Shown here: piece by piece, positions 1 through 64,000 of the stretch
How the letters are laid out: every line of letters starts with the position of its first letter
How positions within the stretch are numbered: the first letter of the stretch is position 1
Made by a program: the position numbers and the translations under genes
Notes under the pieces: generated by a model
The model's input: the letters and a program-made list of their open reading frames with translations, nothing else
Database searches by the model: none
Told to the model about the DNA's origin: nothing
UHGV virus genome: UHGV-0076294
Origin: a virus
Strand: one strand, 5' to 3'
Length of the DNA: 64,000 bases

Positions 1-89
1 CAACAGTTTCTTTGAGGGGGGAGGTTGCGTTAAACCCGGCTGACGCTACGCCACCCGAGACGGTGTCTCGCGCTAAGAAGAAAAAATAA
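1..89 (+). CDS. 3' end of an upstream gene (partial, product unknown)
   Basis: Frame open from window edge to TAA 87-89 (...ETVSRAKKKK*), immediately followed by a strong terminator hairpin. Confidence 0.3.
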   Translation, partial: TVSLRGEVALNPADATPPETVSRAKKKK

Positions 90-91
90 TT

Positions 92-127
92 AGAGGGTGG
101 GGTAATCCCCACCCTCTTTTCTTTTTT
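92..127 (+). terminator. Rho-independent terminator
   Basis: Perfect stem AGAGGGTGGGG/CCCCACCCTCT, TAAT loop, then T-run. Confidence 0.8.
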
Positions 128-151
128 GTGTAAAAGAGGAGTTAAACGAAA

Positions 152-742
152 ATGGCTGAACGTTGGTCTAAAGAAGGTATCATTGAATCCAAAACCGATT
201 TGGAAGGTGGGTACGTAAACGACCCTGACGACAAAGGTGGAGAAACCTGTCACGGTGTAACTTTAGCTACTGCACGCGAATACGGCTACACAGGGAAAAT
301 GAAAGACCTCACCCGTGCACAAGCGTTTGATATTTACGATCGCGGTTGGTGGAAGAAGCTCAAACTCGATGAGATTTTCGCTATCTCACCGTTACTCGCA
401 GACCGGATGTTTGATTTTGGTATTAACGCAGGGCGTGCTAACTGTGTGAAATCGTTACAACGTATTCTCAACGTTTTAAATAACGAAGGGAAACTTTACG
501 CAGATATTGACACCGACGGCGGTATGGGTCCTAAGACACTGGGTGCGTTGAACGCGTACCTGAAATATCGTAAAGATGAAGGATTGAGCATTTTAATCTT
601 TGCGTTAATCTCGCACCAAGTAACTTACTACACGGAAATCTCCGAAAAACGTAAGAGAAACGAGAAATACACCTACGGATGGTACGGCCGCGTCTTCAGA
701 GAAATGGCAGATTATACGGTAAAAGCGGGGTTAGTAAAATGA
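152..742 (+). CDS. Endolysin: GH108-type lysozyme domain plus PG_binding_3-like C-domain
   Basis: EGGYVNDPDDKGGETCHGVT motif typical of glycoside hydrolase family 108. C-half DTDGGMGPKTLGAL peptidoglycan-binding pattern. GAGGAG RBS. Confidence 0.85.
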   Translation: MAERWSKEGIIESKTDLEGGYVNDPDDKGGETCHGVTLATAREYGYTGKMKDLTRAQAFDIYDRGWWKKLKLDEIFAISPLLADRMFDFGINAGRANCVKSLQRILNVLNNEGKLYADIDTDGGMGPKTLGALNAYLKYRKDEGLSILIFALISHQVTYYTEISEKRKRNEKYTYGWYGRVFREMADYTVKAGLVK

Positions 743-843
743 ACTGGTTTGCTAAACTCTTAGCGTTATTGTGGAAAGCGTTAACGTCTGGTCGAAAACG
801 TAAAGACGAAAAGCGTGGACAAGAGTTCTTCTGGTTTTTGTAA
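739..843 (+). CDS. 34-aa amphipathic/basic peptide (possible lysis accessory)
   Basis: ATG overlaps endolysin stop (ATGA). MNWFAKLLALLWKALTSGRKRKDEKRGQEFFWFL. Below the ORF-track size cut-off; read by hand. Confidence 0.3.
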   Translation: MNWFAKLLALLWKALTSGRKRKDEKRGQEFFWFL

Positions 844-858
844 GGAAAGGTGTGGGTA

Positions 859-1524
859 ATGGAAAAGCTTCAATATAAACGTTTAGACAATAAGTGGTTT
901 GTATTAACGGAGGATTACCATTATCCGTTTACGTTACGTGAGATTTATCACGACCACGTACACTTAGACCGTGCGGTTTATTTAACGGGCGTATTGCCTG
1001 ACACGCAACTGTGGTTAACAGCACCGAAAGGGTTCGTTACCGATTTAGCGTCAATTCCTGAACACCTCCAGGGAATTTTCCATCCTGACGGGCCTTGGGC
1101 ACCCGCAGCCTGTATTCACGACTTGTTATACCAAAAATGCAGTACGGAACGTAGCTACCCTATGACTCCTGGCGGTAACGTTTCGCGTATTATCGATAAA
1201 GAGTTCTCTGACTTAACATTCCTGCGTATTATGCAGTCGTTAGAAATCTCACCGTATATCTGCCAAACGTTTTATAAAGCCGTGGCGGGGTTCGGTTGGG
1301 ATGCTTACGTAGACCCTAACGCGAAACCGTCTTATACCACTAACGATTACCGTACGTTAGATTACAATCGAAACTATTTGTTCGTTCGTGAGTTTAGGGA
1401 GCCTGCTATTCCTGACCACGAACGTGTTGATATCACCACAGGTTGTCCCGTTAATGTCAAATACCTGAACATCAAACGGGCTTTTCTGTCTGGGAGGGAA
1501 GATGTTTCATCCAAATCCGAGTAA
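859..1524 (+). CDS. DUF1353-family protein
   Basis: GFVTDLASIP ... IHDLLY signature of DUF1353. Start moved to ATG 859 (AGGAAAGG about 8 nt upstream) instead of GTG 850. Confidence 0.7.
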   Translation: MEKLQYKRLDNKWFVLTEDYHYPFTLREIYHDHVHLDRAVYLTGVLPDTQLWLTAPKGFVTDLASIPEHLQGIFHPDGPWAPAACIHDLLYQKCSTERSYPMTPGGNVSRIIDKEFSDLTFLRIMQSLEISPYICQTFYKAVAGFGWDAYVDPNAKPSYTTNDYRTLDYNRNYLFVREFREPAIPDHERVDITTGCPVNVKYLNIKRAFLSGREDVSSKSE

Positions 1525-2017
1525 CTTTAAACTCAAAGAGTTAGTACCACAATCGTACATCGCCAAATACGGTGATTCTGCAATTCGGTTTATGAACCCG
1601 TTGTTAATGATCTCCCTACAACAGATTCGTAACCGTTTCGGCAGAATGGTGATTAACTCGTCTGCTGCGCAACAGCGTGGCCTAAGAACCTTAGACTTTT
1701 TCATCAACCAAGAAAAGCCTAAGGGCGGTAACTATAAACAACGTGCGTTACAACTCTACTCTGATTCAGGGAGTCAACACAAGTTCGGTAACGCAATTGA
1801 CGCGACACTGTTAGACTCAACGGTAAAACAAGTCCACGACTATATCGCCGCTAATCCTGACGAATTTCCATTCATTCACTTTATCGAATGCGACATCAGT
1901 TGGTTGCATATCGACGTTCGTAACCAACCGAATATCACGTTCTGGTCACCGAATCGCGGTACTGTGAAAGTCGTGAAACAAAGCCCTATCGATTGGAGCG
2001 CCTTAGTTAAAATCTAA
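1502..2017 (+). CDS. Peptidase M15-like cell-wall metallopeptidase
   Basis: SQHKFGNAIDA (HxxGxAxD) and later WLHIDVR histidine as in M15/VanY-like peptidases. GGGAGGGAAG RBS. Overlaps upstream gene by 23 nt. Confidence 0.6.
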   Translation: MFHPNPSNFKLKELVPQSYIAKYGDSAIRFMNPLLMISLQQIRNRFGRMVINSSAAQQRGLRTLDFFINQEKPKGGNYKQRALQLYSDSGSQHKFGNAIDATLLDSTVKQVHDYIAANPDEFPFIHFIECDISWLHIDVRNQPNITFWSPNRGTVKVVKQSPIDWSALVKI

Positions 2018-2108
2018 GCGCATAATCCTTAACTTAGGGTGATTGTACCTTATTTTGTATAAACCGTCTTAGAACGCGCTAGAACGCGTTCTACGGACAA
2101 AATAAACC

Positions 2109-2140
2109 TACCCTCCTGCTTAGCAGGAGGGTATTTATTA
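2109..2140. terminator. Bidirectional terminator between convergent genes
   Basis: CCCTCCTGC/GCAGGAGGG stem flanked by A-rich and T-rich runs. Confidence 0.7.
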
Positions 2141-2617
2141 TTCTACCGGGTGCAGCATAGTGCCGGTATCCGGAATGCTACCTTCGTGACATCTGAAGAA
2201 CGTTACGCCTTTCCCTTCACCCGTTTTGTAGTTGATGGTAGAATACGCAAACGTTGGGGTTTTCGACAGTAACCCGTTTACACGGTAATAGCGCTCACCG
2301 GTAACGACGTTTAAGTTACCGTCAACTTTTCCTAACAAATCTTTATAAAGTTGCGGAGATTCGATTTTACCTTCGTTCCATGAAGCGACCCAATTCGCCC
2401 CTGTATCCATGACTAACACCGAAAGGGGCATCAGTTTTAGGCTAGACGGTACCGGTTTAAAATCAACGAATTCTTGGGAAGCGCCTGTACAGGTGTAAAT
2501 GACCATATCATGTTGGTCAACAGGTACGGTAGAGAACTGACCTTCTGCGTTCGGCTGAATAGCACAACTTGCCAATGTCATTACAAAAGCAACGACCACG
2601 AGAATGCGTTTTAGCAT
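2138..2617 (-). CDS. Lipoprotein of unknown function
   Basis: Signal peptide with lipobox LASC (MLKRILVVVAFVMTLASCAIQ). Confidence 0.75.
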   Translation of the reverse strand: MLKRILVVVAFVMTLASCAIQPNAEGQFSTVPVDQHDMVIYTCTGASQEFVDFKPVPSSLKLMPLSVLVMDTGANWVASWNEGKIESPQLYKDLLGKVDGNLNVVTGERYYRVNGLLSKTPTFAYSTINYKTGEGKGVTFFRCHEGSIPDTGTMLHPVE

Positions 2618-2683
2618 AATCTCACCCTTATTAAAATTAAGAAAAAATATTTTTTCAGGTTAGCGCCTACTGCCAACCGTCAT

Positions 2684-2700
2684 ATCTATATTTTACGAAA
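2684..2700 (+). promoter_or_regulatory. Candidate phage promoter motif (ATCTATATTTTACGAAA)
   Basis: Related to the AGATAT(AT)TTAC element found upstream of other + strand gene blocks. Lies in an AT-rich divergent intergenic region. Confidence 0.25.
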
Positions 2701-2757
2701 TGTCTAAAATAACATTCTTATGCAATCCACCCCTACCACTTACGAGGTAAAAAAAAG

Positions 2758-3285
2758 ATGGCTAAAGCCTTCAATCAACAGCTCATCGAAGCTGTAATTG
2801 CTAAAAACTCAGGAACCGCTTCTAATCTGACGGTTGGTGATGTCGATTTTGGTGCTGTTGCTGAGTTCAGCGGAGACGCTGGCCGCAACACTAAAATTAC
2901 ACTGACCGCCAAGGCAGAAAGCCAGAACTTCAAAGGCGAGAAAGAATTCCACTACACTCGTCTGGTCTCGCAAAGCCTCATTACGCTGACGGAAGTTACA
3001 GCAGAAACTACTGAAGTCGAAGATTCTGTTATCATCGCAAAACTCAACGAAGATATAGTCGCTAAAGGCTATACTGACGACGAGTTCAAAGCCGAAGAAT
3101 TGACCATTCAGAAAACTGATGCAGGTGAAGGTAATTTCAATTACACCGTTAGTGTAAACGAAGGTCATATCAAATTCTTAGCTGGACAAATCGCTGTTTA
3201 TAGCTATAAAAAGCCAGCGCCTGAAAAAGTAGCTCTGAGCGGTCTGGAAGGTGAGCTCGACGCCTTCACAGCTCCAGTAGCCTAA
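2758..3285 (+). CDS. Hypothetical protein, paralog pair member 1
   Basis: Paralogous to 3337..3870 (NTKITLTA..NFKG..HYTRL and C-terminal GELDAFTA). GAGG RBS. Confidence 0.75.
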   Translation: MAKAFNQQLIEAVIAKNSGTASNLTVGDVDFGAVAEFSGDAGRNTKITLTAKAESQNFKGEKEFHYTRLVSQSLITLTEVTAETTEVEDSVIIAKLNEDIVAKGYTDDEFKAEELTIQKTDAGEGNFNYTVSVNEGHIKFLAGQIAVYSYKKPAPEKVALSGLEGELDAFTAPVA

Positions 3286-3336
3286 TGCTTTTAACAACCA
3301 AACTAAGGCGGTAAATCCGCCTTATTAGGAGAAAAA

Positions 3337-3870
3337 ATGGATAGTCAAGCTACTAACCAAATGCAGCTAGTCGAGTTATATAACGCTGCCAACACTGGTT
3401 TGCCGCACAAATTGGTGTCGTCTGAAGTAAAATTTGGTCTGCCCTCTGCAAACGACGACGGTGAAAAAAATACCAAAGTTACAATGACCGCTTTACCCGG
3501 CTCAGAAAATTTCCGTGGTCAGATTGAACTTAAGTACGACCGATTAAACCCCTCCATAATTTCTGATTCTCTGGGAGTGGTCAAACTCGAGGGGGAGATA
3601 GAAAAATGGCGGGAAGATAACTATGTTCGCGCCTATCTGCAACATTATATTAACCAAGTAAAACCCAAAGACACAATAGCCACAGGCGATATTGTTTATA
3701 GTTACGAAGAAGTAAAAGAACAGGATAAACTTGTCGCACTACGAGTTACCTGCACTGTCGCTGAAAGAAACCATAAATATCTGCAAGGCGTAATGCTTGT
3801 CTTTGAAGTTAGTCCAGAAAAGATCGATCTTTCCACCACCAACGGTGAGTTGGACGGTTTTACTGCTTAA
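3337..3870 (+). CDS. Hypothetical protein, paralog pair member 2
   Basis: NTKVTMTA..NFRG..KYDRL and C-terminal GELDGFTA shared with 2758..3285. AGGAG RBS. Confidence 0.75.
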   Translation: MDSQATNQMQLVELYNAANTGLPHKLVSSEVKFGLPSANDDGEKNTKVTMTALPGSENFRGQIELKYDRLNPSIISDSLGVVKLEGEIEKWREDNYVRAYLQHYINQVKPKDTIATGDIVYSYEEVKEQDKLVALRVTCTVAERNHKYLQGVMLVFEVSPEKIDLSTTNGELDGFTA

Positions 3871-3908
3871 TCGCTAAGTCAACTATTATAACAAAAAAAT
3901 AATAAGTT

Positions 3909-3943
3909 TACCTACCTCCTTTACGGAGGTAGGTACTTTTTTT
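3909..3943. terminator. Bidirectional rho-independent terminator
   Basis: TACCTACCTCC/GGAGGTAGGTA stem followed by T7. Sits between convergent genes. Confidence 0.8.
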
Positions 3944-4616
3944 ATTTTATCCCCATTTCTAAAGCGTACGCTCGGATGGTATCATAATCACGCTGCTCGG
4001 CTAAAAGTCGAAGCTCTTTTTTCTGCTCGGTTTTCTGATTATGCAATTTCTGATCGCGTTTCACAATCGTTGCCATCAGTTCCTTACACTGCTCCAATGT
4101 GAACGGTTCCACTCGAGCGTTTGATGTGTCCAACCAGTAATCCGGTGCGGTTTCTGATTGGATATACTGACTTAACATCTGTCTTGACGTTGAGTCTGTT
4201 TGGAAATAACGTCCGTTTAATTCAATAGGCGCATAACGTTGCTCCTCATAAAGACGCTCCATCTCTATCATGATTTTCTGAACATCCTGATAGATATACC
4301 GCACCGTAGAACGAACGTTATTTCGTATTTCTTCTAAATCAATCTCAAGAACATCAGAGATAAATTCTTTCGCTTTCTGTAGCGTAAAATTAGCCTCAAT
4401 CTCTGACATATCATAACTGCGCATCTGTTCGATTGCGGCCTTATCTTCCAACCCTTCGATTAATTTGTAATGTAGAAGCGCACAAAAACCTGCACGGCCA
4501 CGATCCTCATTGCCAATTCGTTCCATGTAATTACCGTGCCGATCGATTGGAAGCCCTCGTGAGAAATAACGTTGGCGTATTTCCTCTTTCGTTAAGCTTT
4601 CGTCAATAACAGACAT
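3942..4616 (-). CDS. DUF4376-like domain protein (fibre-operon accessory)
   Basis: C-half IELNGRYFQTDSTSRQMLSQYI...WLDTSNARVEPFTLEQCKEL fits my memory of the DUF4376 pattern seen next to phage fibre genes. AAAGGAG RBS. Last gene of the operon. Confidence 0.45.
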   Translation of the reverse strand: MSVIDESLTKEEIRQRYFSRGLPIDRHGNYMERIGNEDRGRAGFCALLHYKLIEGLEDKAAIEQMRSYDMSEIEANFTLQKAKEFISDVLEIDLEEIRNNVRSTVRYIYQDVQKIMIEMERLYEEQRYAPIELNGRYFQTDSTSRQMLSQYIQSETAPDYWLDTSNARVEPFTLEQCKELMATIVKRDQKLHNQKTEQKKELRLLAEQRDYDTIRAYALEMGIK

Positions 4617-5164
4617 TCATCATCTCCTTTAACTAAACCCAGTTCAATTAACAATTCAAAATCGATTTGGCGAAATTTGTTATCAAAACCAGAATCCCAA
4701 TCGATATGTAACCCTTGTCGTTCTTCATCGGTAAGTTCAGGATAAATTAAACCAAGGAACGCTTCACGTTCTTCGTAAAATCCATCGATAGTAGAATCTG
4801 GATTTCGTGTTGCATAGATCGTAATGCCCGGAAAGGATAATCCTAATGCTGTTATAGATTCGACGCTCGGTTCTTGCAAGGCCCTGCGTAAAAGCACGAT
4901 TTTATGTCGTGGAAATTCTAGTACACGTTGTTCAAATCCAGGATTCCGTTTCTCAATTTCTGTAACTGAAAGATCGGTGAGTTCTGTGCAATACATTGGG
5001 ATAACTACGGTTACTCCGTGACGAATTAATAGTCGTTTAACATCGTCAGTGAAGTCTTCACCGTTAATTTGCACATAACAACCAAACAGTTTTGTGCTCT
5101 CTAAAAACTTTTCCAAAAAACGGAATTTACGCTTCGTAATATTGTGGATCAGAATTGGTTTCAT
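4592..5164 (-). CDS. Hypothetical protein
   Basis: 190-aa ORF overlapping both neighbours (translational coupling). No recognisable motif. Confidence 0.6.
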   Translation of the reverse strand: MKPILIHNITKRKFRFLEKFLESTKLFGCYVQINGEDFTDDVKRLLIRHGVTVVIPMYCTELTDLSVTEIEKRNPGFEQRVLEFPRHKIVLLRRALQEPSVESITALGLSFPGITIYATRNPDSTIDGFYEEREAFLGLIYPELTDEERQGLHIDWDSGFDNKFRQIDFELLIELGLVKGDDECLLLTKA

Positions 5165-6449
5165 CTTTGGCTTCTCTCAATTGTTTTTCTTTCTGGGCAC
5201 GTTCACGTACGCAACGAGGGCAATAACACATGCTATTATCGTGAAAATCTTTCACTGACGTCGTGCCCATTTTCTGTTTCCAATATTCCGCAACCATCAA
5301 TTTTGCAGTTGTCCAGCCGCATTGACGGCGTTCGGCGTGATAAGCTTTGCGATCTTCTAGCGTCCCTTCTCCATTCTCGTAAGATGCAGCCGCACAACTA
5401 CCACAAGCGTGCTTCATTGGACAACCTAAACAGGTTTCAGGATAGTTGGTATATTGCGTCTGAATCTCTTCCAGCAATTTCCCGTCATCTAAGCTAACGA
5501 ATTCCCGGCCAACTAATTCAAATACGGCAGAACGTGATGTTACGGTTGACATGAAACGGTTACAACCGAAGATCTTACGATCGAATCCTAAGCAGGTCAT
5601 GTGTGTTAACGTACCGCAGAACGGACGTAAACGTTCTGGATTCAAACGTACAGTATCGTTATACAATAATTGGTCGCGCCAGTTTGGTTCCCAGATAGTA
5701 TCAAAATCTAACCCGTCTGGAATGATGTGCGACAAGGTGTTACGTGGGTTGGTGTGTAAGCCCTTCTCAACCCAATAATCAACCACATCCATCATCTGCA
5801 ATGCGATTGAAGTAGCCATGCTCCGTGGCATAATGTCTTCGAAGGTTACGTTGCCGGAAATAGTTCCACCGCCAGTAATATCAATTAATGATTTCATTCC
5901 AGCAGCATAGAACGGTAACGTTTCCAACGTAAAGGTCGCTTTTACACCAAGTTCTGCAATACCGACTTCTTTTAAGTAATTATAGCCCCGCACAGCGGCC
6001 TCGTAAGATCCTTCACGAGTTGTTGTAAAAATCCGGTACTTATCGTGCGATTCGGGCAATCCATCAATAGACACCCCAATAGAAAGCCTGTCTTTCCAAC
6101 GTTCAATAATTTCTCTATTCAAAGGTCTATCTAACAATGTTCCGTTAGTAGAAATGCTAAACATAAACGGCCGATTATGTTTTTCGCATAACTCTTCTGC
6201 GGTTTCAAATGCCGCCATTAATAACTTAGGCTGCATAAACGGCTCGCCGCCGATAATGTCGATAACGACCTCGATGTTTGTCAGGTCTTTATCCCTTTCG
6301 AAACAGGCATGTAAAAAATCAACGATATCTGCCGCTTTGTTATTCCGAGGATACTTACGTTCGTAACAATACTCACAGTCTAGGTTACACGATAAATTTG
6401 TAACGATCTGATAAGTCAGTTGTTTAGGATAACTATTTTCTTGACTCAT
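5127..6449 (-). CDS. Radical SAM enzyme with SPASM-like C-terminal auxiliary-cluster domain
   Basis: CNLDCEYC (CX3CX2C) at about residue 21, GGEPFM, C-terminal CLGCPMKHACGSC (CX2CX5CX2C) plus further Cys. 440 aa, similar in size to AnSME/SCIFF maturases. GAGGGG RBS. Confidence 0.85.
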   Translation of the reverse strand: MSQENSYPKQLTYQIVTNLSCNLDCEYCYERKYPRNNKAADIVDFLHACFERDKDLTNIEVVIDIIGGEPFMQPKLLMAAFETAEELCEKHNRPFMFSISTNGTLLDRPLNREIIERWKDRLSIGVSIDGLPESHDKYRIFTTTREGSYEAAVRGYNYLKEVGIAELGVKATFTLETLPFYAAGMKSLIDITGGGTISGNVTFEDIMPRSMATSIALQMMDVVDYWVEKGLHTNPRNTLSHIIPDGLDFDTIWEPNWRDQLLYNDTVRLNPERLRPFCGTLTHMTCLGFDRKIFGCNRFMSTVTSRSAVFELVGREFVSLDDGKLLEEIQTQYTNYPETCLGCPMKHACGSCAAASYENGEGTLEDRKAYHAERRQCGWTTAKLMVAEYWKQKMGTTSVKDFHDNSMCYCPRCVRERAQKEKQLREAKDETNSDPQYYEA

Positions 6450-7356
6450 TTTCCGCCCCTCTATTACGTTCTGCCATCACTACACGACGAATGTACTCGT
6501 AAGCTTCTACACCTATTGAGGAGGCTAGTTGGTTACACCCTGCTTTCGTAGCTATTGGTACATTTTTAAGTTGGTTTTCTTCCCCGTCCGCGTCTATCCT
6601 GAGACTTTCGCTACAGGCGTTACAAGCATGATCGAAGAATCTGTTTACAATAAAGCCGCAGTCTCTAGAATTTAGAACATTCAGTCTTTCTATATTCTCC
6701 TGAATTCTAAAATACCCGTAAATAAAGTTCATAACGTGATCGGGAGATAACGGTTTTGGCATGTTTTTGTCTAGTAATAAGGACATAGAACGAAAACCGT
6801 AATGGTAGATAGCAGTATATAATTGAATGATATCTTCATGCCATCTTTTATTGGATAAATTCTCCCTCGTAACAACAGCCCAAGTGTTAACATTATTCAA
6901 GCTGTAAATTACTTCTAACGCCTCATGGCAATTATCATCAATAAAGCGCTTAAAAGGCCGTTCAGAAAGATTAAACCCATCGATGCTAACATATATAGCA
7001 TCGAATTGTTTTAACAACGGTAGATGCGATTTACGCATTTTTAAACCGTTCGTGAACATTTGGTGTTTGAGTTCAGGACGGATCGTTTTTAATTCGTCAA
7101 CAAACGCCTCAATCTTTCGAGTTGCCAGTAGCGGTTCACCGCCAGTCCACTGAATTTCAGTAATGGTTGGGTTAGACGACAACGCTTTCAAAATTCGTTC
7201 ACGTTGAAACTCTCGCGGAGAATCTTCACGATGCATGTAATAGGCTCCGCCGCAGAAGCTACAGTCCAGATTACATTTGGATGTAGCAACTACGGACAAT
7301 ACGGTGGGTTTATTGTATAAACGATTCGATAACCTTGGCTCTACGTCGGTTGTCAT
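6433..7356 (-). CDS. Radical SAM enzyme (small paralog 2)
   Basis: SKCNLDCSFCGGAYY, GGEPLL, C-terminal CNACS...GC cysteines. Start set to ATG 7356 by length alignment with paralog 9406..10320 (ORF track gives 7371). Confidence 0.85.
   Translation of the reverse strand: MTTDVEPRLSNRLYNKPTVLSVVATSKCNLDCSFCGGAYYMHREDSPREFQRERILKALSSNPTITEIQWTGGEPLLATRKIEAFVDELKTIRPELKHQMFTNGLKMRKSHLPLLKQFDAIYVSIDGFNLSERPFKRFIDDNCHEALEVIYSLNNVNTWAVVTRENLSNKRWHEDIIQLYTAIYHYGFRSMSLLLDKNMPKPLSPDHVMNFIYGYFRIQENIERLNVLNSRDCGFIVNRFFDHACNACSESLRIDADGEENQLKNVPIATKAGCNQLASSIGVEAYEYIRRVVMAERNRGAENESRK
6679..6773. repeat. 95-nt block 100% identical to 9643..9737
   Basis: Checked base by base. Lies inside the rSAM paralogs at constant offset 2964. 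Confidence 0.95.
7010..7047. repeat. 38-nt block identical to 9974..10011
   Basis: tttaacaacggtagatgcgatttacgcatttttaaacc in both copies, offset 2964. Confidence 0.95.
7231..7281. repeat. 51-nt block identical to 10195..10245
   Basis: atgcatgtaataggctccgccgcagaagctacagtccagattacatttgga in both copies (encodes the CX3CX2C region), offset 2964. Confidence 0.95.
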
Positions 7357-7377
7357 TGCAGGTGACTCCATCTATTT

Positions 7378-8265
7378 TTAAATATAGCCAATGGATAACA
7401 AAGGATCGTCGTAAGCGTTAACTCCGGGTTTTAATACAAATGGTGAATTGTAAGCCTCGATAATGCGATTAAGGTCCTTATAACGCACGTTTAAACGTTC
7501 TAAATCCGCCAACGTTACGTTACGTTCCAATACCGCCGACACTGCTGCTTTTTCTTCATCAGTTAACGTGACTTTCGTCATTAAGAAACTAACAAGTTTT
7601 GCTAAATCTGCTTCCGATGACGGGTGTTCACCAATACGTGTTTGAATTAAATGTTGCATCCACGGCTTACGAATACGTTTTGTGATTTCATGTTCATCTG
7701 TAAGGGCAACCCACACAGAGCGTTCGCGATCCCACACAAATTTATAACTGTACGCCATCAGATCGGCTAAGCAGTTGATGCCAAGCTCCTCGTAACCTTC
7801 TATTTCAATGTACGGTTCGGTATCAACATAGTTTTTTGTTTCTACAGGAACCAGTGCATAAAAGTACGGGAATGAACCGAGATAGTCTGGAGACCACCAA
7901 CGACGTGCTACAGGCTTCGCATTCAACTCTTTAAATGGCGTAAAGAACAATTCCAAATCTACAGAATTATTCAGAATACCGTCACTAAAGAAATATTTAC
8001 CGTCAACCAATTTACCGCGTAAATCTGAATCACCGGTAAACACCACTACGCTTTCTGCTGACAGATCGCGTATTTTAAAAGTGTTTTCTACTGAATAGTT
8101 ATTGCGATCGGTAAAAAAACGACCGCGCACTTTGGGCCATTCGCCAGGTAACTGAGTTAACAAACGAACTTTATCTTCCAAATGAGCGCGTATTGAATCG
8201 GGGGAAGAAATATGAAGTGGGTGGTTGAAAATTGTTTTATAGGCTAAATGCAAATCGTTTTTCAT
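7378..8265 (-). CDS. Hypothetical protein
   Basis: 295-aa ORF between the Cys-rich genes and rSAM 2. TGGAG RBS. No recognisable motif. Confidence 0.7.
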   Translation of the reverse strand: MKNDLHLAYKTIFNHPLHISSPDSIRAHLEDKVRLLTQLPGEWPKVRGRFFTDRNNYSVENTFKIRDLSAESVVVFTGDSDLRGKLVDGKYFFSDGILNNSVDLELFFTPFKELNAKPVARRWWSPDYLGSFPYFYALVPVETKNYVDTEPYIEIEGYEELGINCLADLMAYSYKFVWDRERSVWVALTDEHEITKRIRKPWMQHLIQTRIGEHPSSEADLAKLVSFLMTKVTLTDEEKAAVSAVLERNVTLADLERLNVRYKDLNRIIEAYNSPFVLKPGVNAYDDPLLSIGYI

Positions 8266-8277
8266 TGATTACTCCAA

Positions 8278-8568
8278 TTATTTTACGGTCAATCTGACGT
8301 TCAAGGTATAGAACCCGCCACGCCATTGCCTGCCGGTAACTTCAAATTCCGCAGTAAAGCCGTTTGATTTACTCGGTTGCTGCGTAATCGCCATGGTTCC
8401 GCCGGAATTACTTAATACTTCTAACGAGATAGAAACAGAAGATGCATTACCGATAGAGTCTATCTTAAAACTAGCCGCGTCTGTAAAATTGACACTGATA
8501 CCGTTACCCATCGCAACTTGTGGATAGGCGTAAGACTTGCCAGACAGTAACGATTTAAAGATCCTCAT
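8278..8568 (-). CDS. Beta-rich domain ORF, probably the -1 frame continuation of 8739..8945
   Basis: No SD before ATG 8568. Its frame is open upstream to 8757, across the G10 run. Confidence 0.6.
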   Translation of the reverse strand: MRIFKSLLSGKSYAYPQVAMGNGISVNFTDAASFKIDSIGNASSVSISLEVLSNSGGTMAITQQPSKSNGFTAEFEVTGRQWRGGFYTLNVRLTVK

Positions 8569-8945
8569 CGGTTTTTCTTTACCGGTTAATGTTGCGCATT
8601 GAATAAAGACGGTCCCAGTAGAGAAATTGATACGGACAACATCTTTAGCGTGTAGCTTAGACTCAACATAAACAACGGCTTTGTTATCGTAGGCGGGTCT
8701 TGATGGGGTTGGTGTGGAACCGCCGCCGGAGGGCTTACTTACCCCCCCCCCGCTCCCTTACTACAGCTACCGCTGCACGACCAACTACAACCACCGTTAC
8801 AATTATAATGACTTAAAGGTAACCCAGCTAGATTGTTGGTTGAAGAAACCGTCCCTTGGTTTGCAATATAGTTGTTTGCATTAGCGGTGGTGATATATCC
8901 CTCCGCTGTTACTAACCTGTCGCGTATGTTTTTAAGACTTATCAT
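8278..8945 (-). CDS. Candidate fusion product (fibre-like N-terminus, mini CX3C segment, G/P/T linker, beta-rich domain) via -1 frameshift
   Basis: Hand translation: frames differ by exactly -1 and overlap only across GCG GGG GGG GGG TAA. No stop in the linking segment. Confidence 0.5.
8739..8945 (-). CDS. Cys-rich fibre-like protein 3 (short form, 4 Cys)
   Basis: MISLKNIRDRL... N-terminus and NCNGGCSWSCSGSCS junction homologous to the two longer Cys-rich proteins. Confidence 0.7.
   Translation of the reverse strand: MISLKNIRDRLVTAEGYITTANANNYIANQGTVSSTNNLAGLPLSHYNCNGGCSWSCSGSCSKGAGGG
8742..8751 (-). repeat. G10 homopolymer (C10 on + strand), a slippery or phase-variable tract
   Basis: Ten consecutive C at 8742..8751, directly abutting the TAA of the 68-aa ORF. 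Confidence 0.95.
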
Positions 8946-8948
8946 TTC

Positions 8949-9347
8949 TTATCTTCCAGTACACGATTGCTGACATCCGCCTCGACATGAACCCGAACAT
9001 GTTCCGGTGCAACTACTTGAACAACCACCCGAGCAGTTACCTGTGCACCCTCCTGAGCAGGTACTGCTACAACCTGTACAACCTGTACTACATCCTGAAA
9101 CACAGTTCGCTGAACAGGAAGAACCGCAGCCACCGGAGGCGTTGCCGGTGCAGCCGCCCGAACAACTTGAGCATGTCCAGCTACAGCTACCTCCGCAGTC
9201 ATAGTGAGTTCTCGGCTGTCCTCCAAACAGATCGCTATTATTAGTGGCTTTACCACGAATATAGTTCTGCACCGCACCAGTGTTTTTTAATGCAGTAGAG
9301 TCTATGTTATCCAGCCGGGCCTTTAAAGAAGATAAACCAATCGCCAT
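8949..9347 (-). CDS. CX3C-repeat Cys/Gly/Ser/Thr-rich protein 2
   Basis: 132 aa with 20 Cys in the last ~82 residues, mostly CX3C. Conserved N-region and DCGGSCSWTCS junction. Confidence 0.85.
   Translation of the reverse strand: MAIGLSSLKARLDNIDSTALKNTGAVQNYIRGKATNNSDLFGGQPRTHYDCGGSCSWTCSSCSGGCTGNASGGCGSSCSANCVSGCSTGCTGCSSTCSGGCTGNCSGGCSSSCTGTCSGSCRGGCQQSCTGR
9167..9200. repeat. 34-nt block identical to 10555..10588
   Basis: ttgagcatgtccagctacagctacctccgcagtc encodes DCGGSCSWTCS on the minus strand in both Cys-rich genes. Confidence 0.95.
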
Positions 9348-9405
9348 TTTAATACCTACTGGTTTAGTGCCCCCTAGGACACATTATAATTCATTTTCTG
9401 TAAAA

Positions 9406-10320
9406 TTATCGTAGTTTTTCTGAGACTCTATTCTTAGCCCCTACCACACGACGTATATAGTCGTAAGCATCTAATCCAACCTTTCTGGCCAAGTCACTAC
9501 AACCATGCTGCGTTACGATTTCAACGTTCTTTACTTGGTTCTGGGCACCGTCAGACTCAATGCGAAAACAACGACTACACGTATTACAGGGTTCATCAAA
9601 TAACGCATTTAGCGTAAACGCACATTCACTTCGATTGGACGAATTCAGTCTTTCTATATTCTCCTGAATTCTAAAATACCCGTAAATAAAGTTCATAACG
9701 TGATCGGGAGATAACGGTTTTGGCATGTTTTTGTCTAAAACCAGCGACATCTCACAAAAACCATAATGGTAAATGTGGTTATGTAACGCAATTATATCTT
9801 CGTACCAACGTTTATCCCCAATACGCTCGCGTGTCAAGACCGCCCAAGTACGAATATTTTTCAATTCGTAAATTGTCTCCAAAACCTCGTATTGTTTTTC
9901 TTCGATAATCCTCATGAACGGACGCTCTGATTCTTTGAATCCATCCATGCTAAAAAAGATACTATCAAAACCCTTTAACAACGGTAGATGCGATTTACGC
10001 ATTTTTAAACCATTGGTATACAGGTAATGTTCGCAACGAGGATACTTCTCCCTTATCTCTTCTATAAGGGTATCAATTTTACGCGAGGCAAGTAATGGTT
10101 CGCCCCCTGACCATTGGATATTTGTGATAGTCGGGTTATTTTCCAGCGCCTCGATAATACTTTCCTTTTGTACTTCTGTGGTTGTATCCTCTCTATGCAT
10201 GTAATAGGCTCCGCCGCAGAAGCTACAGTCCAGATTACATTTGGACGTTGTAATCACGTTTAACGTTCTCGGATTACTGTAGAGCTTATCGGATACCGTC
10301 GGTCTAGTAAGTTCTTCCAT
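9406..10320 (-). CDS. Radical SAM enzyme (small paralog 1)
   Basis: SKCNLDCSFCGGAYY, GGEPLL, C-terminal CNTCSRC...GC. Paralog of 6433..7356. Confidence 0.85.
   Translation of the reverse strand: MEELTRPTVSDKLYSNPRTLNVITTSKCNLDCSFCGGAYYMHREDTTTEVQKESIIEALENNPTITNIQWSGGEPLLASRKIDTLIEEIREKYPRCEHYLYTNGLKMRKSHLPLLKGFDSIFFSMDGFKESERPFMRIIEEKQYEVLETIYELKNIRTWAVLTRERIGDKRWYEDIIALHNHIYHYGFCEMSLVLDKNMPKPLSPDHVMNFIYGYFRIQENIERLNSSNRSECAFTLNALFDEPCNTCSRCFRIESDGAQNQVKNVEIVTQHGCSDLARKVGLDAYDYIRRVVGAKNRVSEKLR
9643..9737. repeat. 95-nt block identical to 6679..6773
   Basis: See 6679..6773. Confidence 0.95.
9974..10011. repeat. 38-nt block identical to 7010..7047
   Basis: See 7010..7047. Confidence 0.95.
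10195..10245. repeat. 51-nt block identical to 7231..7281
   Basis: See 7231..7281. Confidence 0.95.
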
Positions 10321-10339
10321 TCGAACTGATCCTTATTTT

Positions 10340-10732
10340 TTATGGGTTAGAACAACCACCTGCACAAGAACCACTACACCCCGAGGAACAACGTCCAGCA
10401 CATCCCCCAGTACAAGTCCCACTACATCCTGAACAACCACCCGAACATGTTCCGGTGCAACCACTGCATTGATTACCACACGCAGAGGAACAGCTTCCTA
10501 CGCACACCGATGTACATGTACCTGAACAACTCGTACAACCATGCGTACAACCGTTTGAGCATGTCCAGCTACAGCTACCTCCGCAGTCTAATCGACCGGG
10601 TGTCCAACCTGAAAATGAATCAGCAGCATTATGTGCTTTCGACGCAACTTGCGGATCAACACGTGGCCCAGTTGCTATTCGGTTCTCTACGTTGGTGATT
10701 CGGTCACGTACGTTTTTAACACTGATCGCCAT
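10340..10732 (-). CDS. CX3C-repeat Cys/Gly/Ser/Thr-rich protein 1
   Basis: 21 Cys in the last ~82 residues. MAISVKNVRDRI N-terminus. Start set to ATG 10732 (AAGGA 6 nt upstream) rather than GTG 10735. Confidence 0.85.
   Translation of the reverse strand: MAISVKNVRDRITNVENRIATGPRVDPQVASKAHNAADSFSGWTPGRLDCGGSCSWTCSNGCTHGCTSCSGTCTSVCVGSCSSACGNQCSGCTGTCSGGCSGCSGTCTGGCAGRCSSGCSGSCAGGCSNP
10555..10588. repeat. 34-nt block identical to 9167..9200
   Basis: See 9167..9200. Confidence 0.95.
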
Positions 10733-10743
10733 CACATATCCTT

Positions 10744-10789
10744 AAAATAAAAAAGAATGGAGGACTACGTCCATAAACATAGTTCCTCC
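10744..10789 (-). terminator. Candidate terminator/attenuator between fibre gene 4 and the Cys-rich/rSAM cluster
   Basis: Minus strand: 9-bp stem with one bulge (GGAGGAACTA.../...TAGTCCTCC) followed by TTCTTTTTTATTTT. Confidence 0.5.
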
Positions 10790-10799
10790 TGTAATTAAA

Positions 10800-11999
10800 T
10801 TATTTCGTACCCGCTTCTGCTTGTACGTCATCACGAGACGTCAGGTTAGCGTTAACGTGCACTGGGGCCTGAACCACGCCACCGTATCTCTTGTGGAGAT
10901 AACCTGTATGTGGGTTATCTGCCGCAATGTGGTTTTGTAGGTTTTGGTTCGCCTGACTGATTGCGTTCGTGTTATTATTAACCTGCTGTTTAAGCGCATC
11001 CAGGTTTTGTTGTAACTGATCGATTTTCTGATCGGTTTCTTGGCCATGTTGCTCTAACGCTTCAACACGCTGAATAACCTGATTCAGTTTTGTATTTAAA
11101 TCGTTGACACTCTTTTGCAGTTGTAACACTAACGAGTTCAGGTTCGCTAACGCTAAAGCCATTTTCTGGTAGTTTTGAGCAACCACGTTAAGTTGGTCGT
11201 TCCACGCTTCCAGAGAGCTGACAACAGCGTCAATACGCTTACCTAAAGCTTCATCTGCTTTCTTCAGTGCATTGATTTCCGTAATCGTTGCGTCGATAGC
11301 AGACTGGACGTCACGAATAAGCGCACGGATTTCAGTTTCTGTTAGTCCATTAACCTGATGGATATCAAGTTGGTGGACGTTACCGGTTGCATTGATGTGC
11401 GCATTTAAAGCGTCCAAGAAGTCGTTTTTCAGACTTTCCAGAATCGCTTTAATGTTCTCTAACTGTACCGCATCGCCAGAACTGATCGCGTCCTTAATGC
11501 CCGCCAATACAGCGATGATATATTCAAAGCCATAAATGTCACCTACGTCTTTATACGTCGGCGCTGACGGGAATGTATCTGGTACGTTACGTAAGTCTTT
11601 AAATGCAACTGTACGGTTATCGAGGTTTAGCTCAGCAATCGCTTGTTCGATAGCCACGATGTTTGCAGACTGTGGGCCACCAACTACCTGCGCAGATACC
11701 GTAATGTCTGTCGGAATCGCTGTGTTAGTGACCACAACCGCCATGACAATCTCGCGGTTTTTAGTCAGCTTTTCATAAGCCGGGTGTGCAAAAATCAACT
11801 CATAATCGGTACCACGTTCGTAGGTTGCATCCGGTCGGTTAGCAACGCGCAAACGAAACGTGTCCGCAAAGAACGGGCCGTCAGGAAAAGCAAAAGCACG
11901 GTTTACTTTACCTGTACCTAACGTAACCTGACGCTCCACAGCGTTAGACGTTAGCGAGCCTGTTAAATCTAAAGGATATTGGTAAACAATGGAGGCCAT
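10800..11999 (-). CDS. Tail fibre protein (short, coiled-coil shaft)
   Basis: N-terminal FPDGPFF...GTDYEL module shared with the three giant fibre genes. Long heptad-like Q/N/L-rich segment. Start set to ATG 11999 (AAGGAGAG RBS). Confidence 0.8.
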   Translation of the reverse strand: MASIVYQYPLDLTGSLTSNAVERQVTLGTGKVNRAFAFPDGPFFADTFRLRVANRPDATYERGTDYELIFAHPAYEKLTKNREIVMAVVVTNTAIPTDITVSAQVVGGPQSANIVAIEQAIAELNLDNRTVAFKDLRNVPDTFPSAPTYKDVGDIYGFEYIIAVLAGIKDAISSGDAVQLENIKAILESLKNDFLDALNAHINATGNVHQLDIHQVNGLTETEIRALIRDVQSAIDATITEINALKKADEALGKRIDAVVSSLEAWNDQLNVVAQNYQKMALALANLNSLVLQLQKSVNDLNTKLNQVIQRVEALEQHGQETDQKIDQLQQNLDALKQQVNNNTNAISQANQNLQNHIAADNPHTGYLHKRYGGVVQAPVHVNANLTSRDDVQAEAGTK

Positions 12000-12039
12000 G
12001 GCCACTCTCCTTTATTCGAGACGTCCTTGTCCCGAGTCA

Positions 12040-15000
12040 TTAAGATGTAAACATAAGATTGAACTGGAGTTTGTCGATATCTCGAGTTTCAGCCGGATTC
12101 AACGCATCGAACGTAGTTGCCACATAAACCGTTAGCGTACCATCATCATACGAAGATTTCACCGGCGGATTAGTTCCAGTCTGACCATCTCTCACAACGA
12201 GTGCAGGCTCGCTGGGAAGATTATCAAACTGCCCTTTAACCGCTTTGTATACCAAACCGGACTGTGCAGATAACTCCGTGTCTGTGTACACACAGAACGG
12301 TGTATCGATGTCAGCTTGTTTGATAGTGGTACCGGATTCGACATCAATCAACTGTACTGCTCCAAACTTCGTGCGATAACTTTCATATTCGTTCTTCGGA
12401 ATAACAAAAGTAACGTGAACACGAACTTCTTCAGCGGGCTTAAAGCCAGTATGTTCTTTTTCCAAATACTGATTGGCTGATAGCGTCACTTTTTGTTCGG
12501 CCATCGAACCACCTGCCTGATTTATTCCGTACCGGGCTTCAACAATACCGGTTGGTGCAGCAAGTCGCAATTTCAGAGTTCGATTCGCCGTTCCTGGATT
12601 ACCTGGCACTTGAACGCGCAAACTCAATGCTAAGTAAGCATACGTTCCGGTAGTCGGTTTCGTATACGCACCTATCCATTTCATGTTCGCAGACGCTGCC
12701 TGCGAGTTCTCAGAAGCAGTAGCTGTCGCAATGTTAGCAGCTACCGCTTTCTGCCAGAATTGGTCGGCGCAGTTCTCATACGCTACTCTGGCCACGCTCT
12801 TATAACCCGAATACGTTTCCTGGATTGGTATCTTAGGACGCGTCGTGATGCCAGACAATGAACCCCATTTCTGGCCGTCAACATACCCTTCGCCCTTCGA
12901 CGCAGACGCCGTAGGTGCTTTAACGGGCTTGTTAATCAGTGTTAATAGAGGACCCGTCTTTCTGTCGAACGCTGCCGCTACATCGTGTTGGTCGATAATT
13001 GCTGCGTGGTCTTCCAGCTCTTTCACACGACCCAAGCGTTTTACTTTGTCGATACTGATATCAGTAATACGGCTGGAATCGGTGGTTACTGTCCCAACGA
13101 ACAGTCTTGTTGAAGTATCGGCTAACTGCTCCAAACCGATGCGGTATTGCGCGGTAGAACCCGACACCTCAGCGTGCACGTAGAACGTCTGGTTAGCGTG
13201 ATTGGACGGGAACTCGCTGCTTAAATCCACAGACCACGTTGGGAGTGTATAGCTGCTACTACCGAAATCTAACTTGACTTCTTCAGTCAGATACAGAATC
13301 CAACCTTCCGCTGTTTCCACACCGGCGATGATAACAGCCTGACCTCCGGTTGAGAAGGTCGTGTCGTTAACAAACTCTGCGGCTGTATACGCGTTACCTG
13401 AGCAGAAAACGCGGTCAGCTTTAGAGAAAATCAACGCCATCTTGTCCCAGTTACCCGCACCCATATAGCACCCAGATTCTGGGTTATGTGCAGGAGCCAT
13501 CTGTCGTAACTGCGACTTACCAGGAACGCGAGACCAACCTGAACCTGGGTCGTAGGTATACTTCGCGGCGTAACCTAGTGCGTTTAAGTCCCCGATATTT
13601 CGGATAGTTAACGTATAAGGTAGCCAGATACCGAAGTTAGTTCCATCCGCAGAAGCGAAAATAGGCTGTCCGACGCGACGGGTCTTATTACCAGCCTCCT
13701 CTCTTAACGACTGATAACTTAAACCGTAATCTTTATCCAGGAACCAATCCACCAACTTAAAGGTAGCTGAGTTGAACCGTAAGTAGCCATTCTCTTTAGA
13801 TGGACTCACCATGAAGTAATAGATATCAAGAATTCGACGTCCGTTACTTAAGGTTTTCATGCACGAAACTTGCAACAAGTCAAACTCGCACACGGTATTG
13901 ATACCCAACATCCAAAGAGCAAACAAGGCATTACCGGTTTGATGTGCAGCACTAATACGCTCGTTTGCGTATCCGTTCGCTTCACCAGAAGGCGCACCGT
14001 CAACGATCATCTGAATCATTTTCTGACGATCGGTTTCTTCTAACGTTAAGCGTTCAGAAGACAACGCAAAGTTACCGTAGATGTTACGATACGGGAACGT
14101 TTCTGCTTTGGTCAAATACCAACCATTTAATTGACCGTGACGTTCTTCAGGGATCATGCACGCCGCCATACAGCTAAGCTGTTCGTAAAGCGTTGCATCG
14201 ACTTCACGACGGTTGTTATTCGGTCCGTAGCCACTGTAACCCGGAACGTCGTAAGGTTTATTCGGATCAACTTCCACTTCGATGGTATAACGGTTACGTG
14301 GGTTTGACAACCACACCTTATTCGAACCACCAATTCCGACAGGATGAGAAAGACCGATGGTATAAATAGAACCACGACCTTTATCCCAGGTAAACGTTCC
14401 TTCGCCTGAGGTATTGTTTGGGTTATCGTAACGCAGATAATCGAAAAGCTCTTTGCCTTGCGTTCCTTTAATAGAAACGTTAGGCATCTGGTCTGCATCG
14501 TTAATCTGCCAACAGGAAAGCATCATTCCCGTACCGTTGGGTTTAGCATACGTCGCGAAACAACGATTGTTTGCTTGACCACCGCCCCACTTACGGCTGG
14601 TTTCTACAGTTGAACCATCCGCGAAAGAGAGTGTAGTAGCATCAGCCTTGATGGGGAAGCGTTCGCGGCCTTCTAACGTAACCTTGCCCGTCGACGTATC
14701 GATTGTAAAACTTGTTGCCCATTGACGAAAGTTAATTTGTGAGCTGTCAGCCGCTGCAAACCACACAGTAGGCATATGGTTCACACGAATCACGCCGTCG
14801 CGCACTGCACAAGCATGGTTACATTCTGGACCGTGAACAAAGTTGCAACCAATTGTCCATTTAGCCCGTGCTTCCGGCGTCAAATACGTAAAGAACTGAC
14901 CCGTTTGTGACTCTTCGGTTTTCTGGCCAATGCGTAGGCAGAGGTTATCTCCAAATTGTCCCATCTCCCCGTTTAGTGTTACGCGTTCAAACTCCAGCGT

Positions 15001-17223
15001 GGTGCTAGTAGACAAATCGTCCTTACGTAGACGCCAAGCTGCTACTGCGTAAGCAGAGTTATTTACCGTAGAGCGGAGAAGATAAACGTAATCCTCAACC
15101 AACACAACATCATCGGCTTCTGGCCACGGATTCCAGGTTTGTTCCACAGTACCGCTGGGGTTGCCGTTACGGTACACGGGCATCGTAACGCGACATACCA
15201 CCGTGTGTTTAGTGTGATCCATCGAACCATTAAACAACACCAAATAACGGTTATTATCAGAACCCAGACAAATAATCGCTTCCTGACCACCGATCAATAT
15301 AGCTTTCAGGGTCACTTCAGGATATTTACTCATCCCGGCAGGGTGATATTTCACTGAGGTCTGCTGCGGATTTACAAACGCGTTTGACGTGTTAATGTCA
15401 GCATAGCCGTAATAAATGGCTTCTGTACCCGGTACGCCGTTAGAACCGTTACGGAGCGAATAAACCTTACCCTGCTGATACCCAACAACCCCTTTTTGAT
15501 AAGACTGGTTTTTGGTATAACCCGAATAGTTACCTAGCGCTGGGATAGGTAAGAAGTTCTTGTTACCGAACTTCGCACCACCTACCGTCCACGCCGGTAA
15601 GATGGTATTCAGTTTATCAGAGACTTTCTTAATCTCTTTTGCGAACAGCCACCCTTGACGCGACGTGACAGCTTTATCGTTAGTAGTGTCAATCGCATCC
15701 CAGAGCTGCAAGATGCCGTCAACCGTTGCACTACCAATTGGAATGTTAACCAAGTCAGCAGTGGTGTGTGTATGCGTCTTCAAACTCTTGTTTTTCAACA
15801 CGTTCGTTAACGCTTTCGTCACCGGCTTAGCACTTGGCGTGGTGTTATCCATCTTATCGATACCGAAATCGGTTTTCGTTAAGGTTAACACCATACTGTC
15901 GCCTACCTTAACAAACCCTTTACCGTTAACGGTATAGTCATCGTCAACGTACAGGTCCAAGCGGTCTTTTAATTCGGTTACGGCTTTCTGGGAGATAGCA
16001 GTACCTAACGCCGCAGACGTGGAGATATTCGTAATCGAGAACAACCCATAAACTGATTCGGTCGCTGTGGGAATATTCGCGTTTAACGTAACCGGGTTAG
16101 TCTGTTTTGCGGTACCGTACGGTTTTACAGTGTCTGACGCTTTGAAATACGCGTTTGCTTCGAGCAACGTTACTGACGTCAGGTACATGTTCACCATTTC
16201 TGGCGTAACCAGATACACGGAGTTATAAACTGGCGCTAATACATCCTGTTCTGACCCCGAGTGAACCCAAAGCGTATTCAGACCCGCACTGAATTCAACC
16301 GCTAAACCCGATTCGTTGTTGTCCTGGTCTGCTTTAATCACCAACGGTTGTGGCGAGGTAATTAACCACTTATCACCACGAATACTGATGATGTGGCCAC
16401 CTGACGTTTTAAACGTTAATTCATTACTGTTCGTGGTACCCCATCGACCGTAAACGGTGCCGAGGGCTTCACCCATTAACTGGTCAACGTCCGATTGCTC
16501 AATACCCGCTGAACCCATCAGCGTAGCCAACTCGTCAATCGTCAACCCAAACGCTTTTGTAGCGTCAACAGCACGTCCTAATACGGGAAGAGCAGCAATG
16601 TCATCAGTGGTATAATGATGCGCGTTAGGGTTACGGTGATGCTGGTATAATTCTTCGTCGAAAACCTTTTTCCCGTTCTCGTAAATCAGGTTAGTGACTT
16701 CACTGAACGCAGCATCTAACTCCGTAGAACGCTTAATGATTTTCTTGCGAATGTCTTCTAACGCCTTAACAACCTCATCCCTCAGAATCGCTTCTTCTAA
16801 GTTAGCAGGCGGGTCGATAGGCTGAATAACCGGCGCATACGCCATTAGTTCAGACCAGTCCACGTTACGTGGGTCTTTCAGGTCAGTACGAACTAAGAAC
16901 TTCCCGATTTCAGATTGCGGTACACGATATTGACGTGCTACCCCTAAAATCTCATATTCGATTTCTGTTGCAGTAAGCAACATAAACCCGCCGTAAATCT
17001 GATCTTGTTCAGCTTCTGCGAGTTCTTTAAAGTAATAGCCTAAATAGTAGTCCAACCCCTCAATCAGAGTACGACGTCCGTTAGGCGCGGTATCGTCGGC
17101 TACTGTGAGTTTTAATCCGATACGATAAAAAGGTCCTTCAGGTGGAATGACCACGTTAAATCGGTTAGGGTACGTTGCTGTGCTTAGCGTACCGTTAAAC
17201 TGCGCCGCGTCTTCTCTCGGCAT
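12040..17223 (-). CDS. Giant tail fibre / host-recognition protein (1727 aa)
   Basis: PPEGPFY...GLDYYL N-module. Fibre-type motifs (FGIDKMDNTTPSAKPVTKAL, KTHTHTTADL, NPNAHHYTTDDIAAL). AGGAG RBS. Confidence 0.8.
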   Translation of the reverse strand: MPREDAAQFNGTLSTATYPNRFNVVIPPEGPFYRIGLKLTVADDTAPNGRRTLIEGLDYYLGYYFKELAEAEQDQIYGGFMLLTATEIEYEILGVARQYRVPQSEIGKFLVRTDLKDPRNVDWSELMAYAPVIQPIDPPANLEEAILRDEVVKALEDIRKKIIKRSTELDAAFSEVTNLIYENGKKVFDEELYQHHRNPNAHHYTTDDIAALPVLGRAVDATKAFGLTIDELATLMGSAGIEQSDVDQLMGEALGTVYGRWGTTNSNELTFKTSGGHIISIRGDKWLITSPQPLVIKADQDNNESGLAVEFSAGLNTLWVHSGSEQDVLAPVYNSVYLVTPEMVNMYLTSVTLLEANAYFKASDTVKPYGTAKQTNPVTLNANIPTATESVYGLFSITNISTSAALGTAISQKAVTELKDRLDLYVDDDYTVNGKGFVKVGDSMVLTLTKTDFGIDKMDNTTPSAKPVTKALTNVLKNKSLKTHTHTTADLVNIPIGSATVDGILQLWDAIDTTNDKAVTSRQGWLFAKEIKKVSDKLNTILPAWTVGGAKFGNKNFLPIPALGNYSGYTKNQSYQKGVVGYQQGKVYSLRNGSNGVPGTEAIYYGYADINTSNAFVNPQQTSVKYHPAGMSKYPEVTLKAILIGGQEAIICLGSDNNRYLVLFNGSMDHTKHTVVCRVTMPVYRNGNPSGTVEQTWNPWPEADDVVLVEDYVYLLRSTVNNSAYAVAAWRLRKDDLSTSTTLEFERVTLNGEMGQFGDNLCLRIGQKTEESQTGQFFTYLTPEARAKWTIGCNFVHGPECNHACAVRDGVIRVNHMPTVWFAAADSSQINFRQWATSFTIDTSTGKVTLEGRERFPIKADATTLSFADGSTVETSRKWGGGQANNRCFATYAKPNGTGMMLSCWQINDADQMPNVSIKGTQGKELFDYLRYDNPNNTSGEGTFTWDKGRGSIYTIGLSHPVGIGGSNKVWLSNPRNRYTIEVEVDPNKPYDVPGYSGYGPNNNRREVDATLYEQLSCMAACMIPEERHGQLNGWYLTKAETFPYRNIYGNFALSSERLTLEETDRQKMIQMIVDGAPSGEANGYANERISAAHQTGNALFALWMLGINTVCEFDLLQVSCMKTLSNGRRILDIYYFMVSPSKENGYLRFNSATFKLVDWFLDKDYGLSYQSLREEAGNKTRRVGQPIFASADGTNFGIWLPYTLTIRNIGDLNALGYAAKYTYDPGSGWSRVPGKSQLRQMAPAHNPESGCYMGAGNWDKMALIFSKADRVFCSGNAYTAAEFVNDTTFSTGGQAVIIAGVETAEGWILYLTEEVKLDFGSSSYTLPTWSVDLSSEFPSNHANQTFYVHAEVSGSTAQYRIGLEQLADTSTRLFVGTVTTDSSRITDISIDKVKRLGRVKELEDHAAIIDQHDVAAAFDRKTGPLLTLINKPVKAPTASASKGEGYVDGQKWGSLSGITTRPKIPIQETYSGYKSVARVAYENCADQFWQKAVAANIATATASENSQAASANMKWIGAYTKPTTGTYAYLALSLRVQVPGNPGTANRTLKLRLAAPTGIVEARYGINQAGGSMAEQKVTLSANQYLEKEHTGFKPAEEVRVHVTFVIPKNEYESYRTKFGAVQLIDVESGTTIKQADIDTPFCVYTDTELSAQSGLVYKAVKGQFDNLPSEPALVVRDGQTGTNPPVKSSYDDGTLTVYVATTFDALNPAETRDIDKLQFNLMFTS

Positions 17224-17256
17224 CGTAAAGACTCCTACTTTTTAAATAAAATGGAT

Positions 17257-17281
17257 ACCCCTCCCCATTACAGGGAGGGGT
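17257..17281 (-). other. Intercistronic GC hairpin
   Basis: CCCCTCCC/GGGAGGGG stem with 7-nt loop between fibre genes. No clear T-run. Confidence 0.4.
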
Positions 17282-17318
17282 TACCTACGGACACACAACT
17301 GCCCGCAGGCAGCCTGTC

Positions 17319-20300
17319 CTAAGTACGATCCCCTAACTGCTTCCCGTTAAGTTCTCGTTTCAGTACAGAAAGTATCCATTTCCACGCTTTACTCGTGATA
17401 TGGTACGGATTCCGTTTCTCCATTAAGAACTGCTTTTCACCGCTACGCAGTTCGAAGCTCTGCGCATTAAGGTAGTCCTGACGATAGATTTTCTCATCAA
17501 AAACTTCCAATGAACAGGTAAAGTTAAGTTCGTACCCTTCAGGATTATTACCTGGTGGTTCTAAGACAATATAAATGTCCTGACCTACGCGTAAATCCCT
17601 TGGAGTGATGGTAATCGCTTTACCTACATCAGCGCTTGTTGACAGTGCAAACTCCGCACTATCGGTGGACGCTAAGTACGGGTCTTTCCCTGCATCGCCT
17701 ATAATTACCTTACCCGGCCAGTTGCACTTCACCGTCCCGGACACCTTTGCAATCCGATATTGTTGTCTCTCAACACCTTGTGCAAAACGGAGAATGAGTT
17801 TGTGACGATAACGACTTGCAGCGGCTTTAGTCGTACTCCACTCATTGTTCCAGGAGGTATGAAGTTCATTTTTCTTGGCCATTAATGCGCCACGAGACAG
17901 CTTACGTGGGAAGAATTGTGCTGGTAATTGCCCATCGTGGGAGGTCGCCACTCCCCCTTGTCCGGTTGGAAGTGCTATTGTTTCCGTAGGACAATAACTT
18001 AACTCGTACTCGTATGTTGCAGGATCGATCAATTTCTGATAGTAATCGCCGTCCTTACTGTTTGCTAACCAACCAACGGAAGAGTCCATATACGATTCAA
18101 ACAGTGAACGTAAATAATGATACTTATCAATATCGATATTACCCGTTTTTGGATCAATCAGCGCATGGTTAATAGTGAGGAGACACTTTTCACTCAAACC
18201 TTTAAACGCTAAACCCACTCCATCGCCGGTAAAGTAGTCTACCAGGTCAAATGGAAACGCCATCTCTATTTGTCGCAAGTCGATAGTCGTTGAACCAAAC
18301 TGCGAAAAAGATAGTGCTAATCGAAGTACACGAGTATTAACGTTATAACGATAACGAATCATCCCACGTGGCGCATGGTTAGCGGAGATCTTATCACCGC
18401 TTGGTCCCCAGCCAATTAAGTCGAGTATTTCGGCATTCGTTACTTCTCCATTAAACAAAACGTCTTTAGTCGTGACTTCAACCGATGTTTCCCTTCCGGC
18501 ATCCATTAACATCGAACCGTTATTCAACTCGAAGTTCTTAAGCCAGACTTCTGAAGTCGAACCGGCACCTACGCCCACCTTACAAGTTTTACTAGTAAGG
18601 TTAATACGCACATAACGACGTCCCGCCGTACCGCCCTGCGAGCTTGCACACAAAATAAGATCAGGTGCCGCAGACAGTGCCTTGGTCCCTCCAATGTCGT
18701 CGACATCGAAAACGAATGAGCCTTCGAACGTTGGTGCGTTATTTTCCTTCGGGTTAAATGGCGTAAACCAACAATAAGGCGTCGCACCCTCGGTTGAGAA
18801 AATCAACTCTAAGTCAGTTTTAACATTTAATCCGTGGGAATAAGAGAAAAGTCCCCGACTTAAGGTACAAAGCGTACCGCCACTTCCGCTACCTAACATT
18901 TTTCGATAAACTAAGGCACGTGGTTCAGCAATAGCGCGATTTAACAACGGCAGTCGTGGGTTATCCGTTAACGTCCAGTCGACAGAGCTGAGTCCGTGTG
19001 CCTTGCGAGTACCAATGTGTTCACTAACCTCGGCACTTTTCCCGAAATCGAACGTGGTTTCAAATCTCACGGTTTTATTCGCGTAGGATGATACACCCGC
19101 AACAATATCAACATAGCCGATATAACCACGCTCAGGATCGACCTCAAATCCTTGAACTGGTTCAGCACGCGAATACAAAGAGCCTGTGAGCATGTTAACG
19201 TACAGATAATGACGAATCCCTACATGCGTTGTAACAAACTCCTGAAGAAGCTCTACGCGCGTTTCAGGGCCACTGAAGTAAACAGGATAGTCACCATCGT
19301 AAACTTCAAATTGTACAGCTGCCGATTTTGCAGTATCGCTACATTCTGCTTTAACAGCAATTGTGTAGTTTTCAACATCTGGAGACGTTCCATAGTTCAT
19401 TAACAATGGCGACTCACCAGTAGCACCCACAACACCATTTACATAAACGGTTATTGTCCCACCGCCAGCGGCATAAACAAACAGCCTTTTCTGATGGGCT
19501 TTGACGCGCGTTTTAGCCAGCACCGATACAACGGACTGATCGCCCATCTGCGTAGCGCTTTTACCTACCGGAACTGACTGAAACCCCATTATTGGAGGAT
19601 CAACAATTCCATCCCAACTAATCCCGGTACCTTTACTAACCTTACCCGTAGGCCAAGTCAGTTCAAGCTGGTTATTCGGTGAGAACCAGTTAAACATTGG
19701 GGTAGTTTGCAGGTCAATCGCACCGGTAACGGTACTGTCGCCTTTCATACCGTTCAGCAAATAGAAACATTTCAAATCCTGAACAGAAATTGCAGTACCC
19801 TGGCTATTGAAACGCCAGTCTGCGCCTTTCACAGCAGCGAAATCCGTTACTGTTCCTTCTTTCGCGTTTGCTATCGCAGCAGCCACCACATCTAAACGGG
19901 CTGAAAGCTCTTTTAAGATGTCCGGTACAACCGCACGGTTCTCAACCAACCCGTTCTGGTTAGATGCATAACGACCAATACCGTAAATCGACTGCGAGGC
20001 TTTATAAATGCCTAACTCTGACCAGTCGTGGTGGTGACCGACATCTGCTAAACCACTAACCGATATATTCAGTTCAGTAGACAACGGTTTGTCGAGGTCT
20101 GCGGTGTTATCCGCTTGCCCTAATCCCAGGTCAGCTTTCGTGATCGTCCTGGAGCCGTCGTTCATTGACTTACCGTTAATCATGGTCGTTTTAGTCACGT
20201 ACCCTGATAAGTCGGTTGAATATGGCGTTAGTGACGCAGGGGTTGCTGCAACCCCAACCGTTTCTGTGCCTTTACCGGTTTTAAGTTTAACGACACCTTT

Positions 20301-21524
20301 TTCAGTGGTTGACGCTTTCGTCGGGTCGATAGCCCCCACGATAGGATCGGCTCGAGAACCTTTACCAGTGAAACTGATCCCATTACGGCCTTCGATATAC
20401 ACTTTGGAGTCATCAGGGTCGCTACCGCCACCAGAACCCGCATCCGGGTCTTGTTGGTATTCCATAAGTGCGGTGGTGGTCAGTAACGGGTTACCGTTTA
20501 GGGTGAGTTTGTTCATCCCTAAAGCATCTCCCGTTGACTCGATGCGTAACGTGTTTTTACCAGCACGCCAGTTAATGTAACGTCCCGCATCAGTGCCTTC
20601 CAGATGCCCTACCGCTAATACCACAGAACCATCGGATTTTAACGTAAAGCCGTCATTTGCAAAAACGATTTCTGACTCGCCGTTTTTTGAACGGAACTGT
20701 GCGCGGTTTCCTGACACCGTACAGTTAAACACACCCTGTACTTCCGAAGAAATCCAGTGGGAGATATACGTGTCGATAACCGACTGTGGCAAACGAAACG
20801 CTTTCAGTTCTTCCGTTAACGCTTTCAATTTTAACCCGTACGCCATAAAGGTGTCAGGTGTTTTCAGGTCAACGGGATGTGCATTAATTTGTGCGCTCGT
20901 GGTTTCGTGCGGGTTCGTCGCGGCGATATGTGCTGGGTAGTTAAACGCCTCGATTTCTTTACCCAACGCAGTCACTAGCGCTTTAACTTCGGCTAATTTA
21001 TCTTTAATTAGCTGGTTAGCGTCATCGGTTTTCAACTCAATATCGTGAATCGCTGACGCTAAGTATTTTTTGTTCAGCAAATCCGCCCAGGACGTTGCCG
21101 CAGGCGTAGCTGGGTATAACGACGGTCTACCGTCTAACAACAGCCAGTCTACACTGACTGGGTTATTCAAATATTTCACCAACTCGTCGAGCATGTCAAC
21201 GAACGGGTCGTAGAACGTACCGCCGAGCATTTGTCCTTCAAAGGTTACAATACCTTTAATGGATGGGTTGATAAGGTGTACCCCACAATACACGTTGGCT
21301 GCTACCGAGTCATCCAGTTCTGTCAGTTGGTATTGCAGTTCGTAGTCCACCCCACGACTTAGTGGGGTGGTTGAACCCGGTTGTCTGACGACCAAATCTT
21401 CAAAGAACGGGCGATGGTCTAAAATCACCACCCGATCGTTGTTGTTTTCTGACCCGATGATACGCTCCTCTAAGAAGTGATTCTCGGTTTTCGTCCCCCG
21501 AGGATCGTAAGGATACGCTTTCAT
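17319..21524 (-). CDS. Giant tail fibre protein (about 1401 aa)
   Basis: DHRPFF...GVDYEL N-module. ADLGLGQADNTADLDKPLS and HHHDWSELG fibre motifs. ATG 21524 preferred over TTG 21527 (AAGGAG RBS overlaps the upstream stop). Confidence 0.8.
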   Translation of the reverse strand: MKAYPYDPRGTKTENHFLEERIIGSENNNDRVVILDHRPFFEDLVVRQPGSTTPLSRGVDYELQYQLTELDDSVAANVYCGVHLINPSIKGIVTFEGQMLGGTFYDPFVDMLDELVKYLNNPVSVDWLLLDGRPSLYPATPAATSWADLLNKKYLASAIHDIELKTDDANQLIKDKLAEVKALVTALGKEIEAFNYPAHIAATNPHETTSAQINAHPVDLKTPDTFMAYGLKLKALTEELKAFRLPQSVIDTYISHWISSEVQGVFNCTVSGNRAQFRSKNGESEIVFANDGFTLKSDGSVVLAVGHLEGTDAGRYINWRAGKNTLRIESTGDALGMNKLTLNGNPLLTTTALMEYQQDPDAGSGGGSDPDDSKVYIEGRNGISFTGKGSRADPIVGAIDPTKASTTEKGVVKLKTGKGTETVGVAATPASLTPYSTDLSGYVTKTTMINGKSMNDGSRTITKADLGLGQADNTADLDKPLSTELNISVSGLADVGHHHDWSELGIYKASQSIYGIGRYASNQNGLVENRAVVPDILKELSARLDVVAAAIANAKEGTVTDFAAVKGADWRFNSQGTAISVQDLKCFYLLNGMKGDSTVTGAIDLQTTPMFNWFSPNNQLELTWPTGKVSKGTGISWDGIVDPPIMGFQSVPVGKSATQMGDQSVVSVLAKTRVKAHQKRLFVYAAGGGTITVYVNGVVGATGESPLLMNYGTSPDVENYTIAVKAECSDTAKSAAVQFEVYDGDYPVYFSGPETRVELLQEFVTTHVGIRHYLYVNMLTGSLYSRAEPVQGFEVDPERGYIGYVDIVAGVSSYANKTVRFETTFDFGKSAEVSEHIGTRKAHGLSSVDWTLTDNPRLPLLNRAIAEPRALVYRKMLGSGSGGTLCTLSRGLFSYSHGLNVKTDLELIFSTEGATPYCWFTPFNPKENNAPTFEGSFVFDVDDIGGTKALSAAPDLILCASSQGGTAGRRYVRINLTSKTCKVGVGAGSTSEVWLKNFELNNGSMLMDAGRETSVEVTTKDVLFNGEVTNAEILDLIGWGPSGDKISANHAPRGMIRYRYNVNTRVLRLALSFSQFGSTTIDLRQIEMAFPFDLVDYFTGDGVGLAFKGLSEKCLLTINHALIDPKTGNIDIDKYHYLRSLFESYMDSSVGWLANSKDGDYYQKLIDPATYEYELSYCPTETIALPTGQGGVATSHDGQLPAQFFPRKLSRGALMAKKNELHTSWNNEWSTTKAAASRYRHKLILRFAQGVERQQYRIAKVSGTVKCNWPGKVIIGDAGKDPYLASTDSAEFALSTSADVGKAITITPRDLRVGQDIYIVLEPPGNNPEGYELNFTCSLEVFDEKIYRQDYLNAQSFELRSGEKQFLMEKRNPYHITSKAWKWILSVLKRELNGKQLGDRT

Positions 21525-21537
21525 CAAAAAAATCTCC

Positions 21538-24500
21538 TTAATCGCGAATGATTACCGCCTGCACTTTATTGCTGGTGTCGATAAACGACATTACGCGCTC
21601 CTTATTAAGATAAGGAGGTATCGGTAACGCAGCATAATCCGCCAGGTTGTTATTAAATTCAGTTGCCACTAACGCATTAAGCGTTTCGGGGTCTGAACTG
21701 GCACCGGCCAATTCCATAACGCGCACACGATTTAATGAGGAATAGTTGCTAATATAGTCCAACAACGTACCATAGACTTTATTCGCAGTTGCACTGTCTC
21801 CCGCAGAACGGACGTCGGCACGGACCTCATCCTCATAAAGTCCCCCTAAACCGTAGTAAATAGGGGTATACGGATCGTTAACGATAGGTTCAATATTGAA
21901 GCCAGTTAAACGGTCGGTTAATGGGATTTTCTGCGTAGTTCCCCCTGCTGCCGTACAGCTTACATATTTGTCCGTCGCAGATAAATGCACCCCGACAGTA
22001 TACGCAGTCCCCGCTAAGGTCAGTCTTGCACTAAACGTTATTGCGTTGGTTGCACTACGGGTGTGGGTAAATGATACTACAGGTTGTAATGAACTCCACG
22101 GTGCAGGTGTAACACGTTTCGTTGGTGTGAAACCTAACACTACTGATTTCCCGCTACCGAAGTTCAAACCGAACCCTGCGTAACAATACTCACCGTTACT
22201 GTCAGTTAAACGATATCCGCGAGTGATAAGTAACGACAACCGCATAAACTCGCCATCGGTGTTTTTCCAACAACCTAAAATGGTTTCTAACACCGTGCCG
22301 GTTTTTGCGTTGCTTTCTGTTTCCCAACTTACCCGCATTCCTGCGTTCTTAAAAGCTGGGAACATGTTGTGGATAAACCCGTGAACGTTATCGCTTACCC
22401 CTTTCGCATCAAACACCCACTTCGACGCAAGCTGATCGTATTTCACACCATCGAGTGCTTTATATCCACCGCCAACCACATAACGCCAATCTGCCTCGCC
22501 ACGCACAACCGCTTGAAGTCCAGAAGCCCAGCAGGGCGCACCTACTGTTAAATTGCTTAACCCCAGCACTGCACGCGGAGCAGAACGCTGAATATGTGCG
22601 TTGTCATTAGCGACGTGGTCTTTCAGCTCACGGAAATCGCCTAACCGTGTCACGTTTCGGAGTTCCACTACGTCAACTTGGGAAAGTTCGTTAACAATAA
22701 GCTTCCCAACACGCGTCATGGTGTCGGTTTCAGCTTGATTGTAACTATCGTGGACGATATACATTGCTCTATTGTCGACGATATCAACAAAGATCCCTGC
22801 GTGGATTAACGTTTGTGGGTTTGTGAAACGTTCGGTAACGTTAACCGTCATTAACGGTACGTCATACGTCTCACCACCAACGAAATACGTTGAAGCGGGG
22901 AGTGTAAGCAGAATGTTATCCTTAACGGTAACGTCAATTAAGTCGTTACCGGACTTACCAAAGCGAATAATGTCAACGCGAGCACCCGAGTCAACGCCAC
23001 CGACGGTATTCTCCAAATCTTCAATCTGGGAAGTCTGCGCCATCACCACACTACCATCGAGTGCTAAAGTGGCATCATCCACTTCCAGACCGAATTTAAT
23101 CAGACCCCGTTTCGTGGTGTCTGCGTTCGCAACACCGAATACGGAAGACGGGTGTTGGTGAACCTTCGGTGAGTATTTGTCCAGCTCGGTCTGCTGTGCA
23201 ACAGAAATCGGTAAGTCAACGTCCGGGGTATTCGCAACGTTACCTAAACCAAAGGTAATTTTGTCGATAGTAACCGAACTGGTAAGCTGCATGTCGTTGA
23301 TGTACGACTTGGCGGCAACTAACTTACCGGTAAACTCTGCGTCCAGTTTTTCAATTAACGCAGGGGTTGCTGCGAGGTTTTCAGCCGTACCGAATTCGTC
23401 CGTTAACTGCCAGCAGGCTAACGTCGTGACGTCGTTGGCAACCGGAAGGATAAACGTTGCGACAAACGGCGACGCTTTAATCCCGCTACCAGTAAGTTCC
23501 ACTGTAGCTGTAGATGCACCGTAGAATAATCCCGTGCCGCCTGCGGTATTACCCGGCAAATACGGCGCTACCGTAGTGGGGTCTAAGAGTTTCTTACCAC
23601 GCCACAATAATCCACGATCATCAGGGTATAGCACAAGCTGGTTATCGCCCGCCTGTAACGTTACCGGGTTGTTACCCACGTTAACGTCAGTAGAACCTTG
23701 ACCGATGAACTTAATGGATTTCGGATCAACGACAAACTGGGCACCTAAACGTGTCTCGTCAACAACATCAGGTGCTTTCTTAATGGTAACCGTGTTACCT
23801 TTGTTTTGCGAACTAATGGTGACAGCATCAGCAACGTTGTTAATCCACGTTTTAAAATGATATTGATTTTCCAACGCTTCTAGCGCAGAATCCATGTTAT
23901 CAAAATTAATTCTGGCACTGTAAGTTTTACCGTTTACCGTAACGACAGCATCGAACACGTTCCCCGTGCGCTTCAACTGGAAACGTAATGAGAAATCGCT
24001 GTTAGGTATTGCCGGATCAGGAGCTTGAGAAATATACCTTACCTGCGGAACTGTACCAACAGTATTAAGGCTTAGCGAAACTTCAATAGAGATAGTATCG
24101 CCCCAGATTCCGGCTTTTATCTCGACAAACTTGCCAGCGTTTGTGCCCGAGTTCTCGTAAAACCGCATAATCGCGGAACCGACCGCCTCATTACCCGACG
24201 CAGTTTTTATACCAGTGGCAATAAAGTCAATATCTTGCAGGTTAGCGGGTACCGCATTAAAAGAAGCACTAAATCCATTCTTCGTTCCTGTGTAACGAAG
24301 CTCGCCGTGATACCTGTGACCACTACTAACATAGCTTTCGCTAAAATAAGGGCTCACGTATTTAGACATCGAAACCGGATCAACTTCTGTCGTGAACGAA
24401 GTAAAACCGGGCAGCGTTCCAATGGTTCCGTCGGCCGTTTTCGTAGTTGACGTGCGCAGTAGTTTCTTTTGCGCAGTCAATGTTTCTTGCGTTGGATACT

Positions 24501-25863
24501 TAGCATTAACATAATCTGTTAACTGCGGCTTCGTTTTTCCGTAAGCTAACGCTGTATCCGTCGCAATACCGTTCAACTCTAACGCACGGATCGGGCCCCA
24601 CGTGTCGCTATGCGGATTGTCCTTACGTGTAACGTGTTCGTGCGCAGGTGCGTTGCGATAGAGCTGTTCTACTAACTGATGGTACTTAACGATTAGCTGA
24701 TAAACGTCGTTACTTACGTCTGCTTCTGGCGCACCAGGTAACGCAAGGAATTGAGCGTAATCGTTTTCAGCCGCCCACCAGTTTAAGTTAACGTTGGTTT
24801 TGTATTTCAGCCACTTCGCAACATCCGTTTTGGTGTAACCTGCTGAGAATTCGTCTGGCGGTGTGTCAACGTTAAAGGTGTAGTCCATAGACTGTTTGTT
24901 GGTCTTCACCTCGATAACGTATACACCGTTACCCGGTTGACGAACAACGCTAAACGTTAACTCGCCTTTTAATTCATCGTCGGTCAAACCGTTGATTAAC
25001 GTATAATCATAATCAGTTGAACCGCTGCCTAACGCAACCGTCAGTCGTAGGCCGATTTTACGTTGTTTTAATTGGAGACGAAGGATACTTGCGCCACCGT
25101 TCGCGTAGCACAACATCCAATCGATTTGTTCGTTCGGATTAATACTCCCCATGTTCGGAAAAATAGCCGGGATACGGTATTTCATCGACAGGGAATATTC
25201 ATTTAACGTGGTGGTTTTGTACGTAACGGAGAAACGACGTTTAGCGGTATTGTAAGTATACCCACCTTTGTTGTCGTACGTTGCGTACTGTTCAGACGTG
25301 ATAACCGTACCATTAGCGCGATGCTCGATATCTAACGTGTTACGCGCAATCGGGTCTACCCGATTCACCACGTTACCTAACGAATCACCTAAGCCTGCAA
25401 TGGCTTGCATTAATTCCAGTTCACCTTTCCAGTTTTCCCAGTCGAACTGAATGTCGACCGGTGGAAAGTAAACATCGCCGATAACGGTATCCCATTGACA
25501 CGCAGACGGGTATTTATCTTTATTGAGTTCGCGTTCTGCGGTAATCTGTTCTTGGGTCGCTTCACCGCAACCTACGGCGTGGTAATCTACCGTGAAATTC
25601 GATTTGTATTTGTCGTTAACAATCCAAATCATCCCGTGCACGAGGTAGGCTGTGCGCAACATACCGGTCTCGTACGGGTGTGTAATAACGTAATCGTCGC
25701 CTAAGGTCAGTATTTTGCCGCCGCTCTTGACCACCAGGGATGTGGTGAAAAAAGGGGCGTGGGCAGGTACCAACATTCGGTACTTCGTACCAATGACGGC
25801 GACCGCTTCACCGGTTATTTTATTCCCCGGTTCTTTGAAGTGTGGGTCTAGGACGACAGCCAT
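21538..25863 (-). CDS. Giant tail fibre protein (1441 aa), first gene of the operon
   Basis: AHAPFF...GDDYVI N-module. FGLGNVANTPDVDLPISVAQQTELDKYSPKVHQH fibre motif. AGGAG RBS. Confidence 0.8.
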   Translation of the reverse strand: MAVVLDPHFKEPGNKITGEAVAVIGTKYRMLVPAHAPFFTTSLVVKSGGKILTLGDDYVITHPYETGMLRTAYLVHGMIWIVNDKYKSNFTVDYHAVGCGEATQEQITAERELNKDKYPSACQWDTVIGDVYFPPVDIQFDWENWKGELELMQAIAGLGDSLGNVVNRVDPIARNTLDIEHRANGTVITSEQYATYDNKGGYTYNTAKRRFSVTYKTTTLNEYSLSMKYRIPAIFPNMGSINPNEQIDWMLCYANGGASILRLQLKQRKIGLRLTVALGSGSTDYDYTLINGLTDDELKGELTFSVVRQPGNGVYVIEVKTNKQSMDYTFNVDTPPDEFSAGYTKTDVAKWLKYKTNVNLNWWAAENDYAQFLALPGAPEADVSNDVYQLIVKYHQLVEQLYRNAPAHEHVTRKDNPHSDTWGPIRALELNGIATDTALAYGKTKPQLTDYVNAKYPTQETLTAQKKLLRTSTTKTADGTIGTLPGFTSFTTEVDPVSMSKYVSPYFSESYVSSGHRYHGELRYTGTKNGFSASFNAVPANLQDIDFIATGIKTASGNEAVGSAIMRFYENSGTNAGKFVEIKAGIWGDTISIEVSLSLNTVGTVPQVRYISQAPDPAIPNSDFSLRFQLKRTGNVFDAVVTVNGKTYSARINFDNMDSALEALENQYHFKTWINNVADAVTISSQNKGNTVTIKKAPDVVDETRLGAQFVVDPKSIKFIGQGSTDVNVGNNPVTLQAGDNQLVLYPDDRGLLWRGKKLLDPTTVAPYLPGNTAGGTGLFYGASTATVELTGSGIKASPFVATFILPVANDVTTLACWQLTDEFGTAENLAATPALIEKLDAEFTGKLVAAKSYINDMQLTSSVTIDKITFGLGNVANTPDVDLPISVAQQTELDKYSPKVHQHPSSVFGVANADTTKRGLIKFGLEVDDATLALDGSVVMAQTSQIEDLENTVGGVDSGARVDIIRFGKSGNDLIDVTVKDNILLTLPASTYFVGGETYDVPLMTVNVTERFTNPQTLIHAGIFVDIVDNRAMYIVHDSYNQAETDTMTRVGKLIVNELSQVDVVELRNVTRLGDFRELKDHVANDNAHIQRSAPRAVLGLSNLTVGAPCWASGLQAVVRGEADWRYVVGGGYKALDGVKYDQLASKWVFDAKGVSDNVHGFIHNMFPAFKNAGMRVSWETESNAKTGTVLETILGCWKNTDGEFMRLSLLITRGYRLTDSNGEYCYAGFGLNFGSGKSVVLGFTPTKRVTPAPWSSLQPVVSFTHTRSATNAITFSARLTLAGTAYTVGVHLSATDKYVSCTAAGGTTQKIPLTDRLTGFNIEPIVNDPYTPIYYGLGGLYEDEVRADVRSAGDSATANKVYGTLLDYISNYSSLNRVRVMELAGASSDPETLNALVATEFNNNLADYAALPIPPYLNKERVMSFIDTSNKVQAVIIRD

Positions 25864-25930
25864 TATCTACTCCTATAGTCCGTGGGCGTCGAGTTCATAC
25901 TATGACTTGAATCTATTGAGGAAAAGAGCT

Positions 25931-27193
25931 GTGACTACTGCTTATCAAGTACGGCCTGACAGCGCTTTTGGCTTCTCTCGAGAGACCCGTACCTGGGGAG
26001 CCATCGACGTCACGCAACCCTTAGAAACCTTGTGTTCTGATTACCATATTTTCGAAGTCGGTCTGAGTGCGCTTGGTAAAGACTATACGTTAATTAGCCA
26101 ATATCACCTCGCTGACTTACAAAACCGTACCGATACGTTACAAGACTGGCTGAATGAAAAAGCCGGTGTGGTTATCTCTGCGTTGAAAGACGGTTTACCG
26201 ACGTTAGAGTTTGATTGGGCACACTACCAATCGATTAATGCTGATGTTCCAGTAGAAACCTACCTGTGTCCTCACGGTTATCACTACAGTCAAGATTTCA
26301 GTATAGACGATGCTGACGACGTTGTGATTGTTTGCGAAGATAAATGGAGAGACAAATACCGTAACGGGGTGTTGTACAACATCAACGGACAATGGGTACC
26401 ACATCAGTCGGATACTGTTGGTGTACGTTTACCGGGTGCGGGTAAGATAGTACGTCGTGCAGGGACACCGGATATCGGGTGCATGGTCTTTAGTAAATTG
26501 GGGAATGTTAAAACGTACCCCATTGCTAATTTGACCTTAAACAAACTCGACACCACCCGTGACTATTATTCCACGTTAATGATTTCTTTACCGGAATCTA
26601 TTACGGGTAAAACCGTGGGGTTTGTTATCGGGGGTCTGATACACTGGTTACCGGTTACTGGGTACTTCTCCGACAAAGCCATTATGGTCTCGTTACCGAA
26701 CTTTGACGTTGCGCGTACTGTGCTAGAAACCCGACGTTATTACGACTGGGATAGCATCGGCGTTGGCGATCTGTCATCCCCGACCAGCGTACAGCGTATC
26801 CGCAACCCAGAAACGTTAAAGGCGCTTTTAACCCACGAGTCGTCGTTTATCTTTACGGTGGATAATCCGTATCTGGAAGAAGAAGTTGTGGGGGTTTCTC
26901 ACAACGCTATCTGGGGACGTTTATACCTTAAAGATCCTAATGATCCTGATGGGGAAAAACAACTGGGCTATCTGTTAAACCGCTTCGGTAAAACCGTTGC
27001 TTATTGGCCGACGTGGGAAGAAGGGGAATGGGTATTTAACACCACGGAATTCGACAGTCAAAACTACGTGTTCCGTGAAGCCCGCTGGTATAACCAGAAG
27101 AAAATTAACGATGCACAGGCAATCGTAGGGCCTTTCGGTCCCTGGGAAAAAGTCTATTTGGAAATGCATCGTTTCCGTGCAAGAAAAAAATAA
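25931..27193 (+). CDS. Hypothetical protein (divergent from the fibre operon)
   Basis: Start set to GTG 25931 (GAGGAAAAG RBS). The track start 25715 would overlap the fibre gene 5' end. Confidence 0.6.
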   Translation: MTTAYQVRPDSAFGFSRETRTWGAIDVTQPLETLCSDYHIFEVGLSALGKDYTLISQYHLADLQNRTDTLQDWLNEKAGVVISALKDGLPTLEFDWAHYQSINADVPVETYLCPHGYHYSQDFSIDDADDVVIVCEDKWRDKYRNGVLYNINGQWVPHQSDTVGVRLPGAGKIVRRAGTPDIGCMVFSKLGNVKTYPIANLTLNKLDTTRDYYSTLMISLPESITGKTVGFVIGGLIHWLPVTGYFSDKAIMVSLPNFDVARTVLETRRYYDWDSIGVGDLSSPTSVQRIRNPETLKALLTHESSFIFTVDNPYLEEEVVGVSHNAIWGRLYLKDPNDPDGEKQLGYLLNRFGKTVAYWPTWEEGEWVFNTTEFDSQNYVFREARWYNQKKINDAQAIVGPFGPWEKVYLEMHRFRARKK

Positions 27194-27198
27194 GTAAC

Positions 27199-27240
27199 CT
27201 CCTACCCTCTAAGAGGGTAGGAGTAGCACGTTTTTTTTTT
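27199..27240. terminator. Bidirectional terminator
   Basis: CTCCTACCCTCT/AGAGGGTAGGAG stem. T10 downstream on + strand and a T-run on the minus strand. Confidence 0.7.
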
Positions 27241-27243
27241 CAC

Positions 27244-27453
27244 TTAGTCTTTTTTGTAGACGATCGCGTTACCGTGCAGTTTGTTGTTACCGGAAATACC
27301 GATAACTTTAAACGCTTCACCGCCGATCTTTTCAGCTTCGACAGCCAGCTTAGCAGTAACGTCGTCTACGGTGTCACCGAAAGCGCTTACGTTACCGATT
27401 TTCTTGAACTCTTCAGGAATGTGTTCAGCAGAAGAGAATTCTTTAATAGCCAT
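27244..27453 (-). CDS. DUF1471 (YhcN/BhsA/McbA family) domain protein without signal peptide
   Basis: KIGNVSAFGDTVDDVTAKLAVEAEKIGGEAFKVIGISGNNKLHGNAIVYKK matches the enterobacterial DUF1471 pattern (..NNKL.GTA.IYK). No N-terminal leader. GGAGAG RBS. Confidence 0.75.
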   Translation of the reverse strand: MAIKEFSSAEHIPEEFKKIGNVSAFGDTVDDVTAKLAVEAEKIGGEAFKVIGISGNNKLHGNAIVYKKD

Positions 27454-27514
27454 AGCTACTCTCCAGTTAAAGAAAGGAAGGACTGTATCGTGTTACAACC
27501 AAAGCATAAGATAG

Positions 27515-27534
27515 CTCCTCCCGGAAGGGAGGAG
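27515..27534 (-). terminator. Candidate terminator after the spike gene
   Basis: CTCCTCCC/GGGAGGAG stem, GGAA loop. Only a modest T-rich tail. Confidence 0.4.
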
Positions 27535-27653
27535 TAGAGTGCGCGAAAAAAAGTGGCCTGCTTAACTAAACGATGAGGTTTAAGAAAAGTGTTGATAAGA
27601 AGCTTACCAACGTCAGGTCACAATATATAATACCAACGTAAGAAAAAGGGGAA

Positions 27654-28619
27654 TTATTGTGGTGGTGAAGTTGGGCCATGCTTGCCTTGGTGAATGTGTA
27701 CACTGAAGGTAATACCGGAAATCACCGCATCCTTAACTGTAAAGACACCCACACCTTCACCCGTACCACCGTATTTGAAGTTCTTAGCAACTTCCAAATT
27801 ACCGGTGAACATCGCTTCATTACCTTCTTGCTTAAAGTTCGGCGTTTTATACGTTGTGGAACCGGAGGCTTCGGTTAGCCATGTTTCTGTTTTAAAGGTA
27901 ACCGATTTCGACGCTTCAGTATTCCGAACTTCGCATTTCTCATTAATCGTTTTCGTTTCCAGGTTAATCGAACGTTTTGCGTAAATGAACGCATCTTCTT
28001 TGTTGATGTTCACTTTCGAAAGCATCGCGTTCTCAAAACCTAAATCGTCTTCCACCGAGTTAATGTAATACTTATTCCCTTTATGGTCAACGCACTGCCA
28101 CGATCCGTTAGCGTTATCGAATTGGAATAACCACGCCGCTTTCTCCCCGTTCACCATACTTGTTCTTAGCGTAACGTGTTTGTCAATCGTTGAGACGTTT
28201 AACACATACGCGTTCGACAAGTCATCCGCCATCTGGTTTTCAGGGTCAGCCGACCACGCGTAAACCGCATCTTCTAATCGCTTAACGTTAGCGAAGTTCA
28301 GATCAATCCAAAAATAAATATCCGTTTTCCCCAAACGTAACAAGATAACGTAATCTTCTCGTTTAACGTCAGGGGAATTAATTCGATTGGAGTTAAACTT
28401 CCACCACTTTGCCGTTATCGTGTTACCCGTCTTAATGGTTAGGTTATCTGTTGCACCAGATGTTTCATGCGTCTTTTCAGTTGCTGAAGAAACAGATTGT
28501 ACCACGGTAGGGTTAGCAAAGTTGGTTTCAATTGGTATCACTTTTACCCGATCTGTACCACGGGGTTTGTCTTCCGCGACGATACCAATTGAGAAAAAAT
28601 CAACGCTGGATTTCTCCAT
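27654..28619 (-). CDS. Baseplate central spike / hub-like protein
   Basis: C-terminal ...SVHIHQGKHGPTSPP resembles the HxH...G.T..P apex of Mu gp45 / P2 gpV-type spikes. Beta-rich repetitive C-half. AAGGAA RBS. Confidence 0.5.
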   Translation of the reverse strand: MEKSSVDFFSIGIVAEDKPRGTDRVKVIPIETNFANPTVVQSVSSATEKTHETSGATDNLTIKTGNTITAKWWKFNSNRINSPDVKREDYVILLRLGKTDIYFWIDLNFANVKRLEDAVYAWSADPENQMADDLSNAYVLNVSTIDKHVTLRTSMVNGEKAAWLFQFDNANGSWQCVDHKGNKYYINSVEDDLGFENAMLSKVNINKEDAFIYAKRSINLETKTINEKCEVRNTEASKSVTFKTETWLTEASGSTTYKTPNFKQEGNEAMFTGNLEVAKNFKYGGTGEGVGVFTVKDAVISGITFSVHIHQGKHGPTSPPQ

Positions 28620-28648
28620 TAGGTCGTTCCTTAGATCGGAAATGTAAT

Positions 28649-28671
28649 CAGATATATTTTACTTAGGTGAG
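28649..28671 (+). promoter_or_regulatory. Candidate phage promoter (CAGATATATTTTACTTAGGTGAG)
   Basis: 22/23 identical to 32954..32976. Followed directly by a hairpin. Confidence 0.4.
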
Positions 28672-28672
28672 T

Positions 28673-28699
28673 AGGGGCTGAAGTGCGAATTCAGCCCCT
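28673..28699 (+). other. Hairpin just downstream of the promoter-like motif
   Basis: AGGGGCTGAA/TTCAGCCCCT 10-bp stem, 7-nt loop. Confidence 0.6.
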
Positions 28700-28748
28700 A
28701 TAGGCACGTTTCTTTTCGAAACGGATACTAACAATAGCGGAGGCTACC

Positions 28749-28826
28749 ATGCTTGCTGAACAGAAAGACGGTATCGAAGAGGTAGTGAGACTCTTCCGTC
28801 ACTATTCACCTTATCTACCACGGTAA
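28749..28826 (+). CDS. Possible 25-codon leader ORF
   Basis: GGAGG 5 nt upstream of ATG. MLAEQKDGIEEVVRLFRHYSPYLPR. Read by hand in the long intergenic region. Confidence 0.2.
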   Translation: MLAEQKDGIEEVVRLFRHYSPYLPR

Positions 28827-28847
28827 TCATAGTATTACTTAAAATTT

Positions 28848-28906
28848 ACAGATTGTCCCTTTATTCTGCTACTCGGGATACCGGTAGGGGGTAGGGGGCA
28901 ATCTGT
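28848..28906 (+). other. Long-range imperfect hairpin
   Basis: ACAGATTGTCCC ... GGGGCAATCTGT (one mismatch) enclosing a tandem GGTAGGG GGTAGGG. Confidence 0.4.
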
Positions 28907-29004
28907 ATACGGATATAAATAGCGGAGGTATACGTAGTATACCGACATACTCTTCCCAGAGGAACGTAGTGACTTCCTTATTCCTTTTTAGGAGAATAAA
29001 CCCC

Positions 29005-29739
29005 ATGAGAGAATTATTAGACGATATCTTTACCAACACCAGTTTAGAACTTTCTTCTACGCTGGTTAACGAATTAATAAAACAATACCAACCTGCTAAG
29101 TTAGTCACTGTCAGGGTAGTTAACCCTAAAGATTATCTAGGCTGCGATATCATAGACGGTACGATCGATGAGTACGCAATTGGTATTTACGCCGACCGGG
29201 TCTTCTTTGTTCTTAATACCGAAACCGGTGTCATGTTAACCTACACGATGAGTAGTGATGCCGAACACGAAGTTGTAGCGGAACATATTCGCCACATTGC
29301 CAGCACGCCTACCTTTTCCGACGTTACGTTTATTGGGGGAAGCACTATGCTGACGTTATTCTCTTACTTCCCACTGTTTAGACATGGGGTAGGGCTAATC
29401 AAGCATGTAGAAAACCTTCCCGCTGATGTAGAATTAACGTTGCTCGGTCGGGACATCAGTCTTTATCCCTTAAAAGATAACGGTAAGTTATACGGTTTAC
29501 GTATCTATGTTTCTTGGTTAAAGGGATACCGTGTTATTGAACTGATTGCATCAGATTTAACAAAACAAATCCCAGAAGTGGAAACGATTTCTAAAGCCAC
29601 CCACCTAGTTGAGATTAACCCAGACGATCCGTTTTTACAGTATCACACAGAAATTGCCCTTCGTGGTATCGCTGCCGTAAAAGGGTGGGGGCGTGCTGAG
29701 CTTACGAAGGACTATCTGCTGTTAATTAAAACCGCGTAA
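29005..29739 (+). CDS. Hypothetical protein, GW..(Q)LLF C-terminal family member (divergent)
   Basis: Start at ATG 29005 (AGGAG RBS). C-terminus KGWGRAELTKDYLLLIKTA resembles the next three genes. Confidence 0.7.
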   Translation: MRELLDDIFTNTSLELSSTLVNELIKQYQPAKLVTVRVVNPKDYLGCDIIDGTIDEYAIGIYADRVFFVLNTETGVMLTYTMSSDAEHEVVAEHIRHIASTPTFSDVTFIGGSTMLTLFSYFPLFRHGVGLIKHVENLPADVELTLLGRDISLYPLKDNGKLYGLRIYVSWLKGYRVIELIASDLTKQIPEVETISKATHLVEINPDDPFLQYHTEIALRGIAAVKGWGRAELTKDYLLLIKTA

Positions 29740-29765
29740 GTAAAAAACCTAAAGGAGAAAATATC

Positions 29766-30323
29766 ATGTCTACTATTGAACTGAAACAACAAGTTATTGG
29801 ATTTGTTAAGCTGGGTGCAGGTAAACACCAACTTGATTATCCTTGCGTTATACAGTCTAACATTATCCCGGTCGATACAATGATTACCGGTCTTCAAGTT
29901 GAAGAATTTGATGGAGATGCTGTGGTTTGGGAACGCCATTTCACACGACTTAATTATCGTAAAGTCGGAGATAGTTTTACCGAAATATTCCGTCATCTGT
30001 TTTCCGGTACCGGATGGAAAGTAACGAGTGCGTTCTACGGTGGGAATGTTATTACGCTTCTAGACACGGGGAATGCACGTTATCTCGTGAACTTTACTTT
30101 CGCAAGACGCTACGCATATTTCCCCAACCCGCTTACGTGTACGTTAAGTAACCCAGGAATGCTACTAACAGATAAAGAAGCAGACGTTCTACTCGCCGAA
30201 CTGCGAAAAGACGGTTGCGACGTTGACGATTGGGAAACATTGATCGCTGTCGCTAAAGCACACGGTTGGTATACCGTACGTAAAATCGGTCGACAGTTGT
30301 TGTTCTTAGCTTATAATGTTTAA
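29766..30323 (+). CDS. Hypothetical protein, GW..QLLF family
   Basis: C-terminus AHGWYTVRKIGRQLLFLAYNV. AAAGGAG RBS. Confidence 0.75.
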   Translation: MSTIELKQQVIGFVKLGAGKHQLDYPCVIQSNIIPVDTMITGLQVEEFDGDAVVWERHFTRLNYRKVGDSFTEIFRHLFSGTGWKVTSAFYGGNVITLLDTGNARYLVNFTFARRYAYFPNPLTCTLSNPGMLLTDKEADVLLAELRKDGCDVDDWETLIAVAKAHGWYTVRKIGRQLLFLAYNV

Positions 30324-30334
30324 AGGATGATATC

Positions 30335-31462
30335 ATGCATATCTACCATAACTCACCGTCACATAAACTTTATCTTGAATTGCTTTTCGAGGATTACAAG
30401 AAAGGTGTACCGAAAATACTACTCAGTATCCCCTGTGCCACACAAACTGATTTGTTCGGTCGCGTTTTTGGTTGTACTGTTAACGCTTTGCCAGAACCAA
30501 TCTGTGCACCTATAGATAATTGTGTTTTCGACGAGCGAATTGAGGGTTTTCAATTCACCTTTTACGTAAACGATTCTTTACCGTACGACAAACTTTACGT
30601 TCGTGAGTTGAAATCAAATCAGCGGTTAATGTACCGCGTCTACCCACCCCACAAAGGATCGTTACTGGAGTATAAAATCAGGCGGCTACCTTACGAGGGT
30701 GTGAAATTACTCGACCAGCAGGATATAGCTTTTCTGGAAGAACTTTGCGGATTCGAAATTGAGAAAATTCACGTAACCCAGGAAATATCCCGAAACGTAC
30801 CTAGTCGTCTCACCCCTAACGGCGGGTTTCCGTACGAGTTCACCGACACAGGGCTAAGGCTCGTAACCGAATTTAACGACGTAATGTATTACGCAGTGTG
30901 TATTGAACGTAAAGTAGTGGAGAAAGAAATGGCAAGTACATTGAAAGAAGAATTAGCTCAATTCATTCGTGACGTCGAAGAGAAAAGCAAGAGCGATCAC
31001 ATTTTCTCACAACGCTATCCTGAACTTATTGACGAAACCACCGATAGTGTCGTCGATGGTATACGCATTTTCCCAAGCAACCTTGCAACTTACCGACTGC
31101 CCAGCCTTAACCAGCTTAAAGTCATGGAAATGCTAAAAGACGTTTTAGCAAAAGCGGGTTGGGAATATCGTTTCGATTGCAATTTCGAAGGGATGGCGTT
31201 ATTCGTTACAAAGAAAAATTATAATTTGACAATCGATCTGCCCAAAAGTCAGTATTACAGTTTCTTCCCGAAAGCGGATGACCGCACTGAAAAAGAACCT
31301 GCGTTGTTACTTGATGCGGCAGAATCCAATACGCTAATGATGCGTCTGCGGATGGTTGACAAAAAGTTAAATACCGGCCATCTAACGACGATCGGTAAAG
31401 ATTACGGTTGGAAATCTGTCGAACCGTACGGCAGTCAGCTGCTGTTTGTTGCTGACCTTTAA
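30335..31462 (+). CDS. Hypothetical protein, GW..QLLF family
   Basis: C-terminus DYGWKSVEPYGSQLLFVADL. Confidence 0.75.
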   Translation: MHIYHNSPSHKLYLELLFEDYKKGVPKILLSIPCATQTDLFGRVFGCTVNALPEPICAPIDNCVFDERIEGFQFTFYVNDSLPYDKLYVRELKSNQRLMYRVYPPHKGSLLEYKIRRLPYEGVKLLDQQDIAFLEELCGFEIEKIHVTQEISRNVPSRLTPNGGFPYEFTDTGLRLVTEFNDVMYYAVCIERKVVEKEMASTLKEELAQFIRDVEEKSKSDHIFSQRYPELIDETTDSVVDGIRIFPSNLATYRLPSLNQLKVMEMLKDVLAKAGWEYRFDCNFEGMALFVTKKNYNLTIDLPKSQYYSFFPKADDRTEKEPALLLDAAESNTLMMRLRMVDKKLNTGHLTTIGKDYGWKSVEPYGSQLLFVADL

Positions 31463-31488
31463 TAAGTGAAACTACACTTTCTCTAACT

Positions 31489-31513
31489 GCCGCGCTTTAG
31501 TCGCGGCTTTTGT
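31489..31513 (+). terminator. Candidate terminator
   Basis: GCCGCG/CGCGGC stem followed by TTTTGTT. Confidence 0.5.
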
Positions 31514-31529
31514 TAAGAAGGAAAAAGAA

Positions 31530-32303
31530 ATGAAAATCCATTTAGACGACCTCTTTAAATCTGAACCGTATATGGTTAAAGGTTCGCTGGCTTCATTGTT
31601 GCTAGACGATAGATTTCATCGAACGCTGCAATTACAATCGGTCGAATCCGCGCCAACAGAAGACGTGGGTCTTTATCAACGTATCACTTATACGCGCGGA
31701 GAATATCGGCGATATAAACCTGATACGCTAACCGTTAAACTCTGGCAAGTGGCCACAGGCAAAGTATTAACTTATCGCGCTGTTGGTCTGTACTACGTTG
31801 AACGTGCCTACGCATGGTTAGAAGAAGTTAAAGAAATGGATTACGGCCGTTTAAGCAAAAGACTGCGCGATAATAACGCCAGTTTACCGCTACGTAATTA
31901 TTTCTCCACAATTGAAAATAGTCGTTGTTTCGTTTCACGCGAATCCATGATATTGCCTGGGGCTGATGTTCAGACGACACTAAAAGATGTGGTTGTGAGG
32001 AAAATCTTTCATGAATCTGAACACGTTGGATTTCGTATCTATTTAACGCACAAGAGGCCATTTACCGTGATTCATCTTGTTACCGTACCCGAAGGCTCGG
32101 CAGTCGTACGTGAACTTCCTGACGCACGTGACCGTAGTCCTAATGAGCCACTTTACTTAATGTCAGGAACAAAATCAGAATCTTTGATGTCCCGTTACAG
32201 CATGGTTGATGTTGTTGATACTGCTATGAAATTAGGTTGGAAAGAAGTACAACAGCACGGCAAACAATTGCTGTTTATCGCAGATGTAAATCTCAATAAC
32301 TAA
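31530..32303 (+). CDS. Hypothetical protein, GW..QLLF family
   Basis: C-terminus KLGWKEVQQHGKQLLFIADVNLNN. Confidence 0.75.
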   Translation: MKIHLDDLFKSEPYMVKGSLASLLLDDRFHRTLQLQSVESAPTEDVGLYQRITYTRGEYRRYKPDTLTVKLWQVATGKVLTYRAVGLYYVERAYAWLEEVKEMDYGRLSKRLRDNNASLPLRNYFSTIENSRCFVSRESMILPGADVQTTLKDVVVRKIFHESEHVGFRIYLTHKRPFTVIHLVTVPEGSAVVRELPDARDRSPNEPLYLMSGTKSESLMSRYSMVDVVDTAMKLGWKEVQQHGKQLLFIADVNLNN

Positions 32304-32315
32304 AGAGGTGGTACC

Positions 32316-32894
32316 GTGTACCGATTAATAGAAATGAGAAAAGACGTTTGGTTGGAAAACCTCGTCGACGGGGAGCTTGAGGGAATAGAGCTTTCCTTAC
32401 CAGAGAGAGCGGACACGGTATTGGCCTTTCTGGTAAAACAGGCAGACCGTGAGCCGGTAGGAATCTTCAGCGTGGACTATAAAGACCCGCGAGGGATTCA
32501 TTTACGGAACATTTGCAGTGGTTTGGAAAACTTACCGGCTAATCCGTTCTTAAACTACGCAAAACGTAAACTCCGACCGGGACAACACCTCTGGGTAACG
32601 TTAGCGCCTGACATTAGAATCATGCGTGACGATTACTCGGCGTTTGTACAGGCAACGAAAGTCAGTCTGTATAACCCGAACGCAGAGCGTACCGATATGC
32701 CGTTTATAATTACCTTAGAAGACGATGGAACGCAAGAAGGTATTGAGGCAATTACGGAATTAGTAAACTCTTATCCGGTTGCCACTATCGAGTTAGAAAA
32801 CCCAAGTCGTTTACAACTGGGTGACCTGCTCGAATGGATTGAACTGAATACAGAATTCTTAATCAATTCTCGTCAGTATCGATTCGACGTTTAA
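32316..32894 (+). CDS. Hypothetical protein
   Basis: GTG start with AAGAGGTGG RBS. Last gene of the block; family membership not supported. Confidence 0.65.
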   Translation: MYRLIEMRKDVWLENLVDGELEGIELSLPERADTVLAFLVKQADREPVGIFSVDYKDPRGIHLRNICSGLENLPANPFLNYAKRKLRPGQHLWVTLAPDIRIMRDDYSAFVQATKVSLYNPNAERTDMPFIITLEDDGTQEGIEAITELVNSYPVATIELENPSRLQLGDLLEWIELNTEFLINSRQYRFDV

Positions 32895-32898
32895 CAAC

Positions 32899-32930
32899 GG
32901 TGGGGTGTAAACCCCACCTTTTATTTTTTG
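32899..32930 (+). terminator. Rho-independent terminator
   Basis: GGTGGGG/CCCCACC stem plus TTTTATTTTTT. Confidence 0.8.
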
Positions 32931-32953
32931 TTCTCTAACATTAAAAATAATCT

Positions 32954-32976
32954 CAGATATATATTACTTAGGTGAG
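32954..32976 (+). promoter_or_regulatory. Candidate phage promoter (CAGATATATATTACTTAGGTGAG)
   Basis: 22/23 identical to 28649..28671. Followed by hairpin AGAGTTAA/TTAACTCT. Precedes the exported-protein block. Confidence 0.4.
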
Positions 32977-33023
32977 AGTTAAGATTAACTCTTTTACTTG
33001 TTAACCCCACGAGGAGAAAAACA

Positions 33024-33485
33024 ATGAAAATCTTCACTTCCTTTTTAATCGGCCTTCTCGCAATCGGATTCAATACTGCACACGCTGCAATCAATAGTTG
33101 GGAACAACTACAGAACCCAGGTCAAGCTGTTTACGAAATCGAAGACACCACCGGAAACGGACTGTCTATCAACTGTGACACTGAAACCGCGAATCGCAAA
33201 TTTTACGGTCGCATGGTTTGGTATTACGGGGAACCTGTAGGTGCAACTAACGCTGAAGACAACACGCTGGATATTGTCGTAAATGGCAAAACTTACAACA
33301 TCCCTACCGTGGATGGTAGTGACAAAGCAGAACTCGCTTGGGTGGCTTTCGTTAATGCTATCGGCAATGCCAAAACTTTCAGTGTGAATATCAACGGAAA
33401 CGAAGCCGCTAACTTTACCGTAGAAGGCGAACGTCTGTCTGAAACTTTCTTCCAGAACTGTGGACACACCCGTCCTAACAAATAA
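33024..33485 (+). CDS. Exported protein (signal peptide)
   Basis: MKIFTSFLIGLLAIGFNTAHA/AI cleavable leader. GAGGAG RBS. Confidence 0.75.
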   Translation: MKIFTSFLIGLLAIGFNTAHAAINSWEQLQNPGQAVYEIEDTTGNGLSINCDTETANRKFYGRMVWYYGEPVGATNAEDNTLDIVVNGKTYNIPTVDGSDKAELAWVAFVNAIGNAKTFSVNINGNEAANFTVEGERLSETFFQNCGHTRPNK

Positions 33486-33512
33486 GTATTAATCTTTTTA
33501 GAGTGCGTGAAA

Positions 33513-33899
33513 ATGAATATCAGAACTATACTTTATACCATCATTATTTTCTGTGCAGTCGGTATTACTGCCACTTATGCTTTCGGTGATTCGGATGTCC
33601 GCTATTACGAACCGGCTCCTGACTCACCGATTATCAACCCGGATGAGTCGCCTACGTTAATGCGCAGTTTCGGTAAACTGCAAGTTTATCGTTTAGTGCG
33701 TGGTGAATCGTGTACCGGATTACTCATTGCTGACACCCGTGCACAAGTCTACCAACGTCTGACGGATATCGCCTGCGAACAACCAAAAGTCATGTCGGTC
33801 AGTATTCATCCGTTAGAGGTCGGTAACTATACTGCTGTGGACTTCTTCCATAATGCAGAACTGATTGGTCGTATTACTTTAAATCGTAGCGCTGAATAA
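33513..33899 (+). CDS. Exported or membrane-anchored small protein
   Basis: Hydrophobic N-terminus ILYTIIIFCAVGITATYA/FG. ATG 33513 preferred to GTG 33507. Confidence 0.65.
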   Translation: MNIRTILYTIIIFCAVGITATYAFGDSDVRYYEPAPDSPIINPDESPTLMRSFGKLQVYRLVRGESCTGLLIADTRAQVYQRLTDIACEQPKVMSVSIHPLEVGNYTAVDFFHNAELIGRITLNRSAE

Positions 33900-33917
33900 T
33901 TTAATGGAGAAATTACA

Positions 33918-34400
33918 ATGAAACGTTTACACACCCTGATGCTCTTCGTGGCTATTCTGTTCACGGGCTTTAACTTTAACGCAGAAGCGGCTAGTGTAAA
34001 ACAAGCACTTAGTTGTAACCCGGAAGCCTGGGCTGAACAACCCGGTGCGTGTCCTGATATCAATACGCTCTATACCGACGACGCTACTTATAAAGCCGCG
34101 ATCGATAAAGCGTTGAAACCGGTCGGACTGGACGGATTATTCGGTAAAGATGGTGTAATGAATGGTCCTGGCGGCGATGTTATTCCCGTGCAAATCAACG
34201 GCAAAATCTGGCTTGAAGCTACTGGTTGTAAAAGCAATGCTTGTGGTTGGGAATACATCACGACGCTTTATAACCCGCAGACCCATGTCGTGGTAGGTTA
34301 CTATTACAACGTCGACCCAGGTTACCTGGTTTGGTTTGGCGATATCGGCGTTAATGAATTCGCCTATCTGGTTAAGAAATACGTAGCTACGGTTAATTAA
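33918..34400 (+). CDS. Exported protein, Ivy-like (inhibitor of vertebrate lysozyme family) candidate
   Basis: Leader ...NFNAEA/AS. TYKAAIDK...VQINGKIWLEATGCKSNACGWEYITTLYN is colinear with E. coli Ivy TTKAAFNQ...VTLGDETYQVMSACKPHDCGSQRIAVMWS, but the loop His is absent. Confidence 0.4.
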   Translation: MKRLHTLMLFVAILFTGFNFNAEAASVKQALSCNPEAWAEQPGACPDINTLYTDDATYKAAIDKALKPVGLDGLFGKDGVMNGPGGDVIPVQINGKIWLEATGCKSNACGWEYITTLYNPQTHVVVGYYYNVDPGYLVWFGDIGVNEFAYLVKKYVATVN

Positions 34401-34415
34401 TTTAAGGAGTCTGTC

Positions 34416-34826
34416 ATGAAAACGTTTATCAAAACTTTACTCGTTGCTGTAACTGTTCTGTTCTCTCTTAACGTAGCAGCAAAAACAGTAAAACTACCGG
34501 CGGGTATCAAATACGTCAACAGTACCGATGAATTCTACTGCACAGAAATCGACGGTCTGTATTGCCAGACAAAGAATTTGTTTGAATACAAAGGTAACAG
34601 ATATGTTTTCGTTGTTGAGCAAGGTGGTGCCTGGTGCTACGACAGCCCTATGTCGGTACTCAACCTGGAAACTTGGAAAGCACAGAAAATTGAATACAAA
34701 GACAACCAATTGTGTTCAGGCGAAAACAAACCGTTCTTCAAAATCAAAAATGGTGTCCCGACTGTAGGTATTATCGACACCTCTGGAGCACCAATCGTTG
34801 TAGCTCAGGACAAACTTAAAATCTAA
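34416..34826 (+). CDS. Exported protein
   Basis: Leader MKTFIKTLLVAVTVLFSLNVAA/KT. Cys pattern resembles the next gene. Confidence 0.75.
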   Translation: MKTFIKTLLVAVTVLFSLNVAAKTVKLPAGIKYVNSTDEFYCTEIDGLYCQTKNLFEYKGNRYVFVVEQGGAWCYDSPMSVLNLETWKAQKIEYKDNQLCSGENKPFFKIKNGVPTVGIIDTSGAPIVVAQDKLKI

Positions 34827-34836
34827 GGAGTAAACC

Positions 34837-35226
34837 ATGCGTCTTATCTGCGCTTTGTTGGCGTTTTTCTCAATCGGAGTTATGGCTTCTACACACATCG
34901 ACGATTTATTACTTACCCCGGCAACGAACACAGACTATCACTACAACCCACCGGGTTTTGAAGTCTGCGAAGGCGATGCAGGCGAATGCCAAGAAGTTGG
35001 CGCAGATGGACGCTATATACTCGTAAAAGCAGACGGAGGAACAACCTGCCCTGCGGGTTATTATTTCGTACTTGACTCTGTAGCAAAAGAGGTACTTCCT
35101 GTAACGACCAAAACGTGTGACCCCACAGTTGTACTAACGCTTGCGAAAAGCAAATCACGTGACCGTCACTTTATTGTCATCGAAGAACGCGGTGAGATGT
35201 TAGGTGCTATCGAATTAGATTACTGA
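34837..35226 (+). CDS. Exported protein
   Basis: Leader MRLICALLAFFSIGVMA/ST. C..(5-6)..C...RY(I/V)(L/F)V...GG..C pattern shared with 34416..34826. Confidence 0.75.
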   Translation: MRLICALLAFFSIGVMASTHIDDLLLTPATNTDYHYNPPGFEVCEGDAGECQEVGADGRYILVKADGGTTCPAGYYFVLDSVAKEVLPVTTKTCDPTVVLTLAKSKSRDRHFIVIEERGEMLGAIELDY

Positions 35227-35237
35227 TGTGTAGTCTT

Positions 35238-35275
35238 GACCCCGGCACGTGCCGATTCGTCCGGGGTCCTTTTTA
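35238..35275 (+). terminator. Rho-independent terminator
   Basis: GACCCCGG/CCGGGGTC stem followed by CTTTTT. Confidence 0.7.
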
Positions 35276-35305
35276 CGACCTGTTTTACCTAAAGGAGAAT
35301 TAAAA

Positions 35306-35782
35306 ATGCGTTTATCTAATGTTTATCAAGCGGCCCAATTCCATCACGAGCTGACGGCTAAGCCTGAATATATTCGCCACAACTTAACGGTGGCTTGGAA
35401 ACTGCTATTGATTGCTGATGCTGCACGACACAACGACCAGGAAACTATTATCAAAACCGTGCGTACTTTACGCCCTATTGACCTGGAAACAATTTGGTCG
35501 TTTGACTTAACTCGAATTTATCATCGTCGCTTTAATGCGGCGGTGGATGCGATACGTCCTTATTTCCACTATTTGCAAGCAACATCAGACTGTGGTCCAT
35601 CCTTAGAGTGGGTCTTGGTACAAAGCGTATGGAGCGATTACATTTATCTCCTATCTTTAGAGACGGGTGAATGCATTATCGCTAACGAGGTATTCTCAAC
35701 CAACGCCGAAATGTATCGTTCCCACGCTACTATCCAGGGTGTCTCACAGCCTATCTTATCACTCACGCACTTAGGGCTGTGA
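35306..35782 (+). CDS. Hypothetical protein
   Basis: Start at ATG 35306 (AAAGGAG RBS). The track start 35249 would run through the terminator. Confidence 0.7.
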   Translation: MRLSNVYQAAQFHHELTAKPEYIRHNLTVAWKLLLIADAARHNDQETIIKTVRTLRPIDLETIWSFDLTRIYHRRFNAAVDAIRPYFHYLQATSDCGPSLEWVLVQSVWSDYIYLLSLETGECIIANEVFSTNAEMYRSHATIQGVSQPILSLTHLGL

Positions 35783-35790
35783 TTAGCCCG

Positions 35791-35819
35791 GCCCCGCTGT
35801 GTACGGGGCTTCTTTTTTG
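35791..35819 (+). terminator. Rho-independent terminator
   Basis: GCCCCG/CGGGGC stem plus TTCTTTTTT. Confidence 0.65.
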
Positions 35820-35836
35820 CCAAAGGAAACTGAAAC

Positions 35837-36445
35837 ATGAACGAAATTACTTTGGTTCGTTTTATCGAAGCGATGCGACTAAACGAAGCTAATCCTCACT
35901 CTCCGTTATTTATCGATTTAATGGAGGAAGAAGTCGAAGGGTTCTTAGCGTACCCGCGTTTGAAAGCGTATTTCGAACGTAAAACACCAACCGCTTACGA
36001 AAAGCTGATGTACGCGTTAGATAACCGTACTACGCTAAATAATACGCCGTTTAAAGCGCTGGAAGCAATAGACCCTACCGGGGGTGCAGGTATCCCACAA
36101 CGTGTTGTGTTCTACTACATCGACAACGGTCGTATTAAGGCCGACGTTGTAAATTGGATCTCTGAAGGGGAAATTCCAGAAACGCGTACTTTTAACCTCT
36201 GCCCGGTAGAAGAAGGTTGGGTCGCAGGAACACATTATTCCTATCCGTATCAAAGCATCAAATCACCTTATCTGTACCCGGTGTATTTGGATGACGTTAC
36301 GCCAGGCAAATGTGTTCCCGTTACCAATCTGATTTGTTTACTGACGATGGAAGTTGTTGCGTCTGACGCAGGCCAGGCTTGGGTTGAGCAATCGAAAAAT
36401 ATCCAAAACTGGCAGGGGATGGGTTACAAACTCTACCAGCCGTAA
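35837..36445 (+). CDS. Hypothetical protein
   Basis: 202-aa ORF, AAAGGAAA RBS. Confidence 0.7.
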   Translation: MNEITLVRFIEAMRLNEANPHSPLFIDLMEEEVEGFLAYPRLKAYFERKTPTAYEKLMYALDNRTTLNNTPFKALEAIDPTGGAGIPQRVVFYYIDNGRIKADVVNWISEGEIPETRTFNLCPVEEGWVAGTHYSYPYQSIKSPYLYPVYLDDVTPGKCVPVTNLICLLTMEVVASDAGQAWVEQSKNIQNWQGMGYKLYQP

Positions 36446-36451
36446 TACCAC

Positions 36452-36500
36452 GAGAGAACCTTCGGGTTCTCTCCCTTCTCTTTTATTTTTTTCTTTTTAC
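36452..36500 (+). terminator. Rho-independent terminator
   Basis: GAGAGAACC-TTCG-GGTTCTCTC followed by a long T-rich tail. Confidence 0.8.
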
Positions 36501-36528
36501 ACCACGCTCCGTGAATATGGAGGTGGAC

Positions 36529-39033
36529 ATGTTAAAAGTTGAACGTATTGTACTTAAAGGGTTTACCGGAATGGGATTACACGAAATCGAAACCTTCGAT
36601 TTTACTATCCATTCCCCAACCACCATTATCCTCGGTGGTAACGGCTGCGGTAAGACCAGCTTACTGTCCGTGTTTCTACCTATCGCACCTTCGAAATCCG
36701 AATTCCGTGACGGGGGTTCTTACACCAACATCTGTTTGGTTAACGACCATCGTTACAAATTTAAGGTTGCACGTAAAGGCAACTCACTGGTTTGCGATAT
36801 CGAGAACCTGACGACGGGCACCAAAATCGTCGAACAAGGTAATGCGAAAGTGTATAACTCTCGTGTAGAAGAAATCACGGGCATTACAAAAGAGATTAAA
36901 GAGTTACTGAACGGAGAAGTGCTTTTAACGGATGCAGGAACGGAACTGCGTCGTAAGTGGTTCTACCGTTTAAGTACGTCAGACTTAACTTACGCGTTAG
37001 GTTTTTATCAACGTTTACGAAAAAACCTGACGATGTTAAACGGCGGTATTGAAATCACCAGCCGCAAGATTGCAGAGTTGCGTACCCGCGTGATTGATAA
37101 CGAGGAAGAACGTCAGCAGTTAGCAACACGGTTAAAAGCATTAGAAGTGGATTTACGTGAAGTCAACAAACAGATTGAACAACTGCCTGGTCTGAATCGC
37201 GACGTTACGGTGGCAACGATTCAATCGCTATTGCTTAAAATCGAAGCACCGATTAATGCTATCTTGGAACACCGTGGCGGATTACCTACGGAAGAACGGG
37301 TAGAGGAAGCACGACGCGTTGAAGCCACTGCCCGTGAAGCGGTGGTCTCTGCTGAAACAGAACTGTCCATGCTAAACAAAGATTTGTCTTTGTTGATGGA
37401 CGAGTCTACCCGCCAAGATTACCTGATGCGGAATCACGAAGGGTTAAAGAACACGGTTGCAAAACTGCGTGAGTTATTAAAGCAGTGGGACACCGAACAT
37501 CTTTTCCCTGAACTGTTTGCGGAGACCGTTAACATCGACCAGCTTAAAGCAGCGACGGATGCGCGTGTCTGGGGACAACGTTTAGGAACAACGCTGGACG
37601 CCATTAAATCGACAGAACGGTTGAACGTACTGGAAGAGAAACTGTTGACCTTAGACCAAAACTCATCTGGGTTGCGTGACCGACTACAACGCGTTGAAAA
37701 CGTATTGCAGAACCTCAACCACGAACGGAATCACTATTTGGAAACCGCCGAGGTTGATTGTCCGCAGTGTCAATTTAAATTCCGTCCGGGCGTGCGTCGT
37801 TCTTTGCCTGAATTGGAAGAAGCCATTCGTGGACAAATGGAGCAACGTAATACGTTACAGACTCAGCTTGATTCCGTATTGCGAGACCGTACGGAATTAG
37901 AGTCGGACGTTAATTACATGCGTCAAGTACGAGAAATCGTTTTAACATACTCGAAAGACCCGGTATTGAGTTTGTTCTTTAAACGTCTCCAGGAGCGGAA
38001 TGTCTTTACGGATAACCGCAGTCAATTCGGCAGTTTGTGTGCAGAGTTCGATCGTGAACTTTATTCCGCAATTGAATACCACGAAACGAAACACCGTTTT
38101 GCTAAAGCGGAAAAAGAGTGGGCAAACGCAGTTGCAGCGGTAGGTAACGTTGACGGTGCACTACAGCAGAAAATTGCCTTCCAGCAGGAGCGTTTGGGTA
38201 AGGCGACAGAAACGCTCTCAGAGCGCCGTAGAGAGCACGCAGTTGCTAATGATACCTTTTGTTATCTAAACGAACTTAAAGCCACTGTAGACAATTTTAA
38301 TGCGGTTTTTGAGCGTTTAGAGAACGATGTTAAGGTAACATTAACCAATACGGTGGTCGAAACGTTATTAAACGCCCGAGAAAACAAGTTGGATGCGTTC
38401 ACCACAGCACGGGAACGGTACCGTCAGATGGAAAACGAGCTCAACCAACTTACTGCGTTAGAAAAGGAGTTATCGGATTTACAGGCACAGCAATTCAATA
38501 ACAAACTGATGATTCAAGCGTTCTCGCCCGAGAAAGGGGTATTACGCAAATACTTCTACAACGCTATCGTGAGAATCACAGAATTAATGACGCGCTATAT
38601 CGAACAAGTCTGGACCTACCCTATGCGGGTCATGCCGTGTGACTTAACCGATGGTGACTTAGACTACACGTTCCCAGTGCAGTTAAAAACCCATCCTGAA
38701 CCGGTACCTGACGTGCGGAAAGGGTCGAAAGCACAGCGAGCCATCTTTAATTTGATGTTTCGTTTAACCGCTTACAAAGCCCTGAAACTTCATCAGTATC
38801 CGCTACTGTTGGATGAACCGTCAGAAGGGATGGATGAGGAACACCGAAATAACCTCGTCGGGTTTATTAAAACCCTGGCGAATTCCGGTGAGTTCTCTCA
38901 GTTACTGGTGGTATCTCACGAAGCAGAAATTCATTCAAAACTTAACGAAGCCGCATACTGTGTTATTGAACCTGAAGGCGTAACACTGCCTGCGGTATAC
39001 AACGAGGGAGTAAAAATTGTCTACGCAAACTGA
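36529..39033 (+). CDS. Rad50/SbcC-like (T4 gp46-like) SMC-type ATPase
   Basis: Walker A GGNGCGKTS, long coiled coils with a central CxxC hook (VDCPQCQF), C-terminal LLLDEPSEGMD Walker B. Start at ATG 36529 (GGAGGTGG RBS). Confidence 0.8.
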   Translation: MLKVERIVLKGFTGMGLHEIETFDFTIHSPTTIILGGNGCGKTSLLSVFLPIAPSKSEFRDGGSYTNICLVNDHRYKFKVARKGNSLVCDIENLTTGTKIVEQGNAKVYNSRVEEITGITKEIKELLNGEVLLTDAGTELRRKWFYRLSTSDLTYALGFYQRLRKNLTMLNGGIEITSRKIAELRTRVIDNEEERQQLATRLKALEVDLREVNKQIEQLPGLNRDVTVATIQSLLLKIEAPINAILEHRGGLPTEERVEEARRVEATAREAVVSAETELSMLNKDLSLLMDESTRQDYLMRNHEGLKNTVAKLRELLKQWDTEHLFPELFAETVNIDQLKAATDARVWGQRLGTTLDAIKSTERLNVLEEKLLTLDQNSSGLRDRLQRVENVLQNLNHERNHYLETAEVDCPQCQFKFRPGVRRSLPELEEAIRGQMEQRNTLQTQLDSVLRDRTELESDVNYMRQVREIVLTYSKDPVLSLFFKRLQERNVFTDNRSQFGSLCAEFDRELYSAIEYHETKHRFAKAEKEWANAVAAVGNVDGALQQKIAFQQERLGKATETLSERRREHAVANDTFCYLNELKATVDNFNAVFERLENDVKVTLTNTVVETLLNARENKLDAFTTARERYRQMENELNQLTALEKELSDLQAQQFNNKLMIQAFSPEKGVLRKYFYNAIVRITELMTRYIEQVWTYPMRVMPCDLTDGDLDYTFPVQLKTHPEPVPDVRKGSKAQRAIFNLMFRLTAYKALKLHQYPLLLDEPSEGMDEEHRNNLVGFIKTLANSGEFSQLLVVSHEAEIHSKLNEAAYCVIEPEGVTLPAVYNEGVKIVYAN

Positions 39034-39217
39034 TTGGTGGCGTCAGTTACTAAGCGTTTTAGGGTTTAGCGTCATGGTGCTGGTTGCCATTCTGTACGTG
39101 CTATTTTGTATAACGGCGATTTTATGGGTGGTCTTAGCGTACGCGATTAGGCTCACCTGGGGTTCAATTTGGCACCAACGCGAATGTGAGTGGCGGTGTG
39201 TTGGAGGGAAGTCATGA
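39017..39217 (+). CDS. Small two-TM membrane protein
   Basis: TTG start with GAGGGAG RBS. Hydrophobic segments LLSVLGFSVMVLVAILYVLF and ITAILWVVLAYAI. Confidence 0.45.
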   Translation: MSTQTDWWRQLLSVLGFSVMVLVAILYVLFCITAILWVVLAYAIRLTWGSIWHQRECEWRCVGGKS

Positions 39218-39324
39218 TTGAGGGTATTCTGTTAACACTTGGGTCGTTGTGGATTATTGGGAAATCCCTCAACTGGCTGATTAATAAGTACGGATGGGCT
39301 TTCAAAGGCTCTACGCACAGTTAA
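39214..39324 (+). CDS. 36-aa membrane peptide
   Basis: ATG overlaps the upstream stop. MIEGILLTLGSLWIIGKSLNWLINKYGWAFKGSTHS. Read by hand. Confidence 0.35.
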   Translation: MIEGILLTLGSLWIIGKSLNWLINKYGWAFKGSTHS

Positions 39325-39374
39325 GTTAGGACCCCCTCCTGGGTAACTGGGAGGGTGTTTTACGAGGGAAAACC

Positions 39375-39503
39375 ATGACTGTTGTCAATACTACCAATGC
39401 TGCAATTGGCGCTTTATACAACGCGGAACTAACATGGGGTGCGGGTTTTATTACCGTACTACTTCTTGCCGCAGCCGCTTTTATCATTGGACGTTGGTTT
39501 TAA
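39375..39503 (+). CDS. 42-aa tail-anchored membrane peptide
   Basis: GAGGGAAAACC-ATG. ...GAGFITVLLLAAAAFIIGRWF. Read by hand. Confidence 0.35.
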   Translation: MTVVNTTNAAIGALYNAELTWGAGFITVLLLAAAAFIIGRWF

Positions 39504-39535
39504 TTTCATCTTTTTGCGTCTGTAAGGTCTGATAA

Positions 39536-39979
39536 ATGGAAATTTATTTGTTGAACGCACTTTCTAAAATCGGTGAAGAACAAGCGAAAGATTTACTCGC
39601 ACTTCATTACCGTTACTTAGATCATCAAGCAACGATGCTGAAAATCAAAACCGCTGTACCGAAATTAAACGTGCGTCAACTGATCGAAGGCAACTGTGTT
39701 GTTCTGATTTATATCGACGATGTTGCGGCGGGTTATTGCAGTTACCGTAATCGCAACGGGGTACTCAAAATTCGTTCGCTATACGTGCTGCCCGATTACC
39801 GTCAGCGTGGGGTAATGAAAGAAATCTTCAAAGCGATAGCCGCTGATGAAGCATTCGGTGAAATTGCAATTGGGATGTACACGAAGTGCAAAGAAGCGAA
39901 AGAGTATTTCATTCGTCGTGGCTACAAAGCAACCTATTCTCACGATAAAGAATGGGTGGATTTCAGTAAAACTTTCTAA
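39536..39979 (+). CDS. GNAT-family N-acetyltransferase
   Basis: Acetyl-CoA motif region RSLYVLPDYRQRGVMKEIFKAI, 147 aa. Confidence 0.7.
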   Translation: MEIYLLNALSKIGEEQAKDLLALHYRYLDHQATMLKIKTAVPKLNVRQLIEGNCVVLIYIDDVAAGYCSYRNRNGVLKIRSLYVLPDYRQRGVMKEIFKAIAADEAFGEIAIGMYTKCKEAKEYFIRRGYKATYSHDKEWVDFSKTF

Positions 39980-40045
39980 AACAATAAAGGCTCTCTTGAC
40001 GTTCCTCACTATGAGTGTGAGAATTTTACGTCGGGAGAGCTACTT

Positions 40046-40282
40046 ATGTTAAACAGTTTCGGTGTAGGTGGAATGGATACAAGCATTTGCTGGAAAGAAT
40101 ACGAACGCGCAAAGGCATTTCTCCAGCATCCCAACGTGGGTAAGATCGGTCAGGTGTGCTTTGGTAAACCTGCACTGACAGCCTGTATTCAAGGTGCGTT
40201 AGGGACGCTGCCACCTGAATCACCTTTCGAGCCTAAGGAGAATCCAGATGTTACCAGGAACCCAAACCCCGTATCTATTTAG
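40046..40282 (+). CDS. Hypothetical protein
   Basis: 78-aa ORF, GGGAGAG RBS. Confidence 0.55.
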   Translation: MLNSFGVGGMDTSICWKEYERAKAFLQHPNVGKIGQVCFGKPALTACIQGALGTLPPESPFEPKENPDVTRNPNPVSI

Positions 40283-40622
40283 TGAACCACTGGATAACAG
40301 CGACATCTTACAAATCTGCTATCAGTGTCACGAAATCGGTGGTAGTGAACTTACGCGGGTTAATAAACTGCTGTGGCTGATTCCAGAAATCGAATTACCG
40401 TTTGTTAAGCCTAGCTTGTGGCGTCGTGGTGCGTGTCGCGAAGCGTATATGCTGTCAAAATTTAACATTAATCTGGAGAAGGTCTGGGAGAAGATGAACG
40501 ACACCCAAACCCGAGAACAGATTACTCACACGCTGGAATTGCACCTTGCCATGAAACGCCTCGGTCTCGAACACGAAGGACTGGAGTCCGTTATCAGTCA
40601 ATGGGTGAAAAGGAATCGTTAA
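40248..40622 (+). CDS. Hypothetical protein
   Basis: 124-aa ORF, AAGGAG RBS. Confidence 0.65.
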   Translation: MLPGTQTPYLFSEPLDNSDILQICYQCHEIGGSELTRVNKLLWLIPEIELPFVKPSLWRRGACREAYMLSKFNINLEKVWEKMNDTQTREQITHTLELHLAMKRLGLEHEGLESVISQWVKRNR

Positions 40623-40695
40623 TGTCTAAAACGTATATAGCGATTTTGGTTGAGTTGGCGATTGGTGGTACGCGGTTTATCCCTGTGCATCAATT

Positions 40696-41220
40696 ATGCT
40701 TACCTCACTCGGTAAGACCGTTATGCTAACGATACTTCCAGAATCGGATATTGACAACGACCTGTTTAACGCCCCTGAGCGCTTCAAGGTCGTTACGATA
40801 AATTGTGTAGGGGCAATGGGTCGGGGTATCGCTTTAGCGTGCAGAGAACGCTATCCTGGTCTTTATCAGGACTACCGAGAACGTTGCTTCGCTAACGAGA
40901 TACGAATAGGGAATGTGTACGTTTATCCCGAGGAAAACTGCATTCTCTTACCAACTAAAACACATTGGAAACTGAAATCCCAGGTTTCTTATGTTATCGC
41001 GGGTATCACCGCGTTGGCAGATGCCGCAGAAAACTTAGAGGGTGGGGTGGCTTTACCGCCGTTAGGGATGGCCACCGGTTGGTTGACAAAAGCTGAACGT
41101 CAACAAATCTTTTTGTTTATCGAAAAGAAACTCGTACCAAGGAGACAACATTACCGTTTCTATTTACCCGAACCGCTTTACCAAGAAGCAAAACCTTTAA
41201 TTCCAAACCTTTTTAAATAG
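40696..41220 (+). CDS. Macrodomain protein, DarG/TARG1-like class
   Basis: VTINCVGAMGRGIALACRERYPGLYQDYRERC...LLPTKTHWKLKS...VALPPLG is colinear with the DarG macrodomain pattern NCVGVMGKGIALQFK..YP...FPTKKHWR..S...PPLG. Start codon uncertain (40696 or 40723). Confidence 0.7.
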   Translation: MLTSLGKTVMLTILPESDIDNDLFNAPERFKVVTINCVGAMGRGIALACRERYPGLYQDYRERCFANEIRIGNVYVYPEENCILLPTKTHWKLKSQVSYVIAGITALADAAENLEGGVALPPLGMATGWLTKAERQQIFLFIEKKLVPRRQHYRFYLPEPLYQEAKPLIPNLFK

Positions 41221-41235
41221 ATATTATCATTAGGG
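41219..41235 (+). promoter_or_regulatory. Candidate phage promoter motif (AGATATTATCATTAGGG)
   Basis: Member of the AGATATTAT family, about 100 nt upstream of the transglycosylase gene. Confidence 0.3.
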
Positions 41236-41320
41236 CACACAACAAAGGAGTACCAGCTGTCCGCGCCGTGATTTCGTTCTACGGAATACGGAAATGTATA
41301 AATCCAACTGGAGAACTAGT

Positions 41321-42007
41321 ATGTTTCGTATCTTCTTTCTTTTACTGGTAACACTTTTCGCGTTTAACGCATACGCATCCAAATCCGCACCCAGTGCCAA
41401 ACACCATCGTGAATTCGAAATGATTCAAGACCGTTTCGAACGGGTAAAACCGTTGATTGTGGAAATCTCTCGAAAGCAGGGTGTTGATCCTAATTTAATG
41501 ACCACGCTAATCTATCGAGAGTCACGGTTTAATCCGAAGGCGTATAATCGAACGTCTAAAGCGCACAGTCTGGTTCAGATGCTACCGAGCACAAAGCGCA
41601 ATTTGCTAAAACTCTACGGTGCCGAAATCGGACTTAGTCGCAATGCGGATTTGTACAATCCTCGTAATGCGGTGCTATTGGCTTCCGTCTACGTTAAACA
41701 TTTAGAAAAGGGGTTAACTAAACGACTCAAACGCAAGCCCACTATTGCAGAAATAGCATTGGCTTATCACTGGGGTGAAAGCGGTGCACACGCCAGGATT
41801 AAAAGCAAGTCTCGGGCAGCACAACGAGAAATGGCGAGCTTTATGAAAGATGCAACGTTCTACAGTGCGAAAATCAACAAGCCTGTAGCATCTCGTCAGC
41901 TTGCGTTTGCGAAGAAACCAGAACGCCAGATTCAGTTAGCAGAAGTTAACCGAATTTGGGATACGATAAACACCAGTTTTCCATTTAAACAAGGAGTCAC
42001 CCTTTGA
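41321..42007 (+). CDS. Exported lytic transglycosylase (SLT domain)
   Basis: YRESRFNPKAYNRTSKAHSLVQMLPST (E-S..F.P.A.....A.GL.Q pattern). Leader MFRIFFLLLVTLFAFNAYA/SK. Start at ATG 41321 (GGAGA RBS). Confidence 0.75.
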   Translation: MFRIFFLLLVTLFAFNAYASKSAPSAKHHREFEMIQDRFERVKPLIVEISRKQGVDPNLMTTLIYRESRFNPKAYNRTSKAHSLVQMLPSTKRNLLKLYGAEIGLSRNADLYNPRNAVLLASVYVKHLEKGLTKRLKRKPTIAEIALAYHWGESGAHARIKSKSRAAQREMASFMKDATFYSAKINKPVASRQLAFAKKPERQIQLAEVNRIWDTINTSFPFKQGVTL

Positions 42008-42513
42008 GCATCGTTGTAACCGATTGGTATAAAGGTATCACTAAGGCTACCCAAATTACTGCCCAGGACGTGTACAGTATCGTTCGTAGCAGTAACGAAG
42101 ACCAGATAAAGTCCGACGAAGACTTTGCAACGCGTCATGAGTTTTACGATGCCCTTAAAACGGCTTTCGGTGACGACGAAGAAGAAGGTTTAGAGTTTGA
42201 CTGGAACGTCAACCTTGCCTTATTGTGGATTTGCGGATTGCGTCCGAGTGTGAGAGACACGGAGCAAGGAAAAGTTCTGTTGTGGCATCACACCGGTAAA
42301 TACAATCCGAACCAGGTCTTTAAAGAAGCGTATATGGAAGCCACTGTAGAGTTACAGAATCTGCTGTTGGGTGAGAACACCTACTGTCAACGCAGCTTCC
42401 TGACGATTCTGGAGAAACTGGCGTCTACACACAAAATCTGGCGTCAGGCAGATGCCCCTGAGCACATCTTCGTTCTGGAATTTGCTGTGATTCCAAACCA
42501 GCCGTTCTTTTAA
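42004..42513 (+). CDS. Hypothetical protein
   Basis: TTG start, AAGGAG RBS 7 nt upstream. Confidence 0.6.
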   Translation: MSIVVTDWYKGITKATQITAQDVYSIVRSSNEDQIKSDEDFATRHEFYDALKTAFGDDEEEGLEFDWNVNLALLWICGLRPSVRDTEQGKVLLWHHTGKYNPNQVFKEAYMEATVELQNLLLGENTYCQRSFLTILEKLASTHKIWRQADAPEHIFVLEFAVIPNQPFF

Positions 42514-42519
42514 TACTTG

Positions 42520-42555
42520 CCCCTAATCCAATCGGATTAGGGGTACTTTTATTTA
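42520..42555 (+). terminator. Rho-independent terminator
   Basis: CCCCTAATCC-AATC-GGATTAGGGG plus T-rich tail. Confidence 0.8.
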
Positions 42556-42576
42556 TTCCCCTAAAGGAGCAAAGGT

Positions 42577-43056
42577 ATGTTGAAGTTTATCTGGCGTTAC
42601 CCAACCCGCTTTTGGTTCGTGGTATTAGAGGTAATCACCGTTTTACTGTTAGTGACGTTCGTAAACGCCTCTACGAAACAAATGGTGATTTTCTGTGTAT
42701 TCGACGCTATACCGTTGTGGGTATTTGCAAAGATTATTAAGTTTTACATGATAAGCTGGGCGAACTACACCTGTCCATTTAAACCCAGAGAAATCATGAA
42801 CTGGTTGATGTATATCGAAGACCGTTTACCCGCTCAGTCTAAAACGTTAGGCTGGCAATCGATGTTGGATATTGCGCTAGAAACAAACGCAAAATTCCCT
42901 GGGTCAAAGAATCCTTATTTGCTGCTGGCTGTTATTGTTGCCCAGCAGAAACGTGCAGGCGAACGTTGGTTACCGAAAGAAGCGAAAGAGTATATTCGTA
43001 AACATCCGAAGGCTTTCTATTCCGTAGGTCAATGGCGTAACCTCCCACTCTTTTAA
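42577..43056 (+). CDS. Membrane protein
   Basis: Two N-terminal hydrophobic helices (FWFVVLEVITVLLLVTF, MVIFCVFDAIPLWVFA). AAAGGAG RBS. Confidence 0.7.
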   Translation: MLKFIWRYPTRFWFVVLEVITVLLLVTFVNASTKQMVIFCVFDAIPLWVFAKIIKFYMISWANYTCPFKPREIMNWLMYIEDRLPAQSKTLGWQSMLDIALETNAKFPGSKNPYLLLAVIVAQQKRAGERWLPKEAKEYIRKHPKAFYSVGQWRNLPLF

Positions 43057-43109
43057 CTTTTTTACAAAACCCTTAGTTGATTTGAATAAACCTAAAGAGG
43101 ACTATTAAA

Positions 43110-44045
43110 ATGACTTTTCCATCTGAAGTAATTTACGAACTGGCTAACACACTACGTCGTCACTATAGCGCCAAGATGATGCAAACCCATGTGGGTGCGA
43201 CCGCTGACTTTTTGCGCGGCCATTTCCTGGGCAATAACCCGCCATCTATTACACAGGAAACGGTTTTCTCTATCGATCGTGCCTCCTTAATTCTTCCAAT
43301 CGACCACGCCATTGCGGTTCAAGAAGGGAATACGTTCAACTTCTCTATGGGAATGCGACGTTCGTCTATCGCCGTTAACTCAAACATGGGAAATAACCCG
43401 TCTTTCGTACAGAACACGCACTCTGCAGAACACGGTAACTGGTTCGTTGTTGTAGAACAAGGCGTGAATCAGTATGACGTTGTTGCAGCTCGCGATGAAT
43501 CTTTCTTTGAGCTGGGACAGATTTCTCGCCGTCGTGAAATTGCGCTTGACCTACGTCAAGGTAATATCGGATTAAGTGGGACCAGTGTCTATTTCATCCT
43601 GAGCAGTTGGGCACATGTAAGTTATGTGCTGAAAAATGCCAGTCCGACGTTCCACGCAACGACGGTAGAATTTCGTGGCCTTGAGATAGAATATCGTGAC
43701 GAAGAAGAAACGGTACCTGGCACAGAGGTCGCCATTTGTGAAAACTACGATGATCTGAAATCTGTGCTTGTTAAGCGTGATGTTTTCGAATCGTTAAACT
43801 TGGATTTCCCCGGCGATGAAAATGAAATATCCGTAGCTGACCTGGTAGAAACATTGTGTCAGAAAGACCAAGCTAACGAAATTAGCGACGAAGAAGCAGA
43901 ACTCTTCCAAGTTCAACAACTCATCAGCAAGGTTATCGGCGGTCAGGAAATTGTTGACACCCTTATGGCTTTACCACCGAAGAAACGTACTCAAAAGTAC
44001 ATTCGTGAACTGGTTCTTGAAAACCTGGGTCAAGCCAAAAAGTAA
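43110..44045 (+). CDS. Hypothetical protein, paralog of 44107..44655
   Basis: Shared N-terminus (M)FPSE..L.LA..(L/I)RR and (G)(T/D)(S/T)VYFI..(S/T)W..V segment. Confidence 0.75.
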   Translation: MTFPSEVIYELANTLRRHYSAKMMQTHVGATADFLRGHFLGNNPPSITQETVFSIDRASLILPIDHAIAVQEGNTFNFSMGMRRSSIAVNSNMGNNPSFVQNTHSAEHGNWFVVVEQGVNQYDVVAARDESFFELGQISRRREIALDLRQGNIGLSGTSVYFILSSWAHVSYVLKNASPTFHATTVEFRGLEIEYRDEEETVPGTEVAICENYDDLKSVLVKRDVFESLNLDFPGDENEISVADLVETLCQKDQANEISDEEAELFQVQQLISKVIGGQEIVDTLMALPPKKRTQKYIRELVLENLGQAKK

Positions 44046-44053
44046 TTTAAATC

Positions 44054-44087
44054 CCCTACTCCCGGAGGAGTAGGGTTAATTCTTTTT
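44054..44087 (+). terminator. Rho-independent terminator (CCCTACTCC stem family)
   Basis: CCCTACTCC-CGGA-GGAGTAGGG plus TTAATTCTTTTT. Confidence 0.8.
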
Positions 44088-44106
44088 CCATCTTAGGAGT
44101 ATTAAA

Positions 44107-44655
44107 ATGTTTCCATCATCTGAATATTTAACCCACCTGGCTTACGGTATTCGTCGAGGTTCTGTTTTCCGTACACGTTTAAAGGACGTAAATTTCCTGG
44201 CTAATTTCTTATTTAACCATTTGGGAGATGGAACTAACGTTTACAAAAAGATCACCACAACACAACTTTATTCCCTTATAGCGGCGTCTGAAATTGTACC
44301 TACAGATATTTGGCGATTCAAGCGTTATAACGGAGATATTACGATCAGTTTTCTTGATCATTCTCCTATTACCGTTGAAATCGTCGAACGCGTTGATATT
44401 AATAGTGAAGTGTCTGGTTGGAAGATTCTGTTTGATTGTGGCAATCGTTATGCGGTACTTGGCTCCTCTGATGAACGTGACTTCCCATTCGACAAACCCT
44501 ACTACTACCTCAGCGAAGATGATTTCCCGGATAAAGAATCCAATATCTTTTTAAACGGGGATACCGTTTACTTCATTTTTCGTACTTGGAACGATGTTGC
44601 TGCTATGATTGCTCAAGGTGTCATCGATTACCGTAAACTAGAAGTCGACATTTAA
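44107..44655 (+). CDS. Hypothetical protein, paralog of 43110..44045
   Basis: See 43110..44045. AGGAG RBS. Confidence 0.75.
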   Translation: MFPSSEYLTHLAYGIRRGSVFRTRLKDVNFLANFLFNHLGDGTNVYKKITTTQLYSLIAASEIVPTDIWRFKRYNGDITISFLDHSPITVEIVERVDINSEVSGWKILFDCGNRYAVLGSSDERDFPFDKPYYYLSEDDFPDKESNIFLNGDTVYFIFRTWNDVAAMIAQGVIDYRKLEVDI

Positions 44656-44664
44656 AATAAAAGC

Positions 44665-44700
44665 TACCCTACTCCTTTTCGGGAGTAGGGTAATTTCTTT
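44665..44700. terminator. Bidirectional terminator (CCCTACTCC stem family)
   Basis: TACCCTACTCC-TTTTCG-GGAGTAGGGTA between convergent genes. Confidence 0.8.
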
Positions 44701-45323
44701 TAGTTAACTAACCCGTTAGCTTTAAGAATCTCTAACATCTGGTTGTTTAACTCTTTTAATTTTTTGTTTTCGTTTGTCAACGAAGTAACTTGTTCTGACA
44801 ACGGAATAGCCTCTCGAATTTTCCTTTTCCGAGCCGCTTCCATTTGCAGGTGTTGCTCCTCCGTCACTTTCCCTTCATACTCCATGGTCGTGATTTCGAC
44901 TTTCGGGTCGATACCCAACGTACGGGTAAGAATATCCGAAACGTCTTTAGTCATCACCGACACATCTACATAATCCGGTACAAACGATAAGTCCACCACC
45001 ATCACATTACGCTGGTACGCGATTCCCGATAAACCGGGGCACGATTCTACGTAAGTGTCGGGGATATAAACGACTTGACCATCGCGTGATTTAAACGTAA
45101 GTATTGACGCGTTAACAGTGGCATCAGCAAGATATTCTTCTCGCTCCAACCCAACGGGCTTGTAATACTCGTTGTAAACATCAATATTCTGACGTACTAA
45201 ATCTGGGAAGGTACGTGATGCCTCCACCGTGAAGATAACCGTTTCGGCTAACGTAAACGGTGTTTTTACCTTAAATAAACCCGTTGTGTTAACGGGAACC
45301 AAAAGAGGTAAACGCGTAGCCAT
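44700..45323 (-). CDS. Hypothetical protein with C-terminal coiled coil
   Basis: 207-aa ORF, GAGGAG RBS, coupled to the upstream gene. Confidence 0.7.
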   Translation of the reverse strand: MATRLPLLVPVNTTGLFKVKTPFTLAETVIFTVEASRTFPDLVRQNIDVYNEYYKPVGLEREEYLADATVNASILTFKSRDGQVVYIPDTYVESCPGLSGIAYQRNVMVVDLSFVPDYVDVSVMTKDVSDILTRTLGIDPKVEITTMEYEGKVTEEQHLQMEAARKRKIREAIPLSEQVTSLTNENKKLKELNNQMLEILKANGLVN

Positions 45324-45326
45324 TCA

Positions 45327-46700
45327 TTACTCCTCGTCGATTTCAGTGTACCATTTCGCTTTACGAGACAGTATGCGATATTCGACGTTATCGTATTCAA
45401 ACACCCAGAAGTAGTTATCGGGATCAGCTTCATCAACGAGTTTCACGACATCCAGACTGGTCTGGTACGGATGGTATTCTTCCGCTGCTATTAGTGCCTG
45501 GAAGAACAATGCTAACCACTCGGTGGTGGATTTTGACATTCGTGCAATGTCTGGGTTCGTTGTTGCAATCAGTGCGTAGTCTGGTAACGTCTCGTGTAAG
45601 GTATTCTTACGAGTGTCGTTCTCAGGGCCACTGATAACCACCATGTTCAGCGATTTATACACGGTAGGTAAATCGGTAACATCCGTTGTCGGTTTGCTTA
45701 CCGTATTACTATTTCTTTCTGCAACAGACTGATCAGACCATTCCCCAAACTTTGTAATGGCTTTGACCCAGAAATCATATGGAAGGATGGGGGAATAGAG
45801 AGCCGCCACGTCTTCCTCATTCGGTATACCACGGATTTTCCACCCCGGAACCATTGTGAATTTCGTAGTGGTAAAGATCTCAGGGAATACCTTCACCCCA
45901 ATCGGAACCGTAAAGCTGGAGTTTGCAAGAATATGTTCACGCAACGCTTGCTTTATTTTCGTTGGGTTTTTTCCTGCACGTCCGTAAATGATAACCGACA
46001 TTGGAACAACCAGTGTTGACTCGTAGTTTTCTTGGTCATGCCAGGTGTAGTAGTTAGTTTGGATGGCAGTATACGGGAACCCTGCCATTAACTCGTTGAT
46101 TTTCTTATGGTGTTCGGTAAGGTTAAACCCTTCCATCGCTTTTTCAACGACTGACTTTGTGGCCAAGAATGTGTCGATTGGCTCAATCGGCATCTGTACT
46201 TCGATTTCAAAACCCGTGTAGTCCTGGTCGAAGTCTTCATCCGAGAACCAAACTATGATTTGGTTATCTACATCAGTGTCATCTTGTACTTGATCTGCTG
46301 TTGCTTCATATTTCCAGCTCACCCAACGTGGGAACCAGTTACTGTTCGTCTGGATCATCGCACCGGACTGAACACCGGAAATGGTTGTTTGGAATTGACC
46401 TAATAATAGGCGCTGGAATTCAAGTTCGTCATTTCTCAGATTCCCCAAGATGGCTTGCTGGTAAATCCATTGAGAAACGGTTAGAATATGATCAGAAAAC
46501 TCGGCTGGAACAACAACCGTCTGTTTTTCTCGTTTAGACGTAAATGTCACCAACTGCACTTGCAGATTGGATTTAGTAAACGTCTGTTTACTCTTCGCGT
46601 ACGAGAGGGTCAGATCAGACAGCTCACCTACCGGAGCGGTGACGCCGTCCTGATTGTCAAACAGAGCCGGTATCTGAATAAAACCTTGTAAGTCTAACAT
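45327..46700 (-). CDS. Hypothetical protein (457 aa)
   Basis: Start set to ATG 46700 (MLDLQGF). The track start 46760 would overlap the divergent gene. Confidence 0.7.
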   Translation of the reverse strand: MLDLQGFIQIPALFDNQDGVTAPVGELSDLTLSYAKSKQTFTKSNLQVQLVTFTSKREKQTVVVPAEFSDHILTVSQWIYQQAILGNLRNDELEFQRLLLGQFQTTISGVQSGAMIQTNSNWFPRWVSWKYEATADQVQDDTDVDNQIIVWFSDEDFDQDYTGFEIEVQMPIEPIDTFLATKSVVEKAMEGFNLTEHHKKINELMAGFPYTAIQTNYYTWHDQENYESTLVVPMSVIIYGRAGKNPTKIKQALREHILANSSFTVPIGVKVFPEIFTTTKFTMVPGWKIRGIPNEEDVAALYSPILPYDFWVKAITKFGEWSDQSVAERNSNTVSKPTTDVTDLPTVYKSLNMVVISGPENDTRKNTLHETLPDYALIATTNPDIARMSKSTTEWLALFFQALIAAEEYHPYQTSLDVVKLVDEADPDNYFWVFEYDNVEYRILSRKAKWYTEIDEE

Positions 46701-46725
46701 AATTAAAAATACTCCGAGGTGAGCA

Positions 46726-47229
46726 ATGGGTTCATTTCTTAAAGTGCTTCCGTTCTTCATTCAGATGTTGATGGAAGCATTTAAACCAGGAGAAGGAGAG
46801 AACGTATCAAGAGCAAACAAGATAATGACTTTAATCATCACGGTCTTGTTATCCTACTCGGCTTTCGTCTCCTATGCGTACGTAGTGCAGTTTCACAAGC
46901 TCGTTACAGTACAATCGCATGATCAATACATGTCGCAATCTTACCAAGAGATGAAGCAAGATCGTGACAAACTGAAAGATGATAATGGTAGATTATACGA
47001 CAAGCTCTTTATTTGCCTCGGCCAGAAACCGCCATATGAAAGCGGGTACAGCTCGGTAAAAGAAGACGTCTCTGCCAAAGATTTAACACCTAAGAAACCA
47101 GAAACTCCTGTTAGCCCAGCTTCAACACCAGAACAACGCAAAGAAGCTTCGGCACGACCTGTTGGTAGTCAAGACGCTAACAGTTTCCGTCAGGAGATCA
47201 TAAAGACGTTATCGTCACCTAAGGAGTAA
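46726..47229 (+). CDS. Membrane-anchored coiled-coil protein
   Basis: TM IMTLIITVLLSYSAFVSYAYVV, then a coiled coil and a Pro-rich tail. GAGGTGA RBS. Confidence 0.7.
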   Translation: MGSFLKVLPFFIQMLMEAFKPGEGENVSRANKIMTLIITVLLSYSAFVSYAYVVQFHKLVTVQSHDQYMSQSYQEMKQDRDKLKDDNGRLYDKLFICLGQKPPYESGYSSVKEDVSAKDLTPKKPETPVSPASTPEQRKEASARPVGSQDANSFRQEIIKTLSSPKE

Positions 47230-47232
47230 CTG

Positions 47233-47688
47233 ATGAAATCGCTGTTATTCATCATGATTTTGTGCGTGGGTTTGGTGAGTAATAGCTATGGAGAACCCGG
47301 TAAACGGTCATCCTATACTGCGTTACAGCCTCCGCCAGCGCCACCTATCATGTTAAATTGGAAAATTGATAAAGACGCGATGCGGGAATATGTTGCGGAT
47401 GTGAATACATACGCTTATTACGTTTATCTCTACACACGAAACTTAAATCAGCAAGCAGTCAAACGCGGGTGGAATCCACCGATGTTAGCACCTATCTGCG
47501 AACGGTTTGAAATTCCTAAATTACATTCCGTTCCAGAAAAGATGCTATTAGACGAGAAAGCGTTAACGCCACAAGAAATCAGTCGGGATTTATCACGTAA
47601 ACTGAATTCGTTGTTGTGGAATTATCGCTCTGACCGGCAAGCTTTATTAGACGCCTACGATCAGTATCTGACAACGTGTTTGAACTGA
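47233..47688 (+). CDS. Exported protein
   Basis: Leader MKSLLFIMILCVGLVSNSYG/EP. AAGGAG RBS. Confidence 0.7.
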   Translation: MKSLLFIMILCVGLVSNSYGEPGKRSSYTALQPPPAPPIMLNWKIDKDAMREYVADVNTYAYYVYLYTRNLNQQAVKRGWNPPMLAPICERFEIPKLHSVPEKMLLDEKALTPQEISRDLSRKLNSLLWNYRSDRQALLDAYDQYLTTCLN

Positions 47689-47693
47689 CAACG

Positions 47694-47733
47694 CCTCCTG
47701 TATCCTTCGGGGTACAGGAGGTATTTTCTTTTT
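47694..47733 (+). terminator. Rho-independent terminator
   Basis: CCTCCTGTA ... TACAGGAGG stem plus TATTTTCTTTTT. Confidence 0.8.
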
Positions 47734-47775
47734 AACGTTTAACCCCCTTCTAATGTATAGAGAAAGGAGCTTAAC

Positions 47776-48510
47776 ATGACATACCCGAAAACGATTCAAC
47801 CCACCTTACCGACGCTGGTAATTGGTGCTGACGCAGAAACCAAATCACTGCGTCCTGATGCGTATTTGTTAACCACAGGCTTAGTTGCCTTTGACGTACC
47901 GACTTTAAAAATGGTAGGGTCGTCGTATATGCGTATTGATCCTAACGACCCTAAAGCAAAAGCTGTGTTCCACGAAGACCCGCAAACCGTGGGGTGGTGG
48001 GAAGGTAAAGGAGAACCTGAATACGCGCCGTCTCGTGAAGCCTACACGGAAGCATGGGGTGGTACAACTCCTATGCCGGAAGCGCTGTGGGCAATGCGGA
48101 AGTGGTTAGACGAAATCACCGGCAAACACAATTTCGTTATTACCATGCGTGGGCCAGATTTCGATTCTCCGATTTTCATGAACGCGTTCGCACAATGTGA
48201 CGTCCCTCCAGGTAAGTTCCGTAAGTTTAGTGCGTTAGACAGCGACCGCACCGCAGAGCGTTTAGCGCTGGCGTTTGGTTTTGAGCCTGACTTGACCGTT
48301 GAGCAAGTTTACTGGACGCGGGGTAAACCGGCATTTGAACACCATGCTTTGTGGGATGCCGCGAAAGAAGCGTACACCACCGCACGTATTTATCACCTTG
48401 CACTGATTACCCGCGAGTATGGGTACGAACGTGCTAAAACCTGTCACGAAGAACTGAAAACCGGTGAGTATATTCCACCACAGATTCGTGATCAGTTAAC
48501 CAGGGATTAA
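47776..48510 (+). CDS. DEDDh-type 3'-5' exonuclease (DnaQ-like fold)
   Basis: Exo I VIGADAET, Exo II GPDFDSPIF, Exo III HHALWDAAKEA (Hx4D). AAAGGAG RBS. Confidence 0.65.
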   Translation: MTYPKTIQPTLPTLVIGADAETKSLRPDAYLLTTGLVAFDVPTLKMVGSSYMRIDPNDPKAKAVFHEDPQTVGWWEGKGEPEYAPSREAYTEAWGGTTPMPEALWAMRKWLDEITGKHNFVITMRGPDFDSPIFMNAFAQCDVPPGKFRKFSALDSDRTAERLALAFGFEPDLTVEQVYWTRGKPAFEHHALWDAAKEAYTTARIYHLALITREYGYERAKTCHEELKTGEYIPPQIRDQLTRD

Positions 48511-48512
48511 GA

Positions 48513-50024
48513 ATGAAGAACGTTGATGTTGCTGTACTTTATACCGACGGTAGCCATTTAACCTCACCGATGGGAACAGGCGGTGGGATTCACGGCTACC
48601 TGTTTAACAAGGAAGAGATTGTTGACGGTGGCGTTTATCGCCACCCTACCATTCCCGAAGGGATTACGACCTCTGGTTATCGTCAGATTAACAAAGAGGA
48701 AAAACTTCCTGCGTTACCAGACTCTGTTGAGTTCGTAGACTGTGTTATTCCGGTACCGAAACACCACCACTCTGATGTTGCAGAGATTGTTGCTTTTTTA
48801 ACCGTTTTCGAAAAAGCACCGTTCGTTGCAAAAAACTACGTTATCTATATCGACGCGTCTTACGTTGTGAATACGTTTAACGATTGGATTGACGGTTGGG
48901 CTAAGCGGGACTGGCGACGGGCTGATGGAACCCCTATCGCGAACCTTGAACTGGTTCAACGGATGTGGGAAATTAAGAAACGTCTGAAGAGAGAAGGGAA
49001 AGGGATTCGTGTTCTTAAAATCAAAGGACACTCTGGTCACTACGGTAACGAACGGGCTGACGGGCTGGCACGAAAGGGATCATCCATCTCTGCGCACGGA
49101 GAAGGTTTAGATTATCAGGCGTACTGGTCAGCAGACGAAATCCCGGAAGAACAGCAGGAAGAAATCGTCAGTGAAGGCGTTAACGTTGCCGCGTTTCCTG
49201 ATATTTGCGTAACTAAGTTCTGTTACCCGATGGTAAATGAGCAACACCCTACGGTTAAAGTAAACGGTGAAAATCTCTATTACATGTTCGGGGGTAACCA
49301 CGCAAAACAGAAGGACGATATTGTCTTCGTCGGAAAATACATCCCTGATGCGCAGTTTTGTGTGATGTTTACACGTGAACCGTGGACGAACGTTTACGAT
49401 TTGGTTAACGCCCACGCTGCTAAAGCCTGGGAGGGCGTACCACGTTTGCGTCAGTTTGACCCTATCGCTGTTGTGTTCAACCTGTTCGTAAAACGTAAGA
49501 AGTTTGCGGAAGCAGCGGCTAACGGTATCCCGGTTGACAAAATGCACTTTAGCGAAGACAAAAACCTGTGGATGTACGAAGACTTGTCTATCAGTCGTAT
49601 TCTGCGTCCCGCGTTATTGTCATACCGCTGCGTAACCATTCGTGATGAACTGGCAGAGTGGCTGCGTGACTGTTTGGAAGGCAAATCGAACGTTGTCTTA
49701 AATGACATTACCGATTTGCTTTATGACGAAAAAGGTAAACCCACCAAAGACTTTTACCGAAACGTGGATAAAGGGTTTGACGTTTCCATTAAAATTCCTA
49801 ACGGGAAGGTTGACGTTAAAACTATTCTGACGCGTGCTATCGACATACCGACACGTACGGAAATCAACCGTATCAAAGAACCAAACGGGAGATTCTACAT
49901 TGCCGTACGACGTCCAGAACGTCAGTATATTGAATATGCGTTAGTGTATATCGGTGAGAAGTATCATGGTCTGTGGTGTGGTTATTATTCAAACAAACGA
50001 ATATTGACCGATAAGGAACTTTGA
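48513..50024 (+). CDS. RNase H domain fused to a ~320-aa unknown C-terminal domain
   Basis: LYTDGS, AEIVAF, IDASYV, GHSGHYGNERADGLARKG: full RNase HI catalytic pattern in the first ~185 aa. Confidence 0.75.
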   Translation: MKNVDVAVLYTDGSHLTSPMGTGGGIHGYLFNKEEIVDGGVYRHPTIPEGITTSGYRQINKEEKLPALPDSVEFVDCVIPVPKHHHSDVAEIVAFLTVFEKAPFVAKNYVIYIDASYVVNTFNDWIDGWAKRDWRRADGTPIANLELVQRMWEIKKRLKREGKGIRVLKIKGHSGHYGNERADGLARKGSSISAHGEGLDYQAYWSADEIPEEQQEEIVSEGVNVAAFPDICVTKFCYPMVNEQHPTVKVNGENLYYMFGGNHAKQKDDIVFVGKYIPDAQFCVMFTREPWTNVYDLVNAHAAKAWEGVPRLRQFDPIAVVFNLFVKRKKFAEAAANGIPVDKMHFSEDKNLWMYEDLSISRILRPALLSYRCVTIRDELAEWLRDCLEGKSNVVLNDITDLLYDEKGKPTKDFYRNVDKGFDVSIKIPNGKVDVKTILTRAIDIPTRTEINRIKEPNGRFYIAVRRPERQYIEYALVYIGEKYHGLWCGYYSNKRILTDKEL

Positions 50025-50692
50025 TGCTGATTGTTTTTAGTCAAGCGTTATCGATGGCACCGAGTTATATCCAGATACGCTTTTCAGCAATTGCGCGTCA
50101 GCAGTGGGGCTTTAAAGCCCCCTATTCTGACGACCACTATACACTCGGTGAAGTAGCACTTGAACTTGCTTTACGTTCATTGTGGGAAATCATTGCATTG
50201 TACAATGCAGGTTGTGATATACCGAAAGATTGTTTCCCACAGCGGGTGATTGCACAAGGCACTACGAACACTTACGGTAATCCGGCATTGGTGGAAGAGT
50301 GCTTAGGCTACGCTAACCAGTCTGGGGAACTGCAACATAACTTTAATCTGGTGATTAACAAAGTCTGGAGTGAGCTGGAAAGCTACCCTGAAAAGATTAT
50401 CTGGTTTGATCGTAACCAATTCGTTAAGGAGGTGGCCAGTAAACGACCCGTACGTTTAGTTGCCTTAAAGCCCACCGACCTTGATTTGAAACAAACCTAT
50501 CCCTTCCCAGAGGAAATTCGACTTTCTCCAGAAACCGTAGGTCACACTATTTTCAAACAAGGTGACGCCTGGATACTTCCTCACGATCTAGACCGTTTCC
50601 TGCTCAACTCCGATCAGATTCACTCCGGCTATGATTCTCTCGTAAAAGAGTTTCACATCGATCCCTATTTCGCTAAAAACTTTCTTAGATAG
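50021..50692 (+). CDS. Hypothetical protein
   Basis: 223-aa ORF, start overlaps the upstream stop (TGATG). Confidence 0.65.
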   Translation: MMLIVFSQALSMAPSYIQIRFSAIARQQWGFKAPYSDDHYTLGEVALELALRSLWEIIALYNAGCDIPKDCFPQRVIAQGTTNTYGNPALVEECLGYANQSGELQHNFNLVINKVWSELESYPEKIIWFDRNQFVKEVASKRPVRLVALKPTDLDLKQTYPFPEEIRLSPETVGHTIFKQGDAWILPHDLDRFLLNSDQIHSGYDSLVKEFHIDPYFAKNFLR

Positions 50693-50707
50693 ATATTATT
50701 CAGGTGT
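50689..50707 (+). promoter_or_regulatory. Candidate phage promoter motif (AGATATTATTCAGGTGTAG)
   Basis: AGATATTAT family member overlapping the upstream stop, 41 nt before the next start. Confidence 0.3.
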
Positions 50708-50729
50708 AGAACCCTCGGAGTTAATCACC

Positions 50730-51467
50730 ATGTTGAAAGTTTATGTCCCTCAATTACAACGTATTAATCCCTCGTTGTTCGAGGGATTCTTTTATAAAAT
50801 TTGGCCACAATACTTCAATGAACACCTGAAAGACTCAAAATGGTCATCTGTCCAAGGAGAATTCTTTTACACCGCACAATCAGCCTGTACAAATGTCTTT
50901 ACCCACCTCATCTCTGAGGTTATTGACGCTGTCAACACCAACCGAAACTTTGACCTTCGTGACGTCATAATAGATCTCTCAGCGATCTTCGATAACTACG
51001 ATTGCGATGACGCAGTATTCGAACATTTCTCCTCTGAAGATGTGTGGGAGGCCGTTTATCAATGGCTAGAATACTACGTGAATTTTCTACTTTCCTCGAA
51101 CATGTTAGAAAATTACAATAAAGCACTCTTTCCCATTTATAACGACTTAATGAACGTTAAACTGACAAAGAATCTCGTTGGTTTTTGGTATTCGACCTAC
51201 GACGCTGAAAGCAGGTTGTGGGAAAAAGAAATGATCGCTTACGGCATCGAGCGCGGCGATTATGATGAATTATATCGATGTTATTGGCCATTCAATCATT
51301 ACGAAAAAGGGTGTCAAGGCGATCCGTATTTGTGGTCTTTTTATTTCTGTAATCAGACTGGTGTTATTTATCTTGAAGACACCGGTGTACGAATCCCTAA
51401 CGGTACTGATGTAACATACTGCCAATTACGTAAAGACCGGGCTGACGCCATTTATCAGGATTATTAA
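50730..51467 (+). CDS. Hypothetical protein
   Basis: 245-aa ORF. Confidence 0.7.
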   Translation: MLKVYVPQLQRINPSLFEGFFYKIWPQYFNEHLKDSKWSSVQGEFFYTAQSACTNVFTHLISEVIDAVNTNRNFDLRDVIIDLSAIFDNYDCDDAVFEHFSSEDVWEAVYQWLEYYVNFLLSSNMLENYNKALFPIYNDLMNVKLTKNLVGFWYSTYDAESRLWEKEMIAYGIERGDYDELYRCYWPFNHYEKGCQGDPYLWSFYFCNQTGVIYLEDTGVRIPNGTDVTYCQLRKDRADAIYQDY

Positions 51468-51468
51468 C

Positions 51469-52011
51469 ATGAAATTACTTATCGATTTTTCTCTGAGTTC
51501 GTCACGCGACAGGCTAAATAAAATACTTACTGAAATGCGAAGTAAAGTGACGTTAGAATTGCACGATGCGATAGCGGTATACGAGAGAAAGCTAACGAAA
51601 GAGAACAACGGGGAGACCGTGGTGATCTTAGACGCTAAAGCGATGGTGGATTTTCTGGTAGACGTTTTAGAAAGACGGATACACGCAGTGATAGAACGAC
51701 CCTACCTGGTTCGTGTGACCGACCCAGACACTACGGTAGATTCGATACTGGAAAAAGCATTCGTTGACGCAGCACACTATTTACAAAATCATTCCCCAGA
51801 CGATTTCGAAACGATTTACGTTGGTGTTATACAGCAACAGAATGCTGAAACCAACATAGTCGATACTGTGTGCTGGAGCGATATTCTTACTAATGAAACC
51901 ATGTCTCGCATTCGAGATATCTTTATTGAAAATTTGGCATTAGTAAAAAGGGTGTGTAGTTCCGAGATTATTTATTTATCATCGAAATACGAAAAACCTA
52001 AAGGGGTATAA
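51469..52011 (+). CDS. Hypothetical protein
   Basis: 180-aa ORF, tightly packed operon. Confidence 0.7.
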   Translation: MKLLIDFSLSSSRDRLNKILTEMRSKVTLELHDAIAVYERKLTKENNGETVVILDAKAMVDFLVDVLERRIHAVIERPYLVRVTDPDTTVDSILEKAFVDAAHYLQNHSPDDFETIYVGVIQQQNAETNIVDTVCWSDILTNETMSRIRDIFIENLALVKRVCSSEIIYLSSKYEKPKGV

Positions 52012-52013
52012 CC

Positions 52014-52538
52014 ATGGATATTTTAATTCAGCTTCGTAAGAAAACAACCATTGCCACGCCGATAGCGTTAGAGGAGAAAATCTCTGGCGCGGTTGCACGC
52101 AAGCTCTGTGGTGCTCACGGCTTTAGCAGTCATCAGGAACAGGTCGTTACTGCCGCCACATTACACAACTTACGGCACACAGTACATTACTGTTTAGCTG
52201 ACAACGTCACCATCACTCTTGATGATGGCGCAGCAGCCGACCAACTGCGTCGTGAAATTGACCACAAGATCGGCGTTTATAAAAGACGTTTTGATCGTGC
52301 CTGTGCACGTTTAACCGATGACAAGGAATTATGGAAACGTTTGAAACTTGAAATTGAGTATGCGGCGCAGCGTTACGGGATTGGCGGTACCGAACCGTTG
52401 CTGTCCGAACAAGAAATCATGTTAGCAATCGAAGTTTACATCACCGTTTGTATCGCCATCCTGAAAGAAACCGACTACGAAATTACAAAAGCGTTGTTAA
52501 ACACCGCAGACAGACTCACCCCAATTTTAGGACAGTAA
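52014..52538 (+). CDS. Hypothetical protein
   Basis: 174-aa ORF, AAGGGG RBS. Confidence 0.7.
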   Translation: MDILIQLRKKTTIATPIALEEKISGAVARKLCGAHGFSSHQEQVVTAATLHNLRHTVHYCLADNVTITLDDGAAADQLRREIDHKIGVYKRRFDRACARLTDDKELWKRLKLEIEYAAQRYGIGGTEPLLSEQEIMLAIEVYITVCIAILKETDYEITKALLNTADRLTPILGQ

Positions 52539-52539
52539 A

Positions 52540-53025
52540 ATGAACTTAAATGCAATTATCAATCTCTCTAATAGCGACATTGTCCACGAGTTTCTGAACC
52601 ACTGCGATCGCACAGAACAGTCTATCCGTAACATGTTAGCTCCGAAAACAGTGGATGCCATTTGGATAGCTTCACAGGCAGCGGGCGTTATCGTTGCAAG
52701 ATATCGCGCGACATTACTAATGAGTCTGGACATTTTCTTCGATCGACCAGGGCCTATTACATGGACTTCTATCGGACGTCGGCTTTATGACATACGTATC
52801 GAAACCCTACGCTCGATAATTAATGGCTGGCACAACGGGTATATGCCTGACGTAATAGTACCCTACACTGTTCCCGAATGGCGACGCTTTTATAGTCAGA
52901 TTTGGAGTAATGAAAGCGTTTATCATGAAATAGTGGCTCTTATCAGTGCTGACCAAAGCCAACTTGCATACCAGCTATGGGAGTGGCTAAAAGCTAATTA
53001 TCCTGATTACGTCAAAATCGACTAA
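52540..53025 (+). CDS. Hypothetical protein
   Basis: 161-aa ORF. Confidence 0.7.
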   Translation: MNLNAIINLSNSDIVHEFLNHCDRTEQSIRNMLAPKTVDAIWIASQAAGVIVARYRATLLMSLDIFFDRPGPITWTSIGRRLYDIRIETLRSIINGWHNGYMPDVIVPYTVPEWRRFYSQIWSNESVYHEIVALISADQSQLAYQLWEWLKANYPDYVKID

Positions 53026-53029
53026 TAGA

Positions 53030-53062
53030 CACCCTAGCTTCGGCTAGGGTTACTTTATTTTT
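53030..53062 (+). terminator. Rho-independent terminator
   Basis: ACCCTAGC-TTCG-GCTAGGGT plus T-rich tail. Confidence 0.8.
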
Positions 53063-53084
53063 AACCATTTTAGGAGAATATACC

Positions 53085-54017
53085 ATGTATTTGTACAAAA
53101 GTAAAAAAGTAAAAGGTATTAAAGACTGCCTTAGACAAATGGGGAGTCAGCATCTAGAAAATGTCATGGAAGAAAATCAAACAAAAGAAAATCCTGTCTC
53201 GAAATGGATAAAAAAGAATCGTAATCATCTAACCAATAGCTTTATACCGTATAATGAAGATTTAGGTCTCAAAGATCCACGTTCCCTTCACGCTCAAACA
53301 TTGGCAATTGGATGGCTATACGGCGGGGCTTCCTTAATATCCGATCGAGCACTTAGAGAACTTGTTTTTGAGACTGAGATGCCCAGTAAATTCCCTGAAG
53401 AATGGTTGGACTTTATACCTACTTGGACTGTGGCAATCGATGTAGGTAAAGAGGATGAGACTTTCTTTCTCGGTTATCGAAAAAATGGGAAGAGAAGGTT
53501 TATTATAATTGCTACAAATACTGATTACGGGTTAACAGAAGGCGTTACCACGATTGCCACTTGTTCGTTAGAGCTTCGTAGTGCAGGAAACGGACTTGTG
53601 GAAATCGACTATGCCGACGGTGTGGAGAACGAACAAGAAAAGATGCTATGGTTATCTCTGGCCAAAGCCGCCACATCGATGATATTTCTGTGTACGCTAA
53701 TCCCACCTAATCTCAAAACGTCTTACAATGACGTTAAGTTCAAAGAAATCAAAAAGAACGGCAGTATTAGCTACGAAGTCAAACCTCGTGAACGTGATGT
53801 TAAAGTGGATATCACACCAGGACAAGTAAAATATCTAAAAGGATTTAACACCGACTTGAAAGCCATGCAGGGTATCAAACACGCTAAAGCTGCGCACATT
53901 CGTCGTGCCCACTGGCGTAGATACTGGGTTGGTCCAAGAAACGGTGAAAGAAAAAGAAAACTTTGCTGGATTCCACCGACATTTGTTCGCGGCTACGTAC
54001 CCCACACGCAAGACTAG
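53085..54017 (+). CDS. Hypothetical protein, AHIRRAHW-motif paralog 1
   Basis: C-terminus AAHIRRAHWRRYWVGPRNGERKRKLCWIPPTFVRGY shared with the next gene. AGGAG RBS. Confidence 0.75.
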   Translation: MYLYKSKKVKGIKDCLRQMGSQHLENVMEENQTKENPVSKWIKKNRNHLTNSFIPYNEDLGLKDPRSLHAQTLAIGWLYGGASLISDRALRELVFETEMPSKFPEEWLDFIPTWTVAIDVGKEDETFFLGYRKNGKRRFIIIATNTDYGLTEGVTTIATCSLELRSAGNGLVEIDYADGVENEQEKMLWLSLAKAATSMIFLCTLIPPNLKTSYNDVKFKEIKKNGSISYEVKPRERDVKVDITPGQVKYLKGFNTDLKAMQGIKHAKAAHIRRAHWRRYWVGPRNGERKRKLCWIPPTFVRGYVPHTQD

Positions 54018-54027
54018 GAGAATTATA

Positions 54028-54912
54028 ATGTTAAGACGCAGAATTTATGGAGACACGCTTCGACGTATTAGTGAAGCTATAGAGACTGCACACAAAGACT
54101 TGTTTGGTCTGAAGGAAGATCGTTTTCTAACGTTTGTCAGGGAACACAAGAGGCAACTTCCTGTAACCTTTCTGCCCGTTAACGACCCAACGTACCGTGT
54201 GTTCGGCACCACCAAACAGGTGCCGTATTCTATTCGCCAATCGTTAGGTTTGGGCTGGCAATACGCAGGTATTGAAATTATCTCTGATAAAGAGTTGATG
54301 GGACTACTTGCAGACACAGAACGTTTAACGGATATTCCGTACGCGTGGATTGAAGCAATTCCTTCATTCACCTTTTCCGTGACTGTAAAGATTAACGAAC
54401 TACCCGCTACGCTCTTTATCGGTCGTCGTAAATTCGAAGGTGAGGAAGTATTGTTCGTTTTACGATGGGTGGAGATAAATCAGCGGCACTGTTGGTCAAC
54501 CAAGATTTATCGGTTCAACAGAAAGGCAGATGACTTTGTTAGTTTAGAGCCTTACTTTGCTAACGAGTCAAAGGACGAGGAACTTCTGGATGAGGTACAT
54601 ATCGGTTTATATCTTTCCTCGCGGGTGAAGAAATCGGAACGCGAGAGACGGGAATACCGTGGTAGAACGACACGTTACGTACCTGATACAGAAATCCTCC
54701 CACGCAGAGAACCTGTCGTCGTTGACGTAAGTCCAGTACAACGCGAAGACTTAGAAAAACAACGCAGGGAAGGCAGGAGAATCTGTTTAACGCCTCATCG
54801 CGCAGCACACATACGCAGGGCTCATTGGAAACGGGTCTGGTGTGGGCCAATGACAGGACCACGCTGGCAGGAGTGGCGATGGATTGCACCCACCTTTATA
54901 TCTGGTTTTTAA
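54028..54912 (+). CDS. Hypothetical protein, AHIRRAHW-motif paralog 2
   Basis: Start at ATG 54028 (AGGAG RBS). C-terminus AAHIRRAHWKRVWCGPMTGPRWQEWRWIAPTFISGF. Internal GLGWQYAG vs AIGWLYGG. Confidence 0.75.
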   Translation: MLRRRIYGDTLRRISEAIETAHKDLFGLKEDRFLTFVREHKRQLPVTFLPVNDPTYRVFGTTKQVPYSIRQSLGLGWQYAGIEIISDKELMGLLADTERLTDIPYAWIEAIPSFTFSVTVKINELPATLFIGRRKFEGEEVLFVLRWVEINQRHCWSTKIYRFNRKADDFVSLEPYFANESKDEELLDEVHIGLYLSSRVKKSERERREYRGRTTRYVPDTEILPRREPVVVDVSPVQREDLEKQRREGRRICLTPHRAAHIRRAHWKRVWCGPMTGPRWQEWRWIAPTFISGF

Positions 54913-54927
54913 TGTGAAAATAAAGAT

Positions 54928-54977
54928 TACCCCTAGACCACAAGGTCTAGGGGTAGCTTTTACTTTTTATTTTTTGT
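54928..54977. terminator. Bidirectional terminator
   Basis: TACCCCTAGACC-ACAA-GGTCTAGGGGTA 12-bp stem plus T-rich tail, between convergent genes. Confidence 0.8.
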
Positions 54978-55722
54978 TTGCCTTCAGCGCTTTCAGGCGT
55001 TCAGCCGTCACGTTCAGACATTCAATCAATTCGTTCACCTGTTTCATGAACAAACCAAACAGTTCAACCCAATCGGATGCAAAGTCTAACATCGCTGTCA
55101 GTTCTTTTGCCACGTTAGGATGAATGTTTTGTTCAGACAGAATCGTTGCAGAGGCTTTAATAGACTCGATGGATTTGTCGATGTTCGTACGAAGTTTCTT
55201 CGTGATTTCAACGTTCAGTGCTTTTGCACGGTTAAACGCAATATCGATCTCCGTAGCACTGTGGTACGTTTTCTCAATCGGACGCTGGTCAATAACGTTG
55301 TTGATGTAAGACTTAGCCAACTGGTTAACCAGGTCTTTCGGATTCACGTTACGTAACGGAATGTTAACGTTTTTATAACGGAAACCGATAGGTAATGACA
55401 GTACGCCCACATCATGTGTAAGGGCGGAAAGTTGCAACTCAACAGGTAAAAGGACACCGTCGTAGATCTTCTGTAATGAACTCCATACCGATTCTAAGCG
55501 GTTAATGTGATCCATTACGTAGGTATTGAAGCCTGGCGGTACAATAACCAACATGCCTGCAAAGTGTAAGAATTTTTCCTGTTGCATCCACTTGGAAACG
55601 TCTGACATGTCGTCGTAAGTGGTTAATGCAATCTCTTGTTGAGGGCCACTGAACCCTTTGGGTAAGATTGCAGACGCTTTAGCGGCAAAGCTAGTTAACG
55701 CTGCAAGTGGATTTACGTTCAT
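54967..55722 (-). CDS. Hypothetical protein
   Basis: 251-aa ORF, GAGG RBS. Lone minus-strand gene. Confidence 0.7.
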   Translation of the reverse strand: MNVNPLAALTSFAAKASAILPKGFSGPQQEIALTTYDDMSDVSKWMQQEKFLHFAGMLVIVPPGFNTYVMDHINRLESVWSSLQKIYDGVLLPVELQLSALTHDVGVLSLPIGFRYKNVNIPLRNVNPKDLVNQLAKSYINNVIDQRPIEKTYHSATEIDIAFNRAKALNVEITKKLRTNIDKSIESIKASATILSEQNIHPNVAKELTAMLDFASDWVELFGLFMKQVNELIECLNVTAERLKALKANKK

Positions 55723-55792
55723 TTAAAACCTCGGATTATAAGTCAGGGTTACATAGTAAAGTCTTTTTACAGTTCATCCTGAACTTATGACC

Positions 55793-55815
55793 GAGATTAT
55801 CTCATAAAGGTAAAG
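55793..55815 (+). promoter_or_regulatory. Weak member of the promoter-like motif family (GAGATTATCTCATAAAGGTAAAG)
   Basis: Partial match only. Confidence 0.15.
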
Positions 55816-55819
55816 CTCG

Positions 55820-56119
55820 ATGAAAATCAAATTACTGACTCGAAACACCACGCCTCGTCTGGAACCGGAAATCTATCTTACCCCGGTGAAAAAAGACAAA
55901 GAAGGTAAGCCTATTCAAGTAGGTAAGATTCTTAGCGTGACCTCTTTACCTAACGGTAAGCGCGTGATGGAATTAGAAATCGACGAGCGCAACAAACGTC
56001 GTTTCGAGTCTATTGAGAACCCCTATCCTGAAAAATCGGAAGAAGTCACCGAGTGGGTAGAGACCTACTTTGAATTCTGGCACAAACGCCGTCTTCTTCT
56101 TCCGACCAAGAATCGTTAA
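55820..56119 (+). CDS. Hypothetical protein
   Basis: 99-aa basic ORF upstream of the recombinase-like gene. Confidence 0.6.
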   Translation: MKIKLLTRNTTPRLEPEIYLTPVKKDKEGKPIQVGKILSVTSLPNGKRVMELEIDERNKRRFESIENPYPEKSEEVTEWVETYFEFWHKRRLLLPTKNR

Positions 56120-56134
56120 TTATTGGAGCGCTAA

Positions 56135-57631
56135 ATGGCAGGCCCAACTAAGCAAGTTATCGGTGAAGTAATTCGTCCTCGTTTTAACGTTTATACCATC
56201 ATGGACCACGCCTTAGGCAACTACGAAAGAGGCGAAGATGGTTTATACTACCTTAACGGTGGTTTTGCCCACATCATGGGTTTCGCGGGTCGTGGTAACA
56301 CCTTCAAATCCACACTGTTGGATTTCTGTATCTTCCAAATCCTACAACGCTATAAAGCAGAGTGGGGTTCGAAATACGATACCGAAGTGTCTGCTGCCCT
56401 CGATCGCTTAGAGACCGGTTATATTTCTGCCATGCACGCCAACGGTATTGACGATGGAACTTCGGTACTGGAACTTATTCACGAAGGTCGTTATAACCTC
56501 GTTGGTTCTGACGTGATGCCAGGGGAACAATATTACAGTGACTATATTCGTGATGAAGTGGAAAAACGCTTCAAGCAGTATATGTCTGGTAAAACGCGTG
56601 TAACGCCGTTCCTCGACCCGGTTCGTCGTAAGCAAAAAGAAATCCTTGACCCGTGGCTGTATTCTATCGACTCCCTGTCGGAGTGGCACTCGTCTTCTCT
56701 GGAAGACAAGCACGCTAAAACGGATATCGGTGATTCCGATCAGAACATCCTCAACGCCCACGACGCCTTACAGAAATCGAACATGATGAGCCGTTGGCCG
56801 TCTGCGTTTGCCCGTGGTGGTTTCTACATGGGCTTTGTTGCACAGATGGCCGATGACTCCGGTAAGGCGATGGCAGGCGGTCGTCAAGGACAGAAAGCAA
56901 ATGCGAAACTGCTGGACGATGCGAACGACGATCTCAAATTCGCAGGGATTCCTCGTCGTCAGTTAAGCTTCCTGACTAACTCGTTTATTGTTGCGACAAA
57001 ATCAGGCGAGCTGAAAAAAGACCAGAGTTATAACGCCCAGACCGGTGTTAACGAAGAACTTTACCCAACCGCACGTTCAAAAGCCATGAACGCGTCGGTT
57101 AACGACCTGAAAGTTATCACCTTTACGCAGTACCGTGCTAAAGGCGGTCACACAGGCGTGAAGTTCCAGATGATCTTCTCGCAAGAGATGGGTCTACTGT
57201 ATCACCTGAGCCTGTGGCACTACCTGAGTGATACCCTGAAAAAATCCGAATTTGGATTTACATCCAGCGGTAGCGGTGGTTCCATTAAAGAACTCCAGAT
57301 TCTGCCTGGTGTTAAATTCCAGCGTACGACGATTCGCGACATGATCGACGATAACCCGAAACTGCGTCGGGCATTAGAAATCACGGCCGCGATTGCGTAC
57401 ATGCAGAACAACTACCATCGTTTAGAGGTTAAATACCACCTCACGATGGAAGAAATCTACAAACTCATTGATGAAAAATGGGATTGGAATGAGATTCTGG
57501 AGAACACCGTAGAATACTGGATGTTTAAAGACCAAGAAACGAAAGGTGGTAAACGTACGTTAACTGCCCGTACGATTCTGGGTATGGCCGTGGACGGCCT
57601 GGAACCGAAGTTCCTCACCAAAAAGAAATAA
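56135..57631 (+). CDS. RecA-superfamily recombinase, UvsX-like
   Basis: GFAGRGNTFKSTLLD vs T4 UvsX ILAGPSKSFKSNFGL. YDTE vs YDSE. LYSIDSLSE vs VFIDSLGN. Later KFQMIFSQEMGLLYHLSL vs KFFIDVKFDGGIDPYSGLL (from memory). Confidence 0.55.
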   Translation: MAGPTKQVIGEVIRPRFNVYTIMDHALGNYERGEDGLYYLNGGFAHIMGFAGRGNTFKSTLLDFCIFQILQRYKAEWGSKYDTEVSAALDRLETGYISAMHANGIDDGTSVLELIHEGRYNLVGSDVMPGEQYYSDYIRDEVEKRFKQYMSGKTRVTPFLDPVRRKQKEILDPWLYSIDSLSEWHSSSLEDKHAKTDIGDSDQNILNAHDALQKSNMMSRWPSAFARGGFYMGFVAQMADDSGKAMAGGRQGQKANAKLLDDANDDLKFAGIPRRQLSFLTNSFIVATKSGELKKDQSYNAQTGVNEELYPTARSKAMNASVNDLKVITFTQYRAKGGHTGVKFQMIFSQEMGLLYHLSLWHYLSDTLKKSEFGFTSSGSGGSIKELQILPGVKFQRTTIRDMIDDNPKLRRALEITAAIAYMQNNYHRLEVKYHLTMEEIYKLIDEKWDWNEILENTVEYWMFKDQETKGGKRTLTARTILGMAVDGLEPKFLTKKK

Positions 57632-57637
57632 AGTCGT

Positions 57638-57662
57638 TAGGGTAGGGTAATCCCCTACCCTA
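57638..57662 (+). other. Intercistronic hairpin
   Basis: TAGGGTAGGG ... CCCTACCCTA stem directly before the next RBS, no T-run. Confidence 0.5.
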
Positions 57663-57676
57663 GCTAAGGAGTCGTT

Positions 57677-57976
57677 ATGCGTTATCAAACGGAGATTGTG
57701 GAGCGCTTAAGCGAAGGTTTAGCCAGCGTCAGTCTGGAAACAGCAGCGGCATTTCGTGAGACTTTCGCTACTTTCTTTCCCGATCGTGAATCTTTTTGTT
57801 TAAAGGTCGGTGAATATTATTCCAAGTTACTCGAACACTACGGTTACCCGCCGGTGAAATTCGACGTACCTGAAAACACCGACGACATCAGTTATTGGAT
57901 TGAAACCCTCGAAGCAGGGACACTTTCCAACTTGCGTAAGGCGGTAGAAAATGAGACTCGATCCAGCGCGGCGTAA
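57677..57976 (+). CDS. Hypothetical protein
   Basis: 99-aa ORF, AAGGAG RBS. Confidence 0.65.
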   Translation: MRYQTEIVERLSEGLASVSLETAAAFRETFATFFPDRESFCLKVGEYYSKLLEHYGYPPVKFDVPENTDDISYWIETLEAGTLSNLRKAVENETRSSAA

Positions 57977-58619
57977 AAAAGCAGAAGCTTACGCCTTACA
58001 AATCTTAAACCTGGTTGACCCCTCTGGGATTAATGCAGAGGCAGCAAAGAAAGCTTTTGCTCGAATGACAGACGAACAGTTTAATCGTCTTCGTGAAGGG
58101 CTACCGATTTACAACCCGGTTGGCAGCAAAGTTAAAATAGACCACATGCGAAACGTTGAGCTATGTCGTGTTTTAGGTTTGAACCTGGAACAGCGGTTGT
58201 GGTTAACTGAGCCGAAAACGGGTGTTTTCCATCGTACCCGCTACCCACATCTGGTATTGCGCTTGCCTGCGCGTCGTCAAACGCAGATGCAAGAAAAGAA
58301 AATGGCAGTAGCGAAGAACGACAAAGTTCGTGATAAACTCTCCGGTCAAGTTGTTGGTCCTTCTAAAGCATCTGGTGTATCTTTCCCAGAAGCGTACATC
58401 ATGTACTCCGATGGTCACGACTGGACACTGAAAGAGTTTCTGTGGGCGCGTGGGGGTAACGAAGCTTTACAACGTGCGTTCTATCAATCGTTACGTCAAA
58501 CCGGTAAGGGACGTATTGACCTGCCGGGAGCAGAACGTACCAGTTCGAAAGCAACACGTACCTGGTCTGCGTATCTGAAAGCGATGCACATTGGTAACAA
58601 CATAGGCCATCCGTCATGA
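57951..58619 (+). CDS. Protein resembling the C-terminal ~190 residues of bacterial RNA polymerase beta (candidate split-RNAP fragment or mimic)
   Basis: Colinear anchors with the E. coli RpoB C-terminus recalled from memory (see finding). No catalytic GNKG-type motif. Confidence 0.4.
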   Translation: MRLDPARRKKAEAYALQILNLVDPSGINAEAAKKAFARMTDEQFNRLREGLPIYNPVGSKVKIDHMRNVELCRVLGLNLEQRLWLTEPKTGVFHRTRYPHLVLRLPARRQTQMQEKKMAVAKNDKVRDKLSGQVVGPSKASGVSFPEAYIMYSDGHDWTLKEFLWARGGNEALQRAFYQSLRQTGKGRIDLPGAERTSSKATRTWSAYLKAMHIGNNIGHPS

Positions 58620-59338
58620 GATTTTCTCGACGTTTTTTGATTGATATCGATGCGTTGTTTGACACCCGAATCGGTTGGGTCAAAGCCATCAAACCTGAAA
58701 GATTGGAAATTATGGATTACGACGTTTATCGTCGTCGTTTTACGGAGGAATGGGCGACTGTCTTGGGGTTTGAGAATTGGAAAGAGGAATATCAGAAACG
58801 TGATAAACGCGCGTTAATGAATGCGGAACCCACCGAACTGTTGTTGACGATGAAGAACGAGTTCGAATGTATGTTACTCGAAATCGAGATGCATTCGCCT
58901 ATCGAAAAACCGACGCTGACAATTAACACCTGGCCGTATACTGATCTTACTGACCAAGAAATGCAAACGTTCTTGCAGATGTTCCGTATCTATTACGATA
59001 TGGTGCAGGTTGAGTTAGTGTCGTGGCCGCATTCGGAACTTACGCCGGGTCGTTTAGCGACAGCTTGGGATTGTTGGATAATGTACGATTGGTTCGCTTG
59101 GATTGAACTCAATGCGAAACATCTGAAAAAGCCTATCCCTAGCTTTACCATTACGCACCCTGCCCTGCTAACGCCGGAACTTACAAAAGAGACGGTAGAG
59201 CAGCTTAAACGCGATGGTGTGAATCCGTTCAAGGAACACATCCGGTTTATGGCAGAGTGGGTCGGTGTCGACCCACGTGATTCTGCGCTATTTAGTCTGG
59301 CTCGTCCGAAGAAGGACGCGCAAACGCCGCAGTCATAA
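58616..59338 (+). CDS. Hypothetical protein
   Basis: 240-aa ORF, ATGA overlap with the upstream gene. Confidence 0.65.
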   Translation: MRFSRRFLIDIDALFDTRIGWVKAIKPERLEIMDYDVYRRRFTEEWATVLGFENWKEEYQKRDKRALMNAEPTELLLTMKNEFECMLLEIEMHSPIEKPTLTINTWPYTDLTDQEMQTFLQMFRIYYDMVQVELVSWPHSELTPGRLATAWDCWIMYDWFAWIELNAKHLKKPIPSFTITHPALLTPELTKETVEQLKRDGVNPFKEHIRFMAEWVGVDPRDSALFSLARPKKDAQTPQS

Positions 59339-59756
59339 TGGACTTCACGTCAATTTGTTCGCCAACCGGAGCCAACTCCCCTTCCGAGATTTCTACGTTA
59401 GGAATGTCTGGAAGGGTGGGTTGGTAACCATTATTTTCATCAAGTTCTTCATCGTGACGTTTTATTTTCACGTTACCGCGTTGCATCAGAATTGTATTCA
59501 GTGCGTTAGCCAAGTCTTGGTTCGCTTCACTGTTTTTCTGGGCAGCGGCAACACGACGTTTAGAAATGATCTGCTTATCTAGGTCGTTTAATAACGTCCC
59601 GATACGATCCACAGTCTTTAAGTCTTTGTGAGCATTAGGATCGTCTAAGATTAGATTGACGATTCTGACACGGGCTTGTTGCGTTTGGCGGAGAAGCGAT
59701 TCTTCGTCGTCTACTTCACCATCTAACGCCTGGTATTTCACTTCTTCTTCAGCCAT
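59292..59756 (-). CDS. Acidic hypothetical protein
   Basis: GAGGTGG RBS. 154 aa. Its 3' end overlaps the convergent gene by 47 nt. Confidence 0.6.
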   Translation of the reverse strand: MAEEEVKYQALDGEVDDEESLLRQTQQARVRIVNLILDDPNAHKDLKTVDRIGTLLNDLDKQIISKRRVAAAQKNSEANQDLANALNTILMQRGNVKIKRHDEELDENNGYQPTLPDIPNVEISEGELAPVGEQIDVKSIMTAAFARPSSDEPD

Positions 59757-59790
59757 TTAAAACCACCTCATTTTCAAAAAGAAGTCAGAC

Positions 59791-59810
59791 AGATATTATT
59801 TACGTGAGAC
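59791..59810 (+). promoter_or_regulatory. Candidate phage promoter motif (AGATATTATTTACGTGAGAC)
   Basis: AGATATTAT...GTGAGA family, 38 nt upstream of the next start. Confidence 0.35.
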
Positions 59811-59828
59811 ATTCTTTCGGAGTGAATT

Positions 59829-60377
59829 ATGTTTACAGGATTAATAACACGTTTTAAGAAACGTCTACAGCAAAAGCGTTTACAGGCTCTCAGAGAGTCT
59901 CTAAGGCAGGAGTTTCATAAGAACATCCATAACCCCTGCGCGAGAACGTTTAGCGGCTTACGGTTGCTTACGTTGCCTATAAACGTAGATACCGAACCCT
60001 ACCACCCCAGCTTACGTGGTAATCTCGAGTTACGTATCGCTAATCTCGATATTCTTTACCAACGTCTTGCTTTTTATATCAACGAATACCAACGCACGAT
60101 TAATGGAACCTCTATCGAGTGGTTATCATTGCCAGAGTCGTTAAGTAAACAAAAAGACTCATCGGAAAACCGCTGGTTAGACACTTATTTTGGGACGTCC
60201 AATCCGGCGGTTGCCTATTATAAGCTAACGCAGTTACTCGAGCTTATCGAACCTTACGAAGATATTTTCTTAAAGCCCAAGACCGATGAAGATCGGGCAT
60301 TGGTAAATCACTGTGCACATTTGTTTCGTGAAATGGAGGTACTCATCGAACACTACCTTTTAAACCGACCTGTTTAA
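59829..60377 (+). CDS. Hypothetical protein
   Basis: 182-aa ORF, GGAG RBS. Confidence 0.7.
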   Translation: MFTGLITRFKKRLQQKRLQALRESLRQEFHKNIHNPCARTFSGLRLLTLPINVDTEPYHPSLRGNLELRIANLDILYQRLAFYINEYQRTINGTSIEWLSLPESLSKQKDSSENRWLDTYFGTSNPAVAYYKLTQLLELIEPYEDIFLKPKTDEDRALVNHCAHLFREMEVLIEHYLLNRPV

Positions 60378-60407
60378 TAATCAGTTAACCCCTTGTAACA
60401 AGGTGAA

Positions 60408-61223
60408 GTGATGGATAACGAAGCAAAAGCAAAACTGCAACGAGACGAAGAAGAACGTGCGGGTAAACCGTTGCAAAAACTTTACTGGGAATATAAAACT
60501 CAGATTGGGTGGGAACCTAAAGATTATAAGCTTGCAGTTGCAAGACACATCCTGTCCCCTGATTTCCGCACACGTTCGAAGGCCGTTCTCGAAGATCGAG
60601 TACAACGCATCTCAACGAAACTTACCTCAGGTAACAACCGTGACTTACCAGTTGACCTCACGTGGCGAGGTTTCACGGAAGGGTTAGTGATTACCGGGGT
60701 GGAATCGTTGAGAATCTGTATAACGACTTACCGTGGACGTTTCCAGACAAAAACCATTTCTGAAGTCACCACACGAGTGCGTGACGATCTTATCCGCTAC
60801 GATTTTGAAGACTGTAACGAGAAACCGACGGCCAGTGCTAGTACGGAACTGAATCGTTTCTTCCGAGATTGTGCGGGGACAGCAAAGACGATGGAGCACC
60901 CCCTTTCGAGACTCCTGTGGACAATCTTTGCGAATATCAAAATGACTTCGGATTGGTGGCATCGACTTTCAACGAACTATGTTAATAATCCAGAGAACTG
61001 TCTTCCTATCGCTTCTAAACGCAATGACATGCGGCACAATATGCAGCACAACATGCGACTGAAAAAGAAGCTGTCTTGGAAATGGTTTATGAGGATACTC
61101 AAGGCGATTGATGTGAAGAAATTCGATATTCTGTTGACGTTAAAACGCAAAAACGACAACAAGATTTACGAAGTCGTTCACACGGTTGACCTCGAGGCTT
61201 ATCAATTTCGGAGTACAGAATGA
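60408..61223 (+). CDS. Hypothetical protein
   Basis: 271-aa ORF, AAGGTGA RBS. Confidence 0.7.
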   Translation: MMDNEAKAKLQRDEEERAGKPLQKLYWEYKTQIGWEPKDYKLAVARHILSPDFRTRSKAVLEDRVQRISTKLTSGNNRDLPVDLTWRGFTEGLVITGVESLRICITTYRGRFQTKTISEVTTRVRDDLIRYDFEDCNEKPTASASTELNRFFRDCAGTAKTMEHPLSRLLWTIFANIKMTSDWWHRLSTNYVNNPENCLPIASKRNDMRHNMQHNMRLKKKLSWKWFMRILKAIDVKKFDILLTLKRKNDNKIYEVVHTVDLEAYQFRSTE

Positions 61224-62494
61224 AACTCGATCAGATAACCGGCCAGATTAACAAAGGTCAATCGGCTATCGACAACTCGGTTAATACCGCGAAGAATGCG
61301 GTTAACCGAGTACAGTCTACGGTAGAGAACGCCGAACGTGGCATTCAGAATACCGTAGATAAAGTCAGCCAGCTTTCCGATCGTGCCGGTGAAACCTTTA
61401 ACAAACTCATCAGCGGTGGAAGTGAACTGACCTCAAAAATCGGTAACCTATTCGGCGGTAGTGACATTGCCAGCGTGGGGGGTACCAAAACAGCAGGCAG
61501 CTCCACCTCCGGTGTTTCCCCAGGACAAAAAGTTCCTGGGTTTGCTTCTAACACTAAAGAGACACTACCTGTTCTCGATCCGCAGAAGCGTGATGTTTCA
61601 GAACCTTTCAAAAAGGTTAATGAGGAAGGGCTTAAAGCACTAGGGTATCTGTCACCCGGTGACTCAGGAAGTTTACTGGGCAAAGGTTGGGACAGCATTT
61701 CGTCGCTGAGTGATTCTCTTCTATCAGGAATTGGTACTGACTTCTCCTCCGTGAAGAAGCGTCTCGAAGGAACGCTGAATATCGCAGGTCAACTGGCTAA
61801 GCTTCCTTCAGAAATCAGTCATGAAGTCAACAACTTTATGTCTGAAGTCAACAGTATGCGTTACCAGATAACCTCGGTTATTGATGACGTACAACACACG
61901 TTTGACAGCTATAAAGACCTTGACGATTTCTTAGCCATCGACAACTTGATTAACAGTTTCAAAGGCAGCGACAGTTTTTCAGCGTTAGACATTAACACGT
62001 CGTCTGCTTTGATCTACGGTCTGTCTACGAAACTTAACAGTTACGGATTGCCTGCAAAAATCGACCCGATGATTCAGGCTATCAGTGACGATCAAGCAAA
62101 AGAGGCGCTTTACGGGGAGCTGATGATTCAAGCTGCTGCTACCGGTAACTTGGACTCAACAGAATATTACCTGAACAAACTTCAGGAAGGTCAGGGCAAA
62201 CAGATTGCGGAAACCGTGATTCAAAACATCATGGCTAACTTGCGTGTGGAAACCGGTACGAGTTTTAGTACGTACGGTACACGAATGTTAGCATTATTTA
62301 AAGCACTTGATGCCAAATGGGATAAAACGAAAAACGTTACTCCTGAAACTACCGAACTGAAACTTTATACTTACGCAGGCGCTAACGCGATACAAGCGCT
62401 GATGACCACCGAAAAACGTAACTACGTTTTAGCGGCAGGTAGTGTAAGTTATCAGTCTACCGATGAAATCGTGGAAGACTACTTTGCAATCTAA
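61220..62494 (+). CDS. Hypothetical protein (Ser/Gly/Asn-rich, helical N-terminus)
   Basis: 424-aa ORF, GGAG RBS, ATGA overlap. Confidence 0.7.
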   Translation: MKLDQITGQINKGQSAIDNSVNTAKNAVNRVQSTVENAERGIQNTVDKVSQLSDRAGETFNKLISGGSELTSKIGNLFGGSDIASVGGTKTAGSSTSGVSPGQKVPGFASNTKETLPVLDPQKRDVSEPFKKVNEEGLKALGYLSPGDSGSLLGKGWDSISSLSDSLLSGIGTDFSSVKKRLEGTLNIAGQLAKLPSEISHEVNNFMSEVNSMRYQITSVIDDVQHTFDSYKDLDDFLAIDNLINSFKGSDSFSALDINTSSALIYGLSTKLNSYGLPAKIDPMIQAISDDQAKEALYGELMIQAAATGNLDSTEYYLNKLQEGQGKQIAETVIQNIMANLRVETGTSFSTYGTRMLALFKALDAKWDKTKNVTPETTELKLYTYAGANAIQALMTTEKRNYVLAAGSVSYQSTDEIVEDYFAI

Positions 62495-62504
62495 GAGGCC
62501 GGAT

Positions 62505-63326
62505 ATGTCCGAACCACAATTACTGCGCTCCGTATTAAAGAAAATCAAAAGTCAAAGTGAAGACATTCAATCACTGGCTTTAACGCTCGGTTATGCGCCG
62601 GGTGACTTACGTTCTAAATCCTACGTGAACGCGTCAAGCATTGTACTCACGCCTGATGAGCTCCTTGCTTATGTCCTATACCTGAGACGGTTAGGCTATG
62701 TTTGTGCTTTACCTGAACAACTCCCGTTTACCGATGGGGTGAACCACATCAACTTTTACTCCAACGGTCGTACTACCGTGGGTAAGATGATCAGTAACTT
62801 CTACGCGAAACCTGACGGGTCAAAATTCGACACGATACACGGTCAGTTCCTGACGTTAGAAGGTTACTATCACTACTTGCGTATCGTTGACTACATGTTA
62901 CACATGGGTTACTCGATTAAAACGATGGGACGTCTGGAGACTGAATTTCCTGATATTCTTCGTTTACGTACGTTAACGGGTGCTGAGTGTATTCAGTTAG
63001 GTCGTCGATTAAAAGCGGCAATTTACGGGAAAACGGATTACCGTCCCGGTGAGTTTAGTAGCTACGCGACTGGCGCATTTAAGAATGCGCTGCTGCGTAA
63101 GTTGCACCTGTTGCAATACGACGGGTCTTGTTTAGGTAATACCCTGTCTTACTGCCATTCGATGAATCTTCCGTTCTTGCATTATTACGTCATGAACGGT
63201 CGGGTGATTACACCACCACATTCTGAATGGCTTCCTAATCTGGTGGTTTCTATTGTTGAAAACATCGACTATAACGACTCGACGTTCGATATTACGGACG
63301 TCAGTGAACGTATGGGATTAATCTAA
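62505..63326 (+). CDS. NADAR (YbiA-like, DUF1768) domain protein
   Basis: INFYSNGRTTVGKMISNF...FLTLEGYYHYLR...GAECIQLGRRLK...FKNALLRKL vs E. coli YbiA INFYSTSDDYGDFSNF...WPTSEHYFQAQK...MVAARMGR...MRKALRAKF. Start at ATG 62505 (AAGAGG RBS). Confidence 0.55.
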   Translation: MSEPQLLRSVLKKIKSQSEDIQSLALTLGYAPGDLRSKSYVNASSIVLTPDELLAYVLYLRRLGYVCALPEQLPFTDGVNHINFYSNGRTTVGKMISNFYAKPDGSKFDTIHGQFLTLEGYYHYLRIVDYMLHMGYSIKTMGRLETEFPDILRLRTLTGAECIQLGRRLKAAIYGKTDYRPGEFSSYATGAFKNALLRKLHLLQYDGSCLGNTLSYCHSMNLPFLHYYVMNGRVITPPHSEWLPNLVVSIVENIDYNDSTFDITDVSERMGLI

Positions 63327-63985
63327 TGGGATTGTTCGATACCCTAGCGCGGCTGGATAAAGCGCAGGAAGAAGAAATCATTCGTGTTGCTGGTGAGTCC
63401 ATTAAACACGAAGTCGAAAAGGAATACTGCGTTTGGGTAAAACCTACGCAAGCGGGATGGGATTGGCTCCACGCACAAGAAGCCAAGATGTTCATGGACA
63501 TTCTCATGCCGATAGAAGGTGGGCGTCGTCGTATCCGTATTAAAGAAGACGGTACGGCACAGCTAACGCTTAAGCGTAAGTTCCAGGACGGAAAGGTTGA
63601 AGAGAATTCGGATATCGGTATTAGTTCCGCACTCTCTTTTTACAAAGACGGTTATTTGGCACACCTGGTGAAACGTATTCACTTAGAGCCGGGTGAATTA
63701 GCCGAGAAAGGGGCTAAGCATTGGGATATTGATATTTTCACTATCACCACCGGACACCCTGCCATTGAAGTTTCAGCTGACTTTAACGATCTCATCACCG
63801 AGATGCGTAGTAGCACCAGCGTTGGTGACTGGGTGAAAGTTGAACTGGAAGTCGAACGTTACGAGATTGCAGATGTGCTGTCTGTAATTCCGTTTGAGTT
63901 TGACGGCCATATTCCGGCTACGCCGAAAGATCCTGAAGACCAAGAATATCTTCGTGATTACTGGGATTCAGTTACCCGTATGTAA
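63326..63985 (+). CDS. CYTH-like (triphosphate tunnel metalloenzyme) domain protein
   Basis: ExExK-type HEVEKEY near the N-terminus, RRRIRIKEDGTAQLTLKRK, WDIDIF, VKVELEVERYE: alternating charged beta-strand pattern of CYTH domains. Confidence 0.45.
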   Translation: MGLFDTLARLDKAQEEEIIRVAGESIKHEVEKEYCVWVKPTQAGWDWLHAQEAKMFMDILMPIEGGRRRIRIKEDGTAQLTLKRKFQDGKVEENSDIGISSALSFYKDGYLAHLVKRIHLEPGELAEKGAKHWDIDIFTITTGHPAIEVSADFNDLITEMRSSTSVGDWVKVELEVERYEIADVLSVIPFEFDGHIPATPKDPEDQEYLRDYWDSVTRM

Positions 63986-63989
63986 CACC

Positions 63990-64000
63990 TACCCTACTCC
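63990..64000 (+). terminator. Left arm of another CCCTACTCC-family terminator (cut by window edge)
   Basis: TACCCTACTCC is identical to the left arm at 44665..44675. Confidence 0.35.

What the first reader, a model, noticed from the sequence alone, without database searches (positions are those of the whole stretch)
3942..10735. RiPP-like radical-SAM/SPASM maturation cluster with three CX3C-repeat proteins built into the tail-fibre operon
Seen: downstream of four co-oriented fibre genes lie nine more genes, separated by overlaps or short gaps (58 nt at most apart from the frameshift region).
- Cys-rich protein 1 (10340..10732)
- rSAM 1 (9406..10320)
- Cys-rich protein 2 (8949..9347)
- Cys-rich protein 3 (8739..8945, continuing by frameshift to 8278)
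- a 295-aa ORF
- rSAM 2 (6433..7356)
- a 440-aa rSAM with a SPASM-like end (5127..6449)
- a 190-aa ORF
- a DUF4376-like ORF

All three enzymes carry CX3CX2C (CNLDCSFC twice, CNLDCEYC once) within their first ~30 residues, plus GGEP(L/F). The 440-aa enzyme ends in CX2CX5CX2C with further Cys. The two long Cys-rich proteins have 21 and 20 Cys in their last ~82 residues. Nearly all are at CX3C (some CX2C) spacing in a matrix of almost only Gly/Ser/Thr.

Established: rSAM-SPASM enzymes (SCIFF/ranthipeptide maturases such as CteB, sactipeptide synthases, QhpD) install Cys-sulfur-to-carbon thioether bridges in Cys-rich peptides or protein subunits. SCIFF cores have the same C-x3-C-in-S/T/G look.

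Inference: the phage post-translationally staples these cores. The enzymes have no room for an N-terminal RRE-type leader-binding domain, and I recognise no protease or exporter. The substrates also have fibre-like N-termini. I therefore favour modification of a virion or fibre-tip component over a secreted peptide. I am not aware of a described phage fibre matured by rSAM chemistry.
Basis: partly seen in the sequence, partly recalled or inferred. Interest (0 to 1): 0.92.

Follow-up and report, generated by a model that had tools for sequence, protein, structure and literature searches.

The report
Radical-SAM-matured cysteine-repeat phage tail fibres
A giant Salmonella-type phage carries, at the end of its tail-fibre operon, small fibre-like proteins made of Cys-X-X-X repeats together with three radical-SAM enzymes that most likely modify them chemically, and the same kit sits next to tail-fibre genes in many unrelated phages, which points to an undescribed way of building phage receptor-binding fibres.

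Summary
Window 3942-10735 (minus strand) holds two about 130-aa proteins with 21 and 20 Cys at CX3C spacing, a 68-aa short paralogue, two short radical-SAM enzymes, one 440-aa radical-SAM/SPASM enzyme, a 295-aa accessory protein, a 190-aa protein and a DUF4376 protein. All lie behind four giant fibre genes and end at a terminator.

The 440-aa enzyme's best family is NCBIfam's 'CXXX-repeat target' peptide maturase. Its best fold match is the thioether synthase CteB, and it lacks an RRE domain.

The decisive new evidence is comparative. Distant homologues of this enzyme (24-40% identity) lie in tail modules of P2-like, lambda-J-like, T4-like and gut phages. They sit directly after proteins whose C-termini are CXXX runs, and three of these hit tail-fibre PHROG families strongly. 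A homologous accessory protein and a short rSAM accompany them in most of the closer relatives. 72 of 80 viral loci show the arrangement.

The chemistry (thioether) and virion incorporation remain inferred. I found no literature on this.

The suspected frameshift coincides with a G10 tract whose length varies among relatives.

The parts
10340..10735 (-). CysA: 131-aa (130 from ATG 10732) protein. It has a 50-aa N-terminal part and an 81-aa C-[S/T]-[G/S]-[G/S/T] repeat core with 21 Cys.
   Evidence: ORF. phrog_6085 at E 6e-40. TIGR04114 CXXX repeat at 20.1 bits against a cut-off of 20. Cys count and spacing. pN/pS 0.12-0.34 against relatives.
9406..10320 (-). Short radical-SAM enzyme a (304 aa). 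It is an extra paralogue inserted between CysA and CysB in this phage only.
   Evidence: PF04055 at E 4e-14. 61% identical to rSAM-b. Invariant C28, C32 and C35 plus C245, C248 and C274. Absent at this position in L088, L089, SPN3US, SPAsTU and the Erwinia phage.
8949..9347 (-). CysB: 132-aa protein with 20 Cys in the last 82 residues. Its junction motif is KATNNSDLFGGQPRTHYDCGGSCSWTCS.
   Evidence: ORF. phrog_6085 at E 3e-39. TIGR04114 at 22.3 bits. The junction aligns with the C-terminal part of the Deferribacter prophage fibre-like protein (BLASTP E 2e-5).
8739..8945 (-). CysC: 68-aa short paralogue with the same N-terminal part and junction, but only four Cys (CNGGCSWSCSGSCS).
   Evidence: phrog_6085 at E 8e-25. 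Orthologues of the same length occur in SEGD1 and the Erwinia phage. 0 non-synonymous against 11 synonymous differences to L168.
8742..8751 (-). G10 homopolymer tract (C10 on the + strand) at the end of CysC. It is a slippery or hypermutable site joining CysC to the downstream domain.
   Evidence: It is the only 10-mer C/G run in the window, against 0.02 expected. Relatives carry G9, G11 or G6.
8278..8742 (-). 154-aa Pro/Gly/Ser linker plus probably beta-rich domain, in the -1 frame of CysC. Only the last 96 codons (8278-8568) follow a start codon.
   Evidence: The frame is open from the G tract onward. The domain is full-length and conserved (58-91% identity, no indels) in L168, L174/L175 and L176, including the 58 codons before the ATG. 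It is deleted or decayed in L088-L090. There is no clear SD before ATG 8568.
7378..8265 (-). Accessory protein, 295 aa (phrog_8030, = SPN3US gp165). It is the conserved partner of the system.
   Evidence: phrog_8030 at E 2e-138. Homologous to the 250-aa proteins that sit between fibre and rSAM genes in Deferribacter and Campylobacter prophages (hhalign 95%, E 4e-8). The AF2 model has pLDDT 85.8 and no fold match.
6433..7371 (-). Short radical-SAM enzyme b (312 aa, or 307 from ATG 7356; = SPN3US gp164).
   Evidence: PF04055 at E 1e-12. The best full-length-like match is the PapB model, residues 24-228. Three extra invariant C-terminal Cys.
5127..6449 (-). Large radical-SAM/SPASM maturase (440 aa, = SPN3US gp163).
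   Evidence: TIGR04115 at 118 bits over residues 10-371, and PapB at 114 bits. Seven invariant C-terminal Cys. The AF2 model has pLDDT 88.8. Foldseek top hits are CteB 5wgg (E 4e-15, TM 0.65), ChlB and anSME.
4592..5164 (-). 190-aa protein (phrog_7988, = SPN3US gp162). It overlaps both neighbouring genes and its function is unknown.
   Evidence: ORF. phrog_7988 at E 7e-55. No Pfam or NCBIfam hit. Found only in the jumbo-phage versions of the module.
3942..4616 (-). DUF4376 protein (224 aa, = SPN3US gp161). It is the last gene of the unit.
   Evidence: PF14301 at E 3e-9. Weak tail-fibre PHROG hits. A DUF4376 gene also follows the rSAM pair in L171.
3909..3935 (.). Bidirectional hairpin terminator (11-bp stem) between the end of the minus-strand unit and the convergent plus-strand genes.
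10800..25863 (-). Four co-oriented tail-fibre/baseplate genes (401, 1727, 1402 and 1441 aa), immediately upstream in the same orientation.
   Evidence: ORFs. The SPN3US counterparts gp167-gp170 are virion proteins, and gp168-170 are assigned to tail fibre/baseplate.

Best explanation
This is a phage tail-fibre maturation module. Its substrates are fibre-type proteins whose distal (C-terminal) part is a run of Cys-X-X-X repeats. Here these are three free-standing paralogues, CysA, CysB and the short CysC.

A dedicated enzyme set is made from the same late transcript:
- one radical-SAM/SPASM maturase with two auxiliary Fe-S clusters;
- one or two shorter radical-SAM enzymes with a single auxiliary cluster;
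- a 250-295-aa accessory protein of unknown fold, which probably presents the substrate in place of the missing RRE domain.

The enzymes most likely use 5'-deoxyadenosyl radical chemistry to link Cys sulfur atoms to neighbouring backbone or side-chain carbons as thioethers. This would turn the glycine/serine-rich repeat into a covalently stapled, protease- and heat-resistant rod or knot at the fibre tip.

What is shown:
- the gene content and the family and fold assignment of the enzymes;
- the conserved linkage of enzymes, accessory protein and Cys-repeat fibre ends across unrelated phages.

What is inferred:
- that the Cys repeat is the substrate;
- that the product is a thioether;
- that the modified proteins are part of the virion.
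For: **1. Enzyme identity**
- PF04055 hits in all three enzymes.
- For the 440-aa enzyme, the best models are TIGR04115 (CXXX-repeat-target maturase) and PapB ranthipeptide maturase.
- Seven Cys are invariant in its C-terminal domain.
- The fold is closest to CteB, ChlB and anSME.

**2. Substrate identity**
- CysA and CysB reach the TIGR04114 repeat cut-off.
- All three Cys proteins belong to phrog_6085.
- The Cys frame is under purifying selection.

**3. Linkage in cultured phages**
- 62 phage records carry the Cys protein and 62 carry the enzyme, with identical organism tallies.

**4. Linkage in unrelated phages**
- Campylobacter P2-like prophage. The gene order is baseplate J - I - tail fibre ending in GCNGCSGSCSGSCSSGCTACSGCSGSC - 250-aa accessory - large rSAM - short rSAM - sheath. 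The rSAM genes sit where P2 has its fibre-assembly gene.
- Deferribacter lambda-J-type prophage. The fibre-like protein ends in KATNADQLGGQAGSYYRCSDCSWTCSSSC(CXXX)n, followed by accessory, short rSAM and large rSAM.
- L092, L093 and L169-L173 show the same pattern in J-type, T7-fibre-type, T4-like and large phages.
- The Cys-ended proteins of L006, L092 and L093 hit tail-fibre PHROGs at E 1e-32 to 1e-55. L093, L005, L169 and L172 hit phrog_6085 at their C-termini.

**5. Scale**
- 72 of 80 IMG/VR loci with a relative of the enzyme have a same-strand Cys-run ORF within 3 kb upstream.
- There are 0 such runs on the opposite strands.
- The gut-phage versions lie behind sheath-initiator, Baseplate_J and Mu gp48 genes.

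**6. The enzymes work together**
- The short and large rSAM are fused in one 686-aa ORF in L093.
- L169 has two short plus one large rSAM, like the window.

**7. The accessory protein belongs to the module**
- hhalign 95%, E 4e-8, between the jumbo-phage and prophage versions.

**8. One transcription unit with the fibre genes**
- Gaps of at most 64 nt (except 170 nt after CysC) or overlaps, with a terminator only at 3909-3935.
Against: - No modification has been observed, and the chemistry is inferred from relatives at 16-20% identity.
- The 440-aa enzyme scores far below the curated cut-offs of every characterised family: 118 against 350 for TIGR04115 and 114 against 340 for PapB.
- Pfam's SPASM model gave no hit at E <= 0.1.
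- The repeats lack the Asp/Glu/Asn acceptors of the characterised thioether systems that have a defined acceptor. They are almost only Cys, Ser, Thr and Gly.
- SPN3US virion proteomics detected gp167-gp173 but nothing from gp161-gp166. This is weak evidence, because CysB is annotated in the wrong frame and CysA and CysC are not annotated. The cores also lack tryptic sites.
- In this phage the Cys proteins are only 68-132 aa, with no recognisable baseplate- or fibre-attachment domain.
- The accessory protein has no fold match that would indicate substrate binding.
Confidence: 0.62

Rival explanations
1. The cluster makes a secreted or lysis-released RiPP (a bacteriocin or signal). The Cys-rich proteins would be precursor peptides with 50-aa leaders, modified, cleaved and released to act on other cells. 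Under this view the position next to fibre genes is incidental.
For: - The enzyme family is annotated as a RiPP maturase (TIGR04115, PapB, SCIFF-like).
- The 50-aa N-terminal parts resemble leader peptides in length.
- One phage record even labels the enzyme AlbA.
Against: - No protease, transporter or immunity gene was detected among the nine genes.
- The same Cys-repeat domain is the C-terminus of 250-570-aa proteins, three of which hit tail-fibre PHROG families strongly (L006, L092, L093), in other phages.
- The module sits inside tail gene blocks of at least four phage types.
- It is co-transcribed with late structural genes.
Confidence: 0.08
2. The Cys repeats are metal- or iron-sulfur-binding (metallothionein-like) or disulfide-bonded structural elements that are not covalently modified. 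The radical-SAM enzymes would then do something else, for example modify another fibre protein or act as Fe-S scaffolds.
For: - Dense Cys arrays bind metals.
- From established knowledge, the T4 gp37 fibre tip is stabilised by a line of metal ions.
- No acceptor residues typical of known thioether systems are present.
- The enzymes fall below all curated family cut-offs.
Against: - The enzyme genes and Cys runs are strictly and closely linked in 72 of 80 viral loci and in all 62 cultured phages.
- The best-matching enzyme family is defined by having such repeats as its target.
- The enzymes are maintained in the minimal prophage modules, where the only other conserved partners are the fibre and the accessory protein.
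Confidence: 0.15
3. The Cys-repeat element is modified by the rSAM enzymes but acts only during assembly. It would be a covalently stapled trimerisation or chaperone module, free-standing here and C-terminal elsewhere. It would nucleate folding of the giant fibres and then be removed or left behind, like the intramolecular chaperone domains of some tailspikes.
For: - In the P2-like prophage the module occupies the position of the fibre-assembly gene (with the P2 gene order from established knowledge).
- SPN3US virions lack gp161-gp166 signals.
- The Cys run is always at the extreme C-terminus, where cleavable chaperone domains usually sit.
Against: - The proteomic absence is uninformative because of the misannotation.
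- No protease motif or cleavage site was recognised.
- CysC can carry a further distal domain behind the repeat. This fits a permanent fibre component better than a discarded tag.
Confidence: 0.15

Closest known systems
NCBIfam/TIGRFAMs CXXX-repeat system: TIGR04115 (radical SAM peptide maturase, CXXX-repeat target family) with TIGR04114 (Cys-rich repeat)
   Same: - It is the best-scoring family for the 440-aa enzyme, aligned over nearly its whole length (residues 10-371).
- The substrate repeat reaches the TIGR04114 cut-off.
- The enzyme gene is adjacent to the repeat protein.
- Gut-phage relatives score 294 bits.
   Different: - The window enzyme scores 118 bits against a cut-off of 350, so it is a separate and more distant subfamily.
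- The system here has extra short rSAM enzymes and a 295-aa accessory protein.
- The family is filed as a RiPP system with no experimental characterisation that I could find. Here, and in most of its viral relatives, it is part of phage tail modules.
PapB/freyrasin and CteB/SCIFF (thermocellin) ranthipeptide maturases
   Same: - They share the radical-SAM core plus a SPASM domain with two auxiliary clusters.
- PapB is the second-best model (114 bits).
- CteB is the best match in the PDB by sequence (E 1e-11) and by fold (TM 0.65).
- Their substrates also have Cys at CX3 spacing in Ser/Thr/Gly-rich cores.
   Different: - Both score far below the cut-offs (340 and 425).
- There is no N-terminal RRE domain.
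- The substrates are 68-570-aa fibre-type proteins rather than about 45-aa peptides.
- There are no Asp or Glu acceptors.
- The product is not known.
QhpD acting on QhpC (small subunit of quinohemoprotein amine dehydrogenase)
   Same: It is a SPASM radical-SAM enzyme that installs Cys thioethers in a protein subunit kept as part of a larger assembly, not in an exported peptide. This is the same logic as proposed here.
   Different: - Only 57.5 bits against a cut-off of 453.
- Its acceptors are Asp and Glu.
- It belongs to a bacterial periplasmic enzyme, not a virion.
Tail-fibre tip stabilisation and assembly devices: the metal-ion-lined gp37 needle of T4, Tfa/gpG-type fibre chaperones, and cleavable intramolecular chaperone domains (from established knowledge)
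   Same: It occupies the same place in the genome (directly after the fibre gene) and the same place in the protein (the distal end). The presumed purpose is also the same, namely a stable, correctly assembled fibre tip.
   Different: None of those devices uses enzymatic covalent cross-linking by radical chemistry.
Hypermutable poly-G tracts in Campylobacter phage receptor-binding genes (recalled from the literature, not read here)
   Same: A long G tract lies at the junction of a fibre-type gene and a distal domain, and its length differs among close relatives (G9, G10, G11).
   Different: No in-frame state was seen among four sequences. Expression by slippage is untested.

Membership tests
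Radical SAM superfamily (PF04055) | CX3CX2C cluster motif near the N-terminus, a GGE SAM-binding motif, and a Pfam score above the gathering cut-off. | tested here: met
   All three enzymes score 48.7-56 bits against a cut-off of 29.5. The motifs are visible in the translations and invariant.
SPASM-domain radical SAM enzymes (PF13186 / TIGR04085) | C-terminal seven-Cys motif for two auxiliary [4Fe-4S] clusters. | tested here: met
   C278, C296, C340, C343, C349, C352 and C377 are invariant in 30 homologues. The central block is CX2CX5CX2C instead of the usual CX2CX5CX3C.
SPASM-domain radical SAM enzymes (PF13186 / TIGR04085) | Hit to the Pfam SPASM profile. | tested here: not met
   There is no PF13186 hit at E <= 0.1 for any of the three enzymes.
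SPASM-domain radical SAM enzymes (PF13186 / TIGR04085) | Overall fold like solved SPASM enzymes. | tested here: met
   The AF2 model (pLDDT 88.8) matches full-length CteB (E 4e-15, TMq 0.65), ChlB (TMq 0.60-0.61) and anSMEcpe (TMq 0.52-0.59) over about 400 columns.
TIGR04115 CXXX-repeat-target maturase (equivalog domain) | Score at or above the curated cut-off (350 bits). | tested here: not met
   118.1 bits, E 6e-34. It is the best of 67 families but below the cut-off.
TIGR04115 CXXX-repeat-target maturase (equivalog domain) | Encoded next to a Cys-X-X-X repeat protein. | tested here: met
   CysA, CysB and CysC lie within 4.3 kb on the same strand. The same holds in 72 of 80 viral loci.
TIGR04114 Cys-rich CXXX repeat | Repeat model score at or above 20 bits. 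| tested here: met
   CysA scores 20.1 and CysB 22.3 bits. CysC, with 4 Cys, gives no hit.
Ranthipeptide/SCIFF maturases (PapB NF047865, CteB-type TIGR03974) | Score above the curated cut-off. | tested here: not met
   PapB scores 114 against 340, and SCIFF scores 58.8 against 425.
Ranthipeptide/SCIFF maturases (PapB NF047865, CteB-type TIGR03974) | N-terminal RRE leader-binding domain (as in CteB). | tested here: not met
   [not shown]
Ranthipeptide/SCIFF maturases (PapB NF047865, CteB-type TIGR03974) | Forms a Cys-S to C-beta or C-gamma thioether. | not testable with these tools
   This needs mass spectrometry or NMR of the co-expressed product.
Nucleoside/cofactor radical SAM families (QueE, MoaA, NrdG, viperin).
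   For the short enzymes, MoaA scores 46-47 against 284, QueE 34-39 against 260, NrdG 31-36 against 126-131 and viperin 41-46 against 180. All matches are limited to the N-terminal core.
RiPP biosynthetic gene cluster in the strict sense | Leader peptidase and/or exporter with the precursor and maturase. | tested here: not met
   No protease, ABC transporter or immunity family was found in any of the nine genes.
Phage tail-fibre proteins | Homology to, or domain sharing with, annotated tail fibres. | tested here: met
   The phrog_6085 domain of CysA, CysB and CysC recurs at the C-terminus of the L093 protein, which hits tail-fibre PHROGs at E 3e-32, and at the C-termini of the L005, L169 and L172 proteins. 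The Cys-ended L006 and L092 proteins hit tail-fibre PHROGs at E 1e-55 and 2e-40. The L006 fibre also carries PF12571.
Phage tail-fibre proteins | Presence in purified virions. | not testable with these tools
   The SPN3US proteome lists gp167-173 but not gp161-166. The Cys ORFs were not in the annotated protein set.

The most novel reading that the evidence does not exclude
Radical-SAM enzymes covalently cross-link a structural protein of a virus particle. Under this reading the Cys-X-X-X repeat at the distal end of tail fibres is converted into a thioether-stapled rod, possibly bridging chains. This device would be widespread across jumbo, P2-like, lambda-J-like, T4-like and gut phages. The 'CXXX-repeat RiPP' family of the databases would then be, in large part, a phage tail-fibre maturation system. 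In this phage a slippery poly-G tract would additionally decide whether a receptor-binding-type domain is appended to the short paralogue.
Probability: 0.45. Interest if true: 0.92.

Novelty: new variant of a known kind. Interest (0 to 1): 0.85.

Why it matters
If true, this adds enzymatic radical cross-linking to the ways viruses build their host-recognition organelles. It would also give the first biological role to a large, uncharacterised 'RiPP' family (TIGR04114/TIGR04115).

Practical consequences:
- **Phage engineering and therapy.** Swapping fibres between phages would fail without the maturation genes. Fibre function would also depend on the host's Fe-S and reducing systems.
- **Protein engineering.** It would offer a genetically encoded way to staple Gly/Ser-rich protein rods.
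- **Annotation.** The Cys-rich genes are unannotated or called in the wrong frame in SPN3US-like genomes, so existing proteomes could be re-searched at once.

The system is directly testable in SPN3US, which already has amber-mutant genetics.

Tried and rejected
- **Literature.** Nine full-text searches found nothing on this module. They covered SPN3US + radical SAM, phage + tail fibre + thioether, CXXX repeat, ranthipeptide + bacteriophage, jumbo phage + cysteine-rich, SPASM + tail fibre, and RiPP + phage genomes. The Haft & Basu 2011 paper is not held.
- **My first reading of the 'frameshift'.** I took it for a misreading, because CysC orthologues end at the same place. I withdrew that view when the -1 frame proved open to a G10 tract and relatives showed the full domain.
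- **In-frame CysC-domain fusions.** None were found among four distinct sequences. The extension has no homologue in cultured phages and only weak repeat-module hits elsewhere.
- **dN/dS on the 58 codons before ATG 8568.** Against the closest relative this was inconclusive (0.53). The 58%-identical relative L176 settled that they are coding.
- **Accessory protein as an RRE or a known chaperone.** There are no family hits and no fold match in the PDB or BFVD. The afdb50 library was unavailable.
- **Accessory genes of gut-phage loci against NCBIfam**, hoping for a CXXX-system partner family. No hits.
- **Pfam SPASM profile.** No hit. SPASM status rests on the conserved Cys and the fold.
- **Cys ORFs as artefacts of GC-rich repeats.** This was rejected on three grounds: purifying selection in the Cys frame, PHROG and NCBIfam hits, and zero opposite-strand runs.
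- **Promoter scan.** It gave fewer sites than shuffles and was not used.

Full report
**What is in the window**

On the minus strand four very large genes (1441, 1402, 1727 and 401 aa; 25863-10800) are followed by eleven reading frames without a strong terminator:

| Name | Coordinates | Size |
|---|---|---|
| CysA | 10340-10735 | 131 aa |
| short radical-SAM enzyme, rSAM-a | 9406-10320 | 304 aa |
| CysB | 8949-9347 | 132 aa |
| CysC | 8739-8945 | 68 aa |
| ORF behind a G10 tract | 8278-8742 | only the last 96 codons follow a start codon |
| accessory protein | 7378-8265 | 295 aa |
| short radical-SAM enzyme, rSAM-b | 6433-7371 | 312 aa |
| radical-SAM/SPASM enzyme | 5127-6449 | 440 aa |
| unknown protein | 4592-5164 | 190 aa |
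| DUF4376 protein | 3942-4616 | 224 aa |

- Gaps are -38 to +64 nt, except 170 nt after CysC.
- An 11-bp-stem hairpin at 3909-3935 ends the unit against convergent genes.
CysA and CysB have 21 and 20 Cys in their last 82 residues, at 17 and 16 CX3C spacings with a few CX2C.
- The repeat unit is C-[S/T]-[G/S]-[G/S/T].

**Which phage**

- The region is only about 70% identical, over 18% of its length, to SPN3US-like jumbo phages of Salmonella, Escherichia, Proteus and Erwinia.
- Gene order matches SPN3US gp161-gp170.
- In SPN3US, gp167-gp173 are virion proteins and gp168-170 are assigned to the tail fibre/baseplate.
- The window is therefore the fibre region of an undescribed relative. A 225-kb IMG/VR contig has a 94% identical large enzyme.

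**The enzymes**

- All three pass Pfam's radical-SAM threshold.
- For the 440-aa protein the best of 67 NCBIfam models is TIGR04115, 'radical SAM peptide maturase, CXXX-repeat target family'. It scores 118 bits with residues 10-371 aligned to 3-345 of 359.
- PapB ranthipeptide maturase follows at 114 bits. SCIFF, QhpD, CcpM and anSME models each score about 57-59 bits.
- All of these are below the curated cut-offs, so this is a separate subfamily.
- In an alignment of 30 homologues the CX3CX2C Cys, the GGE motif and seven C-terminal Cys are invariant.
- Pfam's SPASM profile did not hit.
- The AlphaFold model (pLDDT 88.8) superposes over about 400 columns on CteB (E 4e-15, TM 0.65), ChlB and anSMEcpe. 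CteB is also the only PDB hit by sequence.
- The two short enzymes are 61% identical paralogues. They carry three further invariant Cys (C245, C248, C274), enough for one auxiliary cluster.
- Their best longer alignment is again to PapB. QueE, MoaA, NrdG and viperin models match only the N-terminal core, far below cut-off.

**The Cys proteins**

- CysA and CysB reach the cut-off of the TIGR04114 repeat model.
- All three belong to phrog_6085.
- They fall into three orthologous groups conserved from Salmonella-type to Erwinia phages, Cys positions included.
- In the Cys frame pN/pS is 0.12-0.34 for the cores. For CysC there are 0 non-synonymous against 11 synonymous changes.
- The genes are real, yet public records miss them. 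SPN3US gp166 is called in another frame over CysB (CDS start 73 nt after the Cys-ORF start), and CysA and CysC are not annotated. SEGD1 has two wrong-frame calls.
- The absence of gp161-166 from the SPN3US virion proteome is therefore uninformative for the Cys proteins.

**The decisive evidence: context of distant relatives**

The large enzyme has homologues at 30-40% identity outside jumbo phages.

*Campylobacter pinnipediorum, a P2-like prophage.* The gene order is:
- gp25-like, baseplate J and tail protein I genes;
- a 384-aa tail fibre (PF12571) ending ...GCNGCSGSCSGSCSSGCTACSGCSGSCSGKSDGCGCRHS;
- a 250-aa protein, then the large rSAM, a short rSAM and a DUF1353 gene;
- the sheath and tube genes.

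By the known P2 gene order, this is the position of the fibre-assembly gene.

*Deferribacter abyssi, a GpJ-type prophage.*
- A 302-aa fibre-like protein ends in ...KATNADQLGGQAGSYYRCSDCSWTCSSSC followed by 25 more Cys repeats.
- A 250-aa protein, a short rSAM and the large rSAM follow.
- The junction aligns with CysB, KATNNSDLFGGQPRTHYDCGGSCSWTCSS (E 2e-5).

*Accessory protein.* The 250-aa proteins are homologous to the window's 295-aa protein (hhalign 95%, E 4e-8).

*Seven more loci (L092, L093, L169-L173).*
- They repeat the pattern in GpJ-type, T7-fibre-type, T4-like (next to gp13) and large phages.
- Each has a C-terminal Cys run, and most have an accessory-size gene and one or two short rSAMs.
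- The Cys-ended proteins of L006, L092 and L093 hit tail-fibre PHROGs at E 1e-55, 2e-40 and 3e-32.
- phrog_6085 matches the C-termini of the L005, L093, L169 and L172 proteins.
- In L093 the short and large enzymes are fused in one 686-aa ORF.
- L169 has two short enzymes and one large one, like the window.

**Scale**

- Of 80 IMG/VR loci with a relative of the enzyme, 72 have a same-strand ORF with a Cys run within 3 kb upstream. The runs hold 8-92 Cys, median 35.
- In 50 of those 72 the run ends within 30 residues of the ORF end.
- No such run occurs on the opposite strands of the same 1.07 Mb.
- The more distant (24-28% identical) gut-phage enzymes score 294 bits on TIGR04115.
- They lie behind sheath-initiator, Baseplate_J, Mu gp48 or DUF2612 genes and fibre-size genes.
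- Among cultured phages, the Cys-protein N-terminus and the enzyme occur in the same 62 records by organism tally.

**Interpretation**

The conserved unit has four parts:
- a fibre-type protein with a C-terminal CXXX repeat;
- the accessory protein;
- one or two short rSAM enzymes;
- the large SPASM rSAM.

In the jumbo phages the repeat domain is on free-standing 68-132-aa proteins with a 50-aa N-terminal part.

The most economical reading is that the enzymes modify the repeat. The accessory protein would stand in for the missing RRE. By analogy with the nearest characterised enzymes (PapB, CteB, QhpD), the product would be a set of Cys thioether cross-links that stiffen or lock the fibre tip.

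The linkage is shown. The substrate relationship, the chemistry and virion incorporation are inferred. The repeats lack the Asp/Glu/Asn acceptors of the characterised thioether systems with a defined acceptor, so a different acceptor or even a different reaction is possible.

**Rivals**

- *A secreted RiPP.* This is unlikely. There is no protease or exporter, and the domain is part of true fibres elsewhere.
- *Metal or disulfide binding without modification.* This cannot be excluded chemically, but it does not explain the strict linkage to the enzymes.
- *An assembly-only stapled chaperone element that is not retained in virions.* This remains open.

**The frameshift**

- CysC ends ...GCG GGG GGG GGG TAA. 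This G10 run (8742-8751) is unique in the window.
- The -1 frame is open from the run to 8278. It encodes a Pro/Gly/Ser linker and a 140-aa domain. The only start codon is 58 codons in and lacks a clear SD.
- Relatives L168 (G9), L174/L175 (GCA + G11) and L176 (G9) have the full 154-aa domain. It is 58-91% identical with no indels, so the upstream 58 codons are coding. In these relatives it lies in the +1 frame of CysC.
- L088-L090 (G6) keep deleted or decayed remnants.
- SPN3US-type and Erwinia phages lack the domain altogether.
- No in-frame fusion was seen.
- The tract is therefore polymorphic. Whether the domain is joined to CysC by slippage, started internally, or switched by tract length is open. 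A homopolymer sequencing error in the window cannot be excluded.

**Novelty**

The enzyme kind, and the in-silico pairing of CXXX repeats with an rSAM, are known. The tail-fibre context, the accessory protein, the enzyme pair and the breadth across phages were not found in nine literature searches. I rate this a new variant of a known kind, of high interest. It is immediately testable in SPN3US.

Noticed in passing
window 8742-8751 and 8278-8742 (minus strand); L168, L174-L176, L088-L090: A G10 tract ends CysC and separates it from a 154-aa domain in the -1 frame. Relatives have G9, G11 or G6, with the domain in the +1 frame or decayed. The tract is possibly phase-variable or slippage-dependent, appending a distal domain to the short Cys protein.
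   Followed up: partly
L003 (SPN3US) 6089-6487, 6501-6902 and the short ORF before 7150; L001 (SEGD1) 13288-14316: The Cys-rich genes are unannotated or annotated in the wrong reading frame in the reference genomes. Examples are SPN3US gp166 and SEGD1 gp169/gp170. SEGD1 CysA is split by a frameshift. Published virion proteomes therefore could not detect them.
   Followed up: partly
window 9406-10320: This phage has an extra copy of the short radical-SAM gene inserted between CysA and CysB. It is missing at that position in every relative compared (L088, L089, SPN3US, SPAsTU, the Erwinia phage).
   Followed up: partly
L093 6131-8191: In a 284-kb viral contig the short and large radical-SAM enzymes are fused into one 686-aa protein. 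This gene fusion argues that the two enzymes act together.
   Followed up: no
L094 4807-6249; L095, L099, L113, L162, L166; L009 4402-6405: Gut-phage contigs and a Termititenax (Margulisiibacteriota) genome contig (L009) encode giant CXXX-repeat proteins with 60-92 consecutive repeat Cys. Some have a further C-terminal glycine-rich or globular domain. All lie next to TIGR04115-like enzymes and small (100-190 aa) unknown partners.
   Followed up: partly
[not shown]
   Followed up: yes
L175 (GCA_008107045.1, Salmonella Enteritidis assembly) and many 'Salmonella enterica'/'Escherichia coli' protein names: Near-complete genomes of these jumbo phages (contigs of 114-244 kb) sit in bacterial isolate assemblies. 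This suggests carrier-state or pseudolysogenic phage, or contamination in the sequenced cultures.
   Followed up: no
window 152-2017 and 2758-3870 (plus strand): Next to the cluster lie several plus-strand genes. They include an ORF at 152-742 and a DUF1353-like ORF at 850-1524, whose counterparts in the syntenic relative L174 carry Glyco_hydro_108/PG_binding_3 and DUF1353. There is also an ORF at 1502-2017, and two paralogous 175-177-aa proteins matching the abundant SPN3US head protein gp160 (DUF7941). A DUF1353 gene also follows the rSAM pair in the Campylobacter prophage.
   Followed up: no
phage record LR535921.1 (Salmonella phage SPFM2): Automated annotation names the large enzyme 'AlbA, subtilosin biosynthesis protein'. 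This over-specific label does not fit: sactipeptide models score far below cut-off.
   Followed up: no

What the first reader, a model, noticed from the sequence alone, without database searches (positions are those of the whole stretch)
6679..10245. Patchwork of 100%-identical nucleotide blocks in otherwise diverged rSAM paralogs (constant offset 2964 nt)
Seen: the two small rSAM genes align without indels. They contain three perfectly identical blocks, separated by stretches that differ at many positions, non-synonymous ones included.
- 95 nt: 6679..6773 = 9643..9737
- 38 nt: 7010..7047 = 9974..10011
- 51 nt: 7231..7281 = 10195..10245

The blocks encode DKNMPKPLSPDHVMNFIYGYFRIQENIERLN, GLKMRKSHLPLLK and the SKCNLDCSFCGGAYYMH cluster loop.

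Inference: identity at synonymous sites points to recent patchy gene conversion or recombination between paralogs. An alternative is a nucleotide-level constraint, not protein selection alone. Such repeats could also drive deletion or duplication of the intervening 3-kb Cys-rich cassette.
Basis: seen in the sequence. Interest (0 to 1): 0.45.

Follow-up and report, generated by a model that had tools for sequence, protein, structure and literature searches.

The report
Ongoing gene conversion between phage rSAM paralogs
Two anciently diverged copies of a small radical-SAM enzyme gene in an uncultured jumbo phage keep copying three short stretches (38-95 bases) onto each other; this is a clear but ordinary case of patchy gene conversion.

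Summary
The blocks 6679-6773=9643-9737, 7010-7047=9974-10011 and 7231-7281=10195-10245 are 100% identical at offset 2964. They lie inside two radical-SAM (rSAM) genes that are otherwise 65% (nt) and 60% (aa) identical, with saturated synonymous divergence.

- 16 genomes of this SPN3US-related jumbo-phage lineage carry both paralogs (11 distinct haplotype pairs). All have the same three blocks, with edges shifting by up to about 12 nt.
- 11 polymorphic sites inside the blocks are concerted: both paralogs carry the same base in every genome, while genomes differ. One codon exists as Ser, Thr or Ala.
- Single-copy relatives show normal synonymous divergence in the same segments. No RNA family or unusual fold was found, so a nucleotide-level constraint is not supported.
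- The blocks encode the Fe-S cluster loop and two loops at the C-terminal ends of predicted barrel strands. They are bounded by fixed paralog-specific codons.

Seven short metagenomic contigs are a/b chimeras that switch exactly in the blocks: a 2964-nt deletion, its reciprocal junction, and a long b|a|b tract. I could not tell real recombinants from low-coverage assembler chimeras.

Known kind of process, new example. Interest is moderate.

The parts
9406..10320 (-). rSAM2b: small radical-SAM paralog (304 aa), inserted between two Cys-rich genes. It is present only in this phage sub-lineage.
   Evidence: PF04055 at 53.5 bits against a cut-off of 29.5. All 64 phage records with a homologue in the 'phages' collection have a single rSAM2. 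The b clade has 100% bootstrap support on a long branch. The AlphaFold model has pLDDT 81.7, and the best PDB folds are CteB, SuiB and anSME.
6433..7371 (-). rSAM2a: small radical-SAM paralog. The ORF is 312 aa; the likely real start is at 7356, giving 307 aa. It is the orthologue of SPN3US/SEGD1 'radical SAM superfamily protein 2' and overlaps the start of rSAM1.
   Evidence: PF04055 at 48.7 bits. 63% aa identity to SEGD1 gp167. The a clade has 94% bootstrap support and includes the single-copy L005.
6679..6773 (-). Block 3, a copy (95 nt), encoding DKNMPKPLSPDHVMNFIYGYFRIQENIERLN. It covers the end of beta-6, a loop and a helix in the model.
   Evidence: Identical to 9643-9737. Concerted polymorphisms at alignment nt 612, 615, 633, 636 and 660, which are window 6745, 6742, 6724, 6721 and 6697. 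Switch point of 7 chimeric contigs.
9643..9737 (-). Block 3, b copy (95 nt).
7010..7047 (-). Block 2, a copy (38 nt), encoding GLKMRKSHLPLLK. It follows beta-3 (TNG).
   Evidence: Identical to 9974-10011. Concerted sites at alignment nt 312, 318, 328, 340 and 343. Site 328 has three alleles (Ser, Thr, Ala), each present in both paralogs of its genome.
9974..10011 (-). Block 2, b copy (38 nt).
7231..7281 (-). Block 1, a copy (51 nt), encoding SKCNLDCSFCGGAYYMH, which contains the CX3CX2C Fe-S cluster loop.
   Evidence: Identical to 10195-10245. Concerted site at alignment nt 99. W_a carries the b-type His where other a copies have Asn.
10195..10245 (-). Block 1, b copy (51 nt).
5127..6449 (-). 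rSAM1: large radical-SAM enzyme (440 aa). Its best match is the CXXX-repeat-target peptide maturase family.
   Evidence: TIGR04115 at 118 bits over the full length, below the equivalog cut-off of 350; PapB-family match at 114 bits.
8949..9347 (-). Cys132: CXXX-repeat Cys-rich protein, the putative maturase substrate. It lies inside the 2964-nt repeat unit.
   Evidence: TIGR04114 at 22.3 bits against a cut-off of 20; phrog_6085.
10340..10735 (-). Cys131: CXXX-repeat Cys-rich protein immediately upstream of rSAM2b.
   Evidence: TIGR04114 at 20.1 bits against a cut-off of 20; phrog_6085.
8739..8945 (-). Cys68: short member of the same Cys-rich family.
   Evidence: phrog_6085, E = 8e-25.
9167..9200 (-). 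34-nt exact block shared by Cys132 and Cys131 (= 10555-10588), encoding DCGGSCSWTCS. This is a second, smaller case of the same phenomenon.
   Evidence: The variants are genome-specific yet shared by both copies in several genomes: GAC (W) vs GAT (L015/L016), GGT (L003) vs GGC (L004), and AGT-TGC-AGT in L030. L017, L027 and the L031 group show 1-3 differences between their two copies. Single-rSAM2 genomes L005 and L007 have 6 and 8 differences there.
7378..8265 (-). gp168-like conserved protein (295 aa, phrog_8030). It lies inside the 2964-nt unit and would be lost in the deletion recombinant.
8278..8568 (-). orf96: variable small ORF inside the unit. It is absent from L003, L004 and SEGD1.

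Best explanation
rSAM2a and rSAM2b are old paralogs in a tail-fibre-adjacent gene cluster for maturing CXXX-repeat Cys-rich proteins. The phage is an uncultured jumbo phage of about 226 kb related to SPN3US.

Ectopic homologous recombination repeatedly copies short tracts (tens of bases to about 100) from one paralog onto the other. Both directions are seen at tract edges. Three segments are therefore kept identical within each genome, while they still drift between genomes. This step is shown.

The tracts are confined to the three longest stretches in which both enzymes need the same residues: the Fe-S cluster loop and two loops at the C-terminal ends of barrel strands.
- There, purifying selection has kept enough uninterrupted identity for strand exchange, and conversion is selectively neutral.
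- Each block ends at codons with multi-base, paralog-specific differences that are fixed in all genomes.
- These codons either block heteroduplex extension, or tracts that cross them are removed by selection.

This second step is inferred.

The same direct repeats can also support unequal crossing-over, which would delete or duplicate the 2964-nt unit, and long-tract replacement. Chimeric contigs suggest this, but it is not proven.
For: 1. Synonymous identity: 56 of 56 codons match inside the blocks against 44 of 118 outside (p = 3.7e-18). The same segments show no excess in single-copy orthologue comparisons (p = 0.16-0.74).
2. Age of the paralogs: outside the blocks dS is saturated and dN is 0.44. 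The a and b copies form separate clades.
3. Phylogeny in the blocks: in the 169-nt block core, sequences cluster by genome. All 6 variable sites are a=b, and 2 of them separate the near-identical L003 and L004.
4. Population data: 16 two-copy genomes from several assemblers all have the three blocks, with edges varying by up to about 12 nt.
5. Concerted sites: 11 are fully concerted and 2 are private to one copy. One site is tri-allelic (S/T/A) and still concerted (proteins).
6. Edge polarity goes both ways.
   - b to a: W_a has the b-type His42, the Lys of DKNMP, and nt 673-678.
   - a to b: L030_b has a-type bases at nt 127-132.
7. A second paralog pair, Cys131/Cys132, shows the same behaviour.
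8. Structure: the blocks map to the ends of beta-1, beta-3 and beta-6 plus the following loops and helices in a model of pLDDT 81.7. That model resembles the peptide-modifying rSAM enzymes CteB, SuiB and anSME.
9. Chimeric contigs switch exactly in blocks 1 and 3.
Against: - No conversion event was observed directly. All evidence is comparative.
- A fourth strongly conserved motif (WTGGEPLL) is not homogenised, so amino-acid conservation alone does not predict a block.
- The data do not separate 'homology-limited' from 'selection-limited' tract ends.
- The chimeric contigs are all short (1.4-8.4 kb). Their flanks are 99-100% identical to full-length strains (100% for L023-L025, which come from the same study as those strains). 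They may be de Bruijn-graph mis-joins in low-coverage samples.
- The tree is distance-based. The sister relation of the a and b clades has only 72% support.
Confidence: 0.9

Rival explanations
1. The identical blocks are selected recombination linkers. They would be kept identical because they let the phage population shuffle the variable, substrate-specifying modules of the two maturases and vary the copy number of the 3-kb Cys-rich cassette. This would resemble the conserved motifs that mediate adhesin swapping in T-even tail-fibre genes.
For: - Chimeric genes with intact reading frames switch exactly in the blocks. There is a deletion type in 5 samples and two strain backgrounds, a reciprocal type, and a b|a|b type.
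- The blocks persist in all 16 two-copy genomes.
Against: - Persistence of the blocks is fully explained by neutral conversion plus protein-level constraint.
- No chimera is seen on a long contig. All are 8.4 kb or shorter and could be assembler artefacts.
- The deletion product loses gp168-like, a gene conserved in all relatives.
- There is no evidence that chimeras are fitter.
Confidence: 0.1
2. The blocks are kept identical by a nucleotide-level function common to both genes, such as an RNA structure, a regulatory or protein-binding DNA site, or an sRNA target, and not by copying.
For: Identity extends to every synonymous site.
Against: - Single-copy orthologues (L005, L007, SEGD1, pEa_SNUABM_6) diverge normally at synonymous sites in the same segments, and even at the amino-acid level (FRIQE vs YQVQD and WKILD).
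- Block sequences differ between genomes but always in both copies. That would require repeated co-variation of two loci.
- There is no Rfam match at E <= 1, and folding z-scores are -1.5 to +1.2.
- The repeats are direct, so they cannot pair with each other.
Confidence: 0.03
3. rSAM2b is a recent duplicate of rSAM2a. The blocks are what remains of the original identity, and the rest diverged rapidly under positive selection.
For: The genes are collinear without indels. NJ places b as sister to the a clade (72%).
Against: - Synonymous sites outside the blocks are saturated, which selection on the protein cannot cause. Third-position identity is 48%, and only 37% of codons match at identical residues.
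- The a and b orthologues are separately recognisable across diverged genomes.
- Concerted polymorphisms require continuing exchange.
Confidence: 0.02
4. Assembly artefact: near-identical segments of the two genes were collapsed to one consensus by the assembler.
For: Repeats of 38-95 nt are within the range where de Bruijn graphs can merge paths.
Against: - The same three blocks occur in contigs from at least four sources and several assemblers. These are IMG/VR UViGs, a GenBank WGS record, SPAdes-style NODE contigs and k141-named contigs (presumably MEGAHIT).
- The blocks carry lineage-specific variants, and a few genuine one-copy differences are retained inside them.
Confidence: 0.02

Closest known systems
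Interlocus (ectopic) gene conversion and concerted evolution of paralogs. Examples: tufA/tufB in Salmonella (my own knowledge); long-lasting concerted evolution in prokaryotes (PMC6053082); theory in PMC3924837.
   Same: - Paralogs in one genome are more alike than orthologues over a segment.
- Phylogeny of the segment conflicts with that of the flanks.
- Lineage-specific substitutions are shared by both copies, synonymous sites included.
   Different: Only about 20% of the gene is homogenised (184 of 912 nt), in three very short islands within otherwise saturated divergence. The setting is a lytic-type jumbo phage genome, not a cellular chromosome.
[quoted passage not shown] GOT1 paralogs of Tigriopus, PMC3728101).
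   Same: - Patchwork of converted and unconverted segments.
- Tract boundaries coincide with paralog-specific residues.
- Chimeric combinations arise.
   Different: The proportions are inverted here: small islands of identity sit in a sea of divergence. The identity islands are the catalytic loops.
Conserved-motif-mediated recombination in T-even phage tail-fibre genes ('His boxes'; Tetart, Desplats and Krisch 1998, from my own knowledge, not checked in the library).
   Same: Short conserved nucleotide motifs inside otherwise divergent phage genes act as sites of homologous exchange and produce chimeric genes.
   Different: There the exchange is mainly between phages and swaps host-range domains. 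Here it is between two paralogs of an enzyme within one genome, and an adaptive role is not shown.
CXXX-repeat peptide / radical-SAM maturase systems (NCBIfam TIGR04115 maturase and TIGR04114 Cys-rich repeat target) and PapB-type ranthipeptide maturases.
   Same: - The large rSAM1 aligns over the full length of TIGR04115.
- The Cys-rich proteins carry the CXXX repeat.
- The genes are adjacent.
   Different: - rSAM1 scores far below the equivalog cut-off.
- The cluster has one or two extra small rSAM enzymes and a conserved 295-aa protein.
- It is phage-encoded and sits next to tail-fibre genes.
- The chemistry is untested.

Membership tests
Interlocus gene conversion / concerted evolution | Within a segment, paralogs of one genome are more similar to each other than to their orthologues, while the flanking sequence shows the opposite. 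| tested here: met
   - Block core: 0 differences a vs b within each of the four genomes compared, 2-5 between two-copy genomes, and 22-55 to single-copy orthologues.
- Outside the blocks: separate a and b clades.
Interlocus gene conversion / concerted evolution | Lineage-specific substitutions, including synonymous ones, are shared by both copies. | tested here: met
   11 fully concerted polymorphic sites in 11 haplotype pairs, against 2 private one-copy differences.
Interlocus gene conversion / concerted evolution | The excess identity is not explained by constraint acting on each gene separately. | tested here: met
   Single-copy orthologue pairs show no excess codon identity in the same segments. 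No RNA family or structure signal.
Interlocus gene conversion / concerted evolution | Direct observation of non-reciprocal transfer. | not testable with these tools
   This needs marked alleles and passaging, or read-level population data.
Radical SAM superfamily (PF04055) | A CX3CX2C cluster motif and a Pfam score above the gathering threshold. | tested here: met
   CNLDCSFC is present in both paralogs. Scores are 48.7 and 53.5 bits against a cut-off of 29.5. The fold matches CteB, SuiB and anSME.
CXXX-repeat-target radical SAM maturase (TIGR04115 equivalog) | Score at or above the curated cut-off of 350 bits. | tested here: not met
   rSAM1 scores 118 bits, although it aligns over the full length. 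It is related but not a member of the equivalog. The small rSAM2 paralogs do not hit this family among their listed best 25 families.
Cys-rich CXXX repeat target (TIGR04114) | Score at or above the curated cut-off of 20 bits. | tested here: met
   Cys132 scores 22.3 and Cys131 scores 20.1. Both are marginal.
SPASM/twitch auxiliary-cluster domain in the small rSAM2 enzymes | A C-terminal Cys motif that binds an auxiliary Fe-S cluster. | tested here: inconclusive
   Three invariant C-terminal Cys residues (C245, C248, C274). No Pfam SPASM hit. Cluster binding is not testable here.

The most novel reading that the evidence does not exclude
The three identical blocks would be more than a by-product of conversion. 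They would work as built-in crossover points that let this phage lineage generate chimeric maturases (b|a, a|b, b|a|b) and delete or duplicate the 3-kb Cys-rich cassette at appreciable frequency in nature. That would amount to a recombinational diversification device for a tail-fibre-associated peptide-modification module.
Probability: 0.12. Interest if true: 0.6.

Novelty: new member of a known kind. Interest (0 to 1): 0.38.

Why it matters
- It is an unusually clean natural example of tracts as short as 29-95 nt being kept identical by ectopic conversion for a long time. The surrounding gene has diverged to saturation.
- It puts a practical lower bound on the homology that recombination in this jumbo-phage lineage can use.
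- It warns that paralog trees and dS estimates in phage genomes can be distorted locally.
- It points to direct repeats that may destabilise a conserved but uncharacterised gene cluster next to the tail-fibre genes. That cluster encodes radical-SAM enzymes and CXXX-repeat proteins.
- It does not reveal a new kind of mechanism.

Tried and rejected
- The repeat finder did not report the three blocks. I replaced it with direct comparison and a k-mer scan.
- RNA or nucleotide constraint is rejected. Rfam has no hit and folding z-scores are unremarkable.
- Recent duplication is rejected because dS outside the blocks is saturated.
- Assembly collapse is rejected because independent assemblies carry lineage-specific block variants.
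- An apparent rule that Cys131/Cys132 conversion occurs only in genomes with two rSAM2 genes weakened on inspection.
  - Two-copy genomes show 0-3 differences in that block.
  - Single-copy L007 shows some shared codons.
  - Only two single-copy genomes were informative. I do not claim the rule.
- The 23-nt Cys-gene repeat (8991-9013 = 10439-10461) is specific to this window; the other genomes checked share at most 16 nt there. It may be chance in low-complexity sequence.
- I could not decide whether the chimeric contigs are real. Their flanks are 99-100% identical to full-length strains, and contig names alone do not settle the assembler's behaviour.
- Literature searches for SPN3US with 'radical SAM', and for jumbo phage with 'cysteine-rich', found nothing on this cluster.
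- The 18-mer repeat at 39890/42976 lies in two small ORFs that share only a KEAKEY motif. It is probably chance.


Full report
**1. The observation**

The three blocks are exactly as reported:
- 6679-6773 = 9643-9737 (95 nt)
- 7010-7047 = 9974-10011 (38 nt)
- 7231-7281 = 10195-10245 (51 nt)

All lie at offset 2964. They sit in two minus-strand ORFs, 6433-7371 (rSAM2a) and 9406-10320 (rSAM2b). The ORFs align without gaps over 912 nt at 65.1% nt and 60% aa identity, and the blocks encode the quoted peptides.

Several tests show this is not chance.
- When mismatches are shuffled within codon-position classes, the longest identical run averages 13.7 nt (maximum 34 in 20,000 shuffles). The third-longest never exceeds 19. 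The observed runs are 95, 51 and 38.
- At residues that are identical and degenerate, the codon is identical in 56 of 56 cases inside the blocks and 44 of 118 outside (Fisher p = 3.7e-18).
- A k-mer scan of the whole 64-kb window finds only six exact repeats of 18 nt or more:
  - these three blocks;
  - two in the neighbouring Cys-rich genes;
  - one 18-mer elsewhere.

**2. Context**

The window comes from a relative of the SPN3US-like (Seoulvirus) and Machinavirus jumbo phages, at about 70% nt identity.

Reading along the minus strand, the locus contains:
- a virion-protein gene like SEGD1 gp171 (10800-12005);
- Cys131 (10340-10735);
- rSAM2b;
- Cys132 (8949-9347);
- Cys68 (8739-8945);
- orf96;
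- a conserved 295-aa protein like SEGD1 gp168 (7378-8265);
- rSAM2a;
- the large rSAM1 (5127-6449).

A 1727-aa fibre-like ORF lies just upstream.

Family matches:
- Both small enzymes pass the Pfam Radical_SAM threshold.
- rSAM1 aligns over the full length of the CXXX-repeat-target maturase family TIGR04115, but below its cut-off (118 vs 350 bits).
- Cys132 and Cys131 just reach the TIGR04114 CXXX-repeat cut-off.
- An AlphaFold model of rSAM2b (pLDDT 81.7) most resembles the peptide-modifying enzymes CteB, SuiB and anSME.

All 64 phage records with a homologue have a single small rSAM2. rSAM2b is therefore an extra copy, inserted between Cys131 and Cys132.

**3. Related genomes**

I recovered 16 genomes with both paralogs, giving 11 distinct a/b haplotype pairs. 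They came from IMG/VR, a metagenome pattern scan and exact-protein look-ups. I also recovered close single-copy relatives: L005, L007 and L013.

Outside the blocks the two paralogs are old.
- dS is saturated and dN is 0.44.
- A distance tree puts all a copies, including single-copy L005, in one clade (94%). All b copies form another, long-branched clade (100%). The two clades are sisters at only 72%.

**4. The decisive result**

Every two-copy genome has the same three exact blocks, with edges that shift by up to about 12 nt.

In the 169-nt block core shared by W and L003/L004, sequences group by genome and not by paralog. All six variable sites are identical in both copies of each genome, and two of them distinguish the near-identical L003 and L004.

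Across the 11 haplotype pairs:
- 11 block sites are fully concerted (alignment nt 99, 312, 318, 328, 340, 343, 612, 615, 633, 636, 660);
- only two differences are private to one copy;
- site 328 exists as Ser, Thr or Ala, and always as the same residue in both paralogs of a genome.

Tract edges can be polarised in both directions.
- b to a: W_a has acquired the b-type His42, the Lys of DKNMP, and nt 673-678.
- a to b: L030_b has acquired a-type bases at nt 127-132.

The single-copy orthologues show ordinary synonymous divergence in these same segments, with p = 0.16-0.74 in the test that gives 3.7e-18 for the paralogs. They even differ at the protein level: FRIQE against YQVQD and WKILD.

This is the signature of continuing interlocus gene conversion. 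It rules out three alternatives:
- a constraint acting on each gene separately;
- a recent duplication;
- an assembly artefact.

Rfam finds nothing, and the blocks do not fold unusually.

**5. Why these three places (inferred)**

The blocks are the three longest runs of family-wide invariant residues. In the model they start at the C-terminal ends of beta-1 (followed by the Fe-S loop), beta-3 and beta-6. That is the cofactor and active-site face of the barrel.

Each block is bounded by codons with multi-base a/b differences that are fixed in all genomes: nt 61-62, 136-139, 295-298, 349-351, 579-582 and 679-681.

The likely picture has two parts.
- Identical protein requirements preserved enough uninterrupted identity for strand exchange, and conversion there is neutral.
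- Tracts stop at paralog-specific codons, either mechanically or because longer tracts are selected against.

The conserved GGEPLL motif is not homogenised, so conservation alone is not sufficient. The data do not separate the two ways in which tracts might end.

**6. Larger rearrangements**

A protein search with rSAM2b returned three cluster representatives that are a/b chimeras.
- L020 is Cys131, then [b 5' | block 3 | a 3'], then rSAM1. This is exactly the 2964-nt deletion. A cluster sibling carries the same junction in four more samples (L023-L026, up to 8.4 kb) and in two strain backgrounds.
- L022 is the gp168-like 3' end, then [a 5' | block 3 | b 3'], then Cys132. This is the reciprocal or duplication junction. 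Its contig name begins with k141.
- L021 is b | block 1 | a | block 3 | b, sitting in the b locus. This is a long-tract replacement.

All have intact reading frames. However, all are short. The flanks of L023-L025 are 100% identical to full-length strains from the same study, and the others are 99% or more identical to known full-length strains. None lies on a long contig. Low-coverage graph mis-joins at the repeats cannot be excluded. I treat these contigs as candidates that need read-level checks.

**7. A second example in the same locus**

Cys131 and Cys132 are 33-45% identical at the protein level. They share a 34-nt exact block (9167-9200 = 10555-10588) encoding DCGGSCSWTCS.

The block has genome-specific versions shared by both copies in several genomes:
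- GAC in W against GAT in L015/L016;
- GGT in L003 against GGC in L004;
- AGT-TGC-AGT in L030.

Other genomes (L017, L027 and the L031 group) show 1-3 differences between their two copies.

**8. Comparison with what is known, and verdict**

This is interlocus gene conversion and concerted evolution, a classical process (PMC3924837, PMC6053082). The mosaic pattern is comparable to other partly converted paralogs (PMC3728101). The use of short conserved motifs as crossover points recalls T-even tail-fibre genes; that comparison rests on my own knowledge.

What is notable here:
- the tracts are short and sharply bounded;
- they persist against saturated background divergence;
- the population-level evidence is clear;
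- the setting is a jumbo phage.

It is a new member of a known kind. Interest is moderate.

Noticed in passing
window 9167-9200 and 10555-10588 (also 8991-9013 = 10439-10461): The Cys-rich paralogs Cys132 and Cys131 share a 34-nt exact block encoding DCGGSCSWTCS. It shows genome-specific, two-copy-shared variants in several related genomes. The 23-nt repeat is specific to this window and may be chance.
   Followed up: yes
L020, L023-L026, L021, L022 (metagenome contigs; junctions correspond to window 6679-6773/9643-9737 and 7231-7281/10195-10245): Seven short contigs carry intact chimeric rSAM2 genes that switch exactly in the blocks. They comprise a 2964-nt deletion (5 samples, 2 strain backgrounds), the reciprocal junction, and a b|a|b replacement. 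I could not resolve real recombinants from assembler chimeras.
   Followed up: partly
L001 (SEGD1 KU726251) 10288-11320; gene calls in L016-L040 around 5974-6400: Public annotation and automatic gene calls often pick overlapping ORFs in other frames (e.g. SEGD1 gp169 and gp170, or an 86-aa call) instead of the CXXX-repeat Cys-rich ORFs. These proteins are therefore largely missing from annotations, and probably from proteomic search databases.
   Followed up: partly
window 3833-8761 compared with L003, L004 and L005: Modular mosaicism between W and L003.
- The segment from the gp168-like gene through rSAM2a and rSAM1 to the downstream genes is only about 64-84% identical (nt).
- The rSAM2b core and the gp171-like gene are about 88-98% identical, dipping to about 69-86% in the Cys-rich genes.
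- orf96 and its flanks (about 8270-8760) are absent from L003 and L004.
   Followed up: partly
window 7356-7371: The rSAM2a ORF can start at 7371, but relatives lack that ATG. The ATG at 7356 aligns exactly with the rSAM2b start, so 7356 is the likely start (307 aa).
   Followed up: yes
window 8739-9347 and 10340-10735: The Cys-rich proteins have a conserved, non-Cys N-terminal region of about 50 aa. They sit between a virion structural gene and tail-fibre-like genes, and three radical-SAM enzymes lie close by. They may be modified structural or fibre-associated proteins rather than secreted peptides. This is untested.
   Followed up: no
window 39890-39907 and 42976-42993: This 18-nt exact direct repeat lies in two small ORFs (39536-39979 and 42577-43056). 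They share only a short KEAKEY-type motif (BLASTP E = 0.004), so the repeat is probably chance.
   Followed up: partly
P0031, P0047, P0005, P0060 (source names): Identical or near-identical rSAM2 proteins are deposited under Shigella flexneri, Salmonella enterica and Escherichia coli assemblies. This hints at an enterobacterial host, or at phage reads within isolate assemblies. Full-length contigs are 223-230 kb.
   Followed up: no

What the first reader, a model, noticed from the sequence alone, without database searches (positions are those of the whole stretch)
8278..8945. G10 homopolymer joins the third Cys-rich ORF to a beta-rich domain by a -1 frameshift
Seen: the 68-aa ORF stops at TAA 8739-8741 immediately after ten G (minus strand; C10 at 8742..8751 on +). 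The next ORF (ATG 8568) has no Shine-Dalgarno. Its frame stays open upstream to 8757, right across the G-run. The two frames differ by exactly -1.

Slipping back one nt on GCG GGG GGG GGG TAA, or having an 11th G, gives this product: ...CSGSCSKGAGGG-VSKPSGGGSTPTPSRPAYDNKAVVYVESKLHAKDVVRINFSTGTVFIQCATLTGKEKPMRIFKSLL...RLTVK. The site is of the X XXY YYZ type and abuts a stop codon. The product is about 220 aa, made of a fibre-like N-terminus, a mini CX3C segment, a Gly/Pro/Thr linker and a beta-rich domain.

Inference, four options:
- Programmed ribosomal or transcriptional slippage giving short and long isoforms, as in tail-chaperone G/GT-type genes.
- Heritable phase variation of a receptor-binding module.
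- Recent pseudogenisation.
- A homopolymer sequencing error.
Basis: seen in the sequence. Interest (0 to 1): 0.75.

Follow-up and report, generated by a model that had tools for sequence, protein, structure and literature searches.

The report
Poly-G switch fusing two phage ORFs
A run of ten G in a giant Salmonella/E. coli phage splits one gene in two, and because the run changes length between otherwise identical phage genomes it works as an on/off switch that adds an exchangeable C-terminal domain to a small conserved cysteine-rich protein.

Summary
On the minus strand the 68-aa ORF (8945..8739) ends GCG GGG GGG GGG TAA. G10 lies at 8751..8742. The -1 frame is open from 8757 to 8278.

Relatives show that the two ORFs are one gene. 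In-frame 221-226-aa fusions exist in public assemblies with exactly the predicted junction (..KGAGGGVSKPS..). One sister lineage has the fusion fixed in frame, with the run broken by Gly-preserving changes.

Codons upstream of ATG 8568 are under purifying selection (dN/dS 0.07-0.23), and that ATG is Ile in some relatives, so it is not the start.

The run is 9, 10, 11 or 12 G in different assemblies. Genomes with no substitution over 3-3.9 kb differ only by G9 versus G10. Where the run is interrupted out of frame, the module carries deletions and stops.

A second, unrelated-looking module sits at the same junction in other genomes. TAAGTAAG after the run stops both non-fusion frames at once.

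Best reading: a hypermutable poly-G contingency tract, and the window carries an OFF (-1) allele. RNA-level or ribosomal slippage may add some fusion product but is untested. A G/GT-type programmed frameshift, a sequencing error and a dead pseudogene are not supported.

The parts
8739..8945 (-). Short form: a 68-aa Cys-rich protein (MISLKNIRDRLV...CNGGCSWSCSGSCSKGAGGG*). It is the N-terminal part of the long form.
   Evidence: for the ORF. It matches phrog_6085. It is conserved as a stand-alone 68-69-aa gene in SPN3US-like phages that lack the module.
8742..8751 (-). G10 homopolymer (C10 on the + strand), which acts as the switch.
   Evidence: The run is 9, 10, 11 or 12 G in relatives. G9 versus G10 is the only difference between genomes identical over 1.9-3.9 kb.
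8734..8741 (-). TAAGTAAG. It gives a stop in both non-fusion frames (G10: GGG TAA; G9: GGT AAG TAA) and reads Val-Ser-Lys in the fusion frame.
   Evidence: Read directly. The second module type has TAAGTGAG with the same property.
8689..8742 (-). Gly/Ser/Pro/Thr linker (VSKPSGGGSTPTPSRPAY), -1 frame, codons 1-18 of the module.
   Evidence: Constraint is relaxed here (dN/dS 0.05-0.97), as expected of a linker.
8278..8688 (-). Predicted all-beta C-terminal module A (136 codons plus stop), -1 frame. It has no start codon of its own before ATG 8568.
   Evidence: dN/dS is 0.07-0.23 for codons 19-58 and 0.06-0.18 for codons 59-154. Homologues are 58-91% identical. No Pfam or PHROG family matches. 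The AF2 model is all-beta but low confidence.
8566..8568 (-). ATG that an ORF finder takes as the start of a 96-aa ORF. It is an internal Met, not a start.
   Evidence: It is Ile in L008, L011, L013 and L015. The upstream codons are under purifying selection. There is no Shine-Dalgarno motif.
7378..8265 (-). Conserved 295-aa neighbour (phrog_8030). It served as a frame-neutral anchor for sampling relatives.
8949..10735 (-). Context: two longer Cys-rich paralogues (132 aa at 8949..9347; 131 aa at 10340..10735) flanking a radical SAM gene (9406..10320).

Best explanation
Proposal: the 68-aa ORF and the downstream open frame are one gene, interrupted by a hypermutable poly-G tract placed exactly at a domain boundary.

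Shown:
- The tract gains and loses G between otherwise identical genomes. The presumed cause, slippage during replication of the phage DNA, is inferred.
- With 11 G after GC, or 10 G after GCA/GCT, the gene encodes a 222-aa protein. Its parts are the conserved Cys-rich N-terminal part, a Gly3 junction, a Ser/Pro/Thr linker and a roughly 135-aa beta-rich module.
- With 9, 10 or 12 G, translation stops 0 to 2 codons after the run, because TAAGTAAG carries a stop in both other frames. The product is then the 68-70-aa short protein that module-less relatives encode as a normal gene.
- The window carries the G10 allele, which is OFF and lies -1 from the module.

Inferred:
- The switch lets a phage population keep two virion types, with and without an exchangeable tail-associated adhesin or host-recognition module.
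- Low-level slippage by RNA polymerase or the ribosome on the same run may also give a little long form from OFF genomes.
For: 1. In-frame alleles exist.
- 221-222-aa proteins have the junction ..CSKGAGGGVSKPS.. (P0017, P0018, P0038, P0039, P0041).
- Their DNA reads GCT+G10 (L016) and GC+G11 (L017).
- For the second module, 224-226-aa fusions occur on 222-227-kb contigs.
- L238 has the fusion fixed in frame with the run broken by Gly-preserving changes, GGC GGA GGG GGA GGG.

2. The run length varies faster than point substitutions accumulate. L019 and L022 (G10) versus L020, L021 and L025 (G9) show 0 substitutions over 1.9-3.9 kb; the one G is the only difference. The run lengths read from DNA are 9, 10, 11 and 12; short products of 68-72 aa with 3-6 terminal Gly point to still longer G-rich tracts whose DNA was not read.

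3. The module is translated from upstream of ATG 8568. dN/dS is 0.07-0.23 for codons 19-58, and the ATG is not conserved.

4. Loss of the run out of frame goes with decay. In the P0019 lineage the run is GGGGGGCGG, GGGGGGAAGG or GGGTGGACGG, and the module has large deletions and in-frame stops.

5. A different module (VSENRPIRTTR...KIGLY) joins at the same run, open from the run to its end. Module-less relatives have no run.

6. Stops in both non-fusion frames directly follow the run in both module types.

7. The run is a strong outlier in the window.

8. Precedent: hypermutable polyG tracts in Campylobacter phages (Sorensen et al. 2021, Cell Rep 35:109214, as cited in PMC10877375).
Against: - Only consensus assemblies were available, so mixed run lengths within one phage population were not observed. 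Some G9/G10 calls could be assembler noise at low coverage. Against this, two of the scaffold names give about 20x coverage for G9 (L021) and about 22x for G10 (L018).
- For module A, in-frame consensus alleles are rare: about 5 of roughly 145 listed contigs, all on short contigs. This does not fit a freely drifting neutral switch. It could mean the OFF genotypes express the module by another route.
- The L028 lineage has a broken run out of frame, yet an intact module B with its own ATG.
- The function and virion location of both parts are unknown. The structure models are poor.
Confidence: 0.7

Rival explanations
1. Programmed non-heritable recoding is the main route. RNA polymerase stuttering on the G run, or ribosomal slippage (-1 on G GGG GGG before TAA in G10 genomes), makes a fixed small fraction of long form from every OFF genome. 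This would be like lambda G/GT or Thermus dnaX. The DNA length differences would then be secondary.
For: - Module A is under purifying selection although about 97% of listed contigs are out of frame at the DNA level.
- Immediate stops in both other frames resemble the T. thermophilus dnaX slippage arrangement described in PMC5009743.
- Polymerase slippage can both add and remove bases, so it could serve G9 and G10 genomes alike.
- Phage C-terminal extensions are known to be made by either +1 or -1 frameshifting (PMC5009743).
Against: - The required shift is -1 in some genomes and +1 in near-identical ones. That rules out one conserved direction-specific ribosomal site.
- No stimulatory RNA structure is present (z = -0.33 and -0.53).
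- No data bear on slippage over G runs by the polymerases concerned.
- Stable in-frame alleles exist.
Confidence: 0.3
2. These are two independent genes. The beta module is translated on its own, from an ATG/GTG overlapping the end of the Cys-rich ORF in +1-state genomes or from an internal Met, and fusion is irrelevant.
For: - Gene callers report 164-174-aa ORFs starting inside the Cys-rich ORF (P0001-P0003, P0066).
- The L028 lineage has an ATG at the head of module B.
Against: - The overlapping starts differ between lineages (ATG versus GTG one codon later). They are by-products of Asn-Gly codons that also occur in module-less SPN3US-like phage EC001. None has a Shine-Dalgarno motif.
- In the G10 state the window has TAG TAA just upstream of the run and no start codon for 63 conserved codons.
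- The sequence right after the run is a typical interdomain linker.
- In-frame fusions are fixed in L238.
Confidence: 0.1
3. The window's copy is a recently inactivated pseudogene, and the module is on its way to being lost.
For: A sister lineage shows exactly this outcome. SPN3US-like phages do without the module.
Against: - The window's module is full length with no internal stops.
- It is identical in 9 loci and under purifying selection between lineages.
- The run is uninterrupted, so the frame can be restored by a single-base change that is observed to happen.
Confidence: 0.07
4. G10 is a homopolymer sequencing or assembly error, and the real genome has 11 G.
For: Homopolymers are error-prone. 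One Logan contig (L026) breaks exactly at the run.
Against: - G10 with the window's module recurs in 13 further loci read here from different samples (12 with module A, one with module B), and the same 68-aa product is indexed in 45 blocks of the collection.
- Two of the scaffold names give about 8x and 22x coverage for G10.
- No G11 was seen among about 14 contigs carrying the window's exact 295-aa neighbour.
Confidence: 0.03

Closest known systems
Hypermutable polyG tracts in Campylobacter Fletchervirus phages (Sorensen et al. 2021, Cell Rep 35:109214, known here only as cited in PMC10877375; that paper was not read here, so what is said below about its content rests on my own recollection of it)
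   Same: A long poly-G run lies inside a phage gene for a virion or host-recognition component. Its length varies and switches the reading frame on and off, creating phenotypic diversity in the phage population.
   Different: - Here the tract sits exactly at a domain boundary, so OFF still yields a complete, conserved short protein instead of a truncated one.
- Both OFF frames stop at once.
- The host group is Enterobacteriaceae and the phage is an SPN3US-like jumbo phage.
- The switched part is an exchangeable cassette (module A, module B or none).
C-terminal (often Ig-like) extensions of phage structural proteins made by +1 or -1 ribosomal frameshifting (T3 gp10, Listeria phages A118, A500 and PSA; reviewed in PMC5009743)
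   Same: Short and long forms share an N-terminus. The long form carries an accessory beta-rich C-terminal domain encoded in another frame. Relatives differ in the direction of the shift, or have the domain in frame.
   Different: - Those sites are fixed slippery sequences of constant length. Here the site is a G9-G12 homopolymer whose DNA length itself varies.
- An Ig-like fold is not established for this module.
- Ribosomal shifting is untested.
Thermus thermophilus dnaX transcriptional slippage (PMC5009743)
   Same: A homopolymer is followed by stop codons in both alternative frames, so any non-multiple-of-three slippage gives a defined short product.
   Different: - In dnaX the long product is in frame in the DNA, and the run is A9.
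- Here the long product is out of frame in most genomes, and the run is G.
- mRNA heterogeneity is untested.
Lambda G/GT tail assembly chaperone -1 frameshift
   Same: Two products share an N-terminus, with a low-abundance long form.
   Different: - There is no conserved heptamer phase and no stimulatory structure.
- The gene is not next to a tape-measure gene.
- There is no sequence similarity.

Membership tests
Homopolymer contingency locus (phase variation by slipped-strand mispairing) | Uninterrupted homopolymer of about 8 or more bases within the coding region | tested here: met
   G10 lies at 8751..8742. It is the only G/C run longer than 6 in 64 kb, against 0.03 expected.
Homopolymer contingency locus (phase variation by slipped-strand mispairing) | Tract length differs between otherwise (near-)identical genomes | tested here: met
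   G9 versus G10 with 0 substitutions over 1.9-3.9 kb. G9 to G12 occur overall.
Homopolymer contingency locus (phase variation by slipped-strand mispairing) | Length changes move the downstream coding sequence in and out of frame, and ON alleles exist | tested here: met
   All three phases were seen. In-frame products of 221-226 aa were found.
Homopolymer contingency locus (phase variation by slipped-strand mispairing) | Mixed tract lengths within one population, with a measurable switching rate | not testable with these tools
   This needs raw reads. The only hint is that contig L026 begins at the run.
Homopolymer contingency locus (phase variation by slipped-strand mispairing) | ON and OFF differ in phenotype (adsorption or host range) | not testable with these tools
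   This requires an experiment.
Programmed -1 ribosomal frameshift of the G/GT type | Slippery heptamer in a conserved phase, with the same shift direction in relatives | tested here: not met
   G10 genomes need -1. G9, G12 and GCA+G11 genomes need +1.
Programmed -1 ribosomal frameshift of the G/GT type | Downstream stimulatory hairpin or pseudoknot | tested here: not met
   Fold z-scores are -0.33 and -0.53, no better than shuffled sequence.
Programmed -1 ribosomal frameshift of the G/GT type | Chaperone gene pair directly upstream of the tape-measure gene | tested here: not met
   The neighbours are Cys-rich paralogues, radical SAM genes and a 295-aa ORF.
Transcriptional slippage site (dnaX or IS type) | Homopolymer of 9 or more bases, with stops in the alternative frames defining the short product | tested here: met
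   G10 is followed by TAAGTAAG, with stops at 8741..8739 and 8737..8735. Module B has the same logic.
Transcriptional slippage site (dnaX or IS type) | mRNA run-length heterogeneity exceeding that of the DNA | not testable with these tools
   This needs paired cDNA and DNA amplicon sequencing.
Ig-like accessory domain on a phage structural protein | Ig-like beta-sandwich fold of the C-terminal module | tested here: inconclusive
   - Only weak phmmer hits were found (E = 3e-5 to 9e-4) to repeat proteins. One of them carries N_BRCA1_IG/CARDB domains.
- AF2 pLDDT was 48 and 35, with all-beta secondary structure.
- Foldseek returned nothing below E = 0.1.
phrog_6085 (small Cys-rich proteins of SPN3US-like phages) | Profile match of the N-terminal part | tested here: met
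   E = 5e-25 over residues 1-77 of the fusion P0017. The two paralogues score E = 1e-39 to 1e-40.

The most novel reading that the evidence does not exclude
The tract may be a three-level dial rather than a plain on/off switch.
- G11 would give mostly long form.
- G10 would give a little long form, by -1 ribosomal or +1G transcriptional slippage next to the stop codon.
- G9 would give almost none.

Under this reading, selection keeps most genomes out of frame because the short form is needed in excess. In addition, the Cys-rich N-terminal part would be a substrate of the adjacent radical SAM enzymes. The phage would then display an exchangeable, phase-variable binding module on a RiPP-like, enzymatically cross-linked scaffold in its tail apparatus.
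Probability: 0.15. Interest if true: 0.85.

Novelty: new variant of a known kind. Interest (0 to 1): 0.62.

Why it matters
- Phage-encoded contingency loci are documented mainly for Campylobacter phages. Finding one in a widespread enterobacterial jumbo phage suggests that stochastic switching of virion accessory or host-recognition modules is more general. This phage appears as 222-230-kb contigs in many Salmonella, E. coli and Shigella isolate assemblies and in metagenome assemblies.
- The layout is informative for annotation. Gene callers report five or more different artefactual ORFs here (68-72, 77, 96, 129 and 164-174 aa), depending only on run length, and they miss the real 222-aa product.
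- Natural locked-ON, locked-OFF-and-decaying, and switchable alleles already exist. They offer a ready-made comparison for testing what the module does.

Tried and rejected
- tblastn of module A and module B against 50,697 phage records gave no match.
- megablast of the locus against complete E. coli genomes and PLSDB plasmids gave no match.
- An exact-pattern scan of IMG/VR for G7+TAAGTAAGCC gave 0 hits.
- Pattern G8+TAAGTRAG in JGI metagenomes and GTDB genomes was too unspecific. Only L054 among about 196 loci was the phage.
- RNA folding around and downstream of the run was no better than shuffled sequence.
- AlphaFold2 on the module (4-sequence alignment) and on the full fusion (single sequence) gave pLDDT 48 and 35. 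A Foldseek search of PDB found nothing meaningful.
- hhalign of module A against module B gave probability 7% and E = 0.005. A shared QxPSxxNG motif is the only hint of common ancestry, so this is inconclusive.
- Pfam found no family for either module, the 68-aa protein or the 295-aa neighbour.
- Literature searches found no paper on the SPN3US Cys-rich and radical SAM genes.
- An early idea was that in-frame alleles are universally depleted. It was dropped after module B showed many in-frame contigs and a fixed in-frame lineage.
- A Ty1-like +1 site (GGG AGG G) in lineage L028 was considered, but it rests on resemblance only.

Full report
**1. The observation**

- On the minus strand a 68-aa ORF starts at ATG 8945 and ends ...TGT AGT AAG GGA GCG GGG GGG GGG TAA. 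The ten G occupy 8751..8742 and the stop is at 8741..8739.
- The -1 frame reads GTA AGT AAG CCC TCC... from 8742. It stays open from 8757, where it is preceded by TAG TAA, to the stop at 8280..8278.
- Its first ATG/GTG/TTG is ATG 8568, which has no Shine-Dalgarno motif upstream.
- The run is the only G or C homopolymer longer than 6 in the 64-kb window. About 0.03 runs of 10 or more are expected from base composition.

**2. Where the window comes from**

- At the DNA level only the 295-aa ORF next door (7378..8265) matches deposited phages. The match is about 72% identity to SPN3US-like jumbo phages (Seoulvirus). A 20-kb stretch elsewhere in the window behaves the same way.
- Gene order is syntenic with Escherichia phage EC001: a 1727-aa protein, a 401-aa virion structural protein, two Cys-rich proteins of about 130 aa, a 68-aa Cys-rich protein, the 295-aa protein, then radical SAM genes.
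- SPN3US gp168 is a tail protein resembling phiKZ gp131, which lies at the baseplate periphery (PMC5105663). The 1727-aa ORF is its syntenic counterpart of equal length.
- In EC001 the 68-aa gene ends ..CSRGAGNR* and is followed 22 nt later by the 295-aa gene. There is no G run and no extra module.
- The stand-alone 68-69-aa form is conserved in Erwinia phages as well. It belongs to phrog_6085, of unknown function.

**3. The downstream frame is coding, and it starts at the run**

- Homologues of the 154-aa translation are 58-91% identical. They occur in more than 200 contigs from Salmonella, E. coli and Shigella isolate assemblies and from metagenome scaffolds of 222-230 kb.
- Nei-Gojobori dN/dS between lineages is 0.07-0.23 for codons 19-58, which lie upstream of ATG 8568. 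It is 0.06-0.18 for codons 59-154. The first 18 codons, a Gly/Ser/Pro/Thr linker, are more relaxed.
- ATG 8568 is Ile in several relatives.
- Translation therefore enters from upstream. In the G10 state no start codon is available between the run and codon 59.

**4. In-frame alleles exist**

- The protein clusters contain 221-222-aa members.
- Their DNA has GCT+G10 (L016) or GC+G11 (L017).

**5. The run length is unstable**

- Among loci retrieved through the frame-neutral 295-aa neighbour, G10 was found in L018, L019, L022, L024 and the window. G9 was found in L020, L021, L023 and L025. Contig L026 begins inside the run.
- L019 and L022 (G10) differ from L020, L021 and L025 (G9) by no substitution over 1.9-3.9 kb. 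The single G is the only difference.
- Both states occur at about 20x assembly coverage, judging from the scaffold names.
- Other lineages have GCA+G11 (L002, L003), G9 (L004, L005) and G12 (L054). Short products with 3 to 6 terminal Gly show further lengths.
- Depending on run length, gene callers emit ORFs of 68-72, 77, 96, 129 and 164-174 aa. The 164-174-aa ones begin MGVVAGRAAAVVVKE.., which is simply the +1 frame of the CX3C segment. Their start codon is not conserved and also occurs in the module-less EC001.

**6. The sequence around the run looks organised**

- TAAGTAAG follows the run. In the G10 state the short ORF stops at the first TAA. In the G9 or G12 state it reads GGT AAG and stops at the second TAA. 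In frame the same sequence reads Val-Ser-Lys.
- A second, different module of about 155 aa (VSENRPIRTTR...KIGLY) is attached at the same run in other genomes (L010). It is open from the run to its end. It is preceded by TAAGTGAG, which again stops both other frames; L054 confirms use of the TGA.
- For this module, in-frame 224-226-aa fusions are common on full-length contigs.

**7. Natural locked alleles**

- Lineage L238 comprises 10 contigs, 8 of them longer than 200 kb. It has the fusion in frame with the run broken by Gly-preserving changes (GGC GGA GGG GGA GGG GTA). This is a stable ON gene.
- In lineage P0019 (..GAGGR*) the run is interrupted out of frame (GGGGGGCGG, GGGGGGAAGG, GGGTGGACGG, GGGGGTCGG). 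There the module shows different large deletions and internal stops. These alleles may descend from one interruption event, so this is a consistent anecdote and not a statistic.
- Lineage L028 (G6AG3, +1) keeps an intact module B with an ATG at its head. An in-frame sibling allele with G9 also exists (P0077). This lineage is either recently locked or expressed separately.

**8. Mechanism**

- The data directly show a heritable, fast-changing tract that toggles a domain fusion. This is the anatomy of a contingency locus. The closest precedent is the polyG tracts of Campylobacter phages (Sorensen et al. 2021, cited in PMC10877375).
- A G/GT-type programmed -1 ribosomal frameshift is not supported, for three reasons.
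  - Near-identical genomes need opposite shift directions.
  - No downstream RNA structure exceeds shuffled controls.
  - The genomic context is different.
- Slippage by RNA polymerase, which can add or remove bases, or -1 P-site slippage next to the stop codon, remains possible and untested.
- Two observations hint at such slippage. About 97% of listed module A contigs are out of frame, yet the module is under purifying selection. The double-stop layout also parallels Thermus dnaX (PMC5009743).
- The contig counts are partial listings of non-independent genomes. I therefore treat them as suggestive only.

**9. What the module is**

- No Pfam or PHROG family matches.
- An exhaustive phmmer search of 1.8 billion cluster representatives found only weak hits (E = 3e-5 to 9e-4) to repeat proteins. 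One of these carries Ig-like N_BRCA1_IG/CARDB repeats.
- The AF2 models are all-beta but unreliable, and the fold search was uninformative.
- Three things make an accessory binding or host-recognition domain the most likely role: the tail-gene neighbourhood, the linker, and the cassette-like exchange (module A, module B or none). This is inference.
- Phage C-terminal Ig-like extensions reached by +1 or -1 frameshifts, or placed in frame in relatives, are a documented pattern (PMC5009743).

**10. Verdict**

- The window holds the OFF (-1) allele of a poly-G-controlled fusion gene.
- This is a new variant of a known kind of system. It is of moderate to high interest and is directly testable with reads, cDNA, mass spectrometry and locked mutants.

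Noticed in passing
window 5127..10735 (minus strand): Three radical SAM genes (5127..6449, 6433..7371, 9406..10320) are interleaved with three paralogous Cys-rich proteins. These share a conserved N-terminus of about 48 aa followed by CX3C repeats (phrog_6085). The layout resembles a RiPP precursor and maturase arrangement in a tail-gene region. Compared with SPN3US-like EC001, the window has an extra radical SAM gene between the two long paralogues. No literature was found.
   Followed up: partly
L002-L041, L238 (relatives of window 7378..12005): This phage group appears as 222-230-kb contigs in many Salmonella, E. coli and Shigella isolate assemblies at NCBI and in many metagenome assemblies. 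It has no close match in the phage collection (INPHARED, August 2025), in complete E. coli genomes or in PLSDB. It may be a common carrier-state or co-cultured jumbo phage that has not been described.
   Followed up: partly
L028..L030, about 2690..2735: In a common module B lineage the run is interrupted (GGGGGGAGGG). The short ORF then reads on to 92 aa, and the module in the +1 frame has its own ATG. The sequence GGG AGG G resembles a Ty1-type +1 shift site with a rare Arg codon. This is pure resemblance and was not tested.
   Followed up: no
L034 vs L037, about 1715..1725: In the decayed module remnant a second short homopolymer differs between relatives (C5 versus C4). This moves the remnant into a different frame.
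   Followed up: no
window 27190..27240 (+ strand): T10 at 27231..27240 lies 7 nt after an 11-bp hairpin (CTCCTACCCTC TAA GAGGGTAGGAG), downstream of the ORF ending at 27193. It looks like an ordinary intrinsic terminator and is the only other run of 10 in the window.
   Followed up: partly
protein clusters of P0002, P0063 and P0065: The 68-72-aa short proteins are filed inside 90% clusters whose representative is an overlapping-frame or module ORF, linked through the fusion proteins. A search with the 68-aa sequence therefore does not return them, which is a pitfall for anyone re-searching this family.
   Followed up: yes
window 8942..9277 and 10333..10479 (minus strand), and + strand ORFs across 8987..9244: Long alternative-frame ORFs across the CX3C repeat regions (for example 111 aa at 8942..9277) are by-products of the repetitive GC-rich codons. 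They are not separate genes.
   Followed up: no
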